DNA of 64,000 nucleotides from a bacterium (lineage in GTDB: Bacteria > Orphanbacterota > Orphanbacteria > Orphanbacterales > Orphanbacteraceae). The position numbers and the translations under genes were made by a program. Positions within the stretch are counted from its first letter, which is position 1; each line of letters starts with the position of its first letter. The stretch covers positions 14,139 through 78,138 of the forward strand of contig JALGYY010000047.1 of the NCBI GenBank assembly GCA_025782575.1. Reading direction: 5' to 3'. This document shows, one piece after another, positions 1 through 64,000 of the stretch. Under the pieces are notes generated by a model, which saw nothing but the letters and a program-made list of their open reading frames with translations, searched no databases and was not told the DNA's origin.

Positions 1-2
1 TT

Positions 3-266
3 CAGGCTGAGGCACTCGTCGCTTTTCACACTCTGGCCGCAGTTCCTCATGCAGATCGAAATTACCGCACGGAAATTGAAAAAACATTGAGCTGGATTCT
101 GCGTCATCAGGCAGACCGGCGGCATGGAGAGTGGTATGATCGGATCAGACCGTTTCGAGGGCCCACGGGGATCAAGGCCGGGCCCTGGAAAGGGCCATAC
201 CACACGGGGCGCGCTCTGCTTCGGTGTCTATCCATTTTGTCCGGCGAGCGAAGGGGGATCCAATGA
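3..266 (+). CDS. N-acylglucosamine 2-epimerase (AGE) family protein, C-terminal fragment (5' part outside window)
   Basis: Frame 3 is open from the window edge to TGA 264-266. The tail ...HGEWYDRIRPFRGPTGIKAGPWKGPYHTGRALL matches the conserved AGE-family C-terminus (W-K-G-x-[FY]-H-x-x-R-A-L). The stop overlaps the next start (ATGA). Confidence 0.5.
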   Translation, partial: QAEALVAFHTLAAVPHADRNYRTEIEKTLSWILRHQADRRHGEWYDRIRPFRGPTGIKAGPWKGPYHTGRALLRCLSILSGERRGIQ

Positions 267-1030
267 GTCCCGTTGCCCAGACCATTCTTCAACTTTACCG
301 GCAACTGCTCGATCTCGAATACCCGGAAGAGGATCTGGTAACGGTTCGGCGCGCGTATGAAGTAGGATCGGAGCTCTTCTCCGCGGTTTATCACACCTCA
401 ACAAAGACCCTCCTCGCTCACGGAATCGGTACGGCAAGCGTGCTCGCCAGGCTGAAGATGCCGGCTGAGGTTGTTGCGGCCGGCATCATTCATAACGTCT
501 ATTGGAACGGTGATTTCGGTGACGGGCACAGGGGGATCTCTCCCCGAAAGGTGAAGGAACTACGCCGCCGATTGAGTGAGGGTGTCGAGCAGTATGTTGC
601 CGGCTTTGCGCTTCTGAAGTGGGGGGAGGATACACTCCCCGGCTTGCTGGATCGTCTGGACGAGATGAAGGGGGTCGAGAGAATGATCATGGTGATCCGT
701 CTCGCCGATCAGATCGATCATCTGCTTGACTACGCCATCGCAGTATCCCCGAATAGCAAGAACCGCCATGCCATGACCGGGAGGATGCTCGAATCGATGG
801 ACCCGATCGCCCGGCGATTGGGGTATCCTGAAATCGCGGACGAAATGCGAGAACTTCTGGACGAATCGCTGGCGGCGAATCCACCTGACTGTATCTGTCG
901 CAAAACCGATTCACATTTTGCTTTTCGGGTCATGCCACGATCGGGACCGATGCGATGGACAATCAAATTGCGCGAACGGATTTATCTCGGATTCGGCATC
1001 CGAAAGACCCTCCGCAAATGGTTCGCTTGA
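263..1030 (+). CDS. HD-domain-like (SpoT-hydrolase-like) hypothetical protein with degenerate metal-binding residues
   Basis: ATG 263 overlaps the upstream stop (ATGA). The track ORF starts at an upstream GTG 224 inside the previous gene. The segment RRAYEVG...LLAHGIGTASVLARL...AAGIIHNVYWNG aligns to the HD hydrolase pattern (HPLEVA..LAEL...AALLHDVVED), but HD reads HN and ED reads NG. Confidence 0.45.
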   Translation: MSPVAQTILQLYRQLLDLEYPEEDLVTVRRAYEVGSELFSAVYHTSTKTLLAHGIGTASVLARLKMPAEVVAAGIIHNVYWNGDFGDGHRGISPRKVKELRRRLSEGVEQYVAGFALLKWGEDTLPGLLDRLDEMKGVERMIMVIRLADQIDHLLDYAIAVSPNSKNRHAMTGRMLESMDPIARRLGYPEIADEMRELLDESLAANPPDCICRKTDSHFAFRVMPRSGPMRWTIKLRERIYLGFGIRKTLRKWFA

Positions 1031-1072
1031 AGTAAACGATTGGCGTAGCGGAACTCACTGAGGCAGGAGACG

Positions 1073-1858
1073 TTGCACATGAGAAAACTTCTCTCCGGAA
1101 AAAGCGTGCTTGTCACCGGCGCCGGGCGGAACATCGGGCGGGCCATTGCGATAGAGATGGCGAAAGAGGGGGCGAACGTACTCTTCGCGGAGATCGATAA
1201 ACGCCGGGCCGCGAGCCTCGAGAAAGAGCTGCGCGATTATTCTGTAGCATCCAAAGGGTTCATAGCCGACATTTCTCGGCAGGAAGAAGTGGACGCGCTT
1301 GCGGAATCGCTCGCCAAGTATGGAACGGCCATCGATATTCTAGTGAACAACGTGGGCATCCAGTCCGGCCCCGACGATGGGAAACAGAAGTTCAGGTTTC
1401 GAAGCTGGCAGTCCGTGTTCGAGGCTAATCTGTTCGGACCGCTCACTCTGACCGGTCAGGTGGCTTCGATGATGGAGGCGGAGGCGCTCGGGGGATCGAT
1501 CCTCTTCATTACATCGATTCATCAATGGGTTGTTCGGCGCCGTCCGAGCTACAGTGCATCGAAGGCGGCGCTCGGAATGCTCGTCAAGGAGATGGCGCTC
1601 GAATTCGCGCCTAAGCAGATTCGGGTTAACGGGATCGCTCCCGGTTACGTTGAGGAAGACGACGAGGGAGCACCGCTCCCTCATCCATACACACCGCTCC
1701 ATCAAAGCTCGATCAATCCAGCCTACATCGGAAGAGCGGCGGTCTTTCTCGCCTCCGAATACCACTCCAGATTCACGACGGGAACCGTGTTGAAGGTGGA
1801 TGCCGGTCTATCCCTCTACAACCATATTCTCGCCCAGGAAGGTTTTCCCCCCTCGTAG
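1073..1858 (+). CDS. SDR family NAD(P)-dependent oxidoreductase
   Basis: N-terminal Rossmann motif TGAGRNIGRAIA, NNVG, and catalytic Y-x-x-x-K (YSASKAAL). 261 aa, typical classical SDR length. Confidence 0.85.
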   Translation: MHMRKLLSGKSVLVTGAGRNIGRAIAIEMAKEGANVLFAEIDKRRAASLEKELRDYSVASKGFIADISRQEEVDALAESLAKYGTAIDILVNNVGIQSGPDDGKQKFRFRSWQSVFEANLFGPLTLTGQVASMMEAEALGGSILFITSIHQWVVRRRPSYSASKAALGMLVKEMALEFAPKQIRVNGIAPGYVEEDDEGAPLPHPYTPLHQSSINPAYIGRAAVFLASEYHSRFTTGTVLKVDAGLSLYNHILAQEGFPPS

Positions 1859-1860
1859 AT

Positions 1861-4800
1861 CTAATTCTTCGATACGAATACCGTTGTCGTGCGAGCCGGG
1901 ACGCAGATGGTCTCATTCTCCTTGTTGTAGTGGGCACCCCGAACGACCGAATCGTGTGAATCTCGAAGAACGGGGTGGAGTACGAGATCTCGGCCCGGCA
2001 CACGCCCCTCGGCATCGAAGCACTGCTCCTCCCCCGTGGCGTTGAACAGCACCCAGATCTGGCGCCACTGATCGTCAAGCGACGGTAGATTGCCTGCGTT
2101 GTCGGAGATCGACATTACGATCAGGCCGGGAATCTGATCGCGACCGGTGTTGTGGAAGAAGAGTCTCGCGCCCATTTCGTCCGCACTCCGGAGGCGGAAG
2201 AGGGGAGAGCTTTTCCTGATCATCAGCATCTCTCGGAAATGATTCACCGCCCGCAAGATCTGCTCTTTACCCGGCATGTTCTTTTCGTCGGTGAGCTTGG
2301 GCCGGATGACATCCCATCGATCGAAGTTCTTCGCCGCGACCGGGAGACCAACGCCGAAGTTGTTCGATTCATATGTGAAGTCAAGACGGTTGAACCAGTC
2401 CCCGGAATTGTAGCTGTCCGCATCCATGGACTTGGAGCGGAGCATATCCACTCCCGCGTGGAAAAAGGGCACGCCCTGGCCGAGGGCAACGAGACTGACC
2501 GCCATATTCTGCATACGAACGCGATCATCGAGGCCGATCTCGTCAGAAACGGAATAGGCGATCTTGTCCCAGAAGGTCTCGTTGTCATGCGCGGAGATAT
2601 AGTTGATTGACTCGTGGGGCTCACTGGTATAGCCGGCGTAGCTCATGTCGCCACCCTTGATGGGCTGGCCGTTCGATGCGACAAACTTGAAATCCCGCAG
2701 GTTTCCGGTTAGCCCGATACGAATGCGGTCGACCGCTTCCATCGATCCCCGGCTCCCCTTCGACCAGGAGCTTGTCGCAAAACCCTGGTCCCCGCGATCA
2801 CTGAAGGGATTCCCGCCGCGGACGGCATCACGCATCCGGTCGTTGAACGTGCCGATCCCTGTTCCCGCCATTGGTAGCTGGGAAGCGTTAGCGCCACGCG
2901 CACCGCCTGCTACCTCCCCGAAATCCCACCCTTCGCCGTAAAGATAGATCGACGATCCGTCCACGCCGTCATGTTCGGGTGTGAGCGCGTGAAGCGATTC
3001 GGCTGCAGCTACCATGTTCCGTTTCATATGATGACCCATGAGATCGAACCGGAACCCATCTACTTTATAGTCGCGCGCCCAGTGGATGAGATCGTCAATC
3101 ATGAGCCGTTCCATCATGGCATGCTCGGTGGCTGTATTCTGGCAGCATGTGCTCGACTCGACGATGCCGTCGGCGTTCAATCTGTGGTAGTAGCCGGGAA
3201 CGACCCGGTCGAGTACCGACTTTTCACTCAGTCCGCTCGCGTTGGTGTGGTTATAGACGACGTCCATGACGACCCGAAGGCCGAGGTCAGCGAGACTCTG
3301 CACCATGCGCCGGAACTCGTAGATTCGTGCGGTGCCGTCGGGGTCTGTGGAATAGCTCCCCTCGGGAACACCGTAATGAAACGGATCATATCCCCAGTTG
3401 AACCCGTCCTGGCCGGACATGGCACTCACTCGTTTCTGTTGCCACTCCGAGTCCGCCGGGCGGCCCGACAGATCACCCGGCTGGGCCTGCAGGCTACGGT
3501 TTTCTTCTATTGTGGCGATGTCGAATGCCGGCAGCAGGTGAAGGTGACTCAGTCCCGCATCGGCAATTGCCCGAAGGTGGCGTGAACCGTTTGACTCCAC
3601 AGTGAACGCCTCGAACGTGCCGCGAAGCCCTTCCGGTACTTCAGGATCAAACGCGCTGAAGTCGCGGATGTGAAGCTCGTACAGTGTGATGTCGTTCGGC
3701 GCTTCCAGAGCGGGCTTCGCGAGGTCGTTCCAGCCCGGAGGGGCCAGGTCGGGGTCGGCAAGATCGACCACCAGGCTTCTAAGGCTGTTCATCGAAAGGC
3801 CGCGCGAGTAGGGATCGGTCGCCGTGTGATGGGAAATCTCGCCGAGTGAGGGTACATACACCTCCAGGTCGTAGAGGTACTGCATCCCCTTCCAGGAGGC
3901 GTTACCCTTCGCGCTCCAGACGCCATTCGATTCGGTCATCGCGACAGTCTGCTTCGCTTCCGTCTGAGCCGTATTCTCGAAGAGAAGAAGGTCGACCCGC
4001 CGCGCGGTAGGTGCCCAGACACGAATCGTCGGTATGCCGTCATTCCATTCGATGCCGAGAGGTCCATCATACGTAAACAGGTCGTCCAGTACGCCGGGGA
4101 TCTGAATGCCGGTAGCGTCCTGCAGCTGGCCGGATTCATCTGTGATCGAAACGGCGAGTGCCCCTTTCAGTAGTTCGGCTGCCCGGCCCACTGACTTCTG
4201 AGGAATGGAGAAAACCTTGTGCCCGGCAAGATGGGGGAATTTCGCGCGGGTCTCTTTGGAGAGGCCGTTCTCATCGGCAGCCAGTTCGAATGATTCGCCT
4301 CCGGTAATTTCCTCTTTCGTTAACTCGAGACCGCCATCGGGGGCGAAGTGGAGGCGGACGATGTCACCCTCTCCAGGTGAGACCGGCCATGCGATCGAGG
4401 CTGCCGCCACCCAGAACGCGCGCTGTCTGGAGAGATCGCCCAGGTCAAGAGTTCCTAGGTCGGGCACTTCCGTAAATATTGTCGCGCTCCCCGAAGCGAG
4501 CCAGACTTCACACCCATGGTCTCCGATGAGGAGTGTCATGTCCGGACCGGGGTCTTTCTGATCACCCTTGTGAACGATGAATCCGATCTTGGATGCTCCG
4601 TCGTTCAGACGAAAATCCCAGTAAATCCCGTACTCATCTTCGCCGGCCGACTGCCACGGTGATCCCCATTCCACGGACTCCGGCGTATCCTCCCAGAGAT
4701 GAAGTCCCCAGCCGCCGTACTGTCCATCGGGCCGGTGATAGTGAATCCGCGCGTAGCCATCTACCAGCTCAGGCGCCGGTGCCAGGTCCCGCTTTTCGAC

Positions 4801-5190
4801 CGGCTTCGCTTTTGCACTCGCTGGTGCGCCGTCGCCACCGATATTCCGGACAGCATTCTGCCCGCCGTGATCATCGTCCACGTAACCCTCCGTATCGGCA
4901 TCGATCGGACCGCCGTCTCGCTCTGTCTCCATATTTTTCGGCCACTGGCCATTGATAAAATACTTATACCGCACTTCGCCCGGATCGAGGGGGATCGTGA
5001 TCGCCCATGATCCATCGGGTTGCAGCTCAAGGTCGGTTTCGCCCCAGTTGTTCAGCGATCCACGTACGGATACGCTCTTCACCTCTTCCCCTTCGACAGG
5101 AACATAGGTGAATGTAACCTGCTCGGCTCCGGCGAGGGCCGGGATGAGAAAGAGGGAGGTCAGGAGGGCGAGGCGGATTCTGGGACGCAT
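1861..5190 (-). CDS. pulA: Pullulanase-type glycoside hydrolase family 13 (secreted, 1109 aa)
   Basis: Signal peptide MRPRIRLALLTSLFLIPALAGA. GH13 catalytic regions: DGFRFDLMGHH (region II), YNHTNASG, and YISAHDNETFWD, which is the pullulanase-type YVSxHDN motif. An N-terminal CBM-like region is present. The stop abuts the convergent SDR gene. Confidence 0.85.
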   Translation of the reverse strand: MRPRIRLALLTSLFLIPALAGAEQVTFTYVPVEGEEVKSVSVRGSLNNWGETDLELQPDGSWAITIPLDPGEVRYKYFINGQWPKNMETERDGGPIDADTEGYVDDDHGGQNAVRNIGGDGAPASAKAKPVEKRDLAPAPELVDGYARIHYHRPDGQYGGWGLHLWEDTPESVEWGSPWQSAGEDEYGIYWDFRLNDGASKIGFIVHKGDQKDPGPDMTLLIGDHGCEVWLASGSATIFTEVPDLGTLDLGDLSRQRAFWVAAASIAWPVSPGEGDIVRLHFAPDGGLELTKEEITGGESFELAADENGLSKETRAKFPHLAGHKVFSIPQKSVGRAAELLKGALAVSITDESGQLQDATGIQIPGVLDDLFTYDGPLGIEWNDGIPTIRVWAPTARRVDLLLFENTAQTEAKQTVAMTESNGVWSAKGNASWKGMQYLYDLEVYVPSLGEISHHTATDPYSRGLSMNSLRSLVVDLADPDLAPPGWNDLAKPALEAPNDITLYELHIRDFSAFDPEVPEGLRGTFEAFTVESNGSRHLRAIADAGLSHLHLLPAFDIATIEENRSLQAQPGDLSGRPADSEWQQKRVSAMSGQDGFNWGYDPFHYGVPEGSYSTDPDGTARIYEFRRMVQSLADLGLRVVMDVVYNHTNASGLSEKSVLDRVVPGYYHRLNADGIVESSTCCQNTATEHAMMERLMIDDLIHWARDYKVDGFRFDLMGHHMKRNMVAAAESLHALTPEHDGVDGSSIYLYGEGWDFGEVAGGARGANASQLPMAGTGIGTFNDRMRDAVRGGNPFSDRGDQGFATSSWSKGSRGSMEAVDRIRIGLTGNLRDFKFVASNGQPIKGGDMSYAGYTSEPHESINYISAHDNETFWDKIAYSVSDEIGLDDRVRMQNMAVSLVALGQGVPFFHAGVDMLRSKSMDADSYNSGDWFNRLDFTYESNNFGVGLPVAAKNFDRWDVIRPKLTDEKNMPGKEQILRAVNHFREMLMIRKSSPLFRLRSADEMGARLFFHNTGRDQIPGLIVMSISDNAGNLPSLDDQWRQIWVLFNATGEEQCFDAEGRVPGRDLVLHPVLRDSHDSVVRGAHYNKENETICVPARTTTVFVSKN

Positions 5191-5273
5191 ATCGACTATC
5201 TCCTTATAGATGGCTTCCTATAAGCAGATTGTACGCTATCCCTGCGATGGGGCAATGCCAAAGCAGGGTGGGC

Positions 5274-5840
5274 TCACAGGCTGTCCGGCAGGCCGCGCCC
5301 CGGAGATTCAACTGTGATTCCGCTCGAAACCGGTCTGGTAACAAATGTCGGTATTGCCAGGGGAGTAACGGCCTGAAAGGCGAGTTGAGGCGCCTTGGGA
5401 AGAGGCCGACGGATCGACGCCCCGACGGTGCCGCCGCTGTTCAGGGCAGTCAGTGAATTCAAGCGACCGCTCAAAAAACCGGCTACGAAGACGACGGCGA
5501 TAACGGCGGCGGCAGGTACAACGCGCGCGAAACGTCTGAAAGCCGGTGTTTTTCTGAGCGTCCGCCTGGAGGAGCGATTTCCCGGAGCGGGGTCAACGGC
5601 CGAGCTGGCTGCAGAATGTCGACCCTGTGCTTCGAGAAGCTCCAGCAGGATAGGTACGGGAGCGGCCGCCCGGGGTGAATCCCGGACCTCTTCGACGGCA
5701 CGCATCAACGGATTGATCGCGGCCCGGCAATCCGGGCAAGCCGCCAGATGGCGTGCGACTTCTTCATATTCATCCGCAGGCAGATCGCTCAAAACAAAGG
5801 CGAGCAGCTTTTTTTCATCGGTGTGGATCGCGTCGCTCAT
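5274..5840 (-). CDS. Anti-sigma factor (zf-HC2 type), single-pass membrane
   Basis: HLAACPDCRAA zinc-finger motif near the N-terminus and a TM segment VPAAAVIAVVFVAGFL. It overlaps the upstream ECF sigma gene by 4 nt. Confidence 0.7.
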   Translation of the reverse strand: MSDAIHTDEKKLLAFVLSDLPADEYEEVARHLAACPDCRAAINPLMRAVEEVRDSPRAAAPVPILLELLEAQGRHSAASSAVDPAPGNRSSRRTLRKTPAFRRFARVVPAAAVIAVVFVAGFLSGRLNSLTALNSGGTVGASIRRPLPKAPQLAFQAVTPLAIPTFVTRPVSSGITVESPGRGLPDSL

Positions 5841-6439
5841 CGGTTTTCTCCATTCTTCAGATTGTTTTGCTCCGGCCGTTCTTCGCTCAAGAGAGCGGTA
5901 CGAATTCGCCGGAGGGTATGATGGACGCGAGATCGAATCGTCCCTTCCGGTTCGCTTCGAATAGCGGCGATCTCCTTATAGCTCAGTGATTCGCGTACGC
6001 GAAGATGGAACGCTGCCGAATAGGCCTCAGGCAAATCGGAGAGCGCGGATTCGACACGCTGGAGAAGCTGATCGCGCTGCAGATCGTCGGCCGGCCCGGA
6101 GAGGGAAGAGGGAAGGAGATCGGCGCCCGCGTCGAGTAGAAGTTCAGCGTGCCTCCTCTTCAATCTCCCACGGTCGCGCAGAATCCTCGTGCCGATGGTA
6201 TAGAGCCACGCCCGGAAGCGGTCCCGGCCTTCATACGTTCCCCGTCCTTCGAATATGCGAAGAAAGGAATCGTGCATCACGTCTTCCGCCTCCGCTCGAT
6301 CACCCGAGACGCGATGCAGATACTCGAGTAGCGCCGGAGCATGGCGCCGGTAGAGAAGGGCCACCGCGCCGGCGTCTCTCTTCCGTGCCCGACGTGCCAG
6401 CTCGTCATCATGTTCGATCCCCTGTTCGGGACGACTCAT
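5837..6439 (-). CDS. ECF (sigma-70 family, group IV) RNA polymerase sigma factor
   Basis: Region 2 (DVMHDSFLRIFE, FRAWLYTIGTRILRD) and region 4 HTH (LSYKEIAAIRSEPEGTIRSRVHHTLRRIR). Start chosen at the ATG (reverse 6439-6437) giving 201 aa. The track's 336-aa ORF extends over the upstream gene and is rejected. Confidence 0.85.
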   Translation of the reverse strand: MSRPEQGIEHDDELARRARKRDAGAVALLYRRHAPALLEYLHRVSGDRAEAEDVMHDSFLRIFEGRGTYEGRDRFRAWLYTIGTRILRDRGRLKRRHAELLLDAGADLLPSSLSGPADDLQRDQLLQRVESALSDLPEAYSAAFHLRVRESLSYKEIAAIRSEPEGTIRSRVHHTLRRIRTALLSEERPEQNNLKNGENR

Positions 6440-6453
6440 CCACTCACCACTAT

Positions 6454-7788
6454 TTACTTTCGTGTCAGCCAGCGGTCCGGTTCGGCATTCTCCGGATCCA
6501 GCTCTTTCCAGTATTCGGCCATCTCCACCACCCGTTCTTTCTCGCCGTGAAACTCGAGCAGGCGAATCGCCTCCCGTAGAGCGTACCGCGCCCCTTCGAG
6601 ATCGCCCTCCTCGGCGGATCCTTCCGCTGCCTGGGAGAGGAGAGCGGGGTAGTTCTTCACAATCATGCGAACGGCGCTCGTCGGCGTCCACCGGAAACCC
6701 AGATCGGTGGCGCTGTCCATCCTGAATTTCGATTGATAGAGACGGAGAGTGCGAGGCCCGTCGATCCCTCGTATGGAATCCCCCGGGCCGGCCGCTCGAT
6801 CTGTAACACGCCACAAGAGGCCTTCGAGTTCGACCTTGCAACCACAATTATCCAGGTGGGAGGGGGTAACGGTCAGGGCGAAACTGACCGGCCCGGCGTA
6901 TTCCCCTTGCCGGAGTTTTTCGAGCAGGGCTTCGACAATCTGCCCGGCACGAAATCTTCCAGTCTCTTTATAAACTGTGTTCGAGTTCTTCTCGATCCTC
7001 TCCAGCTCATCTTTGGAAAACGGCGACTCGTCTCCCAGGCTCTCAGGAAAAACTTCGATGGCATATTCAGGAATGTTGAGGAGTGACAGATTAATGATGG
7101 AAACGTCAGGTCGAATTCCGGCCGCCGCCTGCAATGCGAGCGGAGGATAGGTATCGTTGTCGCCGTTCGTAAACACGATCGCGTTCGGCGCAGCGCTCAT
7201 CAGCATGTTGTAACCGAAATCGAGAAGAGGCGGAGGGAACGCACCCTTTTCGATCAGCGCCCTCAGGTGATCCTCCGCCTGATCGACTCTGCCAAGAAGA
7301 ACGCAGGCACTCCATAGGCCGAAGTGTGGTACCGGCCATCGGGGGGCACTCTTGACGGCGCGTTCCAGAAGGGTGACTACCCTGTCGTTCTTGTCGGCCG
7401 TCGTTCCCTCATTTTCGTTGCGTACGATGCCTGTAAATTCGTCGAGCGCCTCAGGGCATTCCGGGTCGATCGCGAGCGCCTCACGGATGAGTTCCTTCCG
7501 CTCCTCGCTATCCCATCCTCTGCCATAACGGATGGCCCGGGCGATCTCGACTCTGGCGATTGCGGATTCAGGGTTCAGGGCGAGGTATTCCCGCCACGCT
7601 TTTTCGACTGAAACATAGCCGTCCCCTCCCAGAATTTCATCCCGCAGGGATTCAACGTGGGCGGGCATGTCGTCCTGATGGGATGGAGTGGTCGAAGCCC
7701 CGGCACCCGTGTAGATCAGGATGCAGGCCAGCATCGCGAGGAGGGCCGTACGCCCTGGAGTTGTCATCAGATGATTCTTCTGCAGCAT
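6454..7788 (-). CDS. Secreted hypothetical protein (TPR-like helical N-terminal region)
   Basis: 444-aa ORF with signal peptide (LLAMLACILIYTGAGAS). No catalytic motif recognised. Lies upstream of, and co-oriented with, the ECF sigma/anti-sigma pair. Confidence 0.5.
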   Translation of the reverse strand: MLQKNHLMTTPGRTALLAMLACILIYTGAGASTTPSHQDDMPAHVESLRDEILGGDGYVSVEKAWREYLALNPESAIARVEIARAIRYGRGWDSEERKELIREALAIDPECPEALDEFTGIVRNENEGTTADKNDRVVTLLERAVKSAPRWPVPHFGLWSACVLLGRVDQAEDHLRALIEKGAFPPPLLDFGYNMLMSAAPNAIVFTNGDNDTYPPLALQAAAGIRPDVSIINLSLLNIPEYAIEVFPESLGDESPFSKDELERIEKNSNTVYKETGRFRAGQIVEALLEKLRQGEYAGPVSFALTVTPSHLDNCGCKVELEGLLWRVTDRAAGPGDSIRGIDGPRTLRLYQSKFRMDSATDLGFRWTPTSAVRMIVKNYPALLSQAAEGSAEEGDLEGARYALREAIRLLEFHGEKERVVEMAEYWKELDPENAEPDRWLTRK

Positions 7789-7872
7789 GATTTTCTCCCT
7801 GATTGGTTGTGATCAGACTTCCAATCCATAAACGATCGGGAGGGGGTTTTCGTTGAGGAACGGGAGAAAAAA

Positions 7873-9261
7873 TCAGATTCCGGTCGTAATCGTGGGCGTA
7901 ATCAGGAGGGCTGTTTCGGCACCAAAACCGGACGGCCTGGGCCACGACGTATCACCCCCCGTGACGGTCGTTCCCCAATCGTTCTGCTCCAGCCCGCTGG
8001 CGGGATCTAACCACTGGAGATCGTAGATTCCCGTGGCGAGCATTTTGACGCCCAGGCTGACTGCCGACGTCGATGAGTAGAGTACGTACGACGCTCCGGG
8101 CAGATCAGCGAGTACGTACGCCGTGCCTGCAAATGAGAGATCGTCCCGGGGTTCCATCCCGGAGAGGGGAACGCGCTCCATGAATCGAACAAGCCGTCCG
8201 GCGTCTACCATGTCGAGCGAGTCGGTGGACGCGATATCCCAGCCGAGAACCATTACGCTGGCGCCCCCCATCGCCGCTGCCCAGCTCTTCTGCCTCGCCA
8301 CGACCCCGGTCCCCCAGGCGGCGCTTTCCGCCAGGTTCAGATTGTATCGACCGGCCGCGTCCCCAAACGCCTGCACGACCCCGGCGTGGATCGCAGCAGC
8401 GGTCGTTACATTGTATTGAATGGCGAACTGGTCGATATTCGGGTCGTTTTCTAACTCCGCAAATGAGAGCCCGCTCAATTTGTGAACGGAGATCACATGG
8501 TCGTGGTCATCCACCGTTCGAATGAGCGACGCGAGGGCCGATACCCGCTGAGCGCTGAACTCTTCCTGATACTCTTCCGCGATCACCCAGATCAGGTTCT
8601 CGTGGTGCTCGAAGCGGTCGATAATCCGGGTGACAAACGTGGACTCTTCTGCGGGGACAAAATGATCGTTCAGAGGATCGCAATCCCAGATGCACGCGTC
8701 ATCATCGTAGAGAATGAAGAATGCGGCGATTCCGGCGACATCCATGGCGCTGATCCAGATCTCCCATTGATCGAGGATGTCGGCATCGAGCTCCCCGAGA
8801 GCAGGATCGGAGTCGATGAAAGGATTATGATCGGGTGGACCATCACCGCCGTGGGACCGGACGGCCTGGAAGTAGATGCAATTGGCTCCGGTTCCTGCGA
8901 GCTTGCCGATCAAAGCGAGCTGGTCACCGTTTCTGGTACCGTCGGCGTTTCGGGAACCCCGGTAGAGGAAGCCTTCCGGGTCGCCCGGTCCGGCCATGAA
9001 AAACCGGGACCCGTCAGCCCGTCTGAGATAGGCAGGATCGGCCGGATCGACTACGATCTGCAAGGGACCGGCCGGCGGATCGAGAAGGGGAGCATTGCTC
9101 CGTCGATCGAGGGCGTCTCGCCTGTTCCCGGCCCCCTCGCGGGAGTCGGGAGACAATGGGAATTCCCCGGCGCACGCCAATGTGAGCCCAAGCATCACAA
9201 GGGGGAACAGGGGAGATTGCCTGGAGAATCTTTCAGGTTGCATCACTATTCGCCGGGACAA
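7873..9261 (-). CDS. Secreted putative glycoside hydrolase (GH5-like / DUF4038-like TIM-barrel)
   Basis: Signal peptide FPLVMLGLTLACAG. NLIWVIAEEYQEE resembles the GH5-type acid/base NE(P/Y) strand. Functional call is weak. Confidence 0.4.
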   Translation of the reverse strand: MSRRIVMQPERFSRQSPLFPLVMLGLTLACAGEFPLSPDSREGAGNRRDALDRRSNAPLLDPPAGPLQIVVDPADPAYLRRADGSRFFMAGPGDPEGFLYRGSRNADGTRNGDQLALIGKLAGTGANCIYFQAVRSHGGDGPPDHNPFIDSDPALGELDADILDQWEIWISAMDVAGIAAFFILYDDDACIWDCDPLNDHFVPAEESTFVTRIIDRFEHHENLIWVIAEEYQEEFSAQRVSALASLIRTVDDHDHVISVHKLSGLSFAELENDPNIDQFAIQYNVTTAAAIHAGVVQAFGDAAGRYNLNLAESAAWGTGVVARQKSWAAAMGGASVMVLGWDIASTDSLDMVDAGRLVRFMERVPLSGMEPRDDLSFAGTAYVLADLPGASYVLYSSTSAVSLGVKMLATGIYDLQWLDPASGLEQNDWGTTVTGGDTSWPRPSGFGAETALLITPTITTGI

Positions 9262-9366
9262 TAGTGCCTAAGGGGTATCGAGCGGCAGGCTGGAGCCGGG
9301 CGTCGCTCGCGAATTTTGTTTAGTTGATTTAATATGGTATCAGAAAACAGAGGGTAACGCCAGTAA

Positions 9367-10524
9367 ATGAAGCGTTTTACACTGATTATCCTATTGTCTG
9401 TTCTTGCTGCGGGACTCATCTATAAGCGGGAAGGGCTGAAAGAGCGGCTGCTCGGGATGCTGCCGGAAACAGCAAACACGGTCTGGGTAACGGCTGATCC
9501 GGCGGATGAAGGGCTGGATGGGCGGGCGCTCGACGCCCTCTGTGAGGACCTGGCAGAATTCGAGACGACTGCGCTGCTCGTCGTCCGGGGCGGGCGGCTT
9601 GTGCATGAATACTATTCCGATGGACATGGCCCGAATGACCGGCAGGGGATGGCCGCCATGACCAAGGCGATCGTCGCTGTTCCGGCGCTTCTGGTCTGCG
9701 TGTCAGACGGGAGGCTCTCCTTCGACGATCGAATCACTCAGTTCGTACCGTCTCTCATGAGCGATTCCGTTCGATCCCGAATCCTGGTGCGCCATCTTGC
9801 GTTTCACTCGTCCGGGATCGAGAATGTGAGCTTCTCCGCCGCCCGGACCGGAAATGTCGAAGGATGGAAGATCGACTACTACGAAATGCCGGAAAACCGG
9901 TTCCGGATGGCCCTTCACGAAGCCCCGATTCTCTTTCCGCCCGGATCGGAGTCGAGCTACAGCGGGGTCGGTTACTACGCACTTGCCTACGTTTTGACCC
10001 GATCGCTCCGTGGGACGCCTGAAAGCGACATCCGCTCCCTCTATTCCGGTCGAATCATGACTCCTCTCGAGATTCCTGATTCCGACTGGACCATAAGCTA
10101 TGGGGAATCCTACGAGCAGGATGGTCTCACGCTCTACGCATGCGGGAGCGGCGCCAGCCTGACCCCCCGGGCGGCCGCCCGTGTGGCGGAACTCATGCTT
10201 CATCGCGGCGAATGGAGGGGGGAGGCACTTCTGGATTCCGTGCAGGTCGCTAGCGTCTTCGGTCCGGATAGTACCTCGGAATCGGGAGAGAAAATCTACA
10301 TATCCGACAATCGGGGATGGCATATCAACCGGAATGGCCGGTGGCCTTCTCTTCCGGAAGACGCTGCATGCGGGTTAGGCGGACAGCACCAGGTGGCGCT
10401 CATCGTGCCGAGTCTCGATCTGGTGGTAATCCGTTTCGGAAAGTCCCTGCTCCGGGAGGGGGAGACGTTTGACGGCGCACTTGACCGACGACTTTTTTTG
10501 CCCGTCGCGAAGGCGTTCCGATGA
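9367..10524 (+). CDS. Beta-lactamase-fold serine-hydrolase family protein (nucleophile motif reads AxxK)
   Basis: N-terminal signal/TM (FTLIILLSVLAAGLIY). Class C beta-lactamase/PBP-like layout, but the SxxK position reads GMAAMTKAIVA (A-M-T-K). The stop overlaps the next gene (ATGA). Confidence 0.55.
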   Translation: MKRFTLIILLSVLAAGLIYKREGLKERLLGMLPETANTVWVTADPADEGLDGRALDALCEDLAEFETTALLVVRGGRLVHEYYSDGHGPNDRQGMAAMTKAIVAVPALLVCVSDGRLSFDDRITQFVPSLMSDSVRSRILVRHLAFHSSGIENVSFSAARTGNVEGWKIDYYEMPENRFRMALHEAPILFPPGSESSYSGVGYYALAYVLTRSLRGTPESDIRSLYSGRIMTPLEIPDSDWTISYGESYEQDGLTLYACGSGASLTPRAAARVAELMLHRGEWRGEALLDSVQVASVFGPDSTSESGEKIYISDNRGWHINRNGRWPSLPEDAACGLGGQHQVALIVPSLDLVVIRFGKSLLREGETFDGALDRRLFLPVAKAFR

Positions 10525-11636
10525 GCGAGCGAGATCCGTCGGGGGATGCTCTCCAGCAGGCTGATTCTCGTATGCCGAGTCTTTGTATTATCAATTTCAA
10601 CGGGGCGTCCTTCCTCGACGAGACCATACGGGCTGCAAAGACGGCGGGGGGAGTCAGTGAGATCCTGCTGATCGATAATGGGTCAGAAGATGAGAGTATC
10701 GCGATCGCCCGGCGGATCGATCCTGCGATCCATATCCGGGAACTCGGTGATAACCGGGGACCTGCCCGGGCAAGGAACGAGGGATTTCGCGAGGCGGGAA
10801 ACAATCGAATCGCCTTCATCGACAACGACGTCTCTATCGAGTCGGGCTGCATCGAGCGATTGAACGAGGCCCTCGACCGGGATCCGGAAGCTGTGATCGC
10901 CATGCCGAGAGTTCTCTATGACGATCGATCCGACACGATTCAATATGACGGTGCCGGATGCCACTTTCTGGGGCTCATGACCCTGGAGAACGCCAACCGC
11001 CCGGCCGCTGATGTCTCCCGGGACATCAGAAAAATCGACGCGCCCGTAACCGCCGCATTCCTGATGGATCGTTCCCGCTGGCGGGGGGGAGATCCGTTTG
11101 ACGAAAGCTTCTTCATCTATCTGGAGGATCTGGAATTCGGGCTCCGGGCGCGAACGATGGGGCATTCTATTTTGAGCGTACCCTCTGCTGTCGTTACTCA
11201 TCGGGAGGGAACAGCCGGACTCGCGCTTCGCCGTACCGGTCGTTACGCGAGTCGTCGGATCTTCAGCAATATCAGAAACCGCTGGCAGATCATTCTCATT
11301 CATTTTCAATGGCGCACTCTATTGGCGCTCGCGCCGGCGCTCGCCCTTTTCGAGGTGTTCCAACTGGTGGGCGTCCTGGTCAAAGGTTGGTGGGGGGAGT
11401 GGTGGCGGGCTGTCTGCTGGATTGCGGGACATGCGGGAGAGATCAGTCACAAACGGAATGTCGCCGGTAACTCGAGGCGCGTACCAGACGGTGAAATCCT
11501 CCGGGGGGGTGCAGTCCCGTTCGCCGAGGAACTTGCCACAAGTCCCCTGGAGAGACTGGGCCGCCGGATTCTCGACAGCCTCACCGCCGTCTGGTGGACT
11601 ATTGCACGTCCCGTTCTCGCGAGGAGGCGACCATGA
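10521..11636 (+). CDS. Glycosyltransferase family 2
   Basis: GT-A fold N-terminal region (LCIINFNGASFLDETI..., LLIDNGSEDES) and DxD motif (FIDNDV). Confidence 0.8.
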   Translation: MSERDPSGDALQQADSRMPSLCIINFNGASFLDETIRAAKTAGGVSEILLIDNGSEDESIAIARRIDPAIHIRELGDNRGPARARNEGFREAGNNRIAFIDNDVSIESGCIERLNEALDRDPEAVIAMPRVLYDDRSDTIQYDGAGCHFLGLMTLENANRPAADVSRDIRKIDAPVTAAFLMDRSRWRGGDPFDESFFIYLEDLEFGLRARTMGHSILSVPSAVVTHREGTAGLALRRTGRYASRRIFSNIRNRWQIILIHFQWRTLLALAPALALFEVFQLVGVLVKGWWGEWWRAVCWIAGHAGEISHKRNVAGNSRRVPDGEILRGGAVPFAEELATSPLERLGRRILDSLTAVWWTIARPVLARRRP

Positions 11637-13081
11637 CCGCACGCCGCACGGCCTGGATTCTCGCGCTCATCCTGCTGATCAGTTTCGCACTCCGCATTTA
11701 TCAGCTGGGAAAGGAGAGTTTCTGGATCGATGAAATGAATACGGTGGAGCTTGCCCGCCTCCCTCTCAGTGAAGTCTCCGCCCAAATCATGGATCACATG
11801 CCATTGCATTTCTATCTTATTCACTTTCAGTTCAAGCTGTTCAGGGAATCGGAGTTCTCGGCGCGGTTTCCCTCGGTCTGGATCGGCGTGGTCGCCGTAT
11901 TCCTGGTATTTCTGGCCGGGAAGCGATACTTCGATCGGGAGACCGGTCTGCTCGCCGCCCTTCTCGTCGGCGTTTCGCTGTTTCATGTTCATTACTCTCA
12001 GGAGGCAAGGCCGTACGCCCTTCTCTCGCTCGCGGCGATCGGTTCCATGCTCGCCTATACGCGGCTCAAGGAAAAGCCGACCCCCTTTTCGTTCGCACTC
12101 TATTTCGTGGCAACGATCACCCTCATGTATACGCACGCCTTCGGACTTTTCCTGATCGCCGTTCAGAACCTGGACTACATATGGCGGTGGCTGGGCAAGA
12201 AGAGCCGTCCCAATCTCAAGCTGACACACTGGTTCGTACTACAGGCAGCAATGGCCCTCGCGTTTTTCCCCTGGGCAGCGGTTCTTGCGGAGCATCTGTC
12301 GTCTCGGGAGGCCAGGACGATCGACCGTCCGCCGCCGCCGCTTACCAAGCTCATCGGTCCATTCATTGCGTACTCGGGATCGCTGGTGCAATTCCTGATT
12401 TACGGTGCGCTGGCCGGAGTGGCTGTTCTTCTGCGGCGGGGCAAGGAAAACGCCTTTCTGCTTCTCTGGCTGATTGTCCCTCTCGTTCTCCCATTCGTAA
12501 TCTCATACCTGTACATGCCGATTCACATTACGCGTTACATGATCGGATCATCATTTCCGTTCTATCTTCTCGCTGCAGCCGGCATCCGATGTATCCCCCG
12601 CCCCCGGCTAGTACAGAGTGCAATAGTCATCGTCCTTCTCTTGGCAGCCTGGAACATCCGGGAATACTCCCGCGCGACGAACAAAGAACCCTGGAGGGAA
12701 GTAGCGGCTCATGTGGATGGACTAGCCAGGGAGGGGGACGTTCTTTTCGTCCATGTCCCCTTCGTTCAGGGCGTGTTTGACTACTACTCGTCGGCGAGCG
12801 GGGGGCTGCCGCGATTGCGATATCCGGCGATGTCGGAAGGTGTCGATCGAACCGATCTGGATTCGCTTCGCCTGGGAATCGGTCCGTTCGATCGGGTCTG
12901 GGTGGTCAAGTCATACAGCGAGGATGAGGATAATAAGATCAGAGAGATCGTCTCATCAGGTCGCAGGATTGAATACGATAGATCCTGGCATATCAAGAAT
13001 GTCGCTACCGGAAAGCGAGTCTCGATTGAAGCCTACCTGGCGAGCCGGGTCGAACCGGCAAGTGGAACGACGGAGCGCTAG
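11633..13081 (+). CDS. GT-C fold glycosyltransferase, family 39 / ArnT-PMT-like, polytopic membrane protein
   Basis: ATG 11633 overlaps the upstream stop (ATGA). Multiple TM helices. N-terminal WIDEMNTVELAR loop resembles the ArnT/PMT DE-motif loop. Confidence 0.7.
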   Translation: MTARRTAWILALILLISFALRIYQLGKESFWIDEMNTVELARLPLSEVSAQIMDHMPLHFYLIHFQFKLFRESEFSARFPSVWIGVVAVFLVFLAGKRYFDRETGLLAALLVGVSLFHVHYSQEARPYALLSLAAIGSMLAYTRLKEKPTPFSFALYFVATITLMYTHAFGLFLIAVQNLDYIWRWLGKKSRPNLKLTHWFVLQAAMALAFFPWAAVLAEHLSSREARTIDRPPPPLTKLIGPFIAYSGSLVQFLIYGALAGVAVLLRRGKENAFLLLWLIVPLVLPFVISYLYMPIHITRYMIGSSFPFYLLAAAGIRCIPRPRLVQSAIVIVLLLAAWNIREYSRATNKEPWREVAAHVDGLAREGDVLFVHVPFVQGVFDYYSSASGGLPRLRYPAMSEGVDRTDLDSLRLGIGPFDRVWVVKSYSEDEDNKIREIVSSGRRIEYDRSWHIKNVATGKRVSIEAYLASRVEPASGTTER

Positions 13082-13082
13082 G

Positions 13083-14363
13083 ATGAACTGGCGAAAGATC
13101 ATCAGAGACCTGCTGCTCGCTCTCTCCTCACAGGCGTTCTACAAGCTTGCGGGATTTCTAGTGCTTCTGATACTCACGCGGTATCTCCCGAAAGAGCAGA
13201 TGGGTATCGTATTCTTCGCCGCCACACTATCGACGATGGCTGCTCTATTTACCGAGCTCGGCACATCGAGCCACCTTGTTCGCGGCGTTGCCGCCGAACC
13301 GGACATGGCGCTTGCGCACTTCGCGAGTGTTCTGTCGATTCGTATTCCCCTGCTTGCTCTGTATCTTGTCCTGTTGAACGGTGTTGTCTGGCTGTGGAGG
13401 CCGGACATTATAACCGTTCTTGCGCTTACATCGTTCTATGTCCTGCTGGAAGAACTCTATCGAATAGCCGGCGCCCTCTTTCTCGGACTCCAGAAAGTGC
13501 TCTACAACGTCATCTGCGGCGTCAGCACTCGGCTACTTCTTGTGGGGTTCATCTTTCTCGTCGTACGTATGAACGGGGATGTCCACGCGGTGCTCGGATG
13601 CTACATCGTCGCGAATATCCTGCTCGTCCTCTTCGCATATGGATTGGTGATCAGCCGCCTGGGAAGAATTCCCGATTTGTCCGACTGCTTGCCCCGGCGG
13701 GAAATTCTACGCGAATCGTTCCACCTCTTTCTGCTCGCACTTCTCAGTATGCTCCATTTTAAAGTCGATTCGGCCATGCTCGGATTTATCGGACCCTACA
13801 CAGAGGTGGCAACGTACGAAGCGGCATTCCGTCTGCTGGAGGCATCCCGATTCGTAATTCTCCCGGTAAGCATGATATTCTATCCCCAGTTCGCCGAGAT
13901 CGTGGCCAGGCGCGACTGGCCTCTCCTCCGCTCACTCACGCGGCGGCTTCTCGGATACGCTTCGGGAATCGGCATTGCGGTGGCCGCCGGAGTGATGCTA
14001 TTCGCCGCCAACATCATCCCGATCGTATTCGGGGATCGTTACGACGATTCGATCGGAGTACTCCGTATTCTCTATATTTGCGTGCCCATGCTGTACGTCG
14101 CCAACCTGCTCGGTATTCTGGCCCGAGTGGCTCGGCGAGAGAAGGAGGCCGTCTGGGTGTTGTTCGGCTGCCTCTCTCTGAATGTCGCTCTGAATGCCTA
14201 CGTGATTCCCCGTTGGGGGGCGGTCGGTGCGGCGGCGACGACCGTGGCGACGGAAACTCTTCGCACGCTTTTCCTTCTCTATCTTGGATACCTGATTCTC
14301 CGAAATCCGGGAAAGCGGGTCGGAGCCTCTCTCCGGGAAGTAGAGATTTCTCGTGCAGGCTGA
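13083..14363 (+). CDS. Polysaccharide/oligosaccharide flippase (MOP superfamily, Wzx-like)
   Basis: ATG 13083 lies 1 nt after the upstream stop. About 12 TM segments, polysaccharide-biosynthesis-protein-like. The track's longer ORF from 12753 overlaps the GT39 gene and is rejected. Confidence 0.7.
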   Translation: MNWRKIIRDLLLALSSQAFYKLAGFLVLLILTRYLPKEQMGIVFFAATLSTMAALFTELGTSSHLVRGVAAEPDMALAHFASVLSIRIPLLALYLVLLNGVVWLWRPDIITVLALTSFYVLLEELYRIAGALFLGLQKVLYNVICGVSTRLLLVGFIFLVVRMNGDVHAVLGCYIVANILLVLFAYGLVISRLGRIPDLSDCLPRREILRESFHLFLLALLSMLHFKVDSAMLGFIGPYTEVATYEAAFRLLEASRFVILPVSMIFYPQFAEIVARRDWPLLRSLTRRLLGYASGIGIAVAAGVMLFAANIIPIVFGDRYDDSIGVLRILYICVPMLYVANLLGILARVARREKEAVWVLFGCLSLNVALNAYVIPRWGAVGAAATTVATETLRTLFLLYLGYLILRNPGKRVGASLREVEISRAG

Positions 14364-15396
14364 TTCGATTCTCTTCGATTTTCACGGTGTGCTTGTCCGC
14401 GTAACATCCGCGGACGGTGATGCGCTCCGCTTCGTTCAATCCGATTTCTCGTCGTTCCCGTCGCAGGCGGCTGGGGAACCGGCAGTGGAAATCAAACTCT
14501 ACCGGGGTGATCCGCCCTGGGAGCGGATCCCGGATGGAGCACCCGCAGTGGTACACACGAAGGACGCCGTGGTTTACAAGCATGAGAAGAAACTCTTTTA
14601 CGATTCATTCGGACGGGCGCTCGTGATTTACGATCCGAAAAAGAACAGAGCAGAGATTCATACACCTGATCTGGATCTGCTCTTCGAAAAGGCGTATCTC
14701 ATGATCGTGAGCCGGGTCGGTGAGCTTCTCGATCGGCGAGGTATTCATCGGATTCACGCGATGGGAGTCGTCTACAAAGGGCGGGCGGTTATCTGCCTTC
14801 TCCCGATGGGAGGGGGCAAGACAACACTCACGTTATCACTTCTCGAGAAGGACGACTTCGAGCTTCTTTCAGAAGAGATTCCTCTGGTTATCAGGGACGG
14901 CACACTCCGTCCCATGCCGATCAGGATGGGAATTACGGAAGGAACGAAAACTTCCATCCCGGACGAGTTTCTGAAGCCGTTCCGGAGAACCCACTATGGG
15001 CCGAAAGTTCTGATCGATGCGCGCTACTTCGAAGATCGAATCGCCACGTCAGCGGTTCCTGGTATTCTGTTCATCGGCAGAAGGATCCATTCCTCCCGGC
15101 CGGCAATTGAACGAATTTCGAAACGAAAGGCGTTTCGCGCACTCCTCAGTGCCTGTGTGATGGGTGTCGGACTGCCGCAGTTGCTGGAATACCTTCTCCG
15201 GTTCGACTGGAGCGATCTTTTCAGGCAGGCGCCGATCCACTGGTCTCGACTGATCGCCTCGCTTGCGCTTCTCCGGAGGAGCGATACATATCTTCTATCG
15301 CTCGGAACGGATATCGAGGCTAACGCGACACTGGTCGAGAGCTTCATTCGAGAGAAATATTCGAGCAGGCCGGACGGGCAAGAAGGAGAACGGTGA
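14353..15396 (+). CDS. HprK-like (HPr kinase C-terminal-domain-like) P-loop protein
   Basis: IHAMGVVYKGRAVICLLPMGGGKTTLTLSLLEKDDFELLSEEIPLV matches the HPr kinase C-terminal pattern HG-V...G-GVLI-G-SG-GKSE-AL-L...G..LV-DD. GTG start overlaps the flippase stop by 11 nt. Confidence 0.55.
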   Translation: MQADSILFDFHGVLVRVTSADGDALRFVQSDFSSFPSQAAGEPAVEIKLYRGDPPWERIPDGAPAVVHTKDAVVYKHEKKLFYDSFGRALVIYDPKKNRAEIHTPDLDLLFEKAYLMIVSRVGELLDRRGIHRIHAMGVVYKGRAVICLLPMGGGKTTLTLSLLEKDDFELLSEEIPLVIRDGTLRPMPIRMGITEGTKTSIPDEFLKPFRRTHYGPKVLIDARYFEDRIATSAVPGILFIGRRIHSSRPAIERISKRKAFRALLSACVMGVGLPQLLEYLLRFDWSDLFRQAPIHWSRLIASLALLRRSDTYLLSLGTDIEANATLVESFIREKYSSRPDGQEGER

Positions 15397-16574
15397 GCCG
15401 CAAGTATCGAATCGCCATGGTCGCCGCCTGCCCGTTTCCTTATCCTCGGGGGACGCCGGTCAGGGTGCATCGGATGGCCGAGGCGCTGGCCCACCGTGGT
15501 CACGAAGTTCATGTCGTGACGTATCACCATGGTGATCGAATCGAAGACGCTCCGTTTTACATCCGCCGGATTCGGGAGGTCAGCTCGTACAGAAAGCTGT
15601 CGCCCGGGCCGACATATCAAAAACTACTGGTTCTCGACCCTCTCCTGACGGCCAAGCTGAATAGTGTTGTGAAGGAGATTGACGCGGATGTAATCCATGC
15701 TCATCACTATGAAGGTCTGATCGCATCGGTTCTTGTGAGGCGATTCACTTCAGTACCTGTTGTTTATGATGCTCACACGCTGCTTGAATCGGAGTTACCC
15801 TTCTACCGAATGGGGCTCCCGCAAAAATGGCTACGCGCGCTGGGGACACGTATTGATCGATTCATGCCATCCCGGGCCGAGCATATTATTGCAGTGACTG
15901 AACGAATTCGATCACGGATCGTCGAAGCGGGAGGCGTGGACCGGTCGAAAACCAGCGTGATCCAGAACGGTGTCGAAGCGGACTTTTTCAAGGCGGCGGC
16001 AGAGGGGCGGAAGATCAGAAGGGACGCCGTTCCGCGTATCATCTATGCGGGCAATCTATCCGCCTATCAGGGAATCGAATTGCTTCTTCATGCGTTCTGC
16101 GAGGTCGCGAAGAGTCGGAGCGCCACACGGCTGGTGCTTGTGACCGGCTCCCGTTTTGATCCGTATGAGGCTCTTGCGAACGAACTCGGCATACGCCGGA
16201 AGATCGATATCGTCAATTCAGAGTTCGATCGATTGCCGGAATATCTGGCGGAAGCCGATGTGGCGGCCAATCCGCGTACCGAGTGCGACGGGATTCCCCA
16301 GAAGCTGCTGAACTATATGGCGGCTGGATTGCCGGTTGTCTCCTTCGCCGGGTCGGCCAAGAATATAAAGGACGGTCGGAACGGACTCGTGGTCGAAGAT
16401 AAAAACATCGCGGCGTTTGCGTCGGCAGTGAACACTCTCCTCGACGACAGGGACCAGGCGGAAAGAATCGGCAGGAACGGACGTGATTATGTCGTAGCCA
16501 ATCACACATGGGAAGGGACGGCCGAGAAGACGGAAGAGGTCTACGCGAAAGTGTATGAGGAGAGAGGCGCTTGA
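15393..16574 (+). CDS. Glycosyltransferase family 4 (GT-B, group 1)
   Basis: RIAMVAACPFPYPRGTPVRVHRMAEALAHRGHEVHVVT N-terminal domain; C-terminal E-x7-E region (PQKLLNYMAAGLPVV, GRNG). GTGA overlap with the upstream gene. Confidence 0.85.
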   Translation: MSRKYRIAMVAACPFPYPRGTPVRVHRMAEALAHRGHEVHVVTYHHGDRIEDAPFYIRRIREVSSYRKLSPGPTYQKLLVLDPLLTAKLNSVVKEIDADVIHAHHYEGLIASVLVRRFTSVPVVYDAHTLLESELPFYRMGLPQKWLRALGTRIDRFMPSRAEHIIAVTERIRSRIVEAGGVDRSKTSVIQNGVEADFFKAAAEGRKIRRDAVPRIIYAGNLSAYQGIELLLHAFCEVAKSRSATRLVLVTGSRFDPYEALANELGIRRKIDIVNSEFDRLPEYLAEADVAANPRTECDGIPQKLLNYMAAGLPVVSFAGSAKNIKDGRNGLVVEDKNIAAFASAVNTLLDDRDQAERIGRNGRDYVVANHTWEGTAEKTEEVYAKVYEERGA

Positions 16575-18181
16575 ACCGCGAATCCATCAAACTCCTCATC
16601 CGGCGATTCGTACTGGCCACATCATTCCCGCCGTTTCTCGGCGTCTATCGATGGGGGTATCGCCTCGTGACAGGGTTGGCGGTCCGTATTTTCAGGCGCT
16701 ATCCGGGAGTTCGGGCCGTATATCTGCGCCGGGGAGGGGCGAAGGGAGCCATAACGCCACTCGTAAGTGATATCGATTTCGCGGTCATCATCGATTCCCT
16801 CACCGAAGACGAAAGTCGTGAGCTTCACGATTCCTACGACCGACTCGCTCGGGTAACCACTCTGCTCGACCGATCGCTCGAGATATACAGCGAAGCACAA
16901 ATGAAGCATCTGTATGAAACGAACGACTATTTTCGCTACCGGTTTGTGGAAGGAAAAGAGACCTGGAAGCTCCTTTATGGGCAGAACGTACTGGAGTGCC
17001 TTCCTGAATGCTCGATGGAGGAGTTGCATGGAGGGTTCGTCAATGAGACCAAAGTCTGGTGGTCTCTTTTTGCGTGGAGATTCTATCACGATAGGAAATA
17101 CAACGACGAAGGGGTGACGAGAAACAGCTTTTGCTTCAAAACAGTGAGCGAGATATTGAAGATGAACCTCGCTCTGAATCACGGCCGGCTGACTTTCGAT
17201 CGAAGTGAGGCGATGCGCGATGCCCTGCCTGACCTTGACCAGGAAGACAGCAGGCTGGTAGAGGACCTTCTCACAATTGAACGGTCGGGCTTTCGGAAGA
17301 ATGACTCCGGGATTCTGGAACGAACCAATCGGTTTCTCATTCGTTACCTGGATCGTTTTTTCAGAGTGCTTCAGGATCACCCCATAGCCGCGTCACGAAA
17401 CGGTGTCACCCAGGTTGTAAGCGGTGCGGGAGACCCGATCTTTCAGTCAAGTGCTGAAAAGGATCATCTGGACCGACTTCGATCTTTCATTCGCGATCGG
17501 TGGGGGGTGAAGGGTTCTGCCACACACGTATCTTCCGGGGCGTTCTTCAATCTGGATGAAATACTCTTTCTGGTCGAAATCGATGCCCGAACGCCGCCGA
17601 GTGTTACAGAGATCGCCGCGCTGAATCGATATCACCAATCGATGGGCGGGGAGCTTTGTTCGAGAGTGAAAATATTTCTACTCACATCGGGTGCTGCGTT
17701 TCAAATCGATACCGAGGATCTTTCTCAAAGCTGGCAGTCCGTTCTGATCCCCGCCTCCAATCCGGACGTATTCGAAATCATTCACAGTCATGCGAGCGAG
17801 GCGGGCATGGGGATGACATCAAGCCGCCGTGTGGTGGCCTGGTCATCACTGGTAGAGCACTTCTTCCGGGAAGAAAAATCGCTCTTCTACGAGCTGATCG
17901 ATCAGCCGTCGATTTACAAGCTCGGAGGACGGGATTTCCTGCGGATCTTCTGGAAGACCGCCCAGCTCGTCGTTCTGAACCGGAGCGCGGCGAGAGGAAC
18001 TGTTGTCTATGCGTTGGCTCCGGACCAGGTGGCGGCGGCACTTGCCGATGAGGGGATCCCCCTTCCGGATCGGCTGGGACGCCTGCAAACCGCCTACGCG
18101 ATCGAGCTGAAGGGGGAGGACGGGGGAGTGGCCCCGCTCGTACCCGAAGCGCTGCGCTGGCTCAAAGAGATTGAATCATGA
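16571..18181 (+). CDS. Nucleotidyltransferase-domain (Pol-beta superfamily) protein, 536 aa, function unknown
   Basis: GGAKGAITPLVSDIDFAVIID matches the minimal NTase motif G[GS]-x9-13-D-x-D. The remaining ~400 aa have no recognised domain. TTG start overlaps the upstream stop (TTGA). Confidence 0.5.
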   Translation: MNRESIKLLIRRFVLATSFPPFLGVYRWGYRLVTGLAVRIFRRYPGVRAVYLRRGGAKGAITPLVSDIDFAVIIDSLTEDESRELHDSYDRLARVTTLLDRSLEIYSEAQMKHLYETNDYFRYRFVEGKETWKLLYGQNVLECLPECSMEELHGGFVNETKVWWSLFAWRFYHDRKYNDEGVTRNSFCFKTVSEILKMNLALNHGRLTFDRSEAMRDALPDLDQEDSRLVEDLLTIERSGFRKNDSGILERTNRFLIRYLDRFFRVLQDHPIAASRNGVTQVVSGAGDPIFQSSAEKDHLDRLRSFIRDRWGVKGSATHVSSGAFFNLDEILFLVEIDARTPPSVTEIAALNRYHQSMGGELCSRVKIFLLTSGAAFQIDTEDLSQSWQSVLIPASNPDVFEIIHSHASEAGMGMTSSRRVVAWSSLVEHFFREEKSLFYELIDQPSIYKLGGRDFLRIFWKTAQLVVLNRSAARGTVVYALAPDQVAAALADEGIPLPDRLGRLQTAYAIELKGEDGGVAPLVPEALRWLKEIES

Positions 18182-18636
18182 GCAATCAGGCGCTTACCAC
18201 ATCTGTGGTCATCGTAACGAAAGACCGGCCTGAGCTTCTGGCGAAGGTACTCGAATCCCTCGTCCCGCAGACCTTGATGCCTGACGAAGTGCTCGTGGTT
18301 GACAACAACTCCAGCCTGTCCTACGGGGATGTAATCGAGCGTTTTGCCCCGAAGCTTCCTCTGCGGATCGTCGTCGAAATGAAGCCGGGGATTCCCCACG
18401 CCAGGAATCGGGGCATTCGAGAAGCGAGTGGGGAGATCATCCTGTTTACAGATGACGATTGTGTGGCGGAAAGAGAATGGGTGGAGAACATGGTAGCGCC
18501 GTTCTTGATGAATCCTCATATCGGCGCGGTGGGAGGCGAGATCCTTTCGACCGAGCGTACAGGAAGCCTGGTTGAGGAATTCTGTGCGGCGGAGACCCTG
18601 ATGCGAATGGGCCGGCCGGAGGAAGGCGGAGCATGA
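18178..18636 (+). CDS. Glycosyltransferase family 2, N-terminal portion (frameshift-split; continues in 18633..19340)
   Basis: VVIVTKDRPELL, LVVDNNSS, FTDDDCV (DxD) and GAVGG form the GT-A N-half. The ORF terminates at TGA 18634-18636, where a GT2 should continue. Confidence 0.6.
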   Translation: MSNQALTTSVVIVTKDRPELLAKVLESLVPQTLMPDEVLVVDNNSSLSYGDVIERFAPKLPLRIVVEMKPGIPHARNRGIREASGEIILFTDDDCVAEREWVENMVAPFLMNPHIGAVGGEILSTERTGSLVEEFCAAETLMRMGRPEEGGA

Positions 18637-19340
18637 TAATCGATATTACCAAGAGCGGATATCGGAAGGGGTACCTGCCGAAGACCGGAGTCGGCGTCTT
18701 TCATCCTTTTTTTGCGACCGCCAATGCCGCGTTCCGGAAGAAGACGCTGGAAGAAGTGGGCGGCTTCGACACGAATTGCGAAACCGGAGAGGACGTGGAC
18801 CTCTCGATTCGGGTGGCTCACGCCGGCTATGAGCTCTGGTTCGAGCCGAAGGCGAGAATCGCACACCACCACCGCTATACATTGCGCGGACTTCTTCGCC
18901 AATGGTTCGACTACGGCTTCGGGCACGCCTATCTCTTTCGGAAACACGATCCCCGGAGGAGGCTCCAGTTTTTTCGGTACGATCTTTCAGACCGCAATCC
19001 GAATCCATTCGGGATCGCCCGAGTTGCCGACATTCCCTGTCCCGTGCCGGGGATGATCTTCTTCAGTAGCTTCCACTTCATGCATGGGTCGATTCTGGCC
19101 GCCATCGTCGGCGCGACTCTTGGTTGGGACAGTTTTGTCGTATGCGCCGCCGCCGGATTTCTGTTGAGCGCCGGCTGGTATTTCGGAATCCGTTTCGACT
19201 GGAAGACACCCGCCCGATCCGTCCTCTTTTCCGGGATCCGCTACGTGGCGGATGCCGCATATGTACTCGGCGGTTTGCTCGGAGGAATCCGGCACGGCAT
19301 GATCTATCTGGAAGCGACTCGAACAAGGAAACGGTCGTGA
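18633..19340 (+). CDS. Glycosyltransferase family 2, C-terminal portion (frameshift-split partner of 18178..18636)
   Basis: FRKKTLEEVGGFDTNCETGEDVDLSIRVAHAGYEL is the GT2 C-half, followed by TM helices. The reading frame is open upstream only back to 18576. Together the two ORFs make one GT2 of about 385 aa interrupted by a -1/+1 shift. Confidence 0.6.
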   Translation: MIIDITKSGYRKGYLPKTGVGVFHPFFATANAAFRKKTLEEVGGFDTNCETGEDVDLSIRVAHAGYELWFEPKARIAHHHRYTLRGLLRQWFDYGFGHAYLFRKHDPRRRLQFFRYDLSDRNPNPFGIARVADIPCPVPGMIFFSSFHFMHGSILAAIVGATLGWDSFVVCAAAGFLLSAGWYFGIRFDWKTPARSVLFSGIRYVADAAYVLGGLLGGIRHGMIYLEATRTRKRS

Positions 19341-20533
19341 GCCGGATTCGATACGGGGTAGTGGGGCTTCGCGGTATCGGAAGTCAGCATTGCCGGTTTG
19401 CCGGCCGGAATCCGAAGGTGGAACTGGTCGCCGTAGCGGATGTCGACCGCCGCCTGTCATACGAAGTGGCCGCCCAATTCGGGGCAAAGGCGTTCACGGA
19501 CTACAGAGAAATGATTCGGGAGGCCCGTCTCGATGCCGTCTCCATCGCCGTACCGAATCATCTGCATCACTCCATTGCGATCGAGTGTATGGAACTGGGC
19601 GTGCATGTCTTTCTCGAGAAACCGATCGCACTGACACTCGAGGACGCCGACCGGGTGATCGAAACAGCCCGCGCCACAGGACGAAAGCTTTGCATCAGCT
19701 ATCAGTATCGGTTGTTCCGGGTGCATCGAACCATAAAGGAACTGATCGAGTCGGATGCCATCGGGAAACTTCGCCGCATCCTCTGGACATGGACCCAGCT
19801 TCGAACGACCGGTTACTTTGATCACTTTGATTGGCGGAGGAAGTGGCCTGTTGCCGGCGGCGGAGTGCTGATGCACAACCTGAGCCACGACCTGAACGTG
19901 CTCAGCTGGCTCGCCGGGCCGGTGGCCGAGGTAACCGGCCTGGCTCTCAATCAGATTCAGGAAACGGATACCGAAGACATGTTTTCCGGTTCCATTCTCT
20001 TTCGGAGCGGGGCGATTGCCACGCTTCAGGCCACACTCAACCAGCCCCAGGCACATGTCGTTCGACAGCTCGCCGGTGACAAGGGCATGATCTCGATCCA
20101 GGAGGCAGCGAGTGTCGTATTCGATTACAAGGATCACGTCATGCTCGGGAGTTTCAGCGCTCCTGTCGGAGAGCTTCGCAGCAAACTGAGCAAGTCGGTG
20201 AAGCAGCCTTCCGTCTCCTGGAAGAATGTGCCCCTTCGGGGGGATCCCCCGAAATGGAAGAAGCTGCTCGAGCGATTCGGCCTTGTCCCCGATTTGAAAC
20301 CTAATTGTCTTGCCGTATTGCTGGACAGTTTTGCCGATTCGATTCAGGGAGATGGTGAGCCGATCGTAACTGGAGAGGATGGCCGGGATACGCTCGAGCT
20401 GGTAAACGCGTTCTATCTTTCCATATTCCGAAAAAAGACTGTGGTGCTCCCGGTAGACCGGGAAGAAGACAGAGAGATGCATCAGTCCTGGGTTACGGGA
20501 AGCTCAACCCTGGAGCGAGTCCCAAGAGGATAA
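19337..20533 (+). CDS. Gfo/Idh/MocA family NAD(P)-dependent oxidoreductase
   Basis: RYGVVGLRGIGSQH Rossmann N-terminus, EKP motif (VFLEKPIALT), and a C-terminal alpha/beta domain. GTG start overlaps the upstream stop (GTGA). Confidence 0.85.
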   Translation: MSRIRYGVVGLRGIGSQHCRFAGRNPKVELVAVADVDRRLSYEVAAQFGAKAFTDYREMIREARLDAVSIAVPNHLHHSIAIECMELGVHVFLEKPIALTLEDADRVIETARATGRKLCISYQYRLFRVHRTIKELIESDAIGKLRRILWTWTQLRTTGYFDHFDWRRKWPVAGGGVLMHNLSHDLNVLSWLAGPVAEVTGLALNQIQETDTEDMFSGSILFRSGAIATLQATLNQPQAHVVRQLAGDKGMISIQEAASVVFDYKDHVMLGSFSAPVGELRSKLSKSVKQPSVSWKNVPLRGDPPKWKKLLERFGLVPDLKPNCLAVLLDSFADSIQGDGEPIVTGEDGRDTLELVNAFYLSIFRKKTVVLPVDREEDREMHQSWVTGSSTLERVPRG

Positions 20534-20538
20534 CGAAC

Positions 20539-21471
20539 GTGGCGGGTATACGGCGTAAGATCCGGAGGTGGATGCGGAGGAATGGCCGTCTCGACGCTCA
20601 CAGCTCCGGATTTCACAATCTGTTTCCGAATGGTGCTCGCCTGGAGCGACTGGCGACAGGATTTCGCTTCACCGAGGGGCCGGTCTGGCTGCCCCGGGAA
20701 GAAGCATTGCTCTTCAGTGATATCCCGGGAAATCGCATCTACCGCATCTCTCGGAATGACAACCTTTCTGTATTTCGCGAGCCGAGCGGCCACGCGAACG
20801 GCCTTACACTCGATCACGCCGGCCGGCTCATTGCATGCGAACAGGGAAACAGGCGGGTCACCGCGACGAACGAAGACGGTCATCCGGATGTTGTTGCGGG
20901 ATCTTATGAGAATCGGAAGCTGAACAGTCCCAACGACGTCGTAGTCAAATCTGACGGTTCGATCTGGTTTACCGACCCTCCCTACGGTATCGAATTGACT
21001 GAGCAGGAACAGCCCGCGCAGGGGGTTTATCGGGTTCCGCCCGGCGGAGGTGCCCCTGAACTGGTGGCTGCCGATTTCTCGATGCCGAACGGCCTGGCGT
21101 TCTCACCTGACGAGGCGGTTCTCTACATCGACGATTCGTCACAGGAGAAACGGCACATTCGCCGATTCCAGGTGATCGACGGCGTGCGGCTCGAAGGGGG
21201 AGAGGTCTTCCACGACATGAACGTTCGAGAACCGGGAGCGCCGGACGGCATGAAAGTCGATGAGCAAGGGCGTGTCTGGTGCACAGGGGCCGGAGGTGTC
21301 TGGGTACTCTCCCATGAGGGCGAACACCTCGGGACGCTGATCATGCCGGAGAAGCCGTCCAATTGTGCCTGGGCAGGTCCGGTTCGATCCACTCTCGTGA
21401 TTACGGCTGAAACATCGGTCTACAGCATCGAAACGTCCGTCTGCGGCATCGCCTCCCCTATCCTTTCCTAA
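20539..21471 (+). CDS. SMP-30/gluconolactonase/LRE-like beta-propeller hydrolase
   Basis: FTEGPVWLPREEALLFSDIPGNRIYRI, NGLTLDHAGRLIACE, SPNDVVVKSDGSIWFTDPPYG, PNGLAFSPDE. These are the typical repeated blades of the gluconolactonase family. Confidence 0.8.
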   Translation: MAGIRRKIRRWMRRNGRLDAHSSGFHNLFPNGARLERLATGFRFTEGPVWLPREEALLFSDIPGNRIYRISRNDNLSVFREPSGHANGLTLDHAGRLIACEQGNRRVTATNEDGHPDVVAGSYENRKLNSPNDVVVKSDGSIWFTDPPYGIELTEQEQPAQGVYRVPPGGGAPELVAADFSMPNGLAFSPDEAVLYIDDSSQEKRHIRRFQVIDGVRLEGGEVFHDMNVREPGAPDGMKVDEQGRVWCTGAGGVWVLSHEGEHLGTLIMPEKPSNCAWAGPVRSTLVITAETSVYSIETSVCGIASPILS

Positions 21472-21522
21472 TTCGGTCGCCCGTTCAATCGGGATCGGCT
21501 AAACTGGTCACAACATTATGTA

Positions 21523-22341
21523 TTGCAGAAACGAACTCAAGGAGAGAAGTACGTGAAATGCCATGAGGTGGAATATGAGATTTTCGGGGACGACATGCAG
21601 GTGGTGGAGGTCGAGCTCGACCCCAACGAATCAGTAATCGCTGAAGCGGGCGCTATGAACTGGATGGAGGAGCAGATTACGTTCGAGGCGCGCATGGGAG
21701 ATGGTTCGAAACAGGACGAAGGCGTAATCAGCAAGCTCCTCAGTGCCGGGAAAAGAGTGCTCACAGGTGAATCAATTTTCATGACCCATTTCATGAATGC
21801 CGGTTCAGGGAAAAAGCGCGTTGCGTTTGCCGCGCCTTACCCCGGAAAAATCATCCCGATCGACATGGCGGCGGTAGGCAATGAGCTGATCTGCCAGAAG
21901 GATTCATTTCTCTGCGCCGCGCTCGGAACGGAAGTGAGCATTGCCTTCGCCAAACGACTCGGCACCGGTTTCTTCGGCGGCGAAGGGTTCATTCTGCAGC
22001 GACTCCGCGGTGATGGCATGGCATTCGTCCATGCGGGGGGGACCGTGATCAAGAGGGAGCTGACAGGAGAAACGCTTCGCGTTGATACGGGTTGTATCGT
22101 AGCGTTTTCGCCCGGTATCGATTACGACATTCAGCGGGCGGGTGGGCTCAAATCGATGTTCTTCGGCGGCGAGGGTCTGTTCCTGGCAACTCTTCGTGGT
22201 ACAGGTACGATCTATCTGCAGAGCCTGCCGTTTTCGCGGCTCGCCGACCGCGTGTTGGCGCATGCCCCCCGTGCGGGGGGAAGCAGGAAGGGTGAAGGGT
22301 CCGTCCTCGGCAAACTCGGCAATCTGCTGGACGGAGATTAG
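21523..22341 (+). CDS. TIGR00266 / AIM24-family protein (DUF124)
   Basis: (V)[39 protein letters not shown] matches the conserved N-terminus of TIGR00266-family proteins. The true start may be GTG 21553. Confidence 0.7.
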
Positions 22342-22355
22342 TCCGGAGATCAGTA

Positions 22356-22946
22356 ATGAGAGGGTCAATAGTCATGAGAGTCGGGAAAATGCAGGTCGCT
22401 GCCATCGCTATCTTTGCGCTTCTCTTCGCGTTCGGGTGCGGTGACGACGAGTCCCCTGTCGGTGCGAACGGCAACGGTATTCCCACCGGAAACCAGGCGC
22501 CGGATTTCGCACTGGCCGATGTCAACTCCTCGTCGGCAACCAATGGTGAAATGGTCTCGCCGCGGGATTACGAAGGAAAAGTATCGGCATGGTACTTCGG
22601 TCGCTCCACCTGAGGTTACTGTCTTAGCCAGTTTGGCTATCTCAACCAGATCCAATCTGAGATCAACGAATCAAAGACGGGCCTCGAAATCCACATCCTG
22701 GGTCTGAACGGCGCAGGCCACGAAGGGGGAAACGGAACAGTCCCCGATTTCGGAACTCTTCCCTGGCTTCAGGATACGGACGAGCAACATGTATGGGAGA
22801 CCTGGTCGGTGACGTACAGAGATGTCGTCATTCTTGATTCTGATAACGAGCCGTTTGCCGTATACAATTTAACGGAAAACGATCTTTCCAGGTCGGAGTA
22901 TCGCGATGCTCTTCGGGCGCTCCTTGATCAGGCAGCCGGAGATTGA
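22356..22946 (+). CDS. TlpA/redoxin-like thiol-disulfide oxidoreductase lipoprotein, predicted selenoprotein (in-frame UGA 22611-22613 read as Sec; UxxC)
   Basis: The track ORF 22356..22613 ends ...KVSAWYFGRST*. The same frame continues with no stop for 110 codons to TGA 22944-22946, giving ...YFGRST-U-GYCLSQFGYL... plus a thioredoxin-fold C-half (VPDFGTLPWLQDTDEQHVWETWSVTYRDVVILDSDNEPFAVYNL). The UGA occupies the first Cys of the CxxC redox motif. Lipoprotein signal ALLFAFGC. Confidence 0.6.
22614..22650 (+). promoter_or_regulatory. Candidate bacterial SECIS hairpin immediately 3' of the UGA
   Basis: GGUU-acugucu-UAGCCA-guu-UGGCUA-ucuc-AACC. Lower 4-bp stem, internal loop, and a 6-bp upper stem starting 12 nt after UGA, with a small G/U-containing apical loop. 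Topology is consistent with bSECIS. Confidence 0.4.
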
Positions 22947-22968
22947 GCATTCGGGAGAAGACTCAGAA

Positions 22969-24723
22969 ATGCCCCGTATGAGTACCGCTTGGCGCCGCTC
23001 TATCGTTTTGCTCTCCATTCTTTCAGTTGCCGCTCTCTTCGGAGGGTGCGGATCTGACGATGACGGTGTGGTCGGTCCCGGAGGATCCGAACTCGCCCTT
23101 TTCATCAACGAGTTGCTCGCGAACAATTCCACAGGACTTGCTGATCCCGACTTTGGTGAGAAGAGCGATTGGATCGAGATTTATAACGGCGAAGGTGAAG
23201 CGGTCGATATGGGCGGATTCGGGTTGACGGATGATCGTTCCCAACCATTTAAGTGGGTTTTTCCTGCCGGCACGATGATCCCGGCCGGCGGGTTCCTGAT
23301 CGTATGGGCAGATGACGGCGACACGACGGCGATCGCCCATCACGCCAACTTCAAGCTGAGTTCCGGCGGAGAAAAAGCAGTGCTGTTCGATGCCGATGGT
23401 AACGTCGTGGATCTCGTTGAATTCGGCGCGCAGGTGGAAGACATCTCCTACGGACGAACGGCGGACGGCGGAGGCCAGTTCGGCACGTTCACCGTTCCCA
23501 CGCCGGGAGTGACGAATGGTGCCGCCGTGACACCGGCCGCGATTCATATCAACGAGTTCCTAGCGGACAATGAAAACGGAATCGTCGATCCGGATTTCGG
23601 TGAAACGGGTGACTGGGTGGAGCTCTATAACAGTGGAGACCTGTCGGCCAATATCGGGGGTTGGACGATGACGGATGATCTCGAGGATCCGGGGCAGTGG
23701 ACCTTTCCGCCGGGAACTTCAATCGACGGCGGGGGCTTCCTTCTCGTATGGGCCGACAAAAACGACACGTCGGCCGTAGCGCATCACACGAATTTCAAGC
23801 TGAGCTCCGGGGGCGAATCGATCGGACTTTTCGATGGGGCAGGGAAAGTGGTGGACAGCCTCACCTACGGCGAGCAGCAACCAGATGTCTCGTACGGCCG
23901 GATCGAGGATGGCGAATCGGAGTTTGCGGGTTTCGGAAGCCCGACGCCCGGGGAAAGTAACGAGAATTCCACGCCGGACGCGCCCCCCGTCATCCATGCG
24001 GTGTGGATCTCGCCGGCATTCCCGACCGCAGAAGATAGCGTCAGGATCACGGCGATCGTTACGGACGATATGTCACTCGGTCTGGTCAGGCTTTTTCACA
24101 ATATCGGCGGCCAGACCGTGGTCGGAATGACCGAGACGGGGGCCGATACATTCTTTGTAGTGTTACCGCCCCAACCATCCGAAACAGTGGTCGAATACTA
24201 TATGGAGGCGACGGACGAAGCCCTGCAGGTTACGAGCGCCCCATCAGACGCTCCAGCATCTCTGTTCAGTTATCTGGTTGCTTCCGCACCTCCGATGGTG
24301 GTGATCAACGAGTTTCTCGCGAGCAACGACAGCACCAATATCGATCCCGATTTCGCGGACTACGGAGACTGGCTGGAGCTATACAACGCCGGCGCATCTC
24401 CGGTCGATCTCGGCGGGTGGTATCTGACTGATGACCTTGCTGATCCGACATTATGGGAGATTCCTTCAAGTACTTCGCTCGCCGTCGGTGCTCATCTGCT
24501 GATCTGGGCGGATGACGGGGACACCACGGGCATCGCTCTTCACACCAATTTCAAGTTGAAGAGTGGTGGGGAGGAGATCGGGCTCTTCACGGCCGGCCAG
24601 GTACCCATGGATACGCTCACCTACGGTGTCCAGGCGACTGACGTATCGTACGGACGATCAACCGATGGCGGTTCGGAGTGGGAGTTCTTCGACATACCGA
24701 CGCCGGGCGAATCGAACGAATAG
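22969..24723 (+). CDS. Lipoprotein with four tandem lamin-tail-domain (LTD) repeats
   Basis: Lipobox AALFGGC. Four ~130-aa repeats of INEfLA-N...DPDFGE-GDW-ElYN.G...-GGw-LTDD...W-fP-gT-I-GGFL-vWADdgD...A-H-NFKL-S-GGE-igLF...G..VD..tYG. This is the LTD (PF00932) signature. Confidence 0.8.
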   Translation: MPRMSTAWRRSIVLLSILSVAALFGGCGSDDDGVVGPGGSELALFINELLANNSTGLADPDFGEKSDWIEIYNGEGEAVDMGGFGLTDDRSQPFKWVFPAGTMIPAGGFLIVWADDGDTTAIAHHANFKLSSGGEKAVLFDADGNVVDLVEFGAQVEDISYGRTADGGGQFGTFTVPTPGVTNGAAVTPAAIHINEFLADNENGIVDPDFGETGDWVELYNSGDLSANIGGWTMTDDLEDPGQWTFPPGTSIDGGGFLLVWADKNDTSAVAHHTNFKLSSGGESIGLFDGAGKVVDSLTYGEQQPDVSYGRIEDGESEFAGFGSPTPGESNENSTPDAPPVIHAVWISPAFPTAEDSVRITAIVTDDMSLGLVRLFHNIGGQTVVGMTETGADTFFVVLPPQPSETVVEYYMEATDEALQVTSAPSDAPASLFSYLVASAPPMVVINEFLASNDSTNIDPDFADYGDWLELYNAGASPVDLGGWYLTDDLADPTLWEIPSSTSLAVGAHLLIWADDGDTTGIALHTNFKLKSGGEEIGLFTAGQVPMDTLTYGVQATDVSYGRSTDGGSEWEFFDIPTPGESNE

Positions 24724-24733
24724 TCCGGGATAG

Positions 24734-24796
24734 CCCCCACCCGACCGTGTGAGTTTTCCTCCCGGGAGGAAGACTCACACAGTCGGGTGGTTGGGG
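24734..24796. terminator. Long imperfect palindrome / bidirectional intrinsic terminator between convergent genes
   Basis: cccccacccgaccgtgtgagttttcctccc|gggaggaagactcacacagtcgggtggttgggg forms a ~26-bp stem with 2 mismatches and a self-complementary centre (ttcctcccgggaggaa). It sits between the + LTD gene and the - ptrB gene. Confidence 0.5.
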
Positions 24797-24797
24797 C

Positions 24798-26915
24798 TCA
24801 ATTCAATAGTCCGGCCAGGTCGAGAATGAAGGCGTATTCGAACGCTGTCTCCTCGTGGCGGGCGAATCGTCCCATCGTGCCGTGATGCCCCGCTTCCATG
24901 TTTGTTTTCAAAAGAATCCGGTTGTCGCTTGTGTTGTAAGCTCTGAGCTTCGCCACCCATTTGGCCGGCTCCCAGTACTGAACCTGACTGTCATGCAGTC
25001 CGGTTGTGACAAGCAGGTTGGGGTAATCACGGGCTGAAACATTATCGTAGGGCGAATAGGACAGCATGTAGTCGTAGTCTTCTTTTATGTTGGGGTTGCC
25101 CCACTCGTCGTATTCGGATGTGGTGAGGGGTATGGATGAATCGAACATAGTGGTAACCACATCCACAAACGGCATGGATGCGATGGCGCCATGAAAGAGG
25201 TCGGGCCGATCGTTGATGACCACACCGACCAGCAGTCCTCCCGCGCTTCCGCCTACAGCGTATAGGCGATCGCTACTGGTATAACCCTCTGCAATGAGAT
25301 GCTCCGCGCAATCGATGAAATCCCTGAACGTGTTCTTCTTCGCATGTTGCCGTCCATCTTCGTACCAGGCCCGGCCCAGTTCCGCACCTCCGCGGACGTG
25401 GGCGATGGCGAACGTCACACCACGATCGATCAGGCTGAGACGGTACGACCGGAAAGAGGCGGTCATGTTGCCGCCGTACGAGCCATAAGCGTAGAGATAA
25501 AGCGGGCTCGAGCCGTCTCTCTTCATTCCCTTCCTGTAGACGATGGAGATCGGGACGGCCGTTCCGTCTCGTGCCTCCGCCCAGAGCCGTTCGGTAACGT
25601 AATTATCCCGATCAAAACCGCCGAGTATCTCTGTCTGCTTCAGAAGTTCTTTCGACCGTGTGGTCATGTCGTAGCGAAAGACCGACTCAGGTGTATTGAG
25701 CGATGTGTAGCCGATTCGGAGAAGCTCCGTATCCTGCCCCGGGTTTTCATCAAACCAGGCGTTGTACGCCGGCTCGCCGAAATTGATGAAGTGATGTTCA
25801 CCACCATCCAGCGGAACGATTCGCATTCGAATCAACCCCTCTTTCCACTCCTTGATTACCAGATGTTTTTCGAAAGCAAGCATGTCTTCCAGGAGAACAT
25901 CTTCGTAGTGAGGAATGACCTCCTTCCAGTTCTCTTCACCCGTTCGACCGACCGGCGTTTCCATAATGCGAAAATTCTTCGCATCTCGATTGGAGAGAAT
26001 GAAGAAGCGATCTCCCAGATGCTCGATTGAGTATTCATGGCCCATTTCGCGCGTCTGAAAGATGCGGAACTCGCCGAACGGATCGTCGGCGTCGAGATAA
26101 CGGATTTCCGTGCTGAGCGTATGTCCCAAATGAATGATGATGTACCTCTCCGATCGGGTCTTACCGATCGATGCCCAGAACGTATCATCCTTCTCCTCGT
26201 AGACGAGGACGTCCGGCGTCTCGCTTCCCACTTCATGCCGCCAGATTTGATACCACCGTAAGGTCGAGGGCTCCTGCCTGCTGTAAAAGACATGCCGGTT
26301 GTCATTCGACCAGACGACCTGGCCTGTCACATCGGGAATAAGATCGGGAAGAGACTCGCCGGTGACGAGATCCTTGAAGTGAATGGTGTAGAATCGGCGC
26401 CCCTTGGTATCGATACCATAGGCGGCTATGTGACCATCCGGACTGACCGAAGCGCTGCGGGCTCGAAAAAAGTGGTGTCCTTCGGCGAGCGCGTTCTCGT
26501 CGATTACGATCTGTTCGGGCGCGTCGAGAGATCCCTTCTTGCGGCACTGAAACGCAAACTCCAGATCTTGCTCGAAACGTTCGTAGTAGAAGTATTCATT
26601 GTCCAAATAAGGAACAGAGGAGTCGTCCTTCTTGTACCGTTCTTTGATCTCCTCGAAGATCACCTTCTGCATGGCGGTCGTGTGGCTCATCACATTTTCT
26701 GCATACTCGTTCTCCCGCGTGAGGTAATCGATCACCTCTTCACTTTCTCTCTCCTTCAGCCAGTAGTAGTTGTCCGTTCGAGTTCCCCCGTGCTCCTGAA
26801 ACTCGTGCGGAATAATCTCGGCGCGAGGCGGGCTTCCCTCGCTCGCCACCCCGCGGCGAACAAATACCATTCCGATAATAAGGGAGACAGCAATCAGCAG
26901 CAGAACCATACGCAT
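24798..26915 (-). CDS. ptrB: Oligopeptidase B / prolyl oligopeptidase family S9A serine peptidase
   Basis: 705 aa with N-terminal signal/TM. Beta-propeller N-domain and catalytic GGSAGGLLVG (GxSxGG), with downstream D and H. Strong overall similarity to protease II. Confidence 0.85.
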   Translation of the reverse strand: MRMVLLLIAVSLIIGMVFVRRGVASEGSPPRAEIIPHEFQEHGGTRTDNYYWLKERESEEVIDYLTRENEYAENVMSHTTAMQKVIFEEIKERYKKDDSSVPYLDNEYFYYERFEQDLEFAFQCRKKGSLDAPEQIVIDENALAEGHHFFRARSASVSPDGHIAAYGIDTKGRRFYTIHFKDLVTGESLPDLIPDVTGQVVWSNDNRHVFYSRQEPSTLRWYQIWRHEVGSETPDVLVYEEKDDTFWASIGKTRSERYIIIHLGHTLSTEIRYLDADDPFGEFRIFQTREMGHEYSIEHLGDRFFILSNRDAKNFRIMETPVGRTGEENWKEVIPHYEDVLLEDMLAFEKHLVIKEWKEGLIRMRIVPLDGGEHHFINFGEPAYNAWFDENPGQDTELLRIGYTSLNTPESVFRYDMTTRSKELLKQTEILGGFDRDNYVTERLWAEARDGTAVPISIVYRKGMKRDGSSPLYLYAYGSYGGNMTASFRSYRLSLIDRGVTFAIAHVRGGAELGRAWYEDGRQHAKKNTFRDFIDCAEHLIAEGYTSSDRLYAVGGSAGGLLVGVVINDRPDLFHGAIASMPFVDVVTTMFDSSIPLTTSEYDEWGNPNIKEDYDYMLSYSPYDNVSARDYPNLLVTTGLHDSQVQYWEPAKWVAKLRAYNTSDNRILLKTNMEAGHHGTMGRFARHEETAFEYAFILDLAGLLN

Positions 26916-26937
26916 GGAGATACCCTCTGTGAGTGGC

Positions 26938-27672
26938 CTAAATCACAACCTGAACCAGAAGCATCAGGCAGAATCCGAACATGAACACCCAGGCGAATCG
27001 GGCGTGGGAGATTTCGCTCTTTACGGCGGCGGGGATCATTTCGAGCAGTACCAGATACATCATCGCTCCCGCGGCGAAACCGAAGCTCGGAATGAGAAGG
27101 GGCTTGAAGAATGATACCATGAGGGCGGCGGGAACGGCTGCGATCGGTTGGGGGATGTTGGAGAGGACGGCAAGCCAGAAGCACTTCGAAATCGATGCCC
27201 CCTCAGCTCGGTAGGGGATGGCGATGGCCAGTCCCTCAGGGATATTGTGGATCGCGATCGCCACTGCGATATAGGTGCCGAAATTTTCGATGCCGGACGC
27301 ATATCCCACGCCTACCGCTACCCCCTCTGGGAAGGAATGCAGGAACATGGCGATCAGGATGAGAAGCGATCGCTTCGATCCTGTCCCTAGAAAGCCGGAT
27401 TCTGCGAAACGGCGATTGGCCAGAAATTTGTCCGTTCCGTAGAGAAAGAAGCAACCGAGAAAGATGCCGAGCAGCAGGAGCAGGATCGTGCTTACATTGT
27501 CGGAACGAAGGTGGGGACCGATCAGGTTGAAGACGGAGGCTGAGTACATGAGGCCACCGGCGAAGGCGTAGCCGAGAGGAACATGCTTCTTCAGGTCGAC
27601 CCGTCCGAGGGCGACCGGAAGGGCGCCGAGACCGCAGGCGAGCGTGGCGATAAGGCTGGCGGCACCAGCCAT
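26938..27672 (-). CDS. zupT: ZIP family zinc/metal transporter (ZupT-like)
   Basis: LHSFPEGVAVGVGY and HNIPEGLAIAIP are the ZIP signature HN/HSxPEG motifs. Start taken at the internal ATG (reverse 27672-27670); the longer track ORF adds a non-hydrophobic extension. Confidence 0.8.
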   Translation of the reverse strand: MAGAASLIATLACGLGALPVALGRVDLKKHVPLGYAFAGGLMYSASVFNLIGPHLRSDNVSTILLLLLGIFLGCFFLYGTDKFLANRRFAESGFLGTGSKRSLLILIAMFLHSFPEGVAVGVGYASGIENFGTYIAVAIAIHNIPEGLAIAIPYRAEGASISKCFWLAVLSNIPQPIAAVPAALMVSFFKPLLIPSFGFAAGAMMYLVLLEMIPAAVKSEISHARFAWVFMFGFCLMLLVQVVI

Positions 27673-27828
27673 GAAAACGACTTGGGACGTTGAATGCACG
27701 ATTCCTCCCGGTCCAATCGCTCCCCTCTTCTTACCCGTTCTCAGCCTCCGGCACAAGCCTGTTGGAGCCCGCCCGGATCGATGTAATAAAGGCTATCCCC
27801 CAATCCTCACTGGTAGTATGGTTGGAGC

Positions 27829-29265
27829 ATGTCATCTACTGAGGAACTCCCCGAGATTCGTCTCGAAGATCTATCGGAAGCCACGCAGAAGGCGGTCCGC
27901 GACATAGGATGGGAAGAGCTGATGCCGGTACAGGCGAAGGCGATTCCTTACATGCTCGCCGGACGGGATGTAATGGTCCAATCCAGGACCGGGAGCGGGA
28001 AGACGGGAGCGTTTCTGATCCCGGCTTTCGAGCGGATCGATCCGGAGATCGACCATTGCCAGGTGATCATCATGGTTCCCACCAGGGAACTGGCCCGGCA
28101 GGTGGCGGCTGACGCCGAAAAACTGGCCCGGGGGCGCGGCCTCCGGTCGGCTGCGGTGTATGGCGGCGTGGGGTATGGCGAGCAATTGAGGGTACTCAAA
28201 GAAGGTGCTCATCTAGTCGTCGGCACACCCGGTCGGATTCTCGATCACCTCATGCGGCGGTCATTTCACCTCGACAAAGTACGGGTCCTCATTTTCGATG
28301 AAGCGGACAGGATGCTTTCGATGGGATTCTACCCCGACATGAAGGCGCTGGCCCGGTACCTCCCGAAAAAGCGAAGCGGTTATATGTTTTCGGCGACCTT
28401 CCCGCCGCTCGTATTGTCGTTGTCTAGGCAGTTCCTGAACGAGCCCGAAATGCTCAGTTTGTCGGCCGGATCCGAGCATGTCGCGGAAACCACGCAGGTC
28501 TATTATGAAGTAAACTCGATGGAAAAGGATCGGGGACTGATTCGCATTATCGAAGTAGAGAACCCCGATTCCGCGATCATATTCTGCAATACAAAAGCAC
28601 AGACTCACTATGTAATGAAGGTGCTCCAGCGTTTCGGCTATGACGCGGATGAACTGAGCGCTGACCTTTCCCAGAGTGCTCGTGAACAGGTGTTAGCCAA
28701 GGTATACGGAAAGAAGCTGCGGTTTCTGGTCGCTACCGATGTGGCGGCACGCGGGATCGACATCGACAATCTCTCGCATGTCATTCTGTATGACTTCCCT
28801 GAGGACCATGAGTCGTACATCCACCGAACCGGCAGGACAGGCCGTGCGGGTGCAGGGGGAGAGGCGATTTCCCTCGTGGGTGTGCTGGAAAAACTAGAGC
28901 TGAAAGCGGTAGCCAAGCGTTATGGCATCGATATGGAACGGCGTGAACTGCCGACGGACGAGGATGTGCAGGCTGTCGTGACGGAGCGTGTGACGGCTCT
29001 GCTCGAAGCGAAACTCCGTGGCCTGGACAACCTGGTCCGGGAGCGCATGGAGCGCATGATGCCGCTCGCCCGGAATCTGGGTAAGAGTGATGATGAGCTT
29101 GCTGTGATCGCCATGCTGATCGACGAGTACTATCAGGAGTCGTTACATGCGGCGCCCACTCCGGACGGCGAAAAGAAGTCTTCGGGGGACTCCAGTCGTC
29201 AGTCGACAGGGTATCGCCCCAAACACCAATCCCAAGGCGGCCGGGGCCGGGGACGGCGCCGCTAA
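27829..29265 (+). CDS. DEAD-box ATP-dependent RNA helicase with C-terminal RGG-rich tail
   Basis: Q-motif (GWEELMPVQAKAIP), motif I SRTGSGKT, DEAD (FDEADRML), SAT, HRTGRTGRAG, and a C-terminal GGRGRGRRR tail. Confidence 0.9.
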   Translation: MSSTEELPEIRLEDLSEATQKAVRDIGWEELMPVQAKAIPYMLAGRDVMVQSRTGSGKTGAFLIPAFERIDPEIDHCQVIIMVPTRELARQVAADAEKLARGRGLRSAAVYGGVGYGEQLRVLKEGAHLVVGTPGRILDHLMRRSFHLDKVRVLIFDEADRMLSMGFYPDMKALARYLPKKRSGYMFSATFPPLVLSLSRQFLNEPEMLSLSAGSEHVAETTQVYYEVNSMEKDRGLIRIIEVENPDSAIIFCNTKAQTHYVMKVLQRFGYDADELSADLSQSAREQVLAKVYGKKLRFLVATDVAARGIDIDNLSHVILYDFPEDHESYIHRTGRTGRAGAGGEAISLVGVLEKLELKAVAKRYGIDMERRELPTDEDVQAVVTERVTALLEAKLRGLDNLVRERMERMMPLARNLGKSDDELAVIAMLIDEYYQESLHAAPTPDGEKKSSGDSSRQSTGYRPKHQSQGGRGRGRRR

Positions 29266-29589
29266 TCAGACAAGGCCCGGCCGGAATACGATAGAAAAGC
29301 GGCCCGGTCGACCCATTCAGCGAAGTAATCCCCACACCAGCAAAAGCCCCGTCAGCCTCAATGCCGAAGTGCGTGGTTCCCGCTATGTGCCAACCGAGCC
29401 ACCGGTCTCATCTGCAATGCAAGTGAGATGCCCGACCGACATGGATTGCCTCTCTTAATTAAATGTTTCTTTCATATGATGTTATGGCGATTGGTGCGGG
29501 GTGGCCGCGGGGAGTCCTTGCAGTGCCTGGGTCGAATCGGACCAATTTGACGGGCGACCGAAATCAAAACGCACCAGTAGATAAACAGA

Positions 29590-29621
29590 GGCTCCCCCGG
29601 ACGACCCGGAGGAGCCTGCAT
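29590..29621. terminator. Candidate bidirectional intrinsic terminator
   Basis: aggctcccccgg-acgac-ccggaggagcct forms an 11-bp stem (1 mismatch) with a 5-nt loop, 24 nt 3' of the minus-strand OmpA-family gene. T-containing flanks on both strands. Confidence 0.4.
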
Positions 29622-29644
29622 CTTTGCAATCGAACGGCGAGGGA

Positions 29645-30307
29645 TCAGCCCTGAGCTGCCTTCTCCTCGGCGGTCTTCTTCAGCTCTTCGTTCGCCATGA
29701 TCCCCACTTCTACCCGGCGATTCTGAGCCTTCCCTTCGGGGGAGTCATTGAGGGTGGCCGGCTTCGACTCCCCGAGCCCCTCGACGGTCATCCGGGAACG
29801 GGTCACATTCTGGGAGATCAGGTAAAGAGCGACCGCCTCGGCCCGCTTCTCGGAGAGGGTTTGATTGTATGTCTCCGATCCGTCCGAATCGGTATGGCCC
29901 TGCACCAGGATGTTGGTGTCATCGTACTTCTTGAGCACCGCAGCAAGTTTTTCGATGTTGGCTTTGGCCTCCGGCTGAAGCTCTGATTGATTCACCTCGA
30001 ACAGAATGCCCGAATCAAACGTAACCTGGATCCCTTCACCGACCCGCTCGACTTCGGCTCCCTCGAGATCCGCTTCCAGTTCTTCCGCCTGCTCGTCCAT
30101 GTAGTGACCGATGTAAGCACCGGCGGCACCCCCCATGACCCCTCCAGCAAGAACACCGGCAGTCGTGTTACCGCTTGCCTTGCCGATGAGACCGCCGATC
30201 AGGGCGCCGGTACCACTTCCGATCACGCCCCCCTTCTGAGTGCTCGTGCAGCCGAACACCGCCAGGCTGAGTGCCGCAACGAGAACAAGAATGAACATTC
30301 TACGCAT
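29645..30307 (-). CDS. OmpA-family peptidoglycan-binding lipoprotein
   Basis: Start at the ATG preceded by AGGAGG. Lipobox LAVFGC. Gly-zipper region (GSGTGALIGGLIGK...GGVMGGAAGAYIG). C-terminal OmpA domain (NILVQGHTDSDGSETYNQTLSEKRAEAV...RRVEV). Confidence 0.8.
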   Translation of the reverse strand: MRRMFILVLVAALSLAVFGCTSTQKGGVIGSGTGALIGGLIGKASGNTTAGVLAGGVMGGAAGAYIGHYMDEQAEELEADLEGAEVERVGEGIQVTFDSGILFEVNQSELQPEAKANIEKLAAVLKKYDDTNILVQGHTDSDGSETYNQTLSEKRAEAVALYLISQNVTRSRMTVEGLGESKPATLNDSPEGKAQNRRVEVGIMANEELKKTAEEKAAQG

Positions 30308-30539
30308 TTTGATCCAATCCTCCTTTGGCTTGCGGATCCCGCTATTGGCAGTGCTCTTCCGATTGGCCGGAAGATCCGCCTGGGGATCCCGAGCCGATAG
30401 CCCTTGGTCCACCCGAGGGCCCGATTTTACACGGACGGTCCAAGGTTCGCAACAGGTGAGCGTTGCCTCCCTAACGCCACCTCAGCTAATTGCCGAACCT
30501 ATATAAGTAGGAAACCGTGATTTCAGGGGGAGAATTTCC

Positions 30540-31406
30540 GTGCATCTCGTAGCCTGTCCGGCCTGTCATCTTCAATTCGACGTCTCCGGGCATGACCAGG
30601 AGGAGATCAAGTGTCGGTGCGGGGCAACCATCCCTGTCGAACACCACGACCCGATAGATATCGAAATCCGGAGGTGCGGATCGTGCGGCGCGTCGGTCGA
30701 GCCCGATTCCGAGCAGTGCGGGTACTGCCGTTCCACGGTTAAGCGGGACGCCGACCACCTGAGCCTCATCTGTCCCGAGTGTTATGGCCGGAACGCGGAA
30801 CGGTCCCGATTCTGTACCGGATGTGGAGTCCGCTTCGCGCCCCAGTCGCTGGAGAGCATAGAGGACGACCTCACTTGCCCCTGTTGCGAAGAGAAATTGC
30901 TCGCGAGATCGGTCGCCGGATTCCCGGTGCATGAGTGTGGAAAGTGTCACGGCCTCTGGGCGCCGGAAGAGAGTTTCGATGCGCTTGTGGGGCGAGCCGT
31001 TTCCGCGCAGGAAGTCTCGGCGGGCGATGGCCTCGGCAAGGGAGGAAGCGGGAAAAAGAAGACGCCGTTCCAGTCCAGGATCGTCTACAGGTCGTGCCCC
31101 GTTTGCAGCGGAATGATGCAGCGCAAGAATTTCGGAATACGGTCGGGCGTGATCGTCGACTGGTGCGGCAAGCACGGGACATGGCTCGACGCGGATGAAC
31201 TCGAAGACATTGCCGCTTTCATCGCTCGTGGCGGACTTGGCAGAATGGGGCGGGACGCCGAGTTCGATCGTGTTCGAGAGACAATGAAAGTAGAGCGATT
31301 ACAGATGAAACGGAGAGCGGAAAAGAAGAGATCAGGAGCCGGGTTTGTCACCGAGGACGACCAATCGTTTTCGCTCCTTGAACTGTTAAAGGGTGTATTC
31401 GACTAG
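30540..31406 (+). CDS. Multi-zinc-ribbon protein (TFIIB-type zf, YdjG-like)
   Basis: Several CxxC...CxxC pairs: CPACH...CRCG, CGSCG...CGYC, CPECYG...CTGCG, CPCCE...CGKCHGLWAPEE, CPVCSG...CGKHGTWLDADELEDI. The last two match the zf-TFIIB pattern C-P-x-C...C..C-G-x-W-[FL]-D-x-x-E-L. Confidence 0.55.
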   Translation: MHLVACPACHLQFDVSGHDQEEIKCRCGATIPVEHHDPIDIEIRRCGSCGASVEPDSEQCGYCRSTVKRDADHLSLICPECYGRNAERSRFCTGCGVRFAPQSLESIEDDLTCPCCEEKLLARSVAGFPVHECGKCHGLWAPEESFDALVGRAVSAQEVSAGDGLGKGGSGKKKTPFQSRIVYRSCPVCSGMMQRKNFGIRSGVIVDWCGKHGTWLDADELEDIAAFIARGGLGRMGRDAEFDRVRETMKVERLQMKRRAEKKRSGAGFVTEDDQSFSLLELLKGVFD

Positions 31407-31442
31407 ACGGGCCGACCCGGCGAGGAGCTGCCGGCATAAGAG

Positions 31443-32546
31443 ATGGAGGAATCGATGAGTTTCGTGGACAAGCTGCGTGGAGAGTTAATTGACATTGTCG
31501 AATGGGTAGATGACAGCAGGCACACGCTCGTCTGGCGCTTCCCCCGCTATCACAATCAGATCAAGAACGGTGCCCGGCTGATCGTGCGCCCCGGGCAGAT
31601 GGCTATCTTCGTGCACAACGGCAAAGTGGCCGACGTGTTCGAGCCGGGCACCCATAAGCTCACAACGAGCAATCTCCCGGTGCTCAGCACACTTCAGGGA
31701 TGGGCCCACGGGTTCGACAGCCCGTTTCGATCAGAGATCTATTTCATTGCCAGCCGGCAGGTCACCGAGCTCAAGTGGGGAACACCCAATCCGGTGATCA
31801 TGCGTGATCCCGATTTCGGTGCCATCCGTGTGCGGGCTTTCGGCACTTATACGTTGAAGGCCCACGATCCGCGGGCGCTCCTGAACGAATTGGTCGGCAC
31901 GGATTCGGAGTTCGAAGCCGAAGAGATCAGCGTGCACATGCGGTCGATCATCAACAATTGTTTTGCCGATGTAGTGGCGAATTCGGGAATCTCGATTATC
32001 GACCTCGCTTCGCGATACGGAGACCTCTCGGAGGAGCTACGCGTAGCGGTCATGCAGAAAGTGGACGATGAATACGGCCTGCATATTCCCCAGCTCTGGA
32101 TCGTGAACATATCCCTTCCTGAAGAAGTCGAAAAGGCGATCGACTCCAAGTCGAGTATGGGGGTTCTCGGCGATCTCGCGCAGTATCAGCAGTACCAGCT
32201 CGGTCTCTCGATGCCCGTTGCGGCGGAGAACCCGGCGGGTGGGCTGGCCGGTGCCGGAGTCGGTCTCGGGATGGGGATGGCCTACACAAGGAACCTGTTC
32301 GATGGATCAGGTGGTGGAGTGGCCTCGCCTCCAGCGCCTCCCGGTGCGCGTGCTGTCTGGCACGTCGCCGAAAACGGTCAATCCACTGGGCCCTGGTCCC
32401 AGACTCAGATTGCCGAATTGATCAGTTCGGGACGAATAGGCGCAAAGACTCTCGTCTGGACAACCGGCATGGCAGCCTGGCTACCGGCCGAGCAGACATC
32501 ACAGTTCGCCACCTACTTCAACCCGAGCCCGCCGCCATTGCCATAG
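31443..32546 (+). CDS. SPFH/band-7 domain protein (YdjI-like) with C-terminal DUF4339/GYF-like domain
   Basis: N-terminal SPFH-like region, Gly-rich linker, and a C-terminal WHVAENGQSTGPWSQTQIAELISSGRIGAKTLVWTTGMAAWLPAE (DUF4339-type). The stop TAG 32544-32546 is immediately followed by the palindromic element. Confidence 0.65.
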   Translation: MEESMSFVDKLRGELIDIVEWVDDSRHTLVWRFPRYHNQIKNGARLIVRPGQMAIFVHNGKVADVFEPGTHKLTTSNLPVLSTLQGWAHGFDSPFRSEIYFIASRQVTELKWGTPNPVIMRDPDFGAIRVRAFGTYTLKAHDPRALLNELVGTDSEFEAEEISVHMRSIINNCFADVVANSGISIIDLASRYGDLSEELRVAVMQKVDDEYGLHIPQLWIVNISLPEEVEKAIDSKSSMGVLGDLAQYQQYQLGLSMPVAAENPAGGLAGAGVGLGMGMAYTRNLFDGSGGGVASPPAPPGARAVWHVAENGQSTGPWSQTQIAELISSGRIGAKTLVWTTGMAAWLPAEQTSQFATYFNPSPPPLP

Positions 32547-32797
32547 GCGCCGCTCCTCACCGAGGCGCCGCTCCTCACCGAGGCGAACGGTCCTTCTCCC
32601 GGGGGCCGTCTCCGGGGCTCCTGATCGTCGCCCCTCGCCTACTCGCTCGGCCGGCCCGTAGAATCTTCGCACGAAAATGGGCAGGGTCTTGACTAACCCT
32701 GCCCATTTTCAATGCTCTCATTCAACGGGGCCGCCGGCCTCGTCTCGTTAATCCCCCCGGGAGAAGGACCGTTCGCCTCGGTGAGGAGCGGCGCCTA
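32547..32797. repeat. MITE-like palindromic element: 41-nt terminal inverted repeats flanking ~150 bp with a central hairpin
   Basis: Left arm 32547-32605 is gcgccgctcctcaccgaggc[gccgctcctcaccgaggc]gaacggtccttctcccggggg, including an 18-nt tandem duplication. Right arm 32754-32794 is its exact reverse complement. Each arm directly abuts a TAG stop codon (32544-46 on +, 32795-97 on -). Confidence 0.6.
32673..32710. terminator. Bidirectional intrinsic terminator inside the palindromic element
   Basis: gaaaatgggcaggg-tcttgactaa-ccctgcccattttc is a perfect 14-bp stem. An A-tract lies on the 5' side and a T-tract on the 3' side, on both strands. Confidence 0.55.
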
Positions 32798-35272
32798 GCG
32801 GAGCAGTACTATCTTCTGTGTGACAGTTTCGCCGCCTGTTTCGAGGCGTAGAAAGTAGATCCCCGCCGCCACACGACCGTTACCGGAACCCAGGCCGTTC
32901 CATGTAGCCGTATGGCGTCCGGCGGACTGAACGCCGGTTACGAGGCGCGAAACGAGCCGGCCTCGTATGTCGTATACGACAAGACTGACATCGGACGTGG
33001 CGGGCAGATTGTAGACGACGGTCGACTGCGACCGGACCGGGTTCGGACGGATGCTTTCGAAGCGGAGCGGACCGCCACCCAGAGGGGGCGCGTCAGGCGT
33101 GCCGGTCGAGGTCCCCTGCTTCAGCACCAGGAGGCCCATCTGGGGAATGGTGAGAAGAGTAGATTGAGTGAAACCATCGGCCGATATCGCATCGACCGTA
33201 ATCGAAGGATTGGTCAGCCCGTTCCCTTCATATTGCGTCGCCTGGCTGTTAATGATCTCTGTCCAGGTGCCTCCGGCCGGGAGGCCGACGCGATAGTTAT
33301 TCCAGTTTCCGTTGTTGAAATTCGCGATGATGACGAAGACGTTGCCGGCGTTGTCCCAGCGTTGCCACGCGATCACATTCCCGCTCTCGTTCTGATGAAA
33401 TACCTGATGAGATGCGTCTGCCCGGAGCGCGGGGTTCGTGGTGCGCCACGAGATCATTTCTTTGTAGTATTGGAAGATCCCCGCGTAGGTCGTCTTCTTT
33501 GACCAGTCGATCCTGTTCGCCGGGTCGGTGCCGAAGTCAGTATCCTCGAGCCATTCGGATCCCATGAGCATGGCCGGCACACCGGGCGAAAACATCACGA
33601 TGCCCTGAGCCAGCTTCGATCGCCCCTTCGCCCACATATCGTCGTGGGGAAAAGTAGTATCGATTGTCTTAACCAGTCGCTGTCCGCCGCTCGACGGCCA
33701 TGCCTCGTCATGAAGTTCCACATAGTTCGTAACCTTGACGCCGCTGAGATCTACACCGCCGCCGTTGATAATGTTACGAATCTTCCAGATTTCCGGGTCG
33801 CCCAGCGCGGCGTCGAAGATCTCCTCGCGAAGACGATCCGTGAAGTTGTCGTAGTATTGGGAATCGAACCCGGCGCCTCCGGTACCGGTTGACCGCGTGA
33901 CCCAGCTGTCATCGGGTAACTGCTCTGCGATCGAAACCTTGTTTGCCCATCGCCAGTCGATCAGATCGTTGAACTCCTGCATGAGTGACCAACCTGACGC
34001 GTCCTGAGGCGGGATATTCATGAAATCGGTCGCATCCATTCGGAACCCGTCGACATGGTATTCCTCGAGCCAGTGAAGGGCACTGTGCAGAAAATAGTCG
34101 CGCACATTCTGGTTGTCGAAATCTGCCTGATCACCCCAGGGGGTACCCACGGCCGGATTGTCGAAGTAGATCTGGTTGCCGTCGTAGAACCAGAGGAAGT
34201 TGTCGGTCGATGAAAAGTGATTCCAGAGAATATCAAGTAACACCGCGATCCCGTGATTGTGAAACGAATCGATCATCGCCTTGCACTCGTCCGGTGTCCC
34301 GTAAACCCAATCGGGGGCGAACTCGGTGACCGGGTTATACCCGGCGGAGAGATCGCCCGCAAACTCGGTGATCGGGTTGAGCATCACAGCGTTGACACCG
34401 AGATCGGCAAGCTGATAAACGCGATTCGCGACGTCGAGATAACCGGACGGGTGAGCGACTGTTCCTTGTGGATCATTCCGCCCTGCAAACGATCCGACGT
34501 GAAGCTGGTAAATCACCATTTCTTCAAGGTCGGGCGTGTCGAAATCCGCGAGTGCCCATGAATACGCAAAGGGATCCTGGATGATCGAATTCTGATTGGC
34601 GGCAGGGTTCAGCCCGCGGGCACGAGGGTCCGGTTTCCAGAGATTGTTGTCGAAATAATACTTGTATTCATCGAGAGGTGACGCGCCCGTCACATGCGCA
34701 ATGTAGTGTTCCCCCACTTTGAATAAGGGATTCGTTGTCGCCCACGCGTTGAACTTTCCCCGCACGCGGGCGGACGTAGGGTTCGGCGCCCATACTTTGA
34801 AAACGACGCCGCTGCTGGTCGGCGTCGCACCGAGCGGCGCATGGTCGAGAGTGAGGAAGTTGACCACATAGCCGCTGTCTAGCGGGACGGCATCAGACAT
34901 TCCGTTGATGCTGTTGTAGTCGGTATCGGTTCCGTCGGTCAGTTCGAAGTAATACTTTGCGATTCCCGATCCGGTCAGCGGCACCTGGGCCGACCAGATG
35001 TCGTAAGGGCCCCGGCCCCCTGCGAGTGATCCTGAAAGAGTGTCGAGAAGGCCGCCGTCATCTACGAAAACCTGCAGAGCCGTGATGTCATTGGCCCACG
35101 TCTGGATTCGCACTTCGAACGATTCGGACGAAATCGGTGCGAGTGGCCTCCGGTCCTGCCAGGGAATGTGCGAGACACCGTTCCACTCGACATTGTTGTC
35201 TGGAGCGGCTGCAAACAGGGTCGTGGCACCCACACAGGCGGCCAGACAGAACAGAAAGGACTTTCGTAGCAT
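32795..35272 (-). CDS. GH13 alpha-amylase-family enzyme with N-terminal CBM48-like domain and C-terminal T9SS sorting domain
   Basis: Signal peptide. GVVFKVWAPNPTSARVRGKFNAW (CBM48/E-set), HVDGFRMDATDFM (GH13 region II), NYVELHDE. C-terminal ...AAGIYFLRLETGGETVTQKIVLLR is a Por/T9SS CTD. Confidence 0.8.
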   Translation of the reverse strand: MLRKSFLFCLAACVGATTLFAAAPDNNVEWNGVSHIPWQDRRPLAPISSESFEVRIQTWANDITALQVFVDDGGLLDTLSGSLAGGRGPYDIWSAQVPLTGSGIAKYYFELTDGTDTDYNSINGMSDAVPLDSGYVVNFLTLDHAPLGATPTSSGVVFKVWAPNPTSARVRGKFNAWATTNPLFKVGEHYIAHVTGASPLDEYKYYFDNNLWKPDPRARGLNPAANQNSIIQDPFAYSWALADFDTPDLEEMVIYQLHVGSFAGRNDPQGTVAHPSGYLDVANRVYQLADLGVNAVMLNPITEFAGDLSAGYNPVTEFAPDWVYGTPDECKAMIDSFHNHGIAVLLDILWNHFSSTDNFLWFYDGNQIYFDNPAVGTPWGDQADFDNQNVRDYFLHSALHWLEEYHVDGFRMDATDFMNIPPQDASGWSLMQEFNDLIDWRWANKVSIAEQLPDDSWVTRSTGTGGAGFDSQYYDNFTDRLREEIFDAALGDPEIWKIRNIINGGGVDLSGVKVTNYVELHDEAWPSSGGQRLVKTIDTTFPHDDMWAKGRSKLAQGIVMFSPGVPAMLMGSEWLEDTDFGTDPANRIDWSKKTTYAGIFQYYKEMISWRTTNPALRADASHQVFHQNESGNVIAWQRWDNAGNVFVIIANFNNGNWNNYRVGLPAGGTWTEIINSQATQYEGNGLTNPSITVDAISADGFTQSTLLTIPQMGLLVLKQGTSTGTPDAPPLGGGPLRFESIRPNPVRSQSTVVYNLPATSDVSLVVYDIRGRLVSRLVTGVQSAGRHTATWNGLGSGNGRVAAGIYFLRLETGGETVTQKIVLLR

Positions 35273-35384
35273 AACTCAATGACTCCGTTGTCAGAAATGA
35301 CCGGCTGATGGCATCTGGGGGAGGGTAAGTACGCCTATTATACCATATTGGCGGCATGAGAGTGAGCGGAAGAGGGGGGGGAGG

Positions 35385-36503
35385 CTATCTGAGTCGATCG
35401 AGCCTCTCCGAGACCTGGTGGGCGACGAGAGGCTTTCGAAGATGGGCACGGATGCCCGCTTTTTCGATGGCAATCCGGGATACCGGGTTTCGGTAGTCTG
35501 TAACAAGGACGATCGTGAGATCGGGATGGACATTTCGAAGTTGCCGGGCATGATCGAGCCCGTTCCAATCCGGCATCTGGTGATCGCAGATCACAATGTC
35601 GAATCGGCCGGGGTTCTCGTCGACCGCACCCATCGCTCTTGAAAGGCTCGATTTCGTAGCGACATCGTAGCCAAGTCCCCGGAACAGTTCCTGAAACTCA
35701 CTGGTTGTCTTCGGTTCGCCCGAAAGAATCAGGATCTCCCTGGCAAGGCTTTCAACATCCCCACGCGTTTCGTTCGCCTCAATCGGGAGGGAGTATGGAA
35801 AGAAGACCTGAATCCGCGTTCCGTGGCCCGGGTCGCTATTGATCGTGACCGCGCCGCCTGCGTCGCTTGTAAGCCGATTCACGAGGGGCAGGCCGAGAAC
35901 TGATAGCTGAGGGGAAAACGCTTCACGGATCTGATCGCCATCCCAGACATCGACTCCAATGGCCACGGTGAGGTGAGCATACGGCCCTGCTTCCAGGTCA
36001 GGATGAGGGCGATCATTATCCTGAGCAACCTGCAGTTGCCCCAGATTCAATTCGATCGGTGCGCAATCGGTTCCGGAAGAGAGTTGAGCCGCATGCCGGA
36101 TCAGATGAGTGAGAACGAGCGAAAACCGGCGGATGTCGATGATAACGACCTGGCTCGGAAAGTCGCCCCGCTGTTCAATTGAAGCGGACCACTCAGGAGC
36201 CCCCGAGCCGGAATATTCGCAGAGGGCAGTGTCGAAGAGGTCCTGGAGGAATGCTCGCTCACGGGCGGCCTGCCGGGACGGCAGGAGAAGGGGGATTGGG
36301 GCACTACAATCTCTGGCTTGCCGTGCAGCCGCATCAATTCCCCGGAGAGCGTCCCTTTCCTGATCTCGATCCAGGTTGCCGGTACGGAGCTCGGCCGACA
36401 GAGACTCGATTCGGGAGAGGGCACGCTCCAGCTCGGCAACGAGACCATCCGTCAATGCCGCCGGTGTGACGATAGGGTCTTCAGGCTGTTTTTTCTCATT
36501 CAC
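35385..36503 (-). CDS. Atypical sensor protein: HATPase_c-like domain fused to a C-terminal receiver (REC) domain
   Basis: C-terminal REC (FDIVICDHQMPDWNGLD...IVLVTD...K). Middle region with a degenerate G-box (SDAGGAVTINSDPGHGTRIQVFFP). No clear HisKA H-box recognised. Confidence 0.55.
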   Translation of the reverse strand: MNEKKQPEDPIVTPAALTDGLVAELERALSRIESLSAELRTGNLDRDQERDALRGIDAAARQARDCSAPIPLLLPSRQAARERAFLQDLFDTALCEYSGSGAPEWSASIEQRGDFPSQVVIIDIRRFSLVLTHLIRHAAQLSSGTDCAPIELNLGQLQVAQDNDRPHPDLEAGPYAHLTVAIGVDVWDGDQIREAFSPQLSVLGLPLVNRLTSDAGGAVTINSDPGHGTRIQVFFPYSLPIEANETRGDVESLAREILILSGEPKTTSEFQELFRGLGYDVATKSSLSRAMGAVDENPGRFDIVICDHQMPDWNGLDHARQLRNVHPDLTIVLVTDYRNPVSRIAIEKAGIRAHLRKPLVAHQVSERLDRLR

Positions 36504-36695
36504 GACAGATCACTCCATATAATATGACTCATCTTGTATCAGATGCTGGATTTAGTTCAACAAGAGCGACCAAGATACAGTGTAAGTATCAGTCGAAATT
36601 CGCTGTAGGAAATAGGCCTACGTCACAATGGTCATGCTGAGCCTCGAGCCTAAGGTGCTGGATCTTAGCGACCAGATCCAATAGCATAATTAAAC

Positions 36696-39600
36696 TTGGA
36701 TTTCTTATCGCCTGGGAGTGAATCCATGAAAATCAGTGAGTCCCACGCGGTCGGCATCGCCGAGAAACAGGGTGACTCTGACTATGGGGCCTTCATTCTC
36801 CTTGATAGCGAGGGCCGCCACCTCAAGGTAGACAGGAAATTCGTTCGGCTTGTCGGTATCGGCGAAGAAGATCTCCTCGGCAACGGTCACCCCTATCCGT
36901 ACTGGCCGTTCGACTCCCCATCACTTGATTCCCTTTTTGAAGCAGCCAGGGGCGGGATACCCGCTGAGGTCGCAATCTCCATTCGCTCGAATGACGGAAC
37001 AGACCACCCGGTTCGAGTCATTCTGACGGCGATCGGGAGTGAGGGAGAATCGGCCCTCGCCTACACCGCGGAGTTCAGAGCGATCCAGGCGGGGGGAAGA
37101 GGGGGGCAGCGGCAACGGTTGAGACAGGAGGAGAGCCAGGCGTTTCGAATTCTGGAAGCGGTGAGCCGGACCATATCCGGTTTGCTCGGGCGCTCCGGAC
37201 GGATGGCAGGTACGGGAGAGAGCGGCGCATTCGAGTCCGAGCCACTTAGTGGCGCCCAATATCCCCCGCTCGGTCTCATCGGAGAAGCGGCACGGGTCAG
37301 CCGGGTTTATGTGTTTGAGAACCACCTCTCCGCCGACGGCACGCTCCTGACAAGCCAGCGTGCCGAGTGGGTCGCCGAGGGGGTCGACGCCGAGCCGGAC
37401 CTCATCAACATTCCACTGTTGGAGGCCGGCTTCAGTCGCTGGATCGATACACTCTCTGAGGGGGGAATCATTTCGGGGAACATCGACGGCTTTCCTGAGG
37501 CCGAGCGCGCGTTTCTGGAACCCCAGGGAATCGTCTCCATTATCATCGTTCCAGTTTTCATCGATGGAGAGTGGTGGGGGTTCATGGGGTTCGATGAATG
37601 TACACGCCCCCGGGTCTGGCTTCATTCTGAAACCGAAGCGTTACGGGTCGCGTCCGAGACTATCTCTGCCGCGGTACGTGGCGATCGCGCGGATCGGGAG
37701 ATCCGAGAAGCCGACCGAAGCCACCGACTCATCATGGACTCCCTTCCTGCGATGATTGCCTACGTCGGAGCTGATCTCCGAGTTCGATTCAACAACGCTC
37801 TCTATGCCGAGCGGTACGGAATGGCGCCGGAAGAGATGATCGGCATGCATGTGAGCGAGATCCTCAGCGAAGAGGCGGTAAAGGAGGTGACTCCCCACAT
37901 CGAGGCGGTTCTACAGGGGGAGCGGCGTACATTCCAACGGAACTACTTTGCTGAAGACGGGTCTCGAACATGCCTCTCGGTAACGTACATCCCTGATCGT
38001 CTGGGAACCGGCGAGATCGCCGGGTTCTATATTCATGTGTTCGACATTACCGATCGGATTCTGGCAGAGGAGTCCCTCCGAGAGTCAGAGGAGCGGTGGC
38101 GATCCGCACTCGAGAACATTTCCGATTTTCTGCTCATCCTCGACCGGAAGGGGAAGATTCTGGAAGCGAATCGACTTCGACCGGACCAGCGGGATGAAGA
38201 CGTCATCGGGAAGGACAGCGCCGACTACTACGCCACCGACCATCGCGATGATTGGCTCCGGATGATTCAGAAGGTCTTCGAAACAGGCGAGTCTCAATCG
38301 TTCGAGCTACCTGCAGAAGGACCATTCGCGATGGAGTCATGGTACTCCGGTGAACTCATCCCTATCCGCCGGTCAGGTGATGTAAAAAAAATCATGCTGA
38401 TCGCATCCGATATTACCGAGCGGAAATGGGGGGAACAGGCACTTCGAGAGAGCGAAGAAAGGCTGAAGCTGGCTCTTGAAGGTGCGCAGGACGGTATCTG
38501 GGACTGGAACGTGGAGACCGGCCAGCTGATCTTCAACCGGCGATGGGCCACCATGCTCGGCTACTCCCTCACCGAGATCGCGCCGCACGTGGAGAGTTGG
38601 AACAGGTTCATTCACCCCGACGATTTACCAGGAGTAATGAAGAGGCTGAATGAACACCTGGAAGGGAAGACGGAACTTTACGTTTCAGAGCATCGTCTCC
38701 GCACTAAATCCGGAAATTGGCGCTGGATCCTTGATCGCGGCAAAGTGGTGACGAGAGACGAACAGGGGAAAGCGCTCCGCGTAACCGGGACGCACAAAGA
38801 CATCGGTGAAAGGAAAATCGCCGAGGAAGAGCTGCGAAAAAGCGAAACCAGTCTCGCGAGGTCGCAGCGTATCGCGCGGCTCGGCAGCTTTGAGTGGGAC
38901 ATGGCTACGGACGAAGTGATCTGGTCAGATGAGCTCTACCGGATCATGGGGCATATCCCTCAGGATTTCACTCCCGGATATGCATCATTCATAGATCTGA
39001 CACATCCTGAAGATCGGAAGGGGCTCGAAGATGCGATTCGAGAAACGATCGAGCAGGGCCTTCCGTTACGAGTAAATCATCGGATCATTCTCTCAGATGG
39101 TTCGACGCGGTATCTCCATTGCGAGGGTGAACTCCAGAGGGATGAGGAGGGAAGGGCGATTCGACTCGTTGGTGTCGCCCAGGATGTGACGGACCGTTAC
39201 GAAGCGGAACAGGAGATTCGAAAATCCCGTAGCCAGCTGCGTGCCCTGGCAGAGAAACTCCAGACCATTCGGGAAGAAGAGAAGTCGAGTATCGCCCGTG
39301 AGATTCACGATGAACTCGGGCAGATCCTTACTGTATTAAAAATGGATCTTTCGTGGATCAAACGTCGAGTAGAGAAGGAGACGAGAGAGATCGACCGGGA
39401 GGTATTGGAGAGGCTTTCTACCATGTCGGACGAAATCGACGAGACAATCGGTACTGTCCGCCGGATTTCGACTCAGCTGCGGCCGCGTGTTCTCGACGAT
39501 CTTGATCTGGCAGGTGCGATCGAATGGCAGGCGGGCGATTTCGAGAGACATACGGGGATTGTCTGCAGGCTGCGGGCCAGCGTGGACGATCTCGATCTCG

Positions 39601-39914
39601 ATCCCGATCGAACGACAGCCGTCTTCCGAATCTTTCAGGAGACTTTGACGAATGTGGCCCGCCATTCCGGGGCCGGCCGGGTCGACATCGATTTCTATCT
39701 TGACGGAGACGAATTGCGGCTTCGCGTTCGTGATAACGGACGGGGTATCCTTATGCGCGAGTTGAAGAGCGACCGCACACTCGGTATCCTTGGAATGAGA
39801 GAGAGAGCCCACGTATTCGGAGGCGATGTACTGATCAAGGGCAAGCGGGGAAGAGGAACCGAGGTGAGCATTCGGGTGCCACTTGAACCGACGCCAGGGG
39901 AGGGCAAGCGGTGA
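36696..39914 (+). CDS. Multi-PAS/GAF sensor histidine kinase with HisKA_3 (NarX/DegS-type) phosphoacceptor
   Basis: Several PAS folds (IWDWNVETGQLIFNRRW, VIWSDELYRIMGH). HisKA_3 H-box REIHDELGQILTVLKMDL. HATPase_c (VRDNGRGI, GTEVSIRVPL). Alternative start ATG 36726. Confidence 0.85.
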   Translation: MDFLSPGSESMKISESHAVGIAEKQGDSDYGAFILLDSEGRHLKVDRKFVRLVGIGEEDLLGNGHPYPYWPFDSPSLDSLFEAARGGIPAEVAISIRSNDGTDHPVRVILTAIGSEGESALAYTAEFRAIQAGGRGGQRQRLRQEESQAFRILEAVSRTISGLLGRSGRMAGTGESGAFESEPLSGAQYPPLGLIGEAARVSRVYVFENHLSADGTLLTSQRAEWVAEGVDAEPDLINIPLLEAGFSRWIDTLSEGGIISGNIDGFPEAERAFLEPQGIVSIIIVPVFIDGEWWGFMGFDECTRPRVWLHSETEALRVASETISAAVRGDRADREIREADRSHRLIMDSLPAMIAYVGADLRVRFNNALYAERYGMAPEEMIGMHVSEILSEEAVKEVTPHIEAVLQGERRTFQRNYFAEDGSRTCLSVTYIPDRLGTGEIAGFYIHVFDITDRILAEESLRESEERWRSALENISDFLLILDRKGKILEANRLRPDQRDEDVIGKDSADYYATDHRDDWLRMIQKVFETGESQSFELPAEGPFAMESWYSGELIPIRRSGDVKKIMLIASDITERKWGEQALRESEERLKLALEGAQDGIWDWNVETGQLIFNRRWATMLGYSLTEIAPHVESWNRFIHPDDLPGVMKRLNEHLEGKTELYVSEHRLRTKSGNWRWILDRGKVVTRDEQGKALRVTGTHKDIGERKIAEEELRKSETSLARSQRIARLGSFEWDMATDEVIWSDELYRIMGHIPQDFTPGYASFIDLTHPEDRKGLEDAIRETIEQGLPLRVNHRIILSDGSTRYLHCEGELQRDEEGRAIRLVGVAQDVTDRYEAEQEIRKSRSQLRALAEKLQTIREEEKSSIAREIHDELGQILTVLKMDLSWIKRRVEKETREIDREVLERLSTMSDEIDETIGTVRRISTQLRPRVLDDLDLAGAIEWQAGDFERHTGIVCRLRASVDDLDLDPDRTTAVFRIFQETLTNVARHSGAGRVDIDFYLDGDELRLRVRDNGRGILMRELKSDRTLGILGMRERAHVFGGDVLIKGKRGRGTEVSIRVPLEPTPGEGKR

Positions 39915-40543
39915 AGGTACTGATAGCCGATGACCATGCGATTGTGAGGCGGGGATTACAGCAGATCCTGTCCGATGAATACGACGACATCGAGTTCGGC
40001 GAGACGGGAAGCGCGCAGGAGACGGTCGATGCCGTATGGCGGGAGAAGTGGGATGTGCTTGTTCTTGACATCACCATGCCGGGGAGAAGCGGGCTCGAGG
40101 CGTTGAAGGATATTCATAAGGAATGCCCCGAGCTCCCGGTCCTCGTTCTCAGCATGCATCCGGAGGATCAGTTCGCGCGGCGGGCCTTGAAGGCCGGTGC
40201 GTCGGGTTACATGACAAAAGAAACGGCGCCTGAAAAACTGGTCAACGCCATCGACAAGATCATGAGTGGCGGGAAGTACGTGAGCGAAACTCTTGCCGAG
40301 CAACTTGCCGAGGACCTCGGGAAGGACGACGCTTCAGGAGCGGATCATGATCGGCTTTCCGATAGGGAATTCGAGGTATTGCGAGAAATGGCGTCCGGTC
40401 TGACAGGTACGGAAATCGGTGACAAGTTGAAACTCAGTCCGAAGACCATCAGTACATATCGTGCCCGTATTCTTCAAAAGATGGGACTCAGGACAAACGC
40501 GGAACTCACACTCTATGCGGTCAAGCACGGGCTCGTCGACTGA
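39911..40543 (+). CDS. LuxR/NarL-family response regulator (REC + HTH_LuxR)
   Basis: REC (KVLIADDH, DVLVLDITMPGRSG, VLSMH). C-terminal LSDREFEVLREMASGLTGTEIGDKLKLSPKTISTYRARILQKMG. Overlaps the kinase stop (GTGA). Confidence 0.9.
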   Translation: MKVLIADDHAIVRRGLQQILSDEYDDIEFGETGSAQETVDAVWREKWDVLVLDITMPGRSGLEALKDIHKECPELPVLVLSMHPEDQFARRALKAGASGYMTKETAPEKLVNAIDKIMSGGKYVSETLAEQLAEDLGKDDASGADHDRLSDREFEVLREMASGLTGTEIGDKLKLSPKTISTYRARILQKMGLRTNAELTLYAVKHGLVD

Positions 40544-40589
40544 AGTCAGGCCCGTTTCCTCGGCTACGAGCTCTCGCCGAAAATCCGGC

Positions 40590-42134
40590 TTAGTGTTTGT
40601 GCAGATCCTTGTGCATGAGTCGGCGGCTCTCTGTAAGACGCTCGGCTGCTGGCAAGGATCGCAACTTGTCGTTCAGCCCCGAATCCGCTTCCGCTTCCAG
40701 CTTTCGGATCACACCATCGATCAGCTTCGGACCGAATCCCCTGTTCTCGAAAAACGATCGCCGATCCCGTAGCTTCGCTGCGGCGTCAACAGCCGAGACG
40801 GGTAGAGTTTCGAGACCTGCTCCCGACTCTTCGTGAGAGGAGATATCAATGCTCACCTCGAGTTCACGGGCCTTTCGGCTCGACTCTTCCCGATCGAGAC
40901 CCTCGGCTGCACATATGGTGACAGCCGCAAGGAGCAAGAGCGGGAAAGCACTCCCGTCCGGGCTCCGGTATTCAATCGTCGGTCTCGATAGAGTCTCGGG
41001 GAATTCCCCTTTCTCGTCCGGATTCATGAGTTGATCCACTCGTTTATCGGTCCGGAAGTTCAGAGGGATACGGATCAGGCTTGAACGGTTGCTCTTTCCC
41101 CAGCAGATGCGGGTGGGCGCCTCGTGGCCGGGGACGAGCCGGAGGTAGCTGGCCGCCACAGTGTTTCCGAAGGCGGTCAGTTCCTGGGCGTGCTCCAGCA
41201 GGCCGCCGATCAGGCGGAGCGCCTCGTCGGAGAGCTCCCCGTCGGAATCAATCATGATGTTCCGGCCGCCCCGTTCGAGAGCCAGGTGAAGATGCATGCC
41301 GCTCCCGGCCATGCCCTGGTCGAGCTTTGGCAGATAGGTCACTGATGCGCCGTGCCTGTCGGCGATGACGCGAACGAGCCAGCGCGCAACGGTGAGCCAG
41401 CAGCCGAGATCCTCGCACGGCATGAGGTCGAACTCGAGCTCGCATTGCTCGACCCGCCGACCGTCGATTTCAGGGTCCGGTGATTCGATGCGATCGATGT
41501 ACCCCACTTCGCTGTGGCAGTACTTCACCTGGCCGGTTACGCTGCCGACAACGCGCAGGATTTCGTCCGCGATTTCCCCGCCGTGAAGATAGGGGCTGCT
41601 CTGGTGGTAGTTCCGCTGCGCCTTACCGGTAAATCGGTCATCGTGTCTTTCCAGAATGAGATAAAACTCCAGCTCCGCGAGGGCAAGAAGCCGGGCACCG
41701 CCTTTTGACCGGAGCGATCGGGCGGACGCCGCCAGAAGATTGTCGGGGGTCGGAGCCGGTTCTCCATGGGAGTCAGCGAATCGGCAGACGATATCGAGTT
41801 CGTCCGGCTTCCATGGGTTCCGGAACGCCCAGCGATAGACCGGTAACACGTAAAGGTCGCTCTCAGCGGCACCGAAGAGTCCGGGAAAGAGACTCGATCC
41901 GTCCACTCGCTCGCCACCGGCCAGGATGCGTTCCAGATAGGCGCGATTATTCACAGGAAGGCGAAGCTCCTTCAGCTTCCCGTCGAGCGCAGGATAACGG
42001 AAGTTGATCGTCCTGATCCCTTCCTTCATGCAAAAAGAGACGAGGTCGGAGCGGGTCCATTCAGAAGGAGGCTTGTCCAGAGCGCGTACCAGGGGGCGGA
42101 TATCATCACCATGACTTGATTGGTTGTTGCTCAA
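40590..42134 (-). CDS. Glutamine synthetase family protein (GS catalytic domain)
   Basis: KYCHSEVG and MAGSGMHLHLAL match GS catalytic-domain motifs (NGSGMHxHxSL). 514 aa with an N-terminal beta-grasp-like region. Confidence 0.7.
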   Translation of the reverse strand: MSNNQSSHGDDIRPLVRALDKPPSEWTRSDLVSFCMKEGIRTINFRYPALDGKLKELRLPVNNRAYLERILAGGERVDGSSLFPGLFGAAESDLYVLPVYRWAFRNPWKPDELDIVCRFADSHGEPAPTPDNLLAASARSLRSKGGARLLALAELEFYLILERHDDRFTGKAQRNYHQSSPYLHGGEIADEILRVVGSVTGQVKYCHSEVGYIDRIESPDPEIDGRRVEQCELEFDLMPCEDLGCWLTVARWLVRVIADRHGASVTYLPKLDQGMAGSGMHLHLALERGGRNIMIDSDGELSDEALRLIGGLLEHAQELTAFGNTVAASYLRLVPGHEAPTRICWGKSNRSSLIRIPLNFRTDKRVDQLMNPDEKGEFPETLSRPTIEYRSPDGSAFPLLLLAAVTICAAEGLDREESSRKARELEVSIDISSHEESGAGLETLPVSAVDAAAKLRDRRSFFENRGFGPKLIDGVIRKLEAEADSGLNDKLRSLPAAERLTESRRLMHKDLHKH

Positions 42135-42328
42135 TAGATCCTCCTCCCCGCGGTCGGTCCTGGCGGCCGATTCTCCCTATAGGGTAGGGGCCATTCCACC
42201 GCCGCACAACCGCAAGGATGCCGCTTCCTTAATAAATTCGTCGGCAAGCCGGATTCGGCTTGACAGTAATCTTTGTCGGATGCGACTTTCAGCCGGACCT
42301 AATCAATGAAAATGGGGAGGAGGGGTCG

Positions 42329-42907
42329 ATGAAGCCGCTTTTATCTGTAGAAGTAATCAGGAATCTGGAACAGGCGGCGGTTCTCTTTCATCCGCTGCGT
42401 ATCCGCATTCTGGGCGGGCTTTCCGAGGCGGCTTCCGCCGCCAAGCTGGCACGGGAGCTGGGTATTCCACGGCAGAAGGTGAACTACCACTTGAGAGAGC
42501 TCGAAAAGCAGAGGCTCGTGCGGGAAGTGGAAGTGAAGAGGCGGGGGAACTGTGTGGAGCGAACCATGATCGCCACGGCGAGGTCCTACGTGATCAGCCC
42601 GGAAGCGCTCGGAGGAGTGGGCGCGGAGCCGGAACAGGTGAAGGAGGAGGGACCGTCGGCCTATCTGGTGGCGCTGGCTGCCGATGCGATTCGAGGGGCT
42701 ACGGAGGGGGCGAGCGGAGGGGAGCGGACCATTGCCCACCGCGCCGAAGTGTCGCTGGCATCAGAGGAAGACGCCAGCGATTTCGCGGACGAACTCGCCC
42801 ATCTCGTTCAGGAGCTGGCAGGGAATTACAACAACGGCGATCCCAGTGAAGAGAAGTACACCTTTATCACCGGAGTATACCCGGCAGGAAAAGCTACCGG
42901 GAGATAG
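42329..42907 (+). CDS. ArsR/winged-helix family transcriptional regulator
   Basis: HPLRIRILGGLSEAASAAKLARELGIPRQKVNYHLRELEKQRLV is an ArsR-type HTH. The ATG is preceded by a GGGGAGGAGGGG RBS. Confidence 0.6.
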   Translation: MKPLLSVEVIRNLEQAAVLFHPLRIRILGGLSEAASAAKLARELGIPRQKVNYHLRELEKQRLVREVEVKRRGNCVERTMIATARSYVISPEALGGVGAEPEQVKEEGPSAYLVALAADAIRGATEGASGGERTIAHRAEVSLASEEDASDFADELAHLVQELAGNYNNGDPSEEKYTFITGVYPAGKATGR

Positions 42908-44111
42908 GCGGATCGAATACCGATCGTGCCGGATGGCGCGATCCTGTTCCGCTCACTCGGATCAGTTCGTGGCCCCGGGCCCTGACCGGGACGACTTCCC
43001 ATGAACCGTCTTCCTCGATCAGGACAGCTTTGTCTGCCAGGTTGATCGTCGGGCAGACATGCCGTGGCACAAGAAAGAACATCTCGCCGCGCCGTGGATC
43101 CTCACCCCGCGTTACCATGGTGGGGAGGTGTTCTTCAGACGGCACAGCGGGAACGAGTTCCGGCCGGCCCACAACGAAGGCACAGGGGTGACCCGCTTCG
43201 GCGGCGATCGATTTGGACCCGCAATCCATCGTTACGATGCCCGGCTCCGGGCAACTGATTACACGGCTCGCCATGACAGCGGCCGGAACGAGATCAAGAT
43301 CGGGAATGGTCTCTTCGCTTCGCAGGTCGTGGAATACAACTGTACCAGGCGAAACGCGGTGGACCATTTCACCCGGGAGATCGGCAAACGGTTTGTATGC
43401 CAGCGCGTCCAGAAAGACGGGAGTACCGCTGGTTATGATCTCGACAGGCGGAATGTCTTTAATCATCAATTGATCGATGATTCCCATCAGATCGTCGTAA
43501 CCTTTGAAGGCGCGAGCGCGACGTGCCTTTCGATCGATTTCGAGAATCTGCCCCTCATAGTAATGAAGTCCGTGAAATCGCTCACCCGCTTCGATCGCGA
43601 TCGCCGGTATGTCCGCCTGTCTTTCCCGGGAGATGCCCGTACGATTCATGCCCGGGTTGATGTCGATATATATGCCGAGCCCGGGTGGAATCGCGCGAAC
43701 GCCATCCAGGTCTTCGCAGATGACGGAAATGGAGGCGGTAGGGTACTCACCGGCGATGGAAGCGATTTGATCGAGTGCCGGCATCACATGGGGGTAGGCG
43801 ATCAGGAGGTCCACCCCCCTTGACTCATTATCTCCCATCGTTTCGAGAAGTACGATCGCTTCCCTTGTGGTGGCACACTTGAAGTAGCGCACACCGGCCG
43901 ACGCCATTTCTCGCATCACCTGCGGAATCTTGACCGTTTTGATATGTGGCCGCCACCGCCCGACTGTTCCTCCTAGATAGTGCGTCATTCGCCGAAGATT
44001 CTCTCTCACGGAGGGGAGGTGAATGATGAGCGCGGGAGTCTGCATGACGCGTGCAAGATCTTCGGGGAGACGAAACTTGTCAGGATCGATGAGTTCGAAT
44101 CGAGAATTCAT
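42894..44111 (-). CDS. PLP-dependent alanine-racemase-fold enzyme of the D-serine dehydratase-like / D-threonine aldolase (DSD1) family
   Basis: RPHIKTVK with the PLP lysine (pHxKt.K), and a C-terminal beta-domain. Its 3' end overlaps the convergent ArsR gene. Start taken at ATG giving MNSRFELIDPDKF. Confidence 0.65.
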   Translation of the reverse strand: MNSRFELIDPDKFRLPEDLARVMQTPALIIHLPSVRENLRRMTHYLGGTVGRWRPHIKTVKIPQVMREMASAGVRYFKCATTREAIVLLETMGDNESRGVDLLIAYPHVMPALDQIASIAGEYPTASISVICEDLDGVRAIPPGLGIYIDINPGMNRTGISRERQADIPAIAIEAGERFHGLHYYEGQILEIDRKARRARAFKGYDDLMGIIDQLMIKDIPPVEIITSGTPVFLDALAYKPFADLPGEMVHRVSPGTVVFHDLRSEETIPDLDLVPAAVMASRVISCPEPGIVTMDCGSKSIAAEAGHPCAFVVGRPELVPAVPSEEHLPTMVTRGEDPRRGEMFFLVPRHVCPTINLADKAVLIEEDGSWEVVPVRARGHELIRVSGTGSRHPARSVFDPPISR

Positions 44112-44215
44112 GGACACAGCATAGCACAGAAAAACAGAAAGGCCCCGCATGCTCGTGACATGCGGGACCCTTGTTGTCTTGTATTGTTGCGGCAACCGTC
44201 GCGCCGAAAACGATC

Positions 44216-46216
44216 CTAGCGGAAGTGCACGACCCGTCCTTTTCGTTCATCGTTTCCGACGGCGACACGCCAGAAGTAGACACCAGACCGGACTTCAGCG
44301 CCACTGTCATCGCGGCCGTCCCATGTGGTTTCATAGGCGCCGGGTGACTTCGATTCGTTCACGAGGTTTCGAACGCGCCGGCCGGCTACATTGTAAATCG
44401 CCACTTCCACCGATGCGCTCGACACGCCGCTGACGGAGTAGGCGAGACGGGTGCTCTCACGGAACGGGTTGGGTGCGGCGCCGAACAGCGTTGATATCGG
44501 CCGACCCGCGGTTCCCTCAGTAATGCCGGTGGCAGGGCCCGTTACTGAATAGCCTCTCTCCGTGAACCGGTCAATCATTGCAGTGATATCCGAACCGGAG
44601 TAATTCATATTGATAGCCGCCTGAAGCATAGCCTGCGCGGCGTCTTCCTGGTTCGTCGATGAGTTCGTCATTGCGAGCCCTTCCAGGCAGGCTTTGTCGG
44701 TCAGCTCGCGGCCGATGTCATTCCAGATTCTCATGAGACCGGTCGACCAGATCTGGCCGTCCGTATGAATCTGGTTGATCAGGCCACCCGGATAAATAGC
44801 CCCGTAGTTTGTCTTACGCCCGCCCCAGAACGGATTGTGCCCGTCCCAGCTGAAGACCCACTGGTATTCCGGCGTGCCGGGCACCCACTGGCCGAGGCTC
44901 CGGCTGTAGGAAGCGGCCATGTAGTCGCCGAAGCCTTCGCTCAGCCCGTTCACCTGAGAGAGGCTCCCCCCTGTCAACCAGTCGTGAATGCCGTGGCCCA
45001 GTTCGTGGATCACCACATCGGCATCCTCGGAATCATCGACCCCTCCTTCGCCGAACGAGATTCGGCCGGATCCGCTCAAATAGTACGAGTTGTCGGAGCC
45101 GCTCAGCCCATGCGGATCGAACTGGACGCCGCCGCCGTACTGGTAGGGAGAAAGGGTCAGCCCAAGTGTAGTGTTGATGTAGCGCATGATGTTATCGATA
45201 TGCCAGTAACAGAGCACTGCCTCAAACCCGTTGTCCTGCCGATTGAAAAGAAAGTCAGGGCCGGCCTGCGCGAAAAGCCCGCGGAAAGGATTCTCGAAAT
45301 CGATGACCTCCGCGTAGGGCCCCTCGAGCTTGTACTGCCCGCCTGAAAACAGTATGTCGGGGAGATTCTTCAGAAACCGCTCGGCATCGAGCTGGGCATT
45401 TGTGGAGTCGCTGTTATCCGCGTAGTTTCCGCCGTAGGAAACCTGGGCGCTTGATAGCGGATCGGGATCCCAAAGATAGCCCGTTCCGGTTGCGTAAAAC
45501 GCCTTATCCTCCGCACGAAAAATCTCTCCCGTATGGGCGTCAAAAAGTATTTCCCACTCGCCGATCGGTCCGTCAACCGCGTGGAGAGTCATCTTCCACG
45601 CTAGTCGGGGAGCATCACCGTTCGGATAGACGACCAGCTCGGTTTTTTCGTAAGAGAGTGCACCTTGAATTTCCAGGTATTCCAGCGCGGCGGTGCGTGC
45701 CACGGCAGCGGAAAGGGAAGGGTGGGTGGAAGGAAGAAGAGCGGCGTCTACCGATTCCACGCCGTTCATCACGAAGACCACTGAATTGTCATGGTCTATC
45801 GTAATGGCGACATCGGCGCCGTAAACCGGGACGCCGCCTGCGTGTTGCACGAATCGCACGACCGTGCCTGCCTGACCGGCGCGTGTCATCCTGTGGACCA
45901 TCTCGTCGAGTGCGCGCTCGCTGATGTGCAGGGTTTCCCTCGCCTCGCGTAGATATTGACGTGCCATCTCGCGGGGTGATTCCCCGGTTACCTCGTGATC
46001 GAGGTTGTAGAGCGTGATCGGTCTGCCCGTCTCAGTGTTTACTCTCGCGTTTCCGTCCAGGTGAGTCGGTGCCATCCTCTCGGACAGGGGGATTCGCTCG
46101 AGCATGTCCATCTTGAGGGACGCTGTTTTCGGTCGTTTTGCCTCGGATTCTCCAGGCAATAAGAGAGCTGCGGCGAACAGGGCGGCCGCGCACATCAGGA
46201 TGCGACGTTTCATCAT
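44216..46216 (-). CDS. Secreted zinc metallopeptidase (HExxH; M4/M36-like) with C-terminal T9SS sorting domain
   Basis: Signal peptide MMKRRILMCAAALFAAALLLPGESEA. VVIHELGHGIHD (HExxH) and downstream EGFGDY (third zinc ligand, Glu). C-terminal ...SGVYFWRVAVGNDERKGRVVHFR is a T9SS CTD. Confidence 0.7.
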   Translation of the reverse strand: MMKRRILMCAAALFAAALLLPGESEAKRPKTASLKMDMLERIPLSERMAPTHLDGNARVNTETGRPITLYNLDHEVTGESPREMARQYLREARETLHISERALDEMVHRMTRAGQAGTVVRFVQHAGGVPVYGADVAITIDHDNSVVFVMNGVESVDAALLPSTHPSLSAAVARTAALEYLEIQGALSYEKTELVVYPNGDAPRLAWKMTLHAVDGPIGEWEILFDAHTGEIFRAEDKAFYATGTGYLWDPDPLSSAQVSYGGNYADNSDSTNAQLDAERFLKNLPDILFSGGQYKLEGPYAEVIDFENPFRGLFAQAGPDFLFNRQDNGFEAVLCYWHIDNIMRYINTTLGLTLSPYQYGGGVQFDPHGLSGSDNSYYLSGSGRISFGEGGVDDSEDADVVIHELGHGIHDWLTGGSLSQVNGLSEGFGDYMAASYSRSLGQWVPGTPEYQWVFSWDGHNPFWGGRKTNYGAIYPGGLINQIHTDGQIWSTGLMRIWNDIGRELTDKACLEGLAMTNSSTNQEDAAQAMLQAAINMNYSGSDITAMIDRFTERGYSVTGPATGITEGTAGRPISTLFGAAPNPFRESTRLAYSVSGVSSASVEVAIYNVAGRRVRNLVNESKSPGAYETTWDGRDDSGAEVRSGVYFWRVAVGNDERKGRVVHFR

Positions 46217-46383
46217 TAGAATATTCCCTCGGGAGCGGGTTTTCGAAATCAGGCAGAACCGGTCTGGTACTGGGAGGCCCTCATTATAGAGGAAAAGGGC
46301 GCGGAAATCCACAAGAAGAAAAACGGGACAAATAGAGATCGCCGGTCTGCGGAACGGGCGGGCCGTCTGGTCCTACTGATTTT

Positions 46384-46797
46384 CTACACGCCCAGTACGT
46401 TCGCCGCTTCAGAGAATTGATCGGGGCGGACATAAACCAGGTAACCGTATCCTCCCGATCCATTGGTGACGCCATGTGACGCGTAGACATTAATTTTGGC
46501 ACCCGACAGTTTCCGATGGATGCCGGCAAGAGCGCCCAGGCGGTCATCCCCCTGGATGAGAAACGCGTGTTGCGGTCCTGTAAGGGAGATACCCGCCTGC
46601 TCGGCTACTTCAGCAAGACGGGCTACATCATCGGGGAACAGCATGAGCTGTGTATGCTCGGGGCCGAGCGGCATCGCATTGAAAGCGAGCAGATTCACCT
46701 CGGCTGCGGCGAGCTGCGAGAGCAACTGGTAGGCATGGCCCGGCGCATCTTTAATGGTGGCATAGTAGTAATCGGCTCTGGAGATTCTGGCTGCCAT
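46384..46797 (-). CDS. ACT-domain protein (two ACT-like halves)
   Basis: 137 aa with duplicated beta-alpha-beta-beta-alpha-beta-like segments and Gly-containing loops (GPQHAFLIQGDDRLGALAGI). Weak call. Confidence 0.45.
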   Translation of the reverse strand: MAARISRADYYYATIKDAPGHAYQLLSQLAAAEVNLLAFNAMPLGPEHTQLMLFPDDVARLAEVAEQAGISLTGPQHAFLIQGDDRLGALAGIHRKLSGAKINVYASHGVTNGSGGYGYLVYVRPDQFSEAANVLGV

Positions 46798-46906
46798 CCG
46801 GACGTCCTCCTTAATGCCAGGGAGAGTGAGGGCGAATTAAGAGAGCATGTACAATCAATATAGATTGTGAGGAGATAACTGCCCAGAGGGGGAACGGGAG
46901 AACCGA

Positions 46907-47956
46907 TTACCGCCAGTTCTCCGGCAGTTCGACGACGAATGCCACACCTGTCTCGTCTGCATCGGCCTCATGGACGAGCACGAGGGAGCGCCCCGCTTCG
47001 AACCAATCCATCCCTTCCCAGTTCTCGCCCGCCAGTTCGGGGGGAAAGACTTTGTCCAGGTCGAGAGGCTTGCCTACCGGCCGGCCTTCGCGATCGAACT
47101 GTTGCAGCCACTTGAAGCAGTACCGAATCGGTCGGCTTTCGCTGTCGGATCCACAATCTTCGGGCGAGCCGGGGGCCGGCGGCAGGGAATAGCCGGAGCT
47201 CAAGAGGACGATGAAGCCCCAGGATTCGCTATCCCCGGAGTTAATTTCGTGCCATACGAAATCAGGTGCTCGGAAGCGTTGAGCCTGAGGCTCTTCACCT
47301 GGGGGGTTCGGTACGCGGAGCCGGATCTCGTCATGTGTACCGGGGCGGAACACCCCCTGCCCGACAACGTCCGGATCGAGATCGTGAACCACGATGACAG
47401 GAGAGAGAGACGTCCTGCCCACATCGTCACGAATCTCCCCGGGCACCATGCCGAAGACCGGGTAACCGCCTTCCCAAAGCACCGCTACGCGGGAGTGTCC
47501 GTTCAGCATCTCTCTGACCGCTACGCCTTCGAGGCCACGATTGCCAAAGTCACTCAGCTTTCCGTGGTATTCGGAGACGACTCCCTCTTCCGCAAAGAGA
47601 CCGCGAAGTCGCTCGGACAGAATGACGACTCTGCCATCGGCGAGCACTTCGATGGACTCCTGATCAATCGCGAGGTGAACATCGCGCCACACCACTTTTT
47701 CAAGTGACTCAGGGGTGAGCCGGTAAGCCGGGCCTTCCTCTTCGGGAAGAGTGTACAGATAGTATGTCCCGGCATCTTCATCGCCGACGATCAGTAACTG
47801 ATTCCCCCGGCGGACAACCCCCGAAGCTTCCTGAATGCCTGTAAGAGTCGGTTCGGCACGGGATACCGTTCCTCCCGACCGTGCTCCACAGCCGGTGAAA
47901 ACGACGAAGAGCATGGCTGCCGACAGTGCCTTCATAAGTATGGTGGCGTTTGTCAT
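46907..47956 (-). CDS. Hypothetical lipoprotein
   Basis: Lipobox LFVVFTGC. No recognised catalytic motif. Confidence 0.45.
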   Translation of the reverse strand: MTNATILMKALSAAMLFVVFTGCGARSGGTVSRAEPTLTGIQEASGVVRRGNQLLIVGDEDAGTYYLYTLPEEEGPAYRLTPESLEKVVWRDVHLAIDQESIEVLADGRVVILSERLRGLFAEEGVVSEYHGKLSDFGNRGLEGVAVREMLNGHSRVAVLWEGGYPVFGMVPGEIRDDVGRTSLSPVIVVHDLDPDVVGQGVFRPGTHDEIRLRVPNPPGEEPQAQRFRAPDFVWHEINSGDSESWGFIVLLSSGYSLPPAPGSPEDCGSDSESRPIRYCFKWLQQFDREGRPVGKPLDLDKVFPPELAGENWEGMDWFEAGRSLVLVHEADADETGVAFVVELPENWR

Positions 47957-48055
47957 GATCCCTTTTCAACTTGGAACGAGAACCGTTCAGAGTCAGTTTC
48001 ATACAGCAGGAAAGCGTTGTCAAAGGAGAAGGACTTTCACACCAAGCCTTCATCC

Positions 48056-48066
48056 TGTGGTAAAAT
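48056..48066 (+). promoter_or_regulatory. Candidate extended -10 promoter element (TGgTAAAAT) upstream of S8 protease gene
   Basis: tgtggtaaaat lies 72 nt upstream of ATG 48138. No convincing -35. Confidence 0.25.
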
Positions 48067-48137
48067 ATGGGCCAGCCCATCCCCCAAGGCAGACAGTCTC
48101 CCGGATAACCAATTTGACCCTATGAAGGAGTCTATCC

Positions 48138-49943
48138 ATGCGTCTCCGTTTGAAGAGTTCAGCTGGACACCTGACGACAATTGCTCTCGGATTTCTGTTC
48201 CTGCTTGCCTGGGGCGGTTCGGCCGCGGCCGGCACCGATGCTTGGCGGGACAAGATCCAGGCGGGCCTCCTGGAAGAGGCTACGACTCTGGAGACCGAGT
48301 TTCTCGTCTTTCTCGGCGAGCAGGCTGATCTTTCGGCGGCGGCCCTGATGGGGACGAAATTAGAGAAAGGTCGCTACGTTTTCGAAACGCTGAGCCGTAC
48401 GGCCGATCTTACACAGGCCTCTCTTCTGAATGTACTCGAGGGGGAAGGGGTGCCACATCGACCCTACTGGGTGGCCAATATGGTCTGGGTCAAAGGGGAC
48501 GCTACGCTCGTAGAACGAATGGCGGAGCGAGCGGATGTGCGGGGCGTTTACGCGAATCCGATCGTCCAGTTTGAACAGCCTGTGGCGATCGAGGCGGGCG
48601 CACCGAAGGTGGCGGGAATCGAATGGAACATCTCCCAGGTGAACGGCCCGAACGTCTGGGCCATGGGGAACACCGGACAGGGGACGGTGGTCGGGGGAAT
48701 CGACACGGGCTATGACTGGGATCACCCGGCCGTTATCGATCAGTATCGTGGTTGGGACGGTGTCTCGGCCGATCATAATTACAATTGGCACGACGCGATT
48801 CACTCGGGGAGCGGCGGGTCGTGCGGGCTTGACTCGGCTGTTCCTTGCGATGACCACGGACATGGTACTCACACGATGGGGACCATGGTGGGAGATGACG
48901 GCGGCAGCAATCAGATCGGCCTCGCTCCGGGCGCGAAGTGGGTCGGTTGCCGTTGCATGGATGTGGGCTTCGGTACGCCTGCGCGCTACACGGAGTGTCT
49001 CGAGTGGATGATCGCCCCCACCGATCTGAACGACATGTTCCCCGACCCGTCGAAAGCACCCGACGTGATCAATAATTCGTGGAGCTGCCCCCCTAGCGAG
49101 GGGTGCACCGATCCACTCGTCATGCAGACAGTGGTTGAGAATGTGAAGGCGGCGGGAATCGTCGTTGTAGTGAGTGCGGGGAATTCGGGATCGGCTTGCA
49201 GCACGGTCGAAGATCCGATCGCTATTTATGAAGCATCGTTTTCAGTCGGTGCGACTGACGACAATGACGACATTGCAGGCTTCAGCAGCCGCGGTCCTGT
49301 CACTTCGGACGGCAGCAATCGTATGAAACCTCAGGTGAGCGCGCCGGGAGTGATCGTCCGTTCCTGCGTTCCGGGTACCGGTTATACCAGCCTGAGCGGG
49401 ACGAGCATGGCAGGGCCACACGTGGCCGCGGCGGCTGCGCTTGTGATCGCCGCGAATCCCGTTCTCCAGGGGCAGGTCGACAATGTCGAAAGCATTCTCG
49501 AGCAGACGGCGCTTGCCCGTACCACTACCCAGACTTGTGGCGGTGTTCCGGGAACGAGCATTCCGAATAACACATACGGCTGGGGGCGGATTGACGCGCT
49601 GGCCGCTGTAAATGAAGCAATCAGCCAGGCGGTTTCGGTGGATGGCGCAAACGCCGTTCCCGCCCGCTATTCTCTCTCCGCAGCCATGCCGAATCCCTTC
49701 AACCCGCGCACTACCATTCGATTCGACATCCCGGAGCGTAGCGATGTTTCGATCCGTGTGTTTGATGTGGTCGGCCGTGAAGTGCGCCCCCTGATCAGCA
49801 GAACGAACCTCGAGGCAGGTCGGCACTCCGTCGATTGGAACGGTCTCGACAGTCGTGGCGACGACGTACCGTCAGGCATCTACTTCTATCGCATGAACGC
49901 CGGCGAATTCCAGTCGACCGGCCGGATGGTTCTGGTTCGGTGA
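48138..49943 (+). CDS. Subtilisin-like serine peptidase (S8) with C-terminal T9SS sorting domain
   Basis: Catalytic triad motifs VVGGIDTGYDWDHPA (D), HGTHTMGTMVG (H), GTSMAGPHVAAAAAL (S). C-terminal ...SGIYFYRMNAGEFQSTGRMVLVR is a T9SS CTD. Confidence 0.85.
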   Translation: MRLRLKSSAGHLTTIALGFLFLLAWGGSAAAGTDAWRDKIQAGLLEEATTLETEFLVFLGEQADLSAAALMGTKLEKGRYVFETLSRTADLTQASLLNVLEGEGVPHRPYWVANMVWVKGDATLVERMAERADVRGVYANPIVQFEQPVAIEAGAPKVAGIEWNISQVNGPNVWAMGNTGQGTVVGGIDTGYDWDHPAVIDQYRGWDGVSADHNYNWHDAIHSGSGGSCGLDSAVPCDDHGHGTHTMGTMVGDDGGSNQIGLAPGAKWVGCRCMDVGFGTPARYTECLEWMIAPTDLNDMFPDPSKAPDVINNSWSCPPSEGCTDPLVMQTVVENVKAAGIVVVVSAGNSGSACSTVEDPIAIYEASFSVGATDDNDDIAGFSSRGPVTSDGSNRMKPQVSAPGVIVRSCVPGTGYTSLSGTSMAGPHVAAAAALVIAANPVLQGQVDNVESILEQTALARTTTQTCGGVPGTSIPNNTYGWGRIDALAAVNEAISQAVSVDGANAVPARYSLSAAMPNPFNPRTTIRFDIPERSDVSIRVFDVVGREVRPLISRTNLEAGRHSVDWNGLDSRGDDVPSGIYFYRMNAGEFQSTGRMVLVR

Positions 49944-50054
49944 TACGGGACGGCCGGCCAAGCCATTCTTCTTATCGAGTCCGGCGCGCTTTCACCACCA
50001 TTGAAAAGCCGCGGCTGTTCCGGTATTCTAAGCCGGTTAGACGAATTGTCACGA

Positions 50055-50205
50055 CTCGGTGGTCAACCGGAAGCCGGTGAGAATCCGGCGCGGCCCCGCC
50101 ACTGTATGCGGTGACGAAACCCGAAACGAACCACTGGAAGCCGCCCGCCGGCGACCGGGAAGGATCGGGGAGTAGGGAGACCCGCAAGCCAGGAGACCGA
50201 CCCCT
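50055..50205 (+). promoter_or_regulatory. Cobalamin (B12) riboswitch
   Basis: cGGUGgucAAccGGAAgccGGUGagAAUCCggcGCgGcCCCGCcACUGU matches the B12-element core (GGUG..AAnGGGAA..GGUGnAAnUCC...GCnGnCCCGCnACUGU, with the B12 box GCCACUG at 50098-50104). The 3' conserved AGCCAGGAGACC is at 50188-50199. It lies 170 nt upstream of ATG 50373, which has an AGGAGG RBS. Confidence 0.6.
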
Positions 50206-50372
50206 GAGTCCGGAAGCCGGAGTGAACGATCGCTTCAGGGCTTCCATTCTTCCCAGCCTTCGTGGGCAAGGACTTGGGGATCGGCCGCCGTGTTTCGATT
50301 TCTACAGAGCGACCGCACCTCTTTTCGTTGCCTCCCGGTTGGGTTTCATAGCCCTGTTCCCAGGAGGTTATC

Positions 50373-51191
50373 ATGCTGAACATTTATTGGCGCCAAGCGT
50401 GTCGGACATTACCGGTGGCGATGGCACTGTCTGTTTCATTACTAGCGGTTTCACAGGCACATGCCGGCTTCCCCGACACGGGCCAGCAGAATCTGGAAGT
50501 CGATCGCTCGGACGGAAGCATTATTGCCTGGGCTTCCGGCGTGGCCGGGTTCGATCGAGGGCCGGTCGACTACCAGAACCCGGGGCTCGGTGATGCGTCG
50601 TTCGGTACGGATACCGACCCTCTCGGATCGTCAGGCACCCCGTTCAGCCTGGGGGACGGCGGATGGATCACGTTCACATTCGACGCGCCCATACTGAACG
50701 GTGCCGGGGCGGACTTCGTCGTGTTCGAAAACGCTTTCGAGTTCGGCGGACTGGTATTCATGGAACTCGGCTTTGTCGAAGTGAGCAGCGACGGTGCCCT
50801 GTTCTCGCGCATGCCGGCGCTCTCCAGAAAAGCAGCCCCCACAGGTCCGTTCGACGGCTCCGATCCTGCCGACTTCTATAACCTGGCTGGAAACTTTGTG
50901 GGTGGGACGGCGTTCGACCTGGAAGATCTGATTACGGCAGGTGATCCGAATGTTGTCGGCGGCCAGGTTGATCTGACAGCAATTACGCATATACGCGTAG
51001 TCGATGGGGTGGGAGACATCGTCGGTCCGGGCGCGACAACCGACTGCCTGAACCGGCCGGTGTCCGACGCCTACCCGACCGCGTTCGCGAGCGGTGGGTT
51101 CGACGCTACCGGGGTGGGCGTGATTCACTCCGTCCCGAGCACGTCTACAGAATCTGTCAGCTGGGGGGATGTGAAGAGCATTTTCCGCTAA
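50373..51191 (+). CDS. Secreted hypothetical protein (putatively B12-riboswitch controlled)
   Basis: AGGAGG RBS. Signal peptide with AHA-G cleavage (VAMALSVSLLAVSQAHA). Gly/Asp-rich beta-type sequence with no recognised domain. Monocistronic; the next gene is convergent. Confidence 0.5.
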   Translation: MLNIYWRQACRTLPVAMALSVSLLAVSQAHAGFPDTGQQNLEVDRSDGSIIAWASGVAGFDRGPVDYQNPGLGDASFGTDTDPLGSSGTPFSLGDGGWITFTFDAPILNGAGADFVVFENAFEFGGLVFMELGFVEVSSDGALFSRMPALSRKAAPTGPFDGSDPADFYNLAGNFVGGTAFDLEDLITAGDPNVVGGQVDLTAITHIRVVDGVGDIVGPGATTDCLNRPVSDAYPTAFASGGFDATGVGVIHSVPSTSTESVSWGDVKSIFR

Positions 51192-51250
51192 GCAGAACGG
51201 AAGGTTCCGGTGAGGGGGCGGCGCGAGCGGCCGTCTCCCTGTCGGACCTG

Positions 51251-51793
51251 CTACAAGTCGGCTTCGAGCAACTCGAACGCACGCTGGGCGCCGCTTGCCA
51301 CCCTGTATAGCTCCTCAGCGTGTTGGGGTGCAAACCGTTCTGCGAAGATGTGGTCGAAATAGCGTAGAAGTGGATCGAAGTACCCGTCGGTATTCAGCAG
51401 CACGACCGGCTTGTCATGAAGTCCGAGCTGGCGAAGAGTAATCTCCTCGACCACCTCCTCGAGCGTGCCGAATCCGCCGGGAAGTGCGAGAAAGGCGTCC
51501 GCCCGTTCTTCCATTATTTTTTTTCGATCCCGGAGATTACTCGTTACGATCAATTCGTCCGCATCGGTGTAAGCGAGTTCCCTGTCGCGCAGCGCTTCGG
51601 GTATAACTCCGACGACCTTCCCGCCGTGCTCGTGGCTCGTACGAGCCAGAACGCCCATGAGACCAACGTTCGCGCCTCCGTAAATAAGCGTGTAGCCCCG
51701 TGATGCCATCACGGCCCCCACCTGGCGTGCGGATTCATAGAATATCCGGCGTGCCGAATCACTCGACGCACAGTAAACGCAGATCGATTTCAT
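51251..51793 (-). CDS. LOG family protein (TIGR00730; cytokinin riboside 5'-monophosphate phosphoribohydrolase-like)
   Basis: MKSICVYCASS N-terminus, GGANVGLMG, and PGGFGTLEE, which are LOG-family signatures. Confidence 0.8.
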   Translation of the reverse strand: MKSICVYCASSDSARRIFYESARQVGAVMASRGYTLIYGGANVGLMGVLARTSHEHGGKVVGVIPEALRDRELAYTDADELIVTSNLRDRKKIMEERADAFLALPGGFGTLEEVVEEITLRQLGLHDKPVVLLNTDGYFDPLLRYFDHIFAERFAPQHAEELYRVASGAQRAFELLEADL

Positions 51794-51849
51794 GTAGAGA
51801 GAGTAAACTCTGGACACGGTCGGCGCAAGTCAGTGGCGCAGAAAACGGT

Positions 51850-52329
51850 TCAGCCCCCGCCTTTCATTTTGGCCATGAAATCCTCGGCCCGTTTGGCGAT
51901 CTCCCCGTCGGTCAGATCTTCCTTTTTCGTGGCGAACGACCAGATATGACCGAATGGGTCCTTTATCATGCCGTAGCGGTCGCCCCAGAACGCGTTTTCG
52001 AGGGGGTAGCGAACTGTGGCGCCCGCCTCGATCGCCCCGTTGAACATGGCGTCGCAATCTTCCGTGTAGACGTGGACGTTACAGGTCGTCCCTCCAACGG
52101 TAGCGGGAGACTGGCATCCCTCTTCCATACCGGGAAACTCGCCCGAAATCATTACGATCGAGTTGCCGATTCTGATCTGACCGTGCATGAGGGTGCCGCC
52201 GGGACCGGGCATGCGCATGACTTCTTCCGCGCCGAGTGCCTTCATGTACCAGTCCATCCCCGCGTTGCCGTCTTCCACGACAATATGCGCAGAAACGGAA
52301 TTAAAACCGTCCGGGATCGCTTTCGGCAT
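51850..52329 (-). CDS. VOC (glyoxalase/bleomycin-resistance fold) family protein, PhnB-like
   Basis: Two beta-alpha-beta-beta-beta modules with the PhnB-like pattern (HIVVEDGNAGMDWY...MHGQIRIGNSIVMISGEFPG, ...GDRYGMIKDPFGHIW). Confidence 0.65.
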   Translation of the reverse strand: MPKAIPDGFNSVSAHIVVEDGNAGMDWYMKALGAEEVMRMPGPGGTLMHGQIRIGNSIVMISGEFPGMEEGCQSPATVGGTTCNVHVYTEDCDAMFNGAIEAGATVRYPLENAFWGDRYGMIKDPFGHIWSFATKKEDLTDGEIAKRAEDFMAKMKGGG

Positions 52330-52341
52330 GTCATTTCCCTT

Positions 52342-52905
52342 TCAAGGTTTCGTTGGTCGGGAGGTCAGGTGTTGGCCACCTTCCACCCAGGGTTTGAGCC
52401 GGCCGATGAGAAAGTGCCTCCACACGTCTTCAACCACTCCCGCCGTTTTCTCGTCTATCTGGCCTGATATGTTCCCTTCAAAATGAAGAACCGTGCTGTC
52501 TCCATCAGCTTCAAACTCCAATGTCATAACGAAGTCGATCGCCTGACCGGTCAATCCGAGCGGGCCGTGCATGCGAAGCATTTTGCCTCGATCGGCAATG
52601 ATCACATCGGCATGTATCGCGCCGTTACCATCTTCGTCGAAGATCTCGATGAAGTGACCGCCCGGCTTCGGCTCGATCACGAGCTTGACCGGCTTTTCCG
52701 AATGGTGATGGTCCCACCAGCCACTGACGTCGCCGGTAGCGGCGTCAAAGATCTCGGTCGGCTCACCTGGGAAGTTTACGTCGAAGCCGATAGCATAACC
52801 CCAGTCGTGCACGACCACATCGGCTGTGGCGGGGCGGACAAACGGGCATGATGCAATAGCGAGGAACAGCAAGAGACTACCTGAATACGAAAGAGTTCTG
52901 GTCAT
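52342..52905 (-). CDS. SRPBCC-fold (AHSA1/polyketide-cyclase-like) secreted protein
   Basis: Signal peptide LLLFLAIASCPFVRPATA. About 160-aa helix-grip-like domain. Weak call. Confidence 0.5.
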   Translation of the reverse strand: MTRTLSYSGSLLLFLAIASCPFVRPATADVVVHDWGYAIGFDVNFPGEPTEIFDAATGDVSGWWDHHHSEKPVKLVIEPKPGGHFIEIFDEDGNGAIHADVIIADRGKMLRMHGPLGLTGQAIDFVMTLEFEADGDSTVLHFEGNISGQIDEKTAGVVEDVWRHFLIGRLKPWVEGGQHLTSRPTKP

Positions 52906-52982
52906 CTCGATGGAAACCCTCCTCGTTACCGGTGTGACAAGTCAAAAGCGTCGAAGCATCAGGGAGTGGGCAAGCCTGTCGT

Positions 52983-53669
52983 TCAGCAAGTTCCTTCGTT
53001 TACCAGCTGTGCCATCTCCATCATTGCAGCCAGATCCTGCCGCCGCCCGGTATTGGCGAAAATATTTTGCAAATTGTTGATGAGCCGAATGAGCCATTGG
53101 CGGTGCGTAGCGGGGAGAAGCAACTGATCCGTAGGGTGATACCGTTCCCCAGTACACTTCTCAATGAGCGCGAAAGCATCTTCTCGGGAGAGCAGTCGGC
53201 CCCCGTGAAACGGATCGATCATCTGCAGTCTGCCATCACAGCTTACGGCCACGAGGAAGTGGCCGGGGGCGTTGATTCCATAAGCCCGCAAGCCGAGCCG
53301 TTCAGCGATCGCCTTGTAAATGAGCGCGAGCGTGATCGGAATACCACGGCGCCTGGTAAGTACAACGGGGAGATAGCTGTTCCCGGGATCATAATAATCT
53401 CTGGTGGCGCCCCGGAACCCCTCTTCGACGAACATGATCTGATGAAGGTGGGCGAGATAGGCTCGGTCCGATCCGCTCGAAACACGATCTCGGATCCGCT
53501 GCGCGATTTTCTCCAGACGGTTCTCGATGTCGGTGAGAAGCGGGTCGCCCAGTTCATGGGCCGAGACGGCTGTGGCCGCACCAAGCAGTCCGGCGGTCGT
53601 GTCGAGTGTGGGGATGTGGTCGGCGAGCATCTCGAATGAATCGTCTCGGCAGTATGTGGGAGAATGCAT
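52983..53669 (-). CDS. Transglutaminase-like / SirB1 (UPF0162) family protein
   Basis: NSYLPVVLTRRRGIPITLALIYKAIAERLGLRAYGINAPGHFLV matches the transglutaminase-like core of the YchA/SirB1 family. Confidence 0.6.
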   Translation of the reverse strand: MHSPTYCRDDSFEMLADHIPTLDTTAGLLGAATAVSAHELGDPLLTDIENRLEKIAQRIRDRVSSGSDRAYLAHLHQIMFVEEGFRGATRDYYDPGNSYLPVVLTRRRGIPITLALIYKAIAERLGLRAYGINAPGHFLVAVSCDGRLQMIDPFHGGRLLSREDAFALIEKCTGERYHPTDQLLLPATHRQWLIRLINNLQNIFANTGRRQDLAAMMEMAQLVNEGTC

Positions 53670-53740
53670 AATGAAAGTATAGCGTGTTTGAAGTTCCTGT
53701 ACAACGCTCCATGCCCCCCGGCCTGCTATACTGATGACTC

Positions 53741-54487
53741 ATGAAAATCGATCCCGCCAGCCGATTCGATGGAACAGTGAAAGATTATCATCTCTACCGT
53801 GCCGGCTATCCGCCGGCACTATTCGACTGGCTGTTTCGGACCGTGACTTCGGGGCGGAAGTCGAAAATCGCCGACATCGGTTGCGGCACCGGCATATCGA
53901 CACGGGCGCTCGCTGAAGCGGGTGCAGAAGTTACGGGTGTCGACCCGAATCGGGAGATGCTCGACTGTGCGCGGTCCATCGGGGGGGGCGCAAAATACCG
54001 GGAGGGGATGGCGAACGACACCGGCCTTACAGGCCGCGCGTTCGATCTTGTGACCGCAGCTCAGTCCTTCCACTGGTTCGATCCCGACACCTGCCTGCCC
54101 GAATTCAGGCGGATTCTACGATCAGGTGGCGCGGTCGCTGCGTTCTGGAACTGCCAGGAGAATTCACCGTTCCTGGCTGATTACGATCAGATGCTTCGCG
54201 AGCATTGCACCGAGTATAGGGGCTCGTCGAACTGGTCAGCCACGATCGAGAGGATCAGGGCCTCATCCAGCACAGAAAACGTCCGTGAAGCTGCCTTTCC
54301 GAACAGCCAGGAGTTTGATGCAGACGGCCTCCTGGGCCGGGTCAAGTCGTGTTCGTACGTGCGGCACGGAGTGGCGAGGCCCGATCGACTCGAACAGGCG
54401 GTTAGGGGCCTGTCCTACAAACATCAGGCGGGCGGGCTCGTCCGTATGGAGTATAGAACTGCCATAATCTGCTGGAACCTGGCCTGA
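53741..54487 (+). CDS. Class I SAM-dependent methyltransferase
   Basis: Motif I ADIGCGTGISTRALAE, motif post-I VTGVDPNREML, motif II FDLVTAAQSFHWF. Confidence 0.85.
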   Translation: MKIDPASRFDGTVKDYHLYRAGYPPALFDWLFRTVTSGRKSKIADIGCGTGISTRALAEAGAEVTGVDPNREMLDCARSIGGGAKYREGMANDTGLTGRAFDLVTAAQSFHWFDPDTCLPEFRRILRSGGAVAAFWNCQENSPFLADYDQMLREHCTEYRGSSNWSATIERIRASSSTENVREAAFPNSQEFDADGLLGRVKSCSYVRHGVARPDRLEQAVRGLSYKHQAGGLVRMEYRTAIICWNLA

Positions 54488-54589
54488 ACACTCCGGAAGG
54501 GGAATATAGTATTGAACATTTCCCGGGTCGAAATCGTCTTCAAACTATGTAGTCGATAGTCTCAATATCGTAACAGGCCATTCCAATCG

Positions 54590-55450
54590 ATGAGGTGCCT
54601 CATGACACGATCACTGTTTTTCGCTGTAGTCACGTCGCTACTGCTTCTAGCCGTTCTTGGAGGGGGAGCAACCGTTCACGCCGGATGGGGCGACAAACGA
54701 TACAAATTCGACGATTCGTTCGAGGCCGATCTTGATGGAATTGAAATTATCAACCTGACGATCAAGAATGGTTCGATTCAGGTGGAAACCGTCGAGGGAA
54801 CCGGCCGGATCGAGATCGACATGAAGGAAGATGTCCGGAAGTCCTCGAGGGACGACGCGGAGAAGCTCGCCGGTCAGGTGAAGATGGAAGGGGAACGGGC
54901 GGGGAACCGTCTTTTTCTGGAACTGGACTATGGCGATCTGAGAAAAAAAGACCGCGATCGCTACTCCTGCAGTGTCGAAATCCGTCTGCCGAGCGATGTG
55001 GAGCTTCATCTGGAAACAACGAACGGCTCGATCAGAGTCGCTGAGATGGGAAAAGACATAGTAGCCACCACTACGAACGGATCGATCGAAATTGCCGGTT
55101 GCAAAGGGGAAGCCCGTCTTCGAACGACCAACGGCAGTGTGAAGGTCGGGAAGGTGGAGAAGGGGCTCGACGCCTACACGACGAACGGAAATATCAGAAT
55201 TGCCGGAGTGGGGGGCGACGTAATCGGAAGAACGACCAACGGCAGCATCACATTTCATGTGGAGTCGGAAAGCAATTTCCGGATCGAAGCCAGCACGACG
55301 AACGGCAAGGTCAAGGACAGCTTGTCGGGAGGCGTATTTACCGCGACCTATAATAAGCGCCATACCAAAATGGAAGGCGTGTACGGAAGCGCCAAGCACA
55401 AGGTTTCGCTTGAGACCACGAATGGATCAGTCAAGCTGGTTGATGCATAG
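54590..55450 (+). CDS. DUF4097-family beta-strand-repeat protein (putative adhesin), secreted
   Basis: Signal peptide. Repeated TTNGSI/TTNGNI/TTNGKV beta-strand units typical of DUF4097 (YvlB-like). Confidence 0.7.
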   Translation: MRCLMTRSLFFAVVTSLLLLAVLGGGATVHAGWGDKRYKFDDSFEADLDGIEIINLTIKNGSIQVETVEGTGRIEIDMKEDVRKSSRDDAEKLAGQVKMEGERAGNRLFLELDYGDLRKKDRDRYSCSVEIRLPSDVELHLETTNGSIRVAEMGKDIVATTTNGSIEIAGCKGEARLRTTNGSVKVGKVEKGLDAYTTNGNIRIAGVGGDVIGRTTNGSITFHVESESNFRIEASTTNGKVKDSLSGGVFTATYNKRHTKMEGVYGSAKHKVSLETTNGSVKLVDA

Positions 55451-55482
55451 ATAAGTCGGCTCGGTTGGGAGGCGAGAACAAT

Positions 55483-57507
55483 TCAAGGCCTCGTCCCCCC
55501 GCTCAGTTCGGCATGAAGAGCGCGAAGATTCACGTTGCCCTGATTCTGTTGTATCGCCTCGGTCAGAACAGCCAGCGCTTCGTCAATTCGGTTCGTCTTT
55601 GCCAGGTGCCGGGCCAGGATGATGGCTGTATCGGCGAACTCCGGCGTCTGACGTAACGCCTCTCTCAGCCTGCGCTCACCTTTGACTTCCTGTCCGTTTT
55701 TGATGAGGCACTCTCCCAGCTTCATCGGCGCGATAGGATTGAACGCACCAGTTCCGAGGTAGGCCTCCCATTGCGTTACGGCTTCCCCGTACCGGGACCG
55801 CTTTTCCAGAAAGAGCGCGTAGTTCGCTTTGAAATTCGGATAGTCAGGGAACCTGGCGATCGCGTGCCGGAATGCTATGTCAGCTTCTCCGAATCTTCCG
55901 AGCGATTCCAGAAGCCGGGCAACACTGTTGAGGGCGATCTTGTTCTCTCCAAGTTTCAGGTAGGCCTGGAAAGCCGCCAGCGCCTCTTCCGGCCTCTCCG
56001 TTTCCTGGAGGACCGTTCCGAGCCCATAGTAACCTTCCGGGTAGTCAGGGTCGGTTCGAATGGCATCCCGATATTTTTCTTCCGCCTCCCGAATCCTACC
56101 CTGCTGATACAGACTGCCCCCTTCACCTTGATGAGCCCATGCCAGGTTGATCTTGTCCACAGCACCGAAATCAACCGTGAGGAGTGTCGCGAGCAGGAGA
56201 AGAATCGCGAGAGGGGGGAGCAGTCGTTTTCGATTCCGGCGTGACAATTGCCACATGCGAGAGAGCGCGGATGACGAAAACAACAGAAGTACGGGGACTA
56301 CCGGCATCCTAAAACGGGAGCAGACGAAGAAGAGAACGAGTGTTGCGGAGTAGCTGAGAAAGAACAACATGAGTAGTCGGGCGCCGGAGCGATTGCGGGA
56401 CCAGAACGCACCGATCAACCCCAGCGGCATCATGAGACCCATGCCGAATGGGAGGAGGCGAAAAACGAGTGAGTGTCTCGCGTAATACGGGATGTAATAG
56501 TTATTGGAGAGCTCCTCAGCGTGCAGGAGGAGGTAGGTTTTTTTCAGGAAGAGCCTTGCGGCCTGGCCCGGATTTTCCCGTATGAAACGCCCACCTTTCT
56601 CGAACCAGTAATTGGAAATCCCTTTGTAGGAAAGATCACTCCCCCGTTCGCTTTGTGGAATGCTGATCGCATCTTCATATCCTTCCTGCCATTGTCGCCT
56701 GAATTCGGGGGCGGTGGCGCTCCACCCGTCCGCCCCACTATGATTCCCCAGATAGAAGTTGACGCCCCCCTGCCAGGCGATCAGGACAAGCTCTCCCCCT
56801 TTTGTCAGATTGCGAATCGTGACGGGTAGAATCACTAGAAGGGAAGCGATCGCTACAATGGCGGTCGGTAAGACTACGCGTCTAATGGTCTCCTTTTTCG
56901 ATTGCATGATGAGCCAGAGCGGGATGAAAGGAGAGAATACAAGAACATTGGGCCTGGTGATGGCGCTGAGGCCCAGGACGAGTCCGGCCGCGAACCAGAT
57001 CCGTCTTTCCTTTCGATCTTCTGCCATGAGAATCAACCAAATGAGAAGAAGATTCAGGGTCAGGGCGAGGGGGGTAATCAACAGTTCACCGTGAAAGTAG
57101 ATGAACATGGGATAGAGGATCGCGAGGAGAACCGCACCGAGCGCCACGGCCTCATCAAAAACATGTTTCCCGATCAGAAAGATAAGAAGGAGAGAAGCTA
57201 CACCGAGCAAGGACTGCAGAATGCGCGTTACATACAGGTCCCGTCCGGTCACTGAAAAGAGTGCGGCGAGGAAGTAAGAGTAACCGGGGGCGCGGAAGAA
57301 CGGCTCACCGGCGGCGAAGTCTTCGCCGTCCAGAATCGCGCGGGCCCACTCGTTGTGATAGCCGGGATCCATGTCCGGCCTGGCGTGCATGGGGGAGGCA
57401 CGCATGGCCGATATATGGCTGAGACTGAGCAGAAAAAAGAGAGTGAGAAGGCCGGGCAAAATAGAGCGCCGTATGGAATGCCGTAATTTGTTTCGCCGTC
57501 GTGGCAC
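55483..57507 (-). CDS. GT-C fold (family 39 / ArnT-PMT-like) membrane glycosyltransferase with C-terminal TPR repeats (TMTC-like architecture)
   Basis: About 11 TM helices in the N-terminal 420 aa, with a periplasmic-loop DMDPGYHNEWA after TM1. C-terminal ~230 aa carry TPR repeats (AEEKYRDAIRTDPDYPEGYYGLGTVL...). Confidence 0.65.
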   Translation of the reverse strand: MPRRRNKLRHSIRRSILPGLLTLFFLLSLSHISAMRASPMHARPDMDPGYHNEWARAILDGEDFAAGEPFFRAPGYSYFLAALFSVTGRDLYVTRILQSLLGVASLLLIFLIGKHVFDEAVALGAVLLAILYPMFIYFHGELLITPLALTLNLLLIWLILMAEDRKERRIWFAAGLVLGLSAITRPNVLVFSPFIPLWLIMQSKKETIRRVVLPTAIVAIASLLVILPVTIRNLTKGGELVLIAWQGGVNFYLGNHSGADGWSATAPEFRRQWQEGYEDAISIPQSERGSDLSYKGISNYWFEKGGRFIRENPGQAARLFLKKTYLLLHAEELSNNYYIPYYARHSLVFRLLPFGMGLMMPLGLIGAFWSRNRSGARLLMLFFLSYSATLVLFFVCSRFRMPVVPVLLLFSSSALSRMWQLSRRNRKRLLPPLAILLLLATLLTVDFGAVDKINLAWAHQGEGGSLYQQGRIREAEEKYRDAIRTDPDYPEGYYGLGTVLQETERPEEALAAFQAYLKLGENKIALNSVARLLESLGRFGEADIAFRHAIARFPDYPNFKANYALFLEKRSRYGEAVTQWEAYLGTGAFNPIAPMKLGECLIKNGQEVKGERRLREALRQTPEFADTAIILARHLAKTNRIDEALAVLTEAIQQNQGNVNLRALHAELSGGTRP

Positions 57508-57510
57508 GCT

Positions 57511-58113
57511 TTACTGCGGTGGTGGCGGGTAATCCGGCAGATTGGCGGAATCGTCGTCATCATCACCGTCTCCGCCGCCCCCTCCCGCCACGATGGCGAG
57601 CAGCGCGATCGCGGCGCCCCCCGCAATCCAGGTGATGGGTTTCTTGTACCAAGCCCGTGATCCTGATTCTTCATCAACGCCGCCGGACCGTGGCCGGTCG
57701 CCGTCAGGAGTCCTGTAGCAGCGATCGAGAGCTTGTTCGAAAAGTTCCATCTCGCCGGCGGTATAGAAGTTGGGGTCGGGGCGCCAGTCGGGATCGTTCA
57801 TGATGACCTGGCAGAATGAGTTGACCGCATTGGTACGGTTCCCCAGCTCAGCCTCGCAGCGCGCCTTGAGGGCATAGGCATTGCGGAGTTCACTGATTGA
57901 CAGCCCTCCGAGCGCAATCGTTTCATCGATCGCGTGTAGAGCCTTTTCGAAACTTCCATCCTCGAAGAAACTGATCGCGCCGGTAAGCCCGGGGTTTTCG
58001 GCAGAGACCGGACCGGGAGCCAGAACCGGAGCCAGCAGAAGAACGATGGAGAGGAGCGCGGTAGTCCCTCTTCGGGCGGCTTTGGCTTTTGGGGGGCGAA
58101 AGAGCATGCACAT
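57511..58113 (-). CDS. Hypothetical membrane protein (TPR-like segment, poly-Gly/Asp tail)
   Basis: Start at the internal ATG giving a signal/TM segment (TTALLSIVLLLAPVLAPGPVSA). C-terminal TM plus GGGGGDGDDDDD tail. Confidence 0.4.
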   Translation of the reverse strand: MCMLFRPPKAKAARRGTTALLSIVLLLAPVLAPGPVSAENPGLTGAISFFEDGSFEKALHAIDETIALGGLSISELRNAYALKARCEAELGNRTNAVNSFCQVIMNDPDWRPDPNFYTAGEMELFEQALDRCYRTPDGDRPRSGGVDEESGSRAWYKKPITWIAGGAAIALLAIVAGGGGGDGDDDDDSANLPDYPPPPQ

Positions 58114-58171
58114 CCTCAATTCGATTGGATCGTAATCTGATTCTAACCGGTTTCGGGCTGCTCGTCTTCCT

Positions 58172-60043
58172 TCATCGGAAACTGTGCCGGAAAGTAGCTG
58201 TGTCACCGGCGGCGACCGCGGCATCCGACCATCGATGTGTGCCGAACGAAGGATGGCGCAATTCGATCACGTGTGACCCACCCGGGCTGACGGGGAAGCT
58301 CACGCGCCGCTTCTGTTTTTCGATCAGGCGGCCGTCGAGATAGACATCTCCATACGGTTTTACGTAGACGATCATGTAGCCGTGAGAAGGGGTCCTGGCC
58401 GGCTTATCCGGCTTTGGAGACGAACTCTTCGGTTCAGGTACTGGTGGGGCGACCGTATCGGACGGCGTCACCAGCGATCCGGAATCAGGCTCCTGTCCAG
58501 TCGAGTCGATGTCGCCTCCCCACCCGGCCGCACTTTGCGGTAAGAGAACCGAGATCAAGCGTACCGGAACTTCCCTCACTTCCCCCTCCTTCAGGTCGAG
58601 CCGGACTTCGGTCGGTTCCATGCCATCCATCTCGAGACGGACAAACCATTCCCCCGGTTCGAGCGATTCCATCCGGGCGGCGGTTCGGAGTCCTGATGAA
58701 CGGAAATCGGAGTCATCCGGACCCTTTACCCAGATCGCCGCGCCTGGCGGTACACTGTCCAGAACGAGGACGGCCCGGTCCGGTTGGGGAATCAACTGAC
58801 GGCTGAGGAGTCCGACGATGGTCATGATGACGGCGAGAGACAGAGCGAGAAGAGCGCCGATATGTTTCTTCGTTTTACCGGTCCAGGCCACCCTGCGCCG
58901 CGGGGTTTGCGGAAGTTCGATACCGGAATCCGCCCTCCGTTTTCGGAGTTTCCGGAGTGCGCTCCCCGCCTGGGCGTTCCTTTCGTCCAATCGGAGAACC
59001 AGCTCGAATTGACGGATCGCGTCATCGATCTGTTCGAGCCCCATGTTCATGTAGTATGCGCCTCGATCAAGGTGATACGTCAGGCGACTCTTCCCGATCT
59101 CTTTCGAAAAGCCGATCGGGTCTTCGGAGAACTGCGTCAGAAGTCGACGACGGTATTTTAGGACCGAGATCGGACTGTCGAGCGTTTCCATGGCCGTTTC
59201 AATCGCCCGGAGAACTTCCGACATGTTCTGGTAACGCCTGGCAGGATCCTTTGCGAGCATGCGATCGATCATCGTTTCGATCTCGGGAGTGATGAAAGGA
59301 GCCGCTGAAGAAAGGGAGGGGGCGGGCACGCGGATCACCATCTCCTTGATTTCGGAATAGGAATCCCCGCGGAAAGCTCTCTGTCCTGAAATAAGTTCGT
59401 ATGCAAGCGCGCCTAGCGAAAAAATATCGCTCCGGTAGTCAACTTCGTGGCCTGTCGCTTGTTCGGGTGACATATAGGCCGGCGTGCCGAGCACCGATCC
59501 GGGAACAGTCAGGGCGGAGAGGCGATCAATGTCTTCTCGACGCCGGGCGAGGCCGAAGTCGACTACTTTAATGACCCCGTTCTCACCGAGCAGCACATTG
59601 CCAGGTTTGATGTCCCTGTGAATGACGCCGTTCTTGTGGGCCGCCTCGAGTCCGAGCGCGATCTCCTCGATTATGGTGAGGGCCGCTTCGAGGGGGATGG
59701 TCGTCACTTTTTCCATCACTCGACGGAGGTCCGTCCCTCGGACGTACTCCATTACGATGAAGTAGACTTCGTCCTCGACGTCAAAATCGATCACATTCAC
59801 TATGTTGTTGTGGCCGAGGCTCGAGGCGGCACGCGCCTCACGTTCGAACCGAGTGATGTAGGCTTCATCTCCGGCAAGGCTGGGATGGAGGATCTTGATC
59901 GCCACCTCGCGATCGAGGGCTTTCTGCACGCCCCTGTAGATCGTGGACATGCCTCCCGAGCCGATCTTCTCGAATAACTCGTATCCTCGAAGCGATCTCG
60001 GCATAATCGATCCTAGCTTAGGAGGTGGTTCAGCGATCCTCAA
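58172..60043 (-). CDS. Hanks-type Ser/Thr protein kinase with TM and extracytoplasmic PEGA-like domains
   Basis: GSGGMSTIYRG (G-loop), VAIKIL (K), HRDIKPGNVLL (catalytic loop), DFGLAR, APE-like SPEQ. Single TM (IGALLALSLAVIMTIVGLL), then C-terminal beta-rich domains. Confidence 0.9.
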   Translation of the reverse strand: MRIAEPPPKLGSIMPRSLRGYELFEKIGSGGMSTIYRGVQKALDREVAIKILHPSLAGDEAYITRFEREARAASSLGHNNIVNVIDFDVEDEVYFIVMEYVRGTDLRRVMEKVTTIPLEAALTIIEEIALGLEAAHKNGVIHRDIKPGNVLLGENGVIKVVDFGLARRREDIDRLSALTVPGSVLGTPAYMSPEQATGHEVDYRSDIFSLGALAYELISGQRAFRGDSYSEIKEMVIRVPAPSLSSAAPFITPEIETMIDRMLAKDPARRYQNMSEVLRAIETAMETLDSPISVLKYRRRLLTQFSEDPIGFSKEIGKSRLTYHLDRGAYYMNMGLEQIDDAIRQFELVLRLDERNAQAGSALRKLRKRRADSGIELPQTPRRRVAWTGKTKKHIGALLALSLAVIMTIVGLLSRQLIPQPDRAVLVLDSVPPGAAIWVKGPDDSDFRSSGLRTAARMESLEPGEWFVRLEMDGMEPTEVRLDLKEGEVREVPVRLISVLLPQSAAGWGGDIDSTGQEPDSGSLVTPSDTVAPPVPEPKSSSPKPDKPARTPSHGYMIVYVKPYGDVYLDGRLIEKQKRRVSFPVSPGGSHVIELRHPSFGTHRWSDAAVAAGDTATFRHSFR

Positions 60044-60770
60044 TGCGGGCGATAATCACTGTGACGTTGTCCGGACCGCCTCGATCCAGCGCCAGATCGA
60101 CCAGGCGGTTGCAGATGGTGGCAGGTGTGTCGCTCGATGAGCTGATTCTCAGGATCTCTTCATCGCCCACAGGCCCGGTCAGCCCATCAGAGCAGATAAT
60201 CAAAGTATCGCCATGTCGAAGAGGATTCTGCGGGGAAATCACATCAACCTCGACGTGCTCGTTCACGCCCATCGAGCGCGTGAGCAGATGCCGGGGAATC
60301 CAGGAAGGAGCCTGTTCGCCCCCGTTGGCTCGCTCAGTTTCGGCGGCGAGCGTATGGTCGTTCGTCAACTGCCTCAAACTGTCATCGCGAACCAGGTAGG
60401 CCCGGCTGTCGCCCACATGACCGATGGTGAGACTGTCGCCAACGACAATCGCGGCCGTGCAGGTCGTTCCCATTCCTGCGTACTGTGGATTGGCTGCCGT
60501 CTCACCCTGGATTGCGGCATTGGCCTTTTGGAGTGCGATCAGCGCCCGCTCCGCGGCGGTAATTCCGGCGGAGTGATCGAAGAAAGAATCGCGCACCGTC
60601 TCGACGGCGATTCGGCTCGCCACTTCGCCGGCCGAAGCCCCACCCATCCCGTCAGCAACGATCATCAGGCAACCACGCGAGGAATCCTCATCTACAAAAT
60701 AGCCGAGGGAATCTTCGTTGTTCTTCCGCTTGAGACCGACGTCGGTCAATGTTTCAACAGTGATATTCAC
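60030..60770 (-). CDS. PP2C-family (PPM) Ser/Thr protein phosphatase
   Basis: TDVGLKRKNNEDS, IVADGMGGASAGEVAS, ICSDGL. Overlaps the kinase gene start by 14 nt. Confidence 0.85.
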   Translation of the reverse strand: MNITVETLTDVGLKRKNNEDSLGYFVDEDSSRGCLMIVADGMGGASAGEVASRIAVETVRDSFFDHSAGITAAERALIALQKANAAIQGETAANPQYAGMGTTCTAAIVVGDSLTIGHVGDSRAYLVRDDSLRQLTNDHTLAAETERANGGEQAPSWIPRHLLTRSMGVNEHVEVDVISPQNPLRHGDTLIICSDGLTGPVGDEEILRISSSSDTPATICNRLVDLALDRGGPDNVTVIIARIEDR

Positions 60771-60782
60771 GGTTCTCGCTGA

Positions 60783-63563
60783 TTAGCGGATCATTACGAT
60801 CCGATGTGTTACCGTCTGATTCCCGGCACGATGGCGTGCGAGATAAACCCCCGCCGCCAGTGCTCTGCCCCGTTCATCCCGTCCATCCCAGAGTAGCACG
60901 TTCTCCCCGGCTGATGCGCCTCTCCTTTCCAGGTGCCTCACTTCTCTTCCCGCCGGCGTGTAGATCGTAACCGCCAGATCAGCACTTCCGGGAAGATGAA
61001 AACGGAATCCGACGGACTGCTGGAATGGACTGGGGTAGGCATGCATGAAACGAGGCTTTCCCGCAGCAGCATTTGAAAGGTCATCGGAATCAAGCGATGC
61101 GATCAGCGTGAAGTGCTTCGTCAGACCGGTAGCGGCGACCAAGACCGAACCGTCAGGATCGACCGGGACGCGCGACCCGGTATCCTTGTTGACCCATGTA
61201 AGTTTTAACTCTTCCGGCAAATCAAAGCTGATAAACCGAATGAGGACCTCGCCCGGTCCTTCTACGCCGCTGAGCACGATCTCCCATTTATTCGAACGGG
61301 CGGGAGGTACGAAGTCGTGGACGTAATCACCGCTCATCGCTCCCCAATTGTGGTGCGGTAGATAGAGCCGTAGTCCGCCATCCGGGGGGTGAGGGGGGAG
61401 TGCTCGGCTGAGGGGATTCCATTTATTACCGGCGTCATTTGATACGCCGACGAGAACGGCAGCACCGACCGCTTCATTCGTTGTCGCCCGAATACTGATC
61501 GCCCAATCCGCATCAACCGGTTTGGAGACGGGCATCGGCTCTATGGATCGATACTTCTGCACGGCGTCGATTGGAAAGATCAGATGAGCGGGGCCATCTG
61601 TCAGTTTGCGTATCCAGAACCCCACACCACGCCCGAAGCCACTGAGATCGAGATACTGATCGCCGAACCAGGATTGTACCGTCCGATCAGTCAGATCGTT
61701 TTCGCTGCTCGTAACCTGGACCGTGTCGATGCCGTCGGTCACGAGCAGGTCATTCGTCAATATTGTTCCGTTATGAGGGAATCCGATCTGGTTCCAGGCG
61801 GCCGCGCCGCCGGGACCGCTCGCGAGCGAGACCGAGACGTCTCCTTCCGGGTAGAATCCCCATGGCGTAAAGAGGGAATCGACAGAACCGTCGGTTATCA
61901 TCCAGTAGCCGGCGCCCGTTTCTGTCATGTCGGTTGCCGATACCAGATCTTCATAGGCTTCATCGGCCGGACTCCAATGCCCCACTTTCCAGGTCTTGTC
62001 GTTGAACGGACCAAGAGTATCCATGATGGCGGTGATGCTTCGCTCACCTGCAGTCTCGGGGGCGAGTGGAAACGAAACCATATCCCATCGACGTTCGACG
62101 AGCGGGAAGATGATCGCGTTCGGAGTAACAGCGGGGGCGTTCATCACAGTGAGATCGGTCGTGTCGGCACACCCGGCACGGCTGGCGATAATCGATGTCG
62201 TCCCTTCCGTAAGGCCGAGCGCCTCCCCTTCCGACGAGATTGTCGCGATCGAAATACTCGTTGACTTCCAGATCGAGGCGACTTCGCTCTCGAAATCGGC
62301 ATCGGGCCACACGCCGCTCCGGAACCGCCCGGTTGCCGTGTACTCTAGAATCTCATCGGTTTCGATCGTGTCGTTCGCCGGTTCAACGGTGAGCTCTAGC
62401 AATTCAGCCTCAAACAGGTATTTCAGGTCGCCGTTCCCCTTGTCGTAGTAGGTGATCTGGGCGAATCCCAAAGTGTCGAGACGGAGGGTCACGATCTCGC
62501 CGACATCTCCCTCGGTATCGAAATCAAAGTCCTCCCATTGATCGTCGGTGATCCGGACGGCGAGATTGAGATCAGCCTCGGGAAGGACATAGTAAGCGAT
62601 AATCGGTCCGAACCGGCTCACGTCGATTGAAACGGGTCGGCTGTCTCCCCATATGCCCGCGTCGTCAACCAGTTCCGGATTGAAATCACTCTCCCGTGCC
62701 GCGAAGTAGAGATTGGCCTGGCCGGGGATCATGTCTTCTGTCGATTCAACCCAGGCGATGTAGACATCATTCTGATCGTCGATAGCGATGGAGGACCAGC
62801 CGATACCGTTGTCCGACGGCAGGTCGAGCGTGGCGACTCTCACTCGTTCCCAGTCGCCGCTCTCGTTGGTGACGTAGTGAACGTTGATGGAGTCGTCGTA
62901 GATATTCGTGTAGCTGATGTGCGCCTTACCCTCACTGTCGAGTACAAGCTGACACTCGAACCCGGCGAATTCCGACGAGTCGACAGTCTGATGGATAAAG
63001 AGGTCGCCATTCAGGAACGCGTACTCGAGGTTCAGGCTGTCGTTGTCGCAATAGGCGATGTGTGGATTGCCCTGTTCGTCCACAGTCAATGAGGACCATG
63101 ATCCTTCTGTGAGAGTATCGGCGGAAGAGACAAGCGTGCGGACCCAGTCCCCCGGTCGGTTTCGTACGGCGTACCAGAGCTCAGCATCTGCACGGTTCTC
63201 TTCGGTCACGTAGTAGGTGACATGGGGAATACCGCCCGAATCTACGGCGATTGAGTTGTACCAGCCGGCCTCACCGGCCGTCTGAATGATTTCCGGTGGT
63301 GTGAATTGAAGAGTCGACTTTTCGTAGCGTGTGTAGAAGATCGATCCGCTCTCTTCGTCGAAGTAGACGATGTGAGCCCTGCCCTCGCTATCGAGATCCA
63401 TAGCGGACCAGCGGCCGGCATTGCCTGCGGTGACGAGCGACTCGGTAAAGAACAGTGTGAACCCGCCGCCCGCGTGGACGGGGGCCGGAAACAGTATCGC
63501 AATCACCCCGATCAGGCAGGCGATTCCGGACGACACATATCGATTTCGCTCACACTTAAACAT
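60783..63563 (-). CDS. Large T9SS-secreted surface protein: N-terminal beta-propeller-like repeats, Big_2 domain, C-terminal Por sorting domain
   Basis: Signal peptide (start taken at the ATG giving MFKCERNRYVSSGIACLIGVIAILFPAPVHA). Repeated H[IV]xY blades (HIVYFDEE, HVTYYVTEE, HIAYCDND, HISYTNIY, YIAWVEST). Big_2-like segment (TVEPANDTIETDEILEYTATG...). C-terminal ...AAGVYLARHRAGNQTVTHRIVMIR. Confidence 0.65.
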   Translation of the reverse strand: MFKCERNRYVSSGIACLIGVIAILFPAPVHAGGGFTLFFTESLVTAGNAGRWSAMDLDSEGRAHIVYFDEESGSIFYTRYEKSTLQFTPPEIIQTAGEAGWYNSIAVDSGGIPHVTYYVTEENRADAELWYAVRNRPGDWVRTLVSSADTLTEGSWSSLTVDEQGNPHIAYCDNDSLNLEYAFLNGDLFIHQTVDSSEFAGFECQLVLDSEGKAHISYTNIYDDSINVHYVTNESGDWERVRVATLDLPSDNGIGWSSIAIDDQNDVYIAWVESTEDMIPGQANLYFAARESDFNPELVDDAGIWGDSRPVSIDVSRFGPIIAYYVLPEADLNLAVRITDDQWEDFDFDTEGDVGEIVTLRLDTLGFAQITYYDKGNGDLKYLFEAELLELTVEPANDTIETDEILEYTATGRFRSGVWPDADFESEVASIWKSTSISIATISSEGEALGLTEGTTSIIASRAGCADTTDLTVMNAPAVTPNAIIFPLVERRWDMVSFPLAPETAGERSITAIMDTLGPFNDKTWKVGHWSPADEAYEDLVSATDMTETGAGYWMITDGSVDSLFTPWGFYPEGDVSVSLASGPGGAAAWNQIGFPHNGTILTNDLLVTDGIDTVQVTSSENDLTDRTVQSWFGDQYLDLSGFGRGVGFWIRKLTDGPAHLIFPIDAVQKYRSIEPMPVSKPVDADWAISIRATTNEAVGAAVLVGVSNDAGNKWNPLSRALPPHPPDGGLRLYLPHHNWGAMSGDYVHDFVPPARSNKWEIVLSGVEGPGEVLIRFISFDLPEELKLTWVNKDTGSRVPVDPDGSVLVAATGLTKHFTLIASLDSDDLSNAAAGKPRFMHAYPSPFQQSVGFRFHLPGSADLAVTIYTPAGREVRHLERRGASAGENVLLWDGRDERGRALAAGVYLARHRAGNQTVTHRIVMIR

Positions 63564-63665
63564 GGTAGGCGAATGGTAACCGCTCCGCCCCGGGCTGTCC
63601 AGAGCCTGCGAAGGGGAGACAGTCCCGGGATTTCGATTTTTCATTTTGGCGGTCGGGTACCCGGC

Positions 63666-64000
63666 CTACGGCCTGGGGGGGATGGCTCGACCTTCGATCC
63701 GCGCAAATTCGCGGCGAAGTTCGTCGGGCACAGCGGCAGGTCTCTCGTTCCCGTAGTCGAAATAGACCTGGATACTGAGCGCTTCCGCCACCGCTCTTCC
63801 AGATACCTTCTCGCTTAGAAAATAAGAAAACGCGAACGACTTTTCGCCGATCCATTCCGCGCGAAGAGCGACTCGGATCACTTCCCTCGACAACGCAGGG
63901 CTTCGATAATCAATCTCGACGCGGGCGAGGATGAATGGAATCGACTCGAGAGAAGTCTCGGGCTGCGCGAGCTTCCAGTAAGCCATGCGCGCCTCTTCGA
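63666..64000 (-). CDS. Acyl-CoA thioesterase, 4HBT/YbgC-like hot-dog fold (5' end outside window)
   Basis: The reading frame stays open to the window edge. IPFILARVEIDYRSPALSREVIRVAL matches the hot-dog thioesterase core. Confidence 0.55.
   Translation of the reverse strand, partial: EEARMAYWKLAQPETSLESIPFILARVEIDYRSPALSREVIRVALRAEWIGEKSFAFSYFLSEKVSGRAVAEALSIQVYFDYGNERPAAVPDELRREFARIEGRAIPPRP

Follow-up and report, generated by a model that had tools for sequence, protein, structure and literature searches.

The window analysed here, a bacterial DNA stretch of 64,000 nucleotides, carries ten consecutive open reading frames (ORFs) on the + strand between positions 10521 and 21471, preceded by a coupled gene, G0. 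In order along the DNA, these genes are:

G0, 9367..10524, + strand: serine hydrolase with a beta-lactamase fold and, at its N-terminus, a membrane/signal segment (PF00144, 2e-19)
G1, 10521..11636, + strand: GT2 glycosyltransferase of 371 aa that opens the conserved cassette (PF00535, 7e-23)
G2, 11633..13081, + strand: PMT_2-type (ArnT/PMT) GT-C enzyme that has about seven or more transmembrane (TM) segments and a soluble C-terminal domain (PF13231)
G3, 13083..14363, + strand: Wzx-type MOP flippase with multiple TM segments (PF01943, PF13440)
G4, 14353..15396, + strand: soluble P-loop kinase with two domains, from the PEPCK/HprK superfamily, 347 aa, core member
G5, 15393..16574, + strand: soluble GT4 (GT-B) glycosyltransferase (PF13439, 1e-28; PF00534, 7e-24)
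G6, 16571..18181, + strand: 536-aa core member with a Pol-beta-type nucleotidyltransferase (NTase) and a helical domain in its N-terminal ~270 aa
G7, 18178..18636, + strand: soluble N-terminal half of a GT2 (GT-A) enzyme, 152 aa (PF00535, 1e-23, profile 1-114 of 168)
G8, 18633..19340, + strand: C-terminal half of a GT2 enzyme, 235 aa (PF13632, 5e-12, profile 71-190 of 198)
G9, 19337..20533, + strand: Gfo/Idh/MocA NAD(P) oxidoreductase, starting at GTG 19337 in a GTGA overlap (PF01408, 3e-29; PF22725)
G10, 20539..21471, + strand: SMP-30/gluconolactonase/LRE-like (SGL) beta-propeller (PF08450, 5e-50)

A sequence-only reading had described the ten ORFs from 10521 onward as one translationally coupled glycan-assembly operon. 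All are present where it placed them and every domain that it named was reproduced, by Pfam for eight ORFs and by structure comparison, family-wise HMM searches and catalytic residues for the kinase and the NTase. Seven of the nine junctions between the ten ORFs overlap, six by 4 nt (ATGA, GTGA or TTGA) and G3/G4 by 11 nt; the eight overlaps of 1-11 nt reported earlier are reached only if the upstream G0/G1 junction is counted. At G2/G3, the Wzx start adopted here (ATG 13083) leaves a 1-nt gap and the alternative GTG 13062 would give a 20-nt overlap, while G9 and G10 are separated by 5 nt. Because an ATGA overlap joins G0 to G1, the operon begins at or before 9367 instead of 10521. Scans for promoters and terminators did not differ from shuffled sequence, so that the operon's limits are defined by gene spacing alone. 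The description as a single glycan-assembly operon is supported.

The first gene, G0, whose TM-like segment spans residues 1-19, has no homolog in any related locus examined; it is peculiar to this window and lies outside the conserved cassette. G1 carries one C-terminal TM-like segment (269-287), and its homologs (43-54% identity) stand first in the cassette of 13 non-redundant loci. G1 gave no specific match to the ArnC, GtrB, PpgS or DPMS models. G2 scores well above the curated cut-off of PF13231 PMT_2 (2e-12, 48.0 bits against 26.1) and shares with four out of four homologs a W[IL]DE motif in the first extracytoplasmic loop, which follows TM1. The acidic DE motif of this loop is catalytic in PMT and ArnT. 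Judged from its sequence, G2 could plausibly take its sugar from a polyprenyl-phosphate donor and pass it to an acceptor in the periplasm. G3 matches both PF01943 (4e-24, 85.9 bits, cut-off 28.2) and the NCBIfam Wzx_EPS model (9e-13).

The kinase and the nucleotidyltransferase

G4 itself matches no Pfam family, nor does it match HprK proper (PF07475, TIGR00679). It is placed in the PEPCK/HprK superfamily by its fold, its Walker A P-loop and a conserved His ahead of the P-loop. In structure comparisons it resembles PEPCK and HprK, the whole-protein fold being closest to PEPCK, a small-molecule kinase. ATP-dependent PEP carboxykinase was considered as an identity for G4 and rejected, since there is no PEPCK match in Pfam or NCBIfam, the protein measures 347 aa against ~520-540 aa and its identity to 1ii2 is 14%. 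Invariant in the family are H135 and, within Walker A, G155, K156 and T158. Among 52 homologs, PF07475 was matched weakly by 7 and TIGR00679 by 4, all under cut-off. The NCBIfam models HprK_rel_A (43/52, best 5e-10), HprK_rel_B (24/52) and ScmC (2/52) gave consistent matches with scores far under their curated cut-offs (20 bits against 200). All named relatives of the kinase either have proteins or peptides as substrates (HprK, lasso kinases) or belong to peptide cassettes containing PqqD (HprK_rel_A/B, ScmC). Two more distant kinase homologs lie in a glycan context: GT9, CTP_transf_3, sulfatase-type and PMT_2 genes surround the kinase in L016, and ABC-2 transporter, PMT_2 and GT2 genes in L017.

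G6 likewise has no Pfam match of its own, and PF01909 and PF18765 are matched by 14 and 10 of 47 homologs, respectively, in a family of ~956 representatives at 50% identity. It displays the hG[GS] motif, the DxD, the third acidic residue and the core fold of Pol-beta NTases; G55/G56, D67 and D69 are invariant across the family and D100 is kept in at least 90%. Judged by these residues, both the kinase and the NTase look active. The N-terminal part of G6 resembles AadA/ANT(3'')(9) in structure, yet identity to AadA, ANT(3'')(9) and AAD(9) is only 14-18%, without a sequence-level match. Compared with AadA-type enzymes, G6 possesses in addition a conserved N-terminal helix pair and a C-terminal half of ~265 aa with no recognised fold, and it is encoded in a glycan operon whereas AadA-type genes occur in a resistance context. 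ANT enzymes nucleotidylate sugar hydroxyls.

The closest parallel to this pair of enzymes comes from lasso peptides. In the biosynthesis of pseudomycoidin by Bacillus pseudomycoides, PsmK, which is HprK-like, and PsmN, an ANT-like NTase, together add a phosphate and then hexose(s) on this phosphate; the authors left undecided whether PsmN performs the transfer itself or provides a host glycosyltransferase with its substrate (PMC6993621). This sole characterised HprK-like/NTase pair modifies the C-terminal Ser of a peptide (PMC6993621; PMC8498205). The operon shares with PsmK/PsmN, and with PadeK of paeninodin, an HprK-superfamily kinase and an ANT-like NTase, which are likened by fold and not by sequence; here, the two genes are parted by the GT4 gene alone. 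Unlike lasso clusters, the window lacks, according to Pfam, a lasso cyclase/macrolactam synthetase, B1/B2, a precursor peptide and an ABC exporter, and the partners of the kinase and NTase are instead a GT4, a split GT2, a Wzx and a GT-C. Sub-threshold kinase matches and PqqD partners in two related loci also recall the HPr-rel-A system (TIGR04352/04353/04355) and the SynChlorMet cassette (TIGR04248/04249, ScmC/ScmD). Those cassettes are themselves uncharacterised and, in contrast to them, the window has neither PqqD nor a radical SAM/SPASM gene.

A glycosyltransferase encoded by two genes

G7 holds the nucleotide-sugar binding part of a GT2 enzyme with a DDD motif (FTDDDC), and G8 the GEDVD motif followed by about three C-terminal TM segments. 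Joined, they align across their junction with chondroitin synthase (residues 9-217) and ppGalNAc-transferases (7-233) and make up a complete GT-A catalytic domain, with DxD and C-terminal acidic motif. Both in this operon and in ~18 non-redundant loci, the domain is divided between two ORFs; the stop of the first and the start of the second fall on one and the same homologous position, which lies ~58 residues past the DxD motif here. Stand-alone homologs of G8 form ~69 clusters at >=42% identity and no unsplit homolog exceeds 34%; G7 homologs in related loci always occupy their own ORF or are fused to the NTase. Such fusions of an NTase-like protein with the GT2 N-terminal half (GT2N) are found in at least 6 representatives (P0419, P0420, P0421, P0427, P0428 and L015 7095-9152, plus P0068 and P0321), and the C-terminal half (GT2C) remains a separate gene in the fusion loci. 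The best named model for the split GT2 is the mycofactocin glycosyltransferase MftF, the DPMS model reaching only 3e-3; its nearest unsplit relatives include the GT2-PqqD fusions P0270 and P0272.

The constant split site bears out the earlier remark that the GT2 is split and, together with the N-half fusions, rules out a frameshift artefact. Sequence comparison portrays an ancient two-gene enzyme that is linked to the NTase and fused to it in other lineages. Alg13/Alg14 and bacterial Cps14F/G-type enzymes also combine a soluble donor-binding and a membrane-anchored subunit in one glycosyltransferase. They differ from G7/G8 in that they belong to the GT-B enzymes and are divided between their two Rossmann domains, while G7/G8 is a GT-A enzyme cut within its domain. 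We found no described precedent in the literature for a GT-A enzyme split after the DxD motif and, to our knowledge, no GT-A domain has been described as split in this manner.

Conservation of the core and possible pathways

The order kinase-GT4-NTase-GT2N-GT2C is kept in ~15-18 non-redundant loci of related genomes, the first three genes being in order in 15 and the last three in ~18. A G5-type GT4 sits between the kinase and NTase genes in the 15 loci where the region is visible, with the sole exception of L011. All loci with the conserved core come from MAGs or metagenomes, and they represent at least six lineages: Gemmatimonadota, Thermodesulfobacteriota, Ignavibacteriales, Spirochaetia, Ca. 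Eisenbacteria and unclassified bacteria. The invariant core thus consists of the kinase, the GT4, the NTase and the split GT2, the members that had been taken for oddities of the operon, and the accessories, GT-C, Wzx, Gfo and SGL, vary from locus to locus. A GT-C gene occurs at the position of G2 only in L003, L005, L012 and L013 and is missing from the cassette in L009, L023, L027, L028, L014 and L006; Wzx is missing in L005 and L013. A G9-type Gfo gene is found near the cassette only in L003, L005, L009, L013 and L027, accompanied by SGL in L009, L013 and L027. The GT-C and flippase genes on which the initial interpretation was built are real, but both belong to the variable part of the cassette.

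This core is also what distinguishes the operon from Wzx/Wzy-dependent O-antigen/EPS loci, with which it shares a Wzx flippase and several cytoplasmic GT2/GT4 enzymes. Domain and fold searches do not recast the kinase-like and NTase-like proteins as ordinary sugar-nucleotide enzymes, in agreement with the suggestion that they are non-standard members. Genes that typify known O-antigen or capsule clusters are lacking too: phosphoglycosyltransferase (PGT), Wzy, chain-length regulator (Wzz), ligase and outer-membrane export (Wza) genes were not found among ~38 window ORFs scanned (those of the operon and ORFs of at least 230 aa outside it, several excepted). In particular, neither the operon nor the other scanned ORFs match Bac_transf or Glycos_transf_4, as WbaP/PglC- or WecA-type initiating PGTs would, and Wzy/ligase and Wzz/Wza-type proteins are absent from the annotated related loci as well. 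A housekeeping PGT may reside elsewhere in the genome, beyond the 64-kb window. Given this gene content, a carrier-anchored glycolipid or lipoglycan fits better than a polymerised O-antigen.

We tentatively favour a pathway with a relay of cytoplasmic enzymes that assemble a glycan containing phosphate on a membrane carrier; after flipping, the GT-C would complete it. The core would form a four-enzyme relay at the inner face of the membrane, within a widely conserved and uncharacterised glycoconjugate pathway. The GT4 and/or the membrane-anchored G1 would begin a short glycan on the carrier, no dedicated phosphoglycosyltransferase being encoded. G4 would phosphorylate a hydroxyl of the carrier-bound intermediate with ATP as donor, and G6 would convert the phosphomonoester into a nucleotide-activated species, or prime it otherwise. 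The two-piece GT2, with a soluble donor-binding G7 and a membrane-anchored acceptor half G8, would then act with the NTase as one unit to produce a phosphate-linked sugar. In this genome, Wzx would flip the product, the PMT_2-type GT-C would finish or transfer it in the periplasm with a polyprenyl-phosphate sugar, and the Gfo/Idh/MocA and SMP-30 enzymes would tailor sugars. All substrates, the order of the steps and a phosphodiester-bridged sugar in the product are what we infer from conserved synteny, folds, intact catalytic residues, NTase-GT2N fusions, the PsmK/PsmN precedent and the glycan context of L016 and L017. Cellular location is in line with the relay, as TM segments are lacking in G4-G7 and a C-terminal anchor is present in G1 and G8. 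Against it, the substrate of G4 is a prediction and may be a free sugar or a peptide, considering that its fold is nearest to a small-molecule kinase, that its named relatives are linked to proteins and peptides and that PqqD is coupled to NTase-like genes in L006/L025 and in L017. Wzx and GT-C not being universal, the membrane-carrier part may not hold for all members. A bolder version, which we regard as doubtful, sees in the kinase, the NTase and the two-piece GT2 a hitherto unrecognised glycosylation machine: the NTase would be docked to the donor-binding half, the catalytic site would arise from two polypeptides and a phosphodiester-bridged sugar would be made via a nucleotide-activated phospho-intermediate.

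The peptide-linked relatives of the kinase raise an unlikely alternative, RiPP-like phospho-glycosylation of a peptide or protein, in which the kinase would act on a Ser, the NTase and glycosyltransferases would build a glycan on the phosphate as in pseudomycoidin, and the membrane proteins would export or decorate the product. Beyond the peptide Ser targeted by the only characterised pair, it draws on HprK_rel_A, matched by 43 of the 52 kinase homologs, whose partner is annotated 'HPr-rel-A system PqqD family peptide chaperone'. In L006/L025 a PqqD gene does overlap the NTase-like gene at its end, in L017 a second PqqD gene adjoins an S26-peptidase-like/NTase-like fusion, and a PF14907 NTP_transf_5 gene lies in the super-locus of L020; the GT2-PqqD fusions and the MftF match point the same way. 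However, PqqD occurs in only 2 of ~25 non-redundant loci and nowhere in the window (tblastn), no conserved small ORF beyond known genes appears in the window or in 30 loci, and genes for a lasso cyclase, a leader peptidase or an ABC exporter are absent from the operon. Wzx, GT-C and three more glycosyltransferases are instead typical of lipid-linked glycans. A free sugar as the kinase substrate would mean non-canonical sugar activation, which we consider improbable: G4 would produce a sugar-1-phosphate, G6 an NDP-sugar handed to G7, and Gfo/Idh/MocA and SGL an unusual sugar, for an ordinary Wzx-dependent polysaccharide initiated by a PGT encoded elsewhere. Recurrent NTase-GT2N fusions are expected of an NTase that supplies the GT2 with its donor, sugar-like small molecules are ligands of ANT-type enzymes, the kinase fold agrees and Gfo and SGL occur together in 4-6 loci. 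Moreover, kinase plus NTase follows the logic of salvage pathways such as Fkp, HldE and AmgK/MurU. Nevertheless, the folds of G4 and G6 would be unprecedented in these roles, as we know of no sugar-1-kinase with a PEPCK/HprK fold and no sugar-1-phosphate nucleotidylyltransferase with a Pol-beta fold; half of the loci lack Gfo and SGL, and both the strict position of the GT4 and the PqqD association are left unexplained.

The accessory GT-C suggests yet another scheme, modification of lipid A or the LPS core by an ArnT-like G2, with G1 making the undecaprenyl-phosphate sugar and the kinase acting on a core or lipid A sugar like WaaP, KdkA or LpxK. The operon, where a PMT_2 GT-C with DE motif adjoins a membrane-anchored GT2, recalls ArnT/ArnC lipid A modification and PMT/Ppm1 protein O-mannosylation, which combine a GT-C with a GT2 that synthesises a polyprenyl-phosphate sugar. 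G2 falls in the family that holds ArnT, and the distant kinase homolog of L016 lies among GT9 (heptosyltransferase family), CTP_transf_3 (KdsB family) and sulfatase/EptA-type genes and two PMT_2 genes. This scheme is very unlikely, since the GT-C stands outside the cassette core and is dispensable in many of its versions, Arn-type formyltransferase, aminotransferase and deformylase genes are absent, G1 does not specifically match synthases of the ArnC, GtrB, PpgS or Ppm1 type, and the NTase and split GT2 would be left without a role.

If the relay model is true, it would establish that several little-known lineages of uncultured bacteria share a conserved glycoconjugate pathway that is wholly uncharacterised and includes the first GT-A glycosyltransferase known to us whose catalytic domain resides permanently on two genes and is tied to its partner by recurrent fusion. 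A kinase/NTase pair so far encountered in lasso-peptide tailoring only would be joined to membrane glycan assembly, suggesting that phosphate-then-sugar chemistry is general and yielding a concrete hypothesis on the mechanism of PsmN-type enzymes; G4-G8 would constitute a compact five-gene set, directly synthesisable and testable. Should the core prove to be a glycosylation machine in the bolder sense, it would provide a new way to start or branch a glycan without a classical phosphoglycosyltransferase, explain the role of PsmN-type NTases in lasso peptides and reveal a new class of envelope glycoconjugates in Gemmatimonadota, Eisenbacteria, Ignavibacteria and their relatives.

Layout and surroundings of the operon

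Eleven consecutive genes, all on the forward strand and here termed G0 to G10, occupy positions 9367-21471 of the window. The sequence-only reading had placed the start of a ten-gene operon at 10521; it lies earlier, since G0 is joined to G1 by an ATGA overlap. The domains proposed for the operon genes were reproduced by Pfam and NCBIfam.

Genes of the operon (window coordinates, strand, product)
G0, 9367-10524, +, beta-lactamase-fold gene (PF00144)
G1, 10521-11636, +, GT2 (PF00535, 7e-23)
G2, 11633-13081, +, GT-C of the PMT_2 family (PF13231, 2e-12, above the cut-off)
G3, 13083-14363, +, Wzx (PF01943, 4e-24)
G4, 14353-15396, +, HprK-like kinase of 347 aa (no Pfam match)
G5, 15393-16574, +, GT4 (PF13439, PF00534)
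G6, 16571-18181, +, nucleotidyltransferase (NTase) of 536 aa (no Pfam match)
G7, 18178-18636, +, GT2 N-half (PF00535, profile positions 1-114)
G8, 18633-19340, +, GT2 C-half (PF13632, profile positions 71-190)
G9, 19337-20533, +, Gfo/Idh/MocA oxidoreductase (PF01408, 3e-29)
G10, 20539-21471, +, SMP-30/gluconolactonase (PF08450, 5e-50)

Eight overlaps had been counted among ten genes; eight do exist, but only seven belong to the nine internal junctions, the eighth being that of G0 with G1. ATGA overlaps join G1/G2, G6/G7 and G7/G8, GTGA overlaps G4/G5 and G8/G9, and a TTGA overlap G5/G6; G3 and G4 share 11 nt. Gaps of 1 nt and 5 nt separate G2/G3 and G9/G10, respectively. A promoter and terminator scan of the operon was uninformative, with counts within the shuffled expectation.

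An AIM24 gene (21523-22341) begins only 51 nt past G10, and the gene for a predicted lipoprotein that carries three lamin-tail (LTD) domains (22906-24723) lies some 1.4 kb beyond the operon's end; neither is kept beside the related gene set of other genomes (hereafter the cassette). Searched by tblastn, neither G0 nor the AIM24 gene had a counterpart in the related loci. An HD_4-domain gene (224-1030) and a short-chain dehydrogenase (1073-1858) stand some 8 kb before the operon, and the Thermodesulfobacteriota locus L003 carries HD_4/DUF6817 twice, adh_short and Gfo/Idh/MocA directly downstream of its cassette (18576-21611); the HD_4 and dehydrogenase pair may represent a loosely linked sugar-tailoring set. 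The window holds a second PMT_2 GT-C (55483-57507, minus strand) fused to a long TPR domain in a TMTC-like architecture, and just past it, separated by a single small ORF (57511-58224), a gene for a Ser/Thr protein kinase (58172-60043). At 32795-35272, 44216-46312, 48138-49943 and 60783-63644 lie genes for secreted hydrolases (an alpha-amylase, M36-like and S8 peptidases and a BNR protein) whose final domain is of the FlgD_ig or Por_Secre_tail type, an indication of a type IX secretion system and of an FCB-group organism.

The cassette in other genomes

Related loci were gathered from contigs bearing homologs, from a one-genome-per-species scan built on 12 sequences and from a metagenome scan. 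The 33 loci obtained, which clustering at 97% nucleotide identity reduces to 25 non-redundant groups, were compared by tblastn with the window proteins. The order kinase-GT4-NTase was found in 15 non-redundant loci and the order NTase-GT2 N-half-GT2 C-half in about 18. The cassette occurs in Gemmatimonadota, Thermodesulfobacteriota, Ignavibacteriales, Spirochaetia, Ca. Eisenbacteria and unclassified bacteria, and on a Pirellulales contig (L011) the kinase adjoins the NTase. All ten genome hits are MAGs, with no cultured organism among them.

A G1 homolog is the first cassette gene in 13 loci. Only in the window, L003, L005, L012 and L013 does a GT-C gene separate G1 from the gene that follows, with further PMT_2 genes near the cassette in L001 and L003; the cassettes of L005 and L013 lack Wzx. 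Six loci have Gfo/Idh/MocA close to the cassette, and four have SMP-30/gluconolactonase. Since these other members vary between loci, the conserved core (kinase, GT4, NTase and both GT2 halves) is the very part that had been singled out as odd.

Two loci show further arrangements. Some 7 kb away from its main cassette, the Ca. Eisenbacteria locus L013 encodes a second, divergent NTase-like paralog (19036-21640, minus strand; 35% identity) adjoining another Wzx-like gene. An Omnitrophota-type contig (L016, 529-20999) carries a distant kinase homolog (41% identity) inside an LPS-like cluster that also encodes GT9, CTP_transf_3, a sulfatase-type enzyme and PMT_2 (two or three genes); B12-binding radical SAM/SPASM genes lie on its flanks, and the search showed no NTase-like gene in this cluster.

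No initiating phosphoglycosyltransferase (PGT), Wzy, ligase, Wzz or Wza was found among the operon genes, the remaining window ORFs that were scanned or the annotated related loci. The locus is therefore not of a described O-antigen or capsule type, and the match to an O-antigen cluster that the sequence-only reading had left open as an alternative was not found. A housekeeping PGT may sit elsewhere in the genome, the search having covered the scanned ORFs of the 64-kb window. A glycan-assembly operon belongs to a known general kind; no description of the kinase-GT4-NTase-split-GT2 module or of its fusion pattern was found in the literature.

The kinase-like protein, the nucleotidyltransferase and the split GT2

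G4 and G6 had no sequence-level match in the PDB, and searches by single sequence or profile for G4, G6 and G2 gave nothing useful. Word-indexed searches returned 173 homologs of G4 and 72 of G6, all without names and all derived from metagenomes or MAGs; in the exhaustive library, the G6 family comprises 956 representatives at E <= 1e-3. AF2 models built from the homolog alignments were confident (pLDDT 93 for G4, 89 for G6). The HprK-like and NTase assignments proved right, and neither protein is an ordinary sugar-nucleotide enzyme. G6 was also considered as an internal duplication of two NTase modules, GlnE-like, and this was rejected, hhalign of its N-half against its C-half giving a probability of only 2.5%. 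Transmembrane segments are absent from G4, G5, G6 and G7, and C-terminal in G1 and G8.

G7 and G8 together align across their junction to single-chain GT-A enzymes, namely chondroitin synthase (residues 9-217) and ppGalNAc-transferases (7-233), with the DDD motif on G7 and GEDVD and the transmembrane anchor on G8. At 42% identity or more, the C-half homologs (about 69 clusters) are without exception stand-alone proteins 230-270 aa long, and no unsplit relative exceeds 34% identity. The same split site recurs in about 18 non-redundant loci which, together with the stand-alone clusters, led us to reject a sequencing frameshift or pseudogene. In ten loci the N-half stop overlaps the C-half start at the same homologous position. 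We judge it unlikely that a programmed -1 frameshift links G7 to G8: each C-half begins at a start codon of its own that overlaps the stop and in the window follows an SD-like GGAGG, and in locus L015 the NTase-GT2 N-half fusion and the C-half share a frame, separated by a single TGA with an ATG directly after (9150-9155). No literature on split GT-A enzymes was found.

NTase-like protein and GT2 N-half form a single chain of about 700 aa in at least six representatives (P0419, P0420, P0421, P0427, P0428 and the product of L015 7095-9152), the C-half remaining separate; P0068 and P0321 likewise join an NTase-like protein to GT2 domains. This Rosetta-stone evidence suggests that NTase and split GT2 act as one unit, and the fusions offer a rationale for the split, in which the donor-binding half would travel with the NTase.

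A possible relay and its alternatives

The only studied pair of HprK-like and NTase proteins is PsmK/PsmN of pseudomycoidin (PMC6993621; reviewed in PMC8498205). PsmK phosphorylates the C-terminal Ser of the peptide, and PsmN, modelled on ANT(2'') with a catalytic DxD, is required to put one or two hexoses on that phosphate; whether PsmN is itself the transferase or makes the substrate of a host glycosyltransferase was left undecided by the authors (PMC6993621).

As the best-supported reading we tentatively favour a relay of cytoplasmic enzymes working at the membrane. A glycan would be started on a membrane carrier by G5 and/or G1 and phosphorylated there by G4; G6 with G7/G8 would convert the phosphate into a phosphate-linked sugar via a nucleotide-activated intermediate; G3 would flip the product, G2 would finish or transfer it in the periplasm, and G9 and G10 would tailor a sugar. 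What was observed is the synteny and the fusions, the split, the folds with their catalytic residues, and the location of the proteins; all substrates and the order of steps are what we infer. The NTase-GT2 N-half fusions also fit a salvage route, in which a non-canonical sugar kinase/pyrophosphorylase pair feeds the GT2 of an otherwise ordinary polysaccharide pathway, a reading we regard as improbable. A locus for LPS or lipid A modification is very improbable.

A RiPP-like phosphoglycosylation of a peptide or protein is favoured by the distribution of PqqD. In loci of Ignavibacteriales type (L006, L025), a PqqD gene (PF05402, 7e-13) overlaps the end of an NTase-like gene, where the split GT2 would be. 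The super-locus of this type (L006 6799-7299; L025 1899-2396; L020 2857-4173) holds two NTase-like paralogs, one coupled to the PqqD-domain protein and the other to both GT2 halves; the stretch between the paralogs encodes a PF14907 'uncharacterised nucleotidyltransferase' and a 2-hydroxyacid dehydrogenase in addition to four unsplit GT2s and a Gfo protein. In the Bdellovibrionales locus L017 (11770-13988), a lasso-type PqqD chaperone gene precedes the gene for a 643-aa fusion protein whose N-terminal domain is signal-peptidase-I (S26)-like and whose NTase-like domain likewise bears the G…SDIDL motif; a 63-aa ORF (11558-11749) follows, and the neighbourhood also holds the kinase together with GT2s, an ABC-2 transporter and a PMT_2 gene. 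PqqD is also fused to some unsplit relatives of the split GT2. The literature yielded nothing on 'SynChlorMet'. The window, however, contains no PqqD and no conserved small ORF, and the operon encodes no lasso cyclase, leader peptidase or ABC exporter; all small-ORF matches between window and loci were shadows of known genes, with no hidden precursor peptide, and the context of Wzx, GT-C and several glycosyltransferases points to a lipid-linked glycan. We regard peptide or protein modification as improbable here.

That the operon encodes a PGT-independent phosphoglycosylation machine of a new type is a rather doubtful proposition; if true, such a machine would also explain PsmN-type enzymes.

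Follow-up and report, generated by a model that had tools for sequence, protein, structure and literature searches.

A predicted lipid-anchored UxxC selenoprotein of the thioredoxin-fold family NF053656, encoded across an in-frame UGA codon

Among the selenoproteins predicted in bacteria, no class is more common than that of UxxC proteins with a thioredoxin fold. The described systems closest to the gene reported here are the ResA/TlpA/DsbE (CcmG) proteins (cd02966, including the Etrx lipoproteins), the BCP/AhpC-TSA peroxiredoxins, the UxxC selenoprotein groups predicted earlier, and the family NF053656.1 (redoxin_TUGYCR), which is defined as “TUGYCR motif thioredoxin fold (seleno)protein” in NCBIfam release 20.0 (June 2026). 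The predicted UxxC selenoproteins tabulated in a review and in the GOS survey include a “Prx-like thiol:disulfide oxidoreductase” (PF00578), a “thiol-disulfide isomerase-like” group (cd02966) and a “Redoxin family protein” group (PF08534), the last of which corresponds to “Prx-like 3” of the GOS survey (PMC13188914, PMC2398784). These earlier groups are like NF053656 in having a Trx/Prx-like fold, a SECIS element immediately after the UGA codon, Cys homologues and a mainly metagenomic discovery. NF053656 may be the same as the “Prx-like 3”/“Redoxin family” UxxC group (PMC2398784). It is missing from the table of selenoproteins in the May 2026 review (PMC13188914). Our literature search found no paper on the NF053656 family, nor any experimentally characterised member.

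The gene is located on the forward strand of a 64-kb window, a term used here for the whole stretch of DNA that was analysed. Specifically, the reading frame of 22356-22946 (+) meets a TGA at 22611-22613 after ...KVSAWYFGRST and then runs through 110 further sense codons to a second TGA at 22944-22946. Re-translation reproduced the coordinates of the frame, the TGA and its continuation that had been given in the preliminary description. When the UGA is read as selenocysteine (Sec, U), the translated motif is S-T-U-G-Y-C (WYFGRST-U-GYC). The full selenoprotein coding sequence is assigned to 22374-22946 (+), i.e. 191 codons from ATG 22374 through UGA 22611, with ATG 22356 as an alternative start. 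ATG 22374 is more likely to be the start codon than ATG 22356 because of the public gene call and signal-peptide logic; residue numbers in this text (Cys28, Sec86, Cys89, Arg155 and the domain 49-192) are nevertheless counted from ATG 22356. In the public annotation the gene extends from 22374 to the UGA, and the public protein collection for the NCBI contig (188,367 bp) holds only the resulting 79-aa product, which agrees with the earlier forecast that the gene would be mis-annotated as a truncated ORF. In the half after the TGA, there is no in-frame ATG, GTG or TTG ahead of a GTG at ~22809. For this reason no ORF of 50 aa or longer is listed there, and the conserved ILGxN and LPWLQD segments could be translated only via read-through of the TGA. 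An arrangement of two separate genes around TGA 22611-22613 was rejected. The practical outcome is a correction of the annotation, both for the truncated 79-aa record and for relatives that are split at the UGA.

The joined protein matched NF053656.1 with a score of 206.6 bits (cut-off 100) and an E-value of 1.4e-61. The match covers model positions 2-145 of 146 and straddles the UGA. The NF053656 (redoxin_TUGYCR) thioredoxin-fold domain comprises residues 49-192 (22500-22931, +), and the true stop codon TGA (22944-22946, +) is situated four codons past residue 192, where the model stops. The same model was also matched by 13 of 13 aligned relatives. The window gene is a new member of a family already curated at NCBI as a selenoprotein/Cys-protein family, with which it agrees in its T-U-G-Y-C motif, in its predicted thioredoxin fold and in the way Sec alternates with Cys. 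Five of the six positions of the T-U/C-G-Y-C-R motif are kept, whereas the final Arg, which is part of the motif name, is Leu in the window protein (TUGYCL), and one outer pair of the SECIS stem is lost with this change (U-U at 22624/22640). The thioredoxin-fold C-terminal half that had been proposed to follow the TGA is borne out by the completion of the NF053656 model across the UGA, and this half is conserved among relatives. Because the family has already been described by the NCBI curators, the find is correct but ordinary; since the UxxC thioredoxin-fold class is so common and a curated model exists, it contains nothing surprising to a selenoprotein specialist. In the comparison of the joined protein with Pfam, AhpC-TSA was the best match with a score of 21.8 (gathering score 26), followed by Redoxin with 21.4 (gathering score 26.6), both covering only the N-terminal half and spanning the motif, and the SCO match was likewise under its gathering score. 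As all scores are below gathering, the protein is not a formal member of the Redoxin, AhpC-TSA or SCO families.

The codon at 22611-22613 (+), which corresponds to the putative Sec86 at the N-terminal position of UxxC, is represented by either Cys or TGA in homologues. A protein search yielded 13 relatives, with Cys at the Sec column in 6 and TGA in 7. The 6 Cys-containing relatives are full-length and have the motif as CGYC, CPYC, CDYC or CHEC. Another 6 are C-terminal fragments that begin at the first Met past the motif, and in each case a short in-frame ORF upstream ends in TGA at the Sec column. The thirteenth relative, P0001 (L136 305-895), has Trp in the database protein and TGA in the contig. 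As the L136 contig carries TGA, the Trp is attributed to a gene call with an alternative code. The seven TGA-containing relatives were checked on their own contigs (L001-L008 and L136). A separate observation is that protein-database entries of the “UxxC to WxxC” type can conceal selenoproteins, as the P0001 entry does. The second motif residue, the putative resolving Cys89 of U-G-Y-C (22620-22622, +), is invariant in the alignment of homologues (alignment A2).

The Sec column was further surveyed in metagenomes. A DNA pattern search, in which the third base was left free (TGN), retrieved at least 120 loci, and the codon was TGA in 119 and TGC in 1 of 120 among the matches listed, with the qualification that the pattern required the QFG codons and thereby favoured Sec forms. 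All told, over 125 independent loci with homologues, from many environments, share a TGA at exactly this position, far beyond what chance would produce. A less biased profile search, which covered 1.84 billion cluster representatives, gave 283 clusters (50% identity) at E<=1e-30. Of the 146 top matches that were new (representatives of 50%-identity clusters), at least 104 were fragments starting from just past the Sec column and ~30 were full-length Cys forms; the database relatives as a whole are mostly C-terminal fragments split at the UGA. The Cys forms were found in Planctomycetaceae and Myxococcota MAGs. The homologues thus contain Cys in some members and TGA in others at one and the same column, which is the pattern that the preliminary description had proposed to look for.

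A SECIS-like hairpin, UAGCCA-GUU-UGGCUA, follows the UGA at 22625-22639 (+). It is composed of 6 bp and a 3-nt GUU loop in the window sequence (the stem being given as 5–7 bp overall), with an 11-nt spacer after the UGA and a distance of 17 nt from the UGA to the loop. The minimum free energy (MFE) of the window sequence, calculated for the UGA plus 39 nt, was −9.7 kcal/mol. The published bSECIS model specifies a loop of 3–9 nt with G in the first position, a stem of 4–16 bp, a UGA-to-loop distance of 16–37 nt and an MFE of −7.5 or lower, and the 22625-22639 hairpin satisfied all of these constraints (PMC13188914). An MFE of −7.5 or lower was also obtained for 97% of 119 distinct Sec-form sequences among the matches listed. 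In the 119 Sec-form loci among the matches listed, 90.3% of the stem cells were paired, compared with 28–47% when the partner was slid by 1–3 columns, and the number of double-change cells was 104 as against 29.4 ± 4 in shuffles, where the observed score was reached in 0 of 500. Three stem pairs had 23–50 double changes each, and one pair occurred as five standard pair types (again among the matches listed). The metagenome search pattern placed no constraint on the covarying columns, whereas it fixed the loop columns by construction.

The codons that form the stem vary in a coordinated manner. In the same 119 Sec-form loci among the matches listed, Ser AGC pairs with Gly GGC (64 cases), Ala GCC with GGG (12 cases), Ile ATC with GGA (8 cases), Arg CGT with Tyr TAC (21 cases) and Arg CGA with Phe TTC (16 cases). 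Because the choice among synonymous codons tracks the pairing partner, the covariation of the stem is not a protein-level effect. The Cys-form genes have neither the hairpin nor the QFG peptide, and the “SQFGY” motif of the family is therefore largely an imprint of the SECIS RNA. The family offers an unusually clean natural case in which a SECIS RNA dictates the amino acids as well as the synonymous codons of a coding segment. The search for a SECIS element thus located a hairpin that lies at the canonical distance behind the UGA, fits the bSECIS model and covaries. Together with the Sec/Cys pairing at the first Cys of CxxC, it supports, at the level of sequence comparison, the assignment of the gene as a genuine UxxC selenoprotein in which UGA 22611-22613 is read as Sec, as the preliminary description had predicted.

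Other interpretations of the codon were weighed against these data. That gene callers end the ORF at this TGA and that a 79-aa product alone is present in the public record would be accounted for by a genuine premature stop, arising from a pseudogene or from a sequencing or assembly error, with the downstream half as an untranslated relic. However, the TGA occupies one column in all of the more than 125 independent loci with this codon, conservation at the protein level extends over the downstream half, which completes the family model, and a covarying hairpin is located behind the codon. We consider a premature stop to be extremely unlikely, and a pseudogene or sequencing error is effectively refuted by the comparative data. 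The UGA could otherwise be decoded under a reassigned code (UGA as Trp or Gly, tables 4/25) or by SECIS-independent near-cognate read-through, so that residue 86 would be Trp, Cys or Gly. Homologues swap TGA only with Cys at this column and the structure-constrained hairpin at SECIS distance is kept in TGA forms only, both of which argue against such decoding, although one JGI gene call of the homologue P0001 did give Trp. Moreover, TGA is the commonest terminator in the window, being the stop of 17 of 36 Pfam-supported ORFs, and the GC content of the window (57.6%) is unlike that of table-4/25 lineages. On these two grounds UGA is not globally reassigned and the code is standard; a reassigned genetic code was rejected because of the 17 of 36 supported ORFs that end in TGA.

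A further point in favour of alternative decoding is that the Sec machinery was unseen within the 64-kb window. Pfam scans of its ~46 ORFs detected no selA, selB, selD, CcdA or DsbD, and Rfam and ARAGORN detected no tRNA in the window (and so no tRNA-Sec/selC), a cobalamin riboswitch being the sole match. ARAGORN likewise detected no tRNA gene in 46 related loci (a subset of L001-L131, several hundred kb in total); the absence of tRNAs from the 46 loci and the window may be due to chance or to a limitation of the run. A search of the window for further ORFs that continue past a TGA in a CxxU/UxxC-like context gave nothing convincing beyond this gene. Taken with the evidence above, decoding of the UGA as anything other than Sec is judged to be very improbable. 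The preferred reading, which we hold with high confidence, is that a single gene spans 22374-22946 and encodes an NF053656 thioredoxin-fold oxidoreductase that is exported and anchored by lipid, with the UGA being recoded as Sec via the hairpin.

The fold was examined with P0002, a Cys homologue that is 53% identical to the window protein. The AlphaFold2 model of P0002 had a pLDDT of 90.4 and a pTM of 0.82. A Foldseek search of this model against the PDB gave ResA (1su9) as the top match with an E-value of 3e-10 and a target TM score of 0.82, followed by Geobacter thioredoxin-family proteins, DsbE, pneumococcal Etrx lipoproteins, CcmG and Sco, while the peroxiredoxins Bcp and Tpx were ranked lower. 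In the predicted structure, the Sec-equivalent Cys63 is placed after the strand 53-59 and opens the helix 64-81, the classical site of the nucleophile. The model of this Cys homologue supports a thioredoxin fold for the window protein. A profile search for solved structures by sequence returned a spurious flagellin-repeat match and sub-significant matches to ResA and GPx7, and nothing else.

The window protein shares with ResA/TlpA/DsbE the fold, as judged from the P0002 model, and an N-terminal PDFxLxD β-hairpin. In both, the redox motif is at the start of helix α-1, with Sec on Cys74 of ResA, and an anchor outside the cytoplasm, as in these reductases, is predicted for the window protein. 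Judged from the model, the CxxC-type motif is at the N-terminus of helix α-1 and is accompanied by the N-terminal hairpin and central insert of the TlpA type, as would be expected for a TlpA/ResA/DsbE-like protein. The alignment of the Sec column with ResA Cys74 was obtained by hhalign and by a weak HMMER alignment, the latter corroborating the provisional ResA reference sequence only in part. In contrast to these reductases, the window protein has Sec in place of the attacking Cys and UGYC rather than CxPC, the window gene has no CcdA/DsbD or cytochrome-maturation genes nearby, and the similarity is below the Pfam thresholds. In addition, the position of the cis-Pro is apparently occupied by an invariant Arg in NF053656, a difference that is provisional.

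This residue, Arg155 in Y-R-D-V-V-I-L-D (22818-22820, +), is invariant in the homologue alignments and was placed by hhalign at the cis-Pro of ResA and the Arg of BCP. In the hhalign comparison with ResA (90% probability), Arg155 fell on the cis-Pro and Cys89 on the second Cys of CEPC. In that with E. coli BCP (64% probability), Arg155 coincided with the catalytic Arg, Cys89 with the peroxidatic Cys and Sec86 with the Thr of TxxC. Where TlpA/ResA have the cis-Pro, the family thus seems to have an invariant Arg, like the peroxiredoxins, and we treat this replacement as a lead and not as proof because both the ResA and the BCP reference sequences are provisional. In the provisional BCP alignment, the window protein resembles the BCP/AhpC-TSA peroxiredoxins in a conserved Arg before the xxFLID strand (YRDVVILD in the window), in a Cys that aligns with the peroxidatic one and in a similar N-terminal PxF, whereas the Thr of TxxC is Sec, PxxxT is absent and the Pfam match is sub-threshold.

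These features bear on the type of reaction. The same selenoprotein could act as a peroxiredoxin or sulfenate reductase rather than as a protein-disulfide reductase of the TlpA/ResA type, in which case peroxides or sulfenic acids would be the cell-surface substrates that Sec86/Cys89 reduces. The positions of Arg155, Cys89 and Sec86 in the hhalign comparison with BCP, the placement of Arg155 on the ResA cis-Pro, and AhpC-TSA as the best, though sub-threshold, Pfam match would suit this activity, as would the “Prx-like 3” UxxC group of the GOS survey, which has weak pfam08534 similarity and may be NF053656 (PMC2398784). On the other hand, the BCP alignment reached a probability of only 64% and both reference sequences are provisional, the PxxxTxxC motif is absent, and the top structural matches are the ResA, DsbE and Etrx reductases, with Bcp and Tpx lower. 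A peroxiredoxin-like activity is therefore regarded as possible but rather unlikely. We are more doubtful still of a broader proposal, which sees in NF053656 a catalytic type of its own and more than a set of Sec versions of TlpA. Such proteins would be exported hybrids, overwhelmingly dependent on selenium, with a UxxC motif of the thioredoxin type and, at the cis-Pro site, the Arg of peroxiredoxins, and they would carry out an as yet undescribed extracellular redox reaction, e.g. peroxide or sulfenate reduction. On this view, the conserved S-Q-F-G-Y peptide would reflect the SECIS RNA rather than a need of the protein. Within that proposal, NF053656 proteins would often be tethered by lipid, dockerin or PEP-CTERM anchors, or be fused to giant surface proteins.

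The N-terminus of the window protein was read by eye as a lipoprotein signal peptide, MRVGKMQVAAIAIFALLFAFG followed by the lipobox Cys (22374-22439, +; Cys codon 22437-22439). It has a positive n-region, a hydrophobic core and the lipobox A-F-G-C, which fits a PROSITE-style lipobox and is in line with the lipoprotein signal noted earlier. Lipoprotein signals are also seen in relatives, as are Planctomycete extracellular N-termini and dockerin/PEP-CTERM tails, and in some relatives the domain is at the end of giant surface proteins. By these sequence features, the NF053656 family is predicted to be consistently extracytoplasmic. Its members are mostly Sec forms, are predicted to be exported, and come from marine, soil, sediment and bioreactor metagenomes. 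A family that is large (283 clusters), mostly Sec-dependent and exported therefore points to a substantial, uncharacterised role of selenium in the extracytoplasmic space. The domain is fused to very different surface architectures. A Cys-form domain is located at the C-terminus of the giant extracellular proteins P0213 (1609 aa) and P0183 (957 aa), and in locus L092 (1461-4695) 1078 residues follow the UGA. A 612-aa protein, P0139, contains at least four tandem redoxin domains, and its ORF extends from just past one Sec column to ...WFFGLSS before another. Its internal copies have the degenerate motifs ATQTRDRD, ATDTAC and ATDPAC, and P0139 may be a multi-domain, multi-Sec polyprotein.

The analyses above establish the signature of recoding (the Sec/Cys pair and the covarying SECIS), the membership in NF053656, the fold and the use of the standard code. 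How the selenoprotein is exported, how its catalytic cycle runs, which way the electrons flow and what its substrate and reductant are is inferred in the following scheme, in which SelB/SECIS-directed insertion of Sec, export, lipid anchoring, attack by Sec86 and resolution by Cys89 are the most likely steps. The hairpin at 22625-22639, which lies within the L-S-Q-F-G-Y codons, would serve as the bacterial SECIS element and would bring SelB and its bound Sec-tRNA(Sec) to a ribosome that has paused at this codon. The product would be exported and then lipidated at Cys28. Sec86, at the N-terminus of helix α-1 in the predicted fold, would occupy the position of the attacking Cys of ResA/TlpA/thioredoxin and make the nucleophilic attack on a substrate in its oxidised form (a protein disulfide, a sulfenate or a peroxide). 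Cys89 would resolve the Sec86 adduct to form an internal selenenylsulfide, which an outside reductant would then re-reduce.

The neighbours of the gene in the window have unrelated functions, namely SMP-30/gluconolactonase, an AIM24-family protein, an LTD-repeat lipoprotein, prolyl oligopeptidase and a ZIP transporter. The lipoprotein with three lamin-tail (LTD) domains (22970-24723, +) starts about 23 nt past the stop codon of the selenoprotein gene and is probably co-transcribed with it; the pairing of the two genes is not conserved in the related loci. Clustering of the neighbourhoods of 54 loci of at least 4 kb revealed no conserved partner or reductant gene.

Several other features of the window were recorded. 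The cobalamin riboswitch (RF00174, 50043-50219, +) scored 81.2 bits over its full length and lies just upstream of the ORF 50373-51191, which encodes 272 aa without a Pfam match and may be an unrecognised gene for B12-related uptake or binding. A family-2 glycosyltransferase (18178-19340, +) is split into the ORFs 18178-18636 and 18633-19340, which overlap at ATGA and match the N-terminal and C-terminal parts of the GT2 profile, respectively; the split could stem from a frameshift, mark a pseudogene or reflect two genuine genes. Four secreted hydrolases have FlgD-Ig / Por_Secre_tail (type IX secretion) C-termini and are encoded at 32795-35272 (−), 44216-46312 (−), 48138-49943 (+) and 60783-63644 (−), which hints at an FCB-group lineage as the source; homologues of the glutamine synthetase, 66–73% identical and from assorted MAGs, were uninformative about the taxonomy. 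These four FlgD-Ig / Por_Secre_tail proteins comprise an alpha-amylase, an M36-like peptidase, an S8 subtilase and a BNR-repeat protein.

Follow-up and report, generated by a model that had tools for sequence, protein, structure and literature searches.

A putative SelB-type SECIS hairpin downstream of an in-frame UGA in a TUGYCR-motif thioredoxin-fold gene

The TUGYCR gene, its family and its surroundings

The window, by which we mean the whole analysed stretch of 64,000 nucleotides, carries a gene of the TUGYCR redoxin family that is interrupted by an in-frame TGA (Table 1). Translation of 22356-22946 through this triplet is unbroken (...KVSAWYFGRST*GYCLSQFGYLNQ...), and read-through gives ...WYFGRST-U-GYCLSQFGY.... 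The likely start is the ATG at 22374, which is preceded by GAGAGGG, with an alternative ATG at 22356, and the gene stops at the TGA of 22944-22946. With U entered as C, the protein matched the NCBIfam model NF053656.1 ('redoxin_TUGYCR, TUGYCR motif thioredoxin fold (seleno)protein') with 206.6 bits (E=1.4e-61), where the curated cutoff is 100 bits, and covered positions 2-145 of the 146 in the model. Pfam returned weak AhpC-TSA and Redoxin matches. The active site reads T-U-G-Y-C-L and thus differs from the eponymous motif in its final residue, Leu (CUU) replacing Arg, a substitution that costs the hairpin described below its basal G-C pair as well. In relatives the residue after the second Cys can also be S, G, K or Q.

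Table 1. Features at and around UGA 22611 in window coordinates
Feature	Position	Strand	Basis
Putative selenoprotein gene (TUGYCR redoxin family), with read-through of TGA 22611	22374..22946	+	Continuous read-through translation and family match
Signal peptide ending in Cys, MRVGKMQVAAIAIFALLFAFGC, probable lipoprotein anchor	22374..22439	+	Read from the sequence
Putative Sec-encoding UGA, first position of the UxxC redox motif (T-U-G-Y-C)	22611..22613	+	In-frame TGA in 20 other loci, TGC/TGT in 10 homologues
Spacer of 11 nt, from the UGA to the first pair of the stem in the window	22614..22624	+	Ungapped alignment A3
Lower stem GGUU 22614-22617 / AACC 22644-22647, as proposed earlier	22614..22647	+	Can form in the window, unconserved
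Stem in the family register, 22624-22629 / 22635-22640, loop AGUUU 22630-22634	22624..22640	+	RNAalifold consensus
Putative SECIS hairpin, stem 22625-22630 / 22634-22639, loop GUU 22631-22633	22625..22639	+	Inverted repeat, covariation, RNAalifold, covariance model
Apical loop A-G-U-U-U	22630..22634	+	Invariant columns of A3

The homologues span both halves of the window protein, and UGA 22611 aligns with the first Cys of the CxxC motif in those that have Cys. The homologues found in the databases fall into three groups. Full-length proteins with Cys at the site form the first (P0002-P0007). The second consists of C-terminal fragments whose first residue is a Met shortly past the motif (P0008-P0013), the pattern left behind when gene callers stop at a Sec-UGA. 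The third is P0001, which has W at the site and whose DNA reads TGA there (L024:560, JGI Ga0673031_0472716); the W is an annotation artefact, probably produced by a gene caller that used an alternative code.

Read from the sequence, the N-terminus of the window protein (MRVGKMQVAAIAIFALLFAFGC) resembles a lipoprotein signal. Given a signal peptide that ends in Cys, the protein is therefore probably extracytoplasmic. Lipobox-like N-termini are present in homologues as well, and the TUGYCR family as a whole appears to be extracytoplasmic, the homologues that point in this direction being P0004, P0005, P0008 and P0010-P0013. On Planctomycetota homologues we also observed C-terminal extensions with a dockerin (PF00404) or PEP-CTERM (PF07589) domain.

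A sequence profile search of the solved structures gave no match at E<=0.01, and the fold was for that reason compared instead, using the Cys homologue P0002, modelled with AF2 (AlphaFold2; pLDDT 90.2), as a stand-in for the window protein. In this model Cys63, the equivalent of Sec, lies at the N-terminus of helix 1 (64-83), right behind the strand VSAWYFG, which in the model is the classic position of the CxxC site in a thioredoxin fold. The nearest solved folds were those of ResA, DsbE, CcmG and Etrx, with ResA as the best match (E=4.8e-10, TM 0.82). These nearest relatives in fold are all extracytoplasmic, membrane-anchored thiol-disulfide oxidoreductases, and the window family shares with them and with TlpA the thioredoxin fold, the placement of the active site at the helix 1 N-terminus and the N-terminal anchor or signal. 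In addition, a recent review lists Sec-containing 'Prx-like thiol:disulfide oxidoreductase' and 'Redoxin family' selenoproteins of the UxxC type (PMC13188914); the UxxC motif is common to these and the window protein, a likeness that goes by description.

The product of the gene directly downstream (22906-24723, plus strand) contains three Lamin Tail Domains (PF00932, E=1.2e-61), and its N-terminus, counted from the ATG at 22969, is likewise lipoprotein-like (..LSVAALFGGC). Synteny of this gene with the selenoprotein gene was seen in none of the related loci, and no relative of any of the six neighbouring genes of the window was present in the regions that flank the homologous loci. Elsewhere in the window a FlgD_ig / Por_Secre_tail C-terminal domain is found on secreted enzymes encoded at 32795-35272, 44216-46312, 48138-49943 and 60783-63644 (an alpha-amylase, an M36-like peptidase, a subtilase and a BNR protein), which suggests a T9SS-type sorting signal and an organism resembling the FCB group or Eisenbacteria. 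A survey of the window for other selenoprotein candidates yielded 72 in-frame TGAs with long open flanks, 12 of which have a Cys nearby. The only other one with a downstream hairpin (5 bp), the TGA at 53914 on the plus strand with a UxxC-like context, was rejected as an out-of-frame shadow of the gene at 53741-54487.

The hairpin in the window and among relatives

The stretch 22611-22650 reads UGAGGUUACUGUCUUAGCCAGUUUGGCUAUCUCAACCAGA. Within it the repeat finder reported TAGCCA (22625-22630) and TGGCTA (22634-22639) as a 6-nt inverted repeat, 100% complementary and with 3 nt between the arms. The RNAfold MFE structure of this 40-mer (-9.7 kcal/mol) has the corresponding 6-bp upper stem, together with three of the four lower-stem pairs that an earlier note on this DNA had proposed. 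The perfect 6-bp upper stem with a small loop, as described in that note, is thus borne out by the repeat finder and the MFE fold, and also by the covariation presented below; its placement 12 nt after the UGA was right too, as 22625 is the 12th nucleotide.

Judged on the single sequence the hairpin is nevertheless weak evidence and within chance. The z-score of the 40-mer was -0.95, with 32 of 200 shuffles folding as well, and single-sequence folds in four contexts gave z-scores of about -0.7 to -1.1. The folding check suggested earlier therefore returned the upper stem as part of the MFE fold, but with a stability at chance level. The bare 23-nt hairpin of the window (-6.6 kcal/mol) is about the weakest in the family, the relatives ranging from -6.5 to -13.0 kcal/mol. 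Moreover, when both strands of the window are taken together, 43 of the 2062 TGA triplets (2.1%) have a hairpin of at least 6 WC-bp that agrees with the bSECIS rules for loop and spacing, while the narrow hairpin geometry of the family occurs at 4 of the 2062 (0.2%). A second perfect 6-nt inverted repeat, ATCTCA 22639-22644 / TGAGAT 22658-22663 with 13 nt between the arms, adjoins the 3' arm of the hairpin; it is probably due to chance, because the downstream region is unconserved in the family alignment.

It is the comparative data that lift the upper stem far beyond what chance would give. Two peptide patterns, one of them upstream of the UGA, were used to scan one genome per species and yielded 23 loci, in which the codon at the Sec site is an in-frame TGA (18 loci) or TGC (5 loci). 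With two further TGA forms, L024 and L025:1067, there are 20 TGA loci besides the window, and they span at least four phyla: Planctomycetota (Phycisphaerae and others), Eisenbacteria, Gemmatimonadota and Myxococcota. The DNA downstream of the UGA was aligned for 19 sequences (alignment A3). The alignment is ungapped, and the spacing between UGA and stem is therefore invariant across all 19.

All TGA forms have the hairpin in the same register, with a 6-bp stem and an AGUUY loop, and in all 21 TGA sequences the stem is free of bulges. All six pairs are formed in 20 of the 21, whereas the window forms five of six in the family register, position 22624-22640 being U.U because codon +4 is Leu CUU in the window versus Arg CGN. 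The relatives, with this one additional basal pair, have a spacer of 10 nt. The stem sequences themselves differ widely (AGCC/GGCU, GACC/GGUC, GCUC/GAGC, GCCC/GGGU, AGUC/GACU, GGCC/GGCC, GUCC/GGAC, GGUC/GACC). The A3 columns C28, A29, G30, U31 and U32, by contrast with these variable arms, are invariant in 19 of 19 sequences.

In the stem columns of A3 (23-29/33-39) 93.2% of the cells are paired, and five of the seven stem pairs show compensatory changes, on both sides, in a total of 24 cells. The check for covariation in orthologues that had been called for thus turned out in favour of the hairpin, which stands at the same position in all TGA forms. The covariation score was 0.603 versus 0.218 +/- 0.036 in shuffles, and none of 500 shuffles reached 0.603, although the sequences are related and the shuffles consequently overstate independence. 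On three of five measures the observed value was attained by 0 of 500 shuffles. When, as a control, the 3' arm was slid by 1-3 columns, the fraction of paired cells was 28-43%. RNAalifold, unprompted, returned columns 23-28/34-39 only (window 22624-22629 / 22635-22640) with the 5-nt loop AGUUY, and five of the six pairs in this stem are compensatory.

The earlier note had envisaged a structure of two tiers, in which a lower stem and an internal loop support the upper stem, and this part of the description did not hold: the conserved element is the single 6-bp stem with its 5-nt AGUUY loop. The lower stem GGUU/AACC was rejected as a part of the element, since only 57.9% of its cells are paired, its third pair (15-44) is formed in 3 of 19 sequences, and it is absent from the RNAalifold consensus. 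In longer contexts the lower part refolds, UGAGGU/AUCUCA replacing the lower stem at 56 nt and other arrangements appearing up to 91 nt. An alternative lower stem that includes the UGA itself (UGAG/CUCA) has 84% of its cells paired and almost no covariation; this pairing could come about as a by-product of the codons for Gly and Leu.

A covariance model built in leave-one-out fashion from the 20 relatives, with the window left out, scored 46.7 bits on the window site (E~2e-10), as compared with 30.3 bits for a sequence-only model from the same alignment. The site was the only significant match to the covariance model in the 64 kb. The Rfam scan of 22300-23000 at E<=10 placed no family on 22611-22650 and gave two chance matches elsewhere, to eukaryotic families; to our knowledge Rfam holds no model of the bacterial SECIS.

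The pairing is also visible in the proteins. Across the family the residues +5 and +8 after Sec covary (S/G, D/G, A/E, A/G, S/D, V/G, G/D), with pairing always preserved, and they do so because their codons form the stem. Furthermore, the synonymous third base of codon +4 (column 24) covaries with residue +9 (column 38), the combinations being CGU-Tyr, CGA-Phe, AGC-Arg and UCC-Arg.

Comparison with bacterial SECIS elements and the proposed mechanism

As a reference we used the bSECIS consensus, that is the bSECISearch model of Zhang & Gladyshev as summarised in a 2026 review (PMC13188914). It specifies an apical loop of 3-9 nt with an upper stem of 4-16 bp beneath it, a G as the first or second nucleotide of the loop, which is mostly N1-G-(G or U)-N-N2 with N1/N2 pairing, a distance of 16-37 nt from UGA to loop, and an MFE <= -7.5 kcal/mol (PMC13188914). 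The window stem-loop lies within the ORF, directly 3' of the in-frame UGA, and the frame remains open to 22946. Its stem has 6 bp and its loop 3 nt (GUU), where the family consensus has 6 bp and 5 nt. The loop, (A)GUU(U), has G at position 1 or 2 followed by U, and its A and U are pairable. The distance from the UGA is 17 nt to the GUU loop and 16 nt to the AGUUU loop, which is the bottom of the 16-37 range, and the SelB-compatible spacing that had been claimed for the hairpin accordingly falls within the consensus constraints. With respect to the energy limit of -7.5 kcal/mol the outcome depends on the stretch that is folded, the 40-nt element having -9.7 and the 23-nt bare hairpin -6.6 kcal/mol. 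The structure is kept in Sec orthologues and Cys replaces Sec in other homologues, again as for bSECIS elements; the window element differs in lacking a conserved lower stem.

The minimal SECIS of E. coli fdhF has the sequence GGUUGCAGGUCUGCACC (PMC10945757). Like it, the window element is a stem-loop of 17 nt; 10-11 nt separate it from the UGA, and its loop is closed by a potential A-U and has G-U exposed. As in fdhF, only the upper hairpin appears to matter. The differences are that the window stem is perfect and without the bulged U, that the loop is AGUUY rather than AGGUCU (GGUC-type), that the G-U is 2 nt closer to the UGA, and that the stem has an unrelated sequence, free to vary among family members. 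By analogy, then, the window element would work like the fdhF SECIS while not being its relative in sequence, and the G-U dinucleotide of the loop is presumed to be the contact of SelB. For fdhF, Liu et al. 1998, Fourmy et al. 2002 and Yoshizawa et al. 2005 reportedly describe a spacing of 11 nt and the roles of the exposed G23 and U24.

Taken together, we consider it very probable from the sequence comparisons that the hairpin is a functional SelB-type bSECIS which, at 22611, directs the insertion of Sec into the U-G-Y-C site of an exported TlpA/ResA-like oxidoreductase. The bridging of SECIS and Sec-tRNA by SelB is the established bacterial mechanism (PMC10778597). Applied to the window, it would run as follows. 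As the ribosome nears UGA 22611, the 6-bp stem would display the small loop and its exposed G-U at a distance of 16-17 nt downstream of the UGA. SelB, loaded with GTP and Sec-tRNA(Sec), would bind this loop through its C-terminal winged-helix domain and would deliver the Sec-tRNA to the UGA in the A-site in competition with RF2. Translation would then continue to the stop at 22944, and in the product Sec would be the attacking residue of the U-G-Y-C redox motif. We infer that SelB does bind, that Sec is actually inserted and that selA, selB, selC and selD are located elsewhere in the genome. TGA is the ordinary stop of 12 of the 30 Pfam-supported genes in the window, which argues for the standard code with local recoding and against a reassigned code.

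One could also imagine that the hairpin stimulates read-through independently of SelB, by near-cognate decoding as Trp, Cys or Arg or by a local inhibition of RF2, and that the residue is not Sec. The 64-kb window shows no Sec machinery, with 0 tRNAs, hence no tRNA-Sec, and no SelA, SelB or SelD domains in its 37 ORFs, and the database entry P0001 translates the codon as W; that W, however, is the artefact over a TGA codon noted above, and among homologues the codon aligns only with Cys, never with Trp or Arg, which is the classic Sec/Cys signature. The position in the thioredoxin-fold CxxC site moreover needs a nucleophilic residue, and the small G-U loop and the spacing of 16-17 nt match the SelB-type consensus. 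We therefore regard SelB-independent read-through as very unlikely, and SelB-directed insertion of Sec as the preferred reading.

Selenocysteine forms versus cysteine forms

The comparison of Sec forms and Cys forms bears on whether the hairpin has a function at the level of the RNA. Ten Cys forms have between 1 and 5 of the 6 stem pairs, a clear contrast with the Sec forms (Fisher p=2.5e-7, Mann-Whitney p=1.3e-7). In the Cys forms that retain the QFG peptide (L017, L019, L020, L027 and L029) 2-3 of the 6 pairs are formed. Exhaustive synonymous recoding of the six stem-loop codons showed that, per TGA form, the observed pairing survives in 2-11% of the variants, whereas for the Cys forms the stem pairing is at chance level. 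The covariance model likewise scored the Cys forms at 14-19 bits, with the exception of a Cys paralogue in L025 (42.9 bits).

These results decide on the possibility that codon bias and a conserved peptide (x-S-Q-F-G-Y) give rise to the hairpin as a by-product, with no function of the RNA and with the UGA read otherwise or not at all. The loop codons CAG-UUY do encode an invariant Gln-Phe that is conserved in the Cys forms too, and such a by-product would agree with the insignificant single-sequence fold and with the comparable hairpins at 2.1% of the TGA triplets in the window. Yet Cys forms with the same QFG peptide fail to form the stem, and all 21 TGA forms have a pairing that few synonymous variants would keep. 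In addition, a synonymous position (column 24) covaries with the amino acid at column 38, and the residues +5 and +8 change together. The contrast between Sec and Cys forms thus already contradicts an origin as a by-product, which we hold to be even less likely than read-through without SelB.

Least likely of all is a true stop at TGA 22611, with a split gene, a pseudogene or two small genes and a hairpin that is incidental or serves mRNA stability: gene callers do split the homologues here (P0008-P0013 start from the downstream Met) and the ORF listing ends at 22613, but the in-frame TGA and some 110 further open codons are kept in 21 loci of at least four phyla, the remaining homologues have Cys at the catalytic CxxC position, no start codon or RBS belonging to the downstream half is found at a conserved position, the hairpin, which was not called as a terminator, has no U-run or U-tail behind it, and the curated family model names a selenoprotein. 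The earlier preference for recoding over termination is upheld by the alignment of UGA with Cys, by the curated family and by a hairpin with compensatory changes in 21 TGA forms.

Within the preferred reading, that of a SelB-type SECIS, one locus seems to show how the element is lost. L025:566-2022 (ENA k141_730334) contains tandem paralogues of the family, first a Sec form (TGA 1067) with a hairpin of 6/6 pairs and then a Cys form (TGC 1687) with a hairpin of 5/6 pairs. The pair appears to represent a recent Sec-to-Cys conversion after duplication; it looks recent because the Cys copy still has 5/6 pairs and the 42.9 bits mentioned above. More generally, we think it rather likely that the SECIS overlies a functionally conserved Gln-Phe, which is encoded in the loop, that the stem codons force the covariation of +5 and +8, and that this constraint relaxes immediately once Sec has been replaced by Cys. 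If true, the family would offer a clean example from nature of how RNA pairing dictates correlated amino-acid substitutions in a protein helix, and it could provide a calibrated model for the constraints of SECIS elements on selenoprotein evolution and on the conversion of Sec to Cys.

Part of this is known already, as NCBIfam curates the family as a (seleno)protein and the RNA element is of the textbook kind; the known mechanism of Sec insertion is unchanged by the result. Nevertheless, no mention of the TUGYCR motif was found in the literature searched, and the table of selenoprotein families in PMC13188914 does not contain NF053656. For these two reasons the family-specific description of the SECIS may be unpublished. 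The description combines a stem of 6 bp, an AGUUY loop and a spacing of 10 nt from the UGA; it separates Sec from Cys forms and could serve in the annotation of metagenomes, where gene callers split the family or read the UGA as Trp. In the window, the ORF that ends at 22613 should be annotated as one selenoprotein of 190-196 residues and not as a truncated gene. By implication, the source organism and its relatives among the Eisenbacteria, Planctomycetota, Gemmatimonadota and Myxococcota would use selenocysteine in an exported thiol-disulfide oxidoreductase.

Follow-up and report, generated by a model that had tools for sequence, protein, structure and literature searches.

A 254-bp palindromic unit with a candidate two-way terminator between convergent SPFH and GH13 genes of an uncultured bacterium

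Architecture of the palindromic unit

In the 64-kb window (the whole stretch of DNA analysed here) two genes converge on a spacer of 254 bp. The product of the plus-strand gene matched the Pfam families Band_7_1 (E=1.3e-95) and GYF_2 (E=4.8e-16). The minus-strand gene encodes a secreted protein with CBM48, the GH13 catalytic domain, a C-terminal domain and a FlgD_ig/Por_Secre_tail sorting domain. The spacer between them is a real, self-contained palindromic module with a central hairpin of the terminator type, and the locus is composed as follows.

31443..32546, plus strand: SPFH/Band_7_1 and GYF_2 gene, ending ...PPPLP-TAG; its stop forms the left arm's outermost 3 nt
32544..32605: left arm, 62 nt, consisting of TAG and the 41-nt arm interrupted by one extra 18-nt copy; reproduced by Logan contig L002 up to 32592
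32549..32584: tandem duplication, 2 x 18 nt (GCCGCTCCTCACCGAGGC); microhomology read directly from the sequence
32606..32672: spacer of 67 nt between the left arm and the hairpin, without significant complementarity to its right-hand counterpart
32673..32710: perfect hairpin at the centre, with a 15-bp stem and a loop of 8 nt; candidate bidirectional intrinsic terminator of both genes
32711..32753: right interior spacer, 43 nt
32754..32797: right arm, 44 nt, consisting of the 41-nt arm and CTA (the GH13 stop, minus strand); reproduced by Logan contig L001 from 32767 on
32795..35272, minus strand: secreted GH13 alpha-amylase-family gene, ending ...KIVLLR-TAG

A preliminary description of this DNA had proposed a 41-nt sequence that abuts one stop codon and returns as its exact reverse complement at the other, and this was borne out. 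The repeat GCGCCGCTCCTCACCGAGGCGAACGGTCCTTCTCCCGGGGG was located at 32565-32605 (plus strand) and 32754-32794 (minus strand), with exactly two occurrences in the window, and the 41-mer was found in 0 of 100 shuffled sequences. The left arm region begins at 32547, directly after the SPFH TAG (32544-32546). The last base of the right arm, 32794, stands directly before the CTA (32795-32797) that is the GH13 TAG stop on the minus strand. The 41 nt are perfect, and the repeat is in fact 3 nt longer on each side: with both TAG stops counted and the left-arm duplication set aside, the repeat finder returned a perfect inverted repeat of 44 nt (TAGGCGCC... / ...GGCGCCTA).

After its TAG the left arm reads GC, two copies of GCCGCTCCTCACCGAGGC, and then GAACGGTCCTTCTCCCGGGGG up to 32605. 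The tandem duplication of the 18-nt unit, which had also been described before, was confirmed at 32549-32566 and 32567-32584; the unit is single in the right arm and occurs three times in the window overall. Read from the sequence of an unduplicated arm, the 18-nt unit is bracketed by a 5-nt direct repeat (AGGCG...AGGCG, 18 nt apart).

The interior between the arms is 148 nt long and is divided unequally by the central hairpin, with 67 nt to its left and 43 nt to its right. Outside the hairpin the palindromy of the interior was not significant, 241 of 1000 shuffles having aligned as well. The DNA of the whole unit was predicted to fold with -183 kcal/mol (z = -14), and for each arm alone no structure beyond that of shuffles was detected (z = +0.67 and +1.37). 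According to the ORF list the 254-bp unit contains no ORF of at least 80 aa, and no long ORF starts inside it. No Rfam family was found at its gathering score in the unit; three sub-threshold matches to miRNA families on the hairpin were regarded as noise. The overall anatomy, with long terminal inverted repeats, about 250 bp of non-coding DNA, an internal hairpin that is predicted to be able to terminate in both directions and a slippage duplication, was thus as had been described.

The central hairpin as a candidate terminator

The hairpin arms (32673-32687 and 32696-32710) pair perfectly over 15 bp, and the outer five pairs are GAAAA/TTTTC. The G+C-rich core of 10 bp (TGGGCAGGGT/ACCCTGCCCA) is bracketed by AAAA and TTTT. 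A perfect hairpin had been expected here and is present, with a stem of 15 bp instead of 14, and with the A4 and T4 tracts forming part of the stem instead of flanking it. DNA folding gave -19.2 kcal/mol, with z = -7.6 on the plus and z = -7.9 on the minus strand. When the stem was limited to the 10-bp G+C core, the tails were TTTTCAAT on the plus and TTTTCGTG on the minus strand, each with 5 T in 8, and only four T are consecutive. A strict terminator scan of positions 32000-33300 flagged no terminator; the hairpin was missed because its T-run pairs with the A-run and was therefore counted into the stem. Across the window no enrichment of canonical terminator-like sites was observed. Judged by its sequence, the hairpin could plausibly terminate both convergent transcripts and act as a two-way terminator.

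Relatives carry bidirectional terminators of the A-tract/hairpin/T-tract type between the GH13 orthologue and its convergent neighbour (relative L010, 6510-6555; relative L013, 5530-5590). The two most convincing intrinsic terminators of the window lie elsewhere, at 29589-29617 and 44138-44172, both on the minus strand, with long G+C stems and the common tail CTGTTT(A/T)T. The same CTGTTTAT tail was found after the terminator downstream of the GH13 orthologue in L013 (5575-5590), and this may be a tail typical of the lineage.

Flanking genes, relatives and synteny

In the collections searched the closest protein identities were 66-72%, with 72% for the SPFH protein and 66-67% for the GH13 protein. 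Some of the GH13 homologues are named Eisenbacteria, Krumholzibacteriales or Gemmatimonadota, and these matches point to an uncultured host lineage of that general group. All GH13 orthologues end with ...LR followed by TAG at the position of the present gene, and the 72%-identical SPFH relative also ends with TAG. Both stops are therefore ancestral and were not brought in by the element.

In the relative with the 72%-identical SPFH protein the gene order is DEAD helicase, OmpA, zinc-ribbon protein, SPFH, a variable gene, HisKA_3 kinase, GerE regulator and glutamine synthetase, and the same outer genes flank the present locus. A double-zinc-ribbon gene directly precedes the SPFH and GYF_2 gene both here (30540-32546) and in that relative (L003-L009), so that the two form a conserved pair. 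The SPFH and GH13 genes are not neighbours in the nearest relatives. There, SPFH is followed after 56 nt by a convergent PAS/HATPase gene, without a repeat, and GH13 is found between a DinB gene and a FlgD_ig/C25-peptidase pair. The gene corresponding to GH13 (32795-35272) stands beside the DinB gene in three relatives (L010, L013 and L014), with the FlgD_ig/C25-peptidase pair next in two; here it sits between SPFH and an otherwise syntenic histidine-kinase/response-regulator block. Gene order indicates that the locus is rearranged in this lineage, the GH13 gene having apparently moved relative to other lineages.

Downstream of SPFH and of GH13 the relatives have unrelated sequence with plain hairpin terminators, and inverted-repeat scans of their loci revealed no comparable element. 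Other convergent gene pairs of the window are 9, 32 or 46 nt apart, or overlap by 14 nt. A different palindrome was seen at 24737-24790, in the intergenic segment 24724-24797 between a Lamin-tail-domain protein gene (22906-24723, plus strand) and a prolyl oligopeptidase gene (24798-26915, minus strand). Its 29-nt arms are 93% complementary and are nested in a further GGGATAGCCCC/GGGGCT stem; it folds with -56 kcal/mol, no T-run follows, and beyond CCCGGG it has nothing in common with the 254-bp unit.

The window also encodes many large secreted enzymes (1861-5190, 32795-35272, 44216-46312, 48138-49943 and 60783-63644). FlgD_ig-type C-terminal domains are present on the GH13 protein, an M36-like peptidase, an S8 subtilase and a BNR protein, suggesting a set of cargo proteins for type IX-like secretion; a pullulanase is present without such a domain. 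At 9367-18636 a co-directional polysaccharide-synthesis cluster was found, with glycosyltransferases of families 2 and 4, a Polysacc_synt flippase and several ORFs without a Pfam match.

Reconstruction of a possible empty site

Three candidate empty sites were rebuilt, namely a TA duplication, TAGGCGCCTA and CTAG. With the TA duplication the GH13 protein would be ten residues longer than every orthologue, and the TA model is therefore disfavoured. Excision to TAGGCGCCTA, which stands for any duplication centred on the palindrome, leaves proteins that end ...PPPLP* and ...KIVLLR*, as the orthologues do. Excision to CTAG (right junction CTAG, left junction ATAG) likewise leaves both proteins ending as in the relatives, and requires one synonymous change in the last proline codon of SPFH, from CCC to CCA. 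The element-free junction would then read ...CC(C/A)TAGCGG... or ...TAGGCGCCTAGCGG.... Because the junction itself is palindromic (TAGGCGCC...GGCGCCTA), a target-site duplication, whether TA, CG, GCGC, GGCGCC or (A/C)TAG, is indistinguishable from the repeat ends.

The TAGGCGCCTA and CTAG models imply that the two genes once abutted or shared their stops. A convergent junction as tight as this is plausible for the ancestor, given the gaps of 9-46 nt and the 14-nt overlap elsewhere in the window. A junction of abutting stops is the only position at which an insertion spares both genes, which would explain why the arms touch both stops. The stop-to-stop geometry fits a local template switch equally well, given the TAG/CTA microhomology and selection against copying into the coding regions.

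Search for further copies and mobility genes

The preliminary description had interpreted the unit as a miniature transposable element with inverted repeats (MITE) or a repeated terminator cassette. When the 41-mer, the 21-mer and the 18-mer were searched in the window with up to 3 mismatches, only the known arms were returned. When the complete element, its arm and its interior were compared by blastn-short with the masked window (63.7 kb) and with the relatives' loci L003-L014, nothing longer than 15 nt was found (E >= 0.28). An exact 24-mer of the arm had 0 matches in the GTDB representative genomes (596 Gb), and an exact 20-mer had 0 matches in the JGI metagenomes and 0 in IMG/VR, the source genome not being among any of these. 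Searches by blastn against plasmid and phage collections returned nothing.

We also searched the GTDB genomes with a pattern of the termini, GGCGCCGCTCC-N195-225-GGAGCGGCGCC. It gave 67 matches in unrelated, high-GC genomes, which we regard as chance: most of the repeats stop at 11-17 nt, and the two that reach 22-25 nt are of unrelated sequence. Their arm similarity was at most 27/44, with the 11 forced positions included. The terminal 21-mer GGCGCCGCTCCTCACCGAGGC was present in 14 unrelated JGI metagenome contigs (L082-L095), where no similarity extended past the 21-mer and the rest of the arm was found in none; these matches, too, are due to chance. In one reading frame GGCGCCGCTCCTCACCGAGGC spells APLLTEA, and the composition of the arm (76% G+C) is therefore coding-like.

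Among about 54 ORFs of the window Pfam scans detected no transposase, recombinase, integrase or invertase family. A parent insertion sequence with matching ends was not found within the window, and no other sequence searched carries these ends. The architecture thus agrees with a MITE or a terminator cassette, and nothing found supports the repetition or mobility that such an element was proposed to have: there is one copy in the 64-kb window and none in the public collections of genomes, metagenomes, viruses, plasmids and phages, which do not include the source genome. Unrelated sequence with plain hairpin terminators lies 3' of the same genes in relatives, in which these genes are non-adjacent and 66-72% identical at the protein level. 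Taken from the window and from relatives at this distance, the single copy and the unrelated sequence lean against a MITE.

Origin and possible working of the unit

Our best reading, which we put forward tentatively, is that of a low-copy or solitary MITE-like insert that now forms both 3' UTRs and a shared bidirectional terminator. It draws on arms absent from shuffled sequence, the fold of z = -14, the terminal repeats of a small non-coding unit, the empty sites that preserve the stops and the rearranged locus. Against it stand the lack of a second copy and of a cognate enzyme in the window, the unbroken contig of the metagenome-assembled genome (MAG), the long arms, the ambiguous target duplication and the weak terminator. 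Perfect terminal repeats of 44 bp are long for bacterial MITEs. Some bacterial MITE families are known with as few as one copy per genome (PMC10969869).

Starting from the observed anatomy, its non-randomness, the flanking genes and the ancestral stop positions, the MITE-like insert could have arisen and worked as follows, with termination, duplex formation and mobility as inferred steps. A non-autonomous element with terminal inverted repeats and its own terminator would have inserted where the two stops met, and the 18-nt tandem copy in the left arm would have been added later by replication slippage between the AGGCG repeats. Polymerase arriving from either gene would transcribe the same 41 nt immediately after UAG, since the arms are inverted and both mRNAs carry the sequence in the same sense. 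It would then reach the 15-bp hairpin and UUUUC, and terminate. Only read-through transcripts would contain the two arms, which may pair over about 44 bp and leave an 18-nt bulge. Such a duplex could block further read-through or feed a double-strand-specific RNase, and antisense transcription into the opposing gene would be reduced. By analogy with known elements, a role of the duplex as a block or as an RNase III-type substrate is plausible.

A more far-reaching version, which we consider unlikely, makes the unit a mobile cassette with a bidirectional terminator, belonging to an uncultured relative of Eisenbacteria and Krumholzibacteriota. Its target would be the abutting or shared TAG stops of convergent genes (CTAG or TAGGCGCCTA), it would give both genes an identical 41-nt start of the 3' UTR, and its 44-bp read-through duplex would be cut by a double-strand RNase, making it a portable insulator against convergent transcription.

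The unit could also be of local origin and never have been mobile, a serious possibility that we rank second. An older, imperfect palindromic terminator region would have been perfected by one template switch (inverted duplication or quasi-palindrome correction), in which the sequence 3' of one stop was copied as its reverse complement 3' of the other; TAG/CTA would have provided the microhomology for the switch. The present function would be the same as for the MITE-like insert. That the element is unique in everything searched and that no transposase lies in the window agree with such an origin. The 100% identity of the arms fits a single recent copying event, and the repeat ends exactly at the two stops, where selection would tolerate copying no further. 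Raw material of this kind exists in L013, where a terminator 3' of the GH13 orthologue lies between 41-nt arms with 71% complementarity, and another convergent pair of the window has the palindrome with 29-nt arms at 24737-24790. Less easily reconciled with a template switch are the distance of 148 nt between the arms and the hairpin spacers, which are unequal (67 versus 43 nt) and not mutually complementary, so that there is no sign of an older extended palindrome here. The switch would also have had to start exactly at a stop codon. Template-switch tracts are usually shorter than 44 nt. The origin thus stays between two close options, a low-copy MITE-like insertion, which we tentatively prefer, and a local inverted duplication.

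If mobile, the unit would be the first small non-autonomous element described for this poorly known uncultured group, and a clean case of a transposable unit from which tightly packed convergent genes acquire a complete two-way terminator. If of local origin, it would show at a single locus how template switching can surround a terminator with long perfect inverted repeats. Under either origin the practical consequence is small.

Orientation of the interior and assembly support

Inverted repeats around a short segment are the defining geometry of an inverton, in which the 148-bp interior would be turned around between the 44-bp repeats by a site-specific recombinase, so that an internal signal changes strand. 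A k-mer assembler cannot fix the orientation of such an interior; the Logan contigs stop in the arms, and the orientation given here is that of the MAG assembly only. We nevertheless consider an inverton very unlikely. No promoter-like site was seen in or near the interior, and both genes point into the segment, so a flipped promoter could drive only antisense RNA. The central hairpin is symmetric, so that flipping changes little, and no recombinase or invertase family is present among the ORFs of the 64-kb window.

Exact-protein look-ups led to two Logan contigs of run SRR32233994, which were 100% identical to the window over 11,138 and 5,506 nt, that is with 0 mismatches over 16.6 kb. Between the contigs (SRR32233994_48630 and _48710) there is a gap: their sequence ends at 32592 and resumes at 32767, on each side 13 nt before the inner end of the arm is reached. 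Both gene-to-arm junctions are reproduced in them, as is the 18-nt duplication. The break at 32592/32767 arises because a k=31 assembler meets the same 31-mers entered from both sides, which is the signature of an inverted repeat. Since the MAG itself was probably derived from this run, the contigs count as a second assembly, not as a second sample; the interior 32593-32766 is backed by the MAG assembly only. The 188-kb MAG contig passes straight through the element, a mild hint that the element is no repeat of high copy number. Calculated from its length, contig 48710 has its other end near 59920, within a Ser/Thr kinase gene in which no repeat is visible. The inverted repeat accounts for the interruption of k-mer assemblies at this position and marks where two ordinary genes have their 3' ends.

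That the inverted repeat, or the join across it, was made by the metagenome assembler is even less probable than an inverton. The source is a metagenome-assembled genome, and its interior segment 32593-32766 occurs in one assembly only. However, both junctions and the duplication were obtained with 0 mismatches by Logan (k=31) as well, a second assembler whose input was probably the same run. The HisKA_3 kinase, GerE regulator and glutamine synthetase on the right also follow SPFH in the relative, and the large-scale join is therefore syntenic. In a graph in which both flanks enter one arm and both ends of the interior leave it, an inverted repeat is the only sensible resolution.

Least likely of all is a shared post-stop signal, in which the identical 41 nt after UAG would be a cis-element (a read-through or recoding signal, or an RNA or protein binding site) and the inverted repeat its by-product; in both mRNAs UAG is indeed followed at once by the same sequence, with sense and reading frame in agreement, and the 18-nt duplication is a multiple of three, but the arm alone is no more structured than shuffles, in contrast to hairpins of the SECIS or PYLIS type, TAG serves here as an ordinary stop (16 of the 50 ORFs in the window), the C-terminal sorting domain of GH13 reaches the last residues with the same end as in the orthologues, and no other gene of the window has the 41-nt sequence downstream. 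Two further candidates were rejected. Against an integron attC site, the ends lack the R''/R' core sites (RYYYAAC...GTTRRRY) and the window contains no integrase; against a CRISPR or tandem array, there is only one duplication of 2 x 18 nt.

Comparison with known element families

SPRITE elements are about 105 nt long and multi-copy in a Gram-positive pathogen. The present element has 254 nt, with 44-bp outer arms that are separate from the terminator hairpin; it has no sequence in common with SPRITE and is known from one copy only.

A REPIN consists of two inverted REPs that form one long hairpin. Each REP unit is itself a small hairpin, whereas the present arms are not. REPs reach tens to hundreds of copies and are accompanied by a RAYT transposase, whereas one copy was found here and no RAYT (TnpA_REP) gene is present in the window. 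Assignment to REP/REPIN was rejected on the folding of the arms, which is no better than that of shuffles (z = +0.67 and +1.37). REP, BIME and REPIN sequences are G+C-rich extragenic palindromic DNA that is often located between convergent genes (PMC3184786), and in being palindromic extragenic DNA between convergent genes the present unit resembles them.

With ordinary bidirectional intrinsic terminators the unit shares a hairpin bracketed by A and T runs, like those that relatives carry downstream of their GH13 orthologues. Unlike the present unit, these terminators are without the extra perfect 44-bp repeat that stands 43-67 nt outside the hairpin and reaches both stops.

Closest in architecture are the Correia elements (CREE, NEMIS) of Neisseria, an IS630-type MITE, which are likewise short and non-coding with terminal inverted repeats. 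Correia elements are 100-155 bp long and have 26-bp repeats, TA duplications, IHF sites and hundreds of copies. The present element differs from them in its 44-bp arms, its one known copy and a TA duplication that is disfavoured, since it would lengthen GH13, although TA can be read at both of its ends. Correia transcripts fold into a long hairpin, and they are cleaved by RNase III at the terminal inverted repeats (PMC10969869; PMC2649163).

The unit has the terminal inverted repeats of a MITE and its small size without an internal transposase gene (about 50-500 bp); the target duplication is ambiguous, further copies and a parent IS were not found, and membership among the MITEs is accordingly not established. 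The unit adds one more case to the familiar intergenic palindromic elements, and is not a new kind of system.
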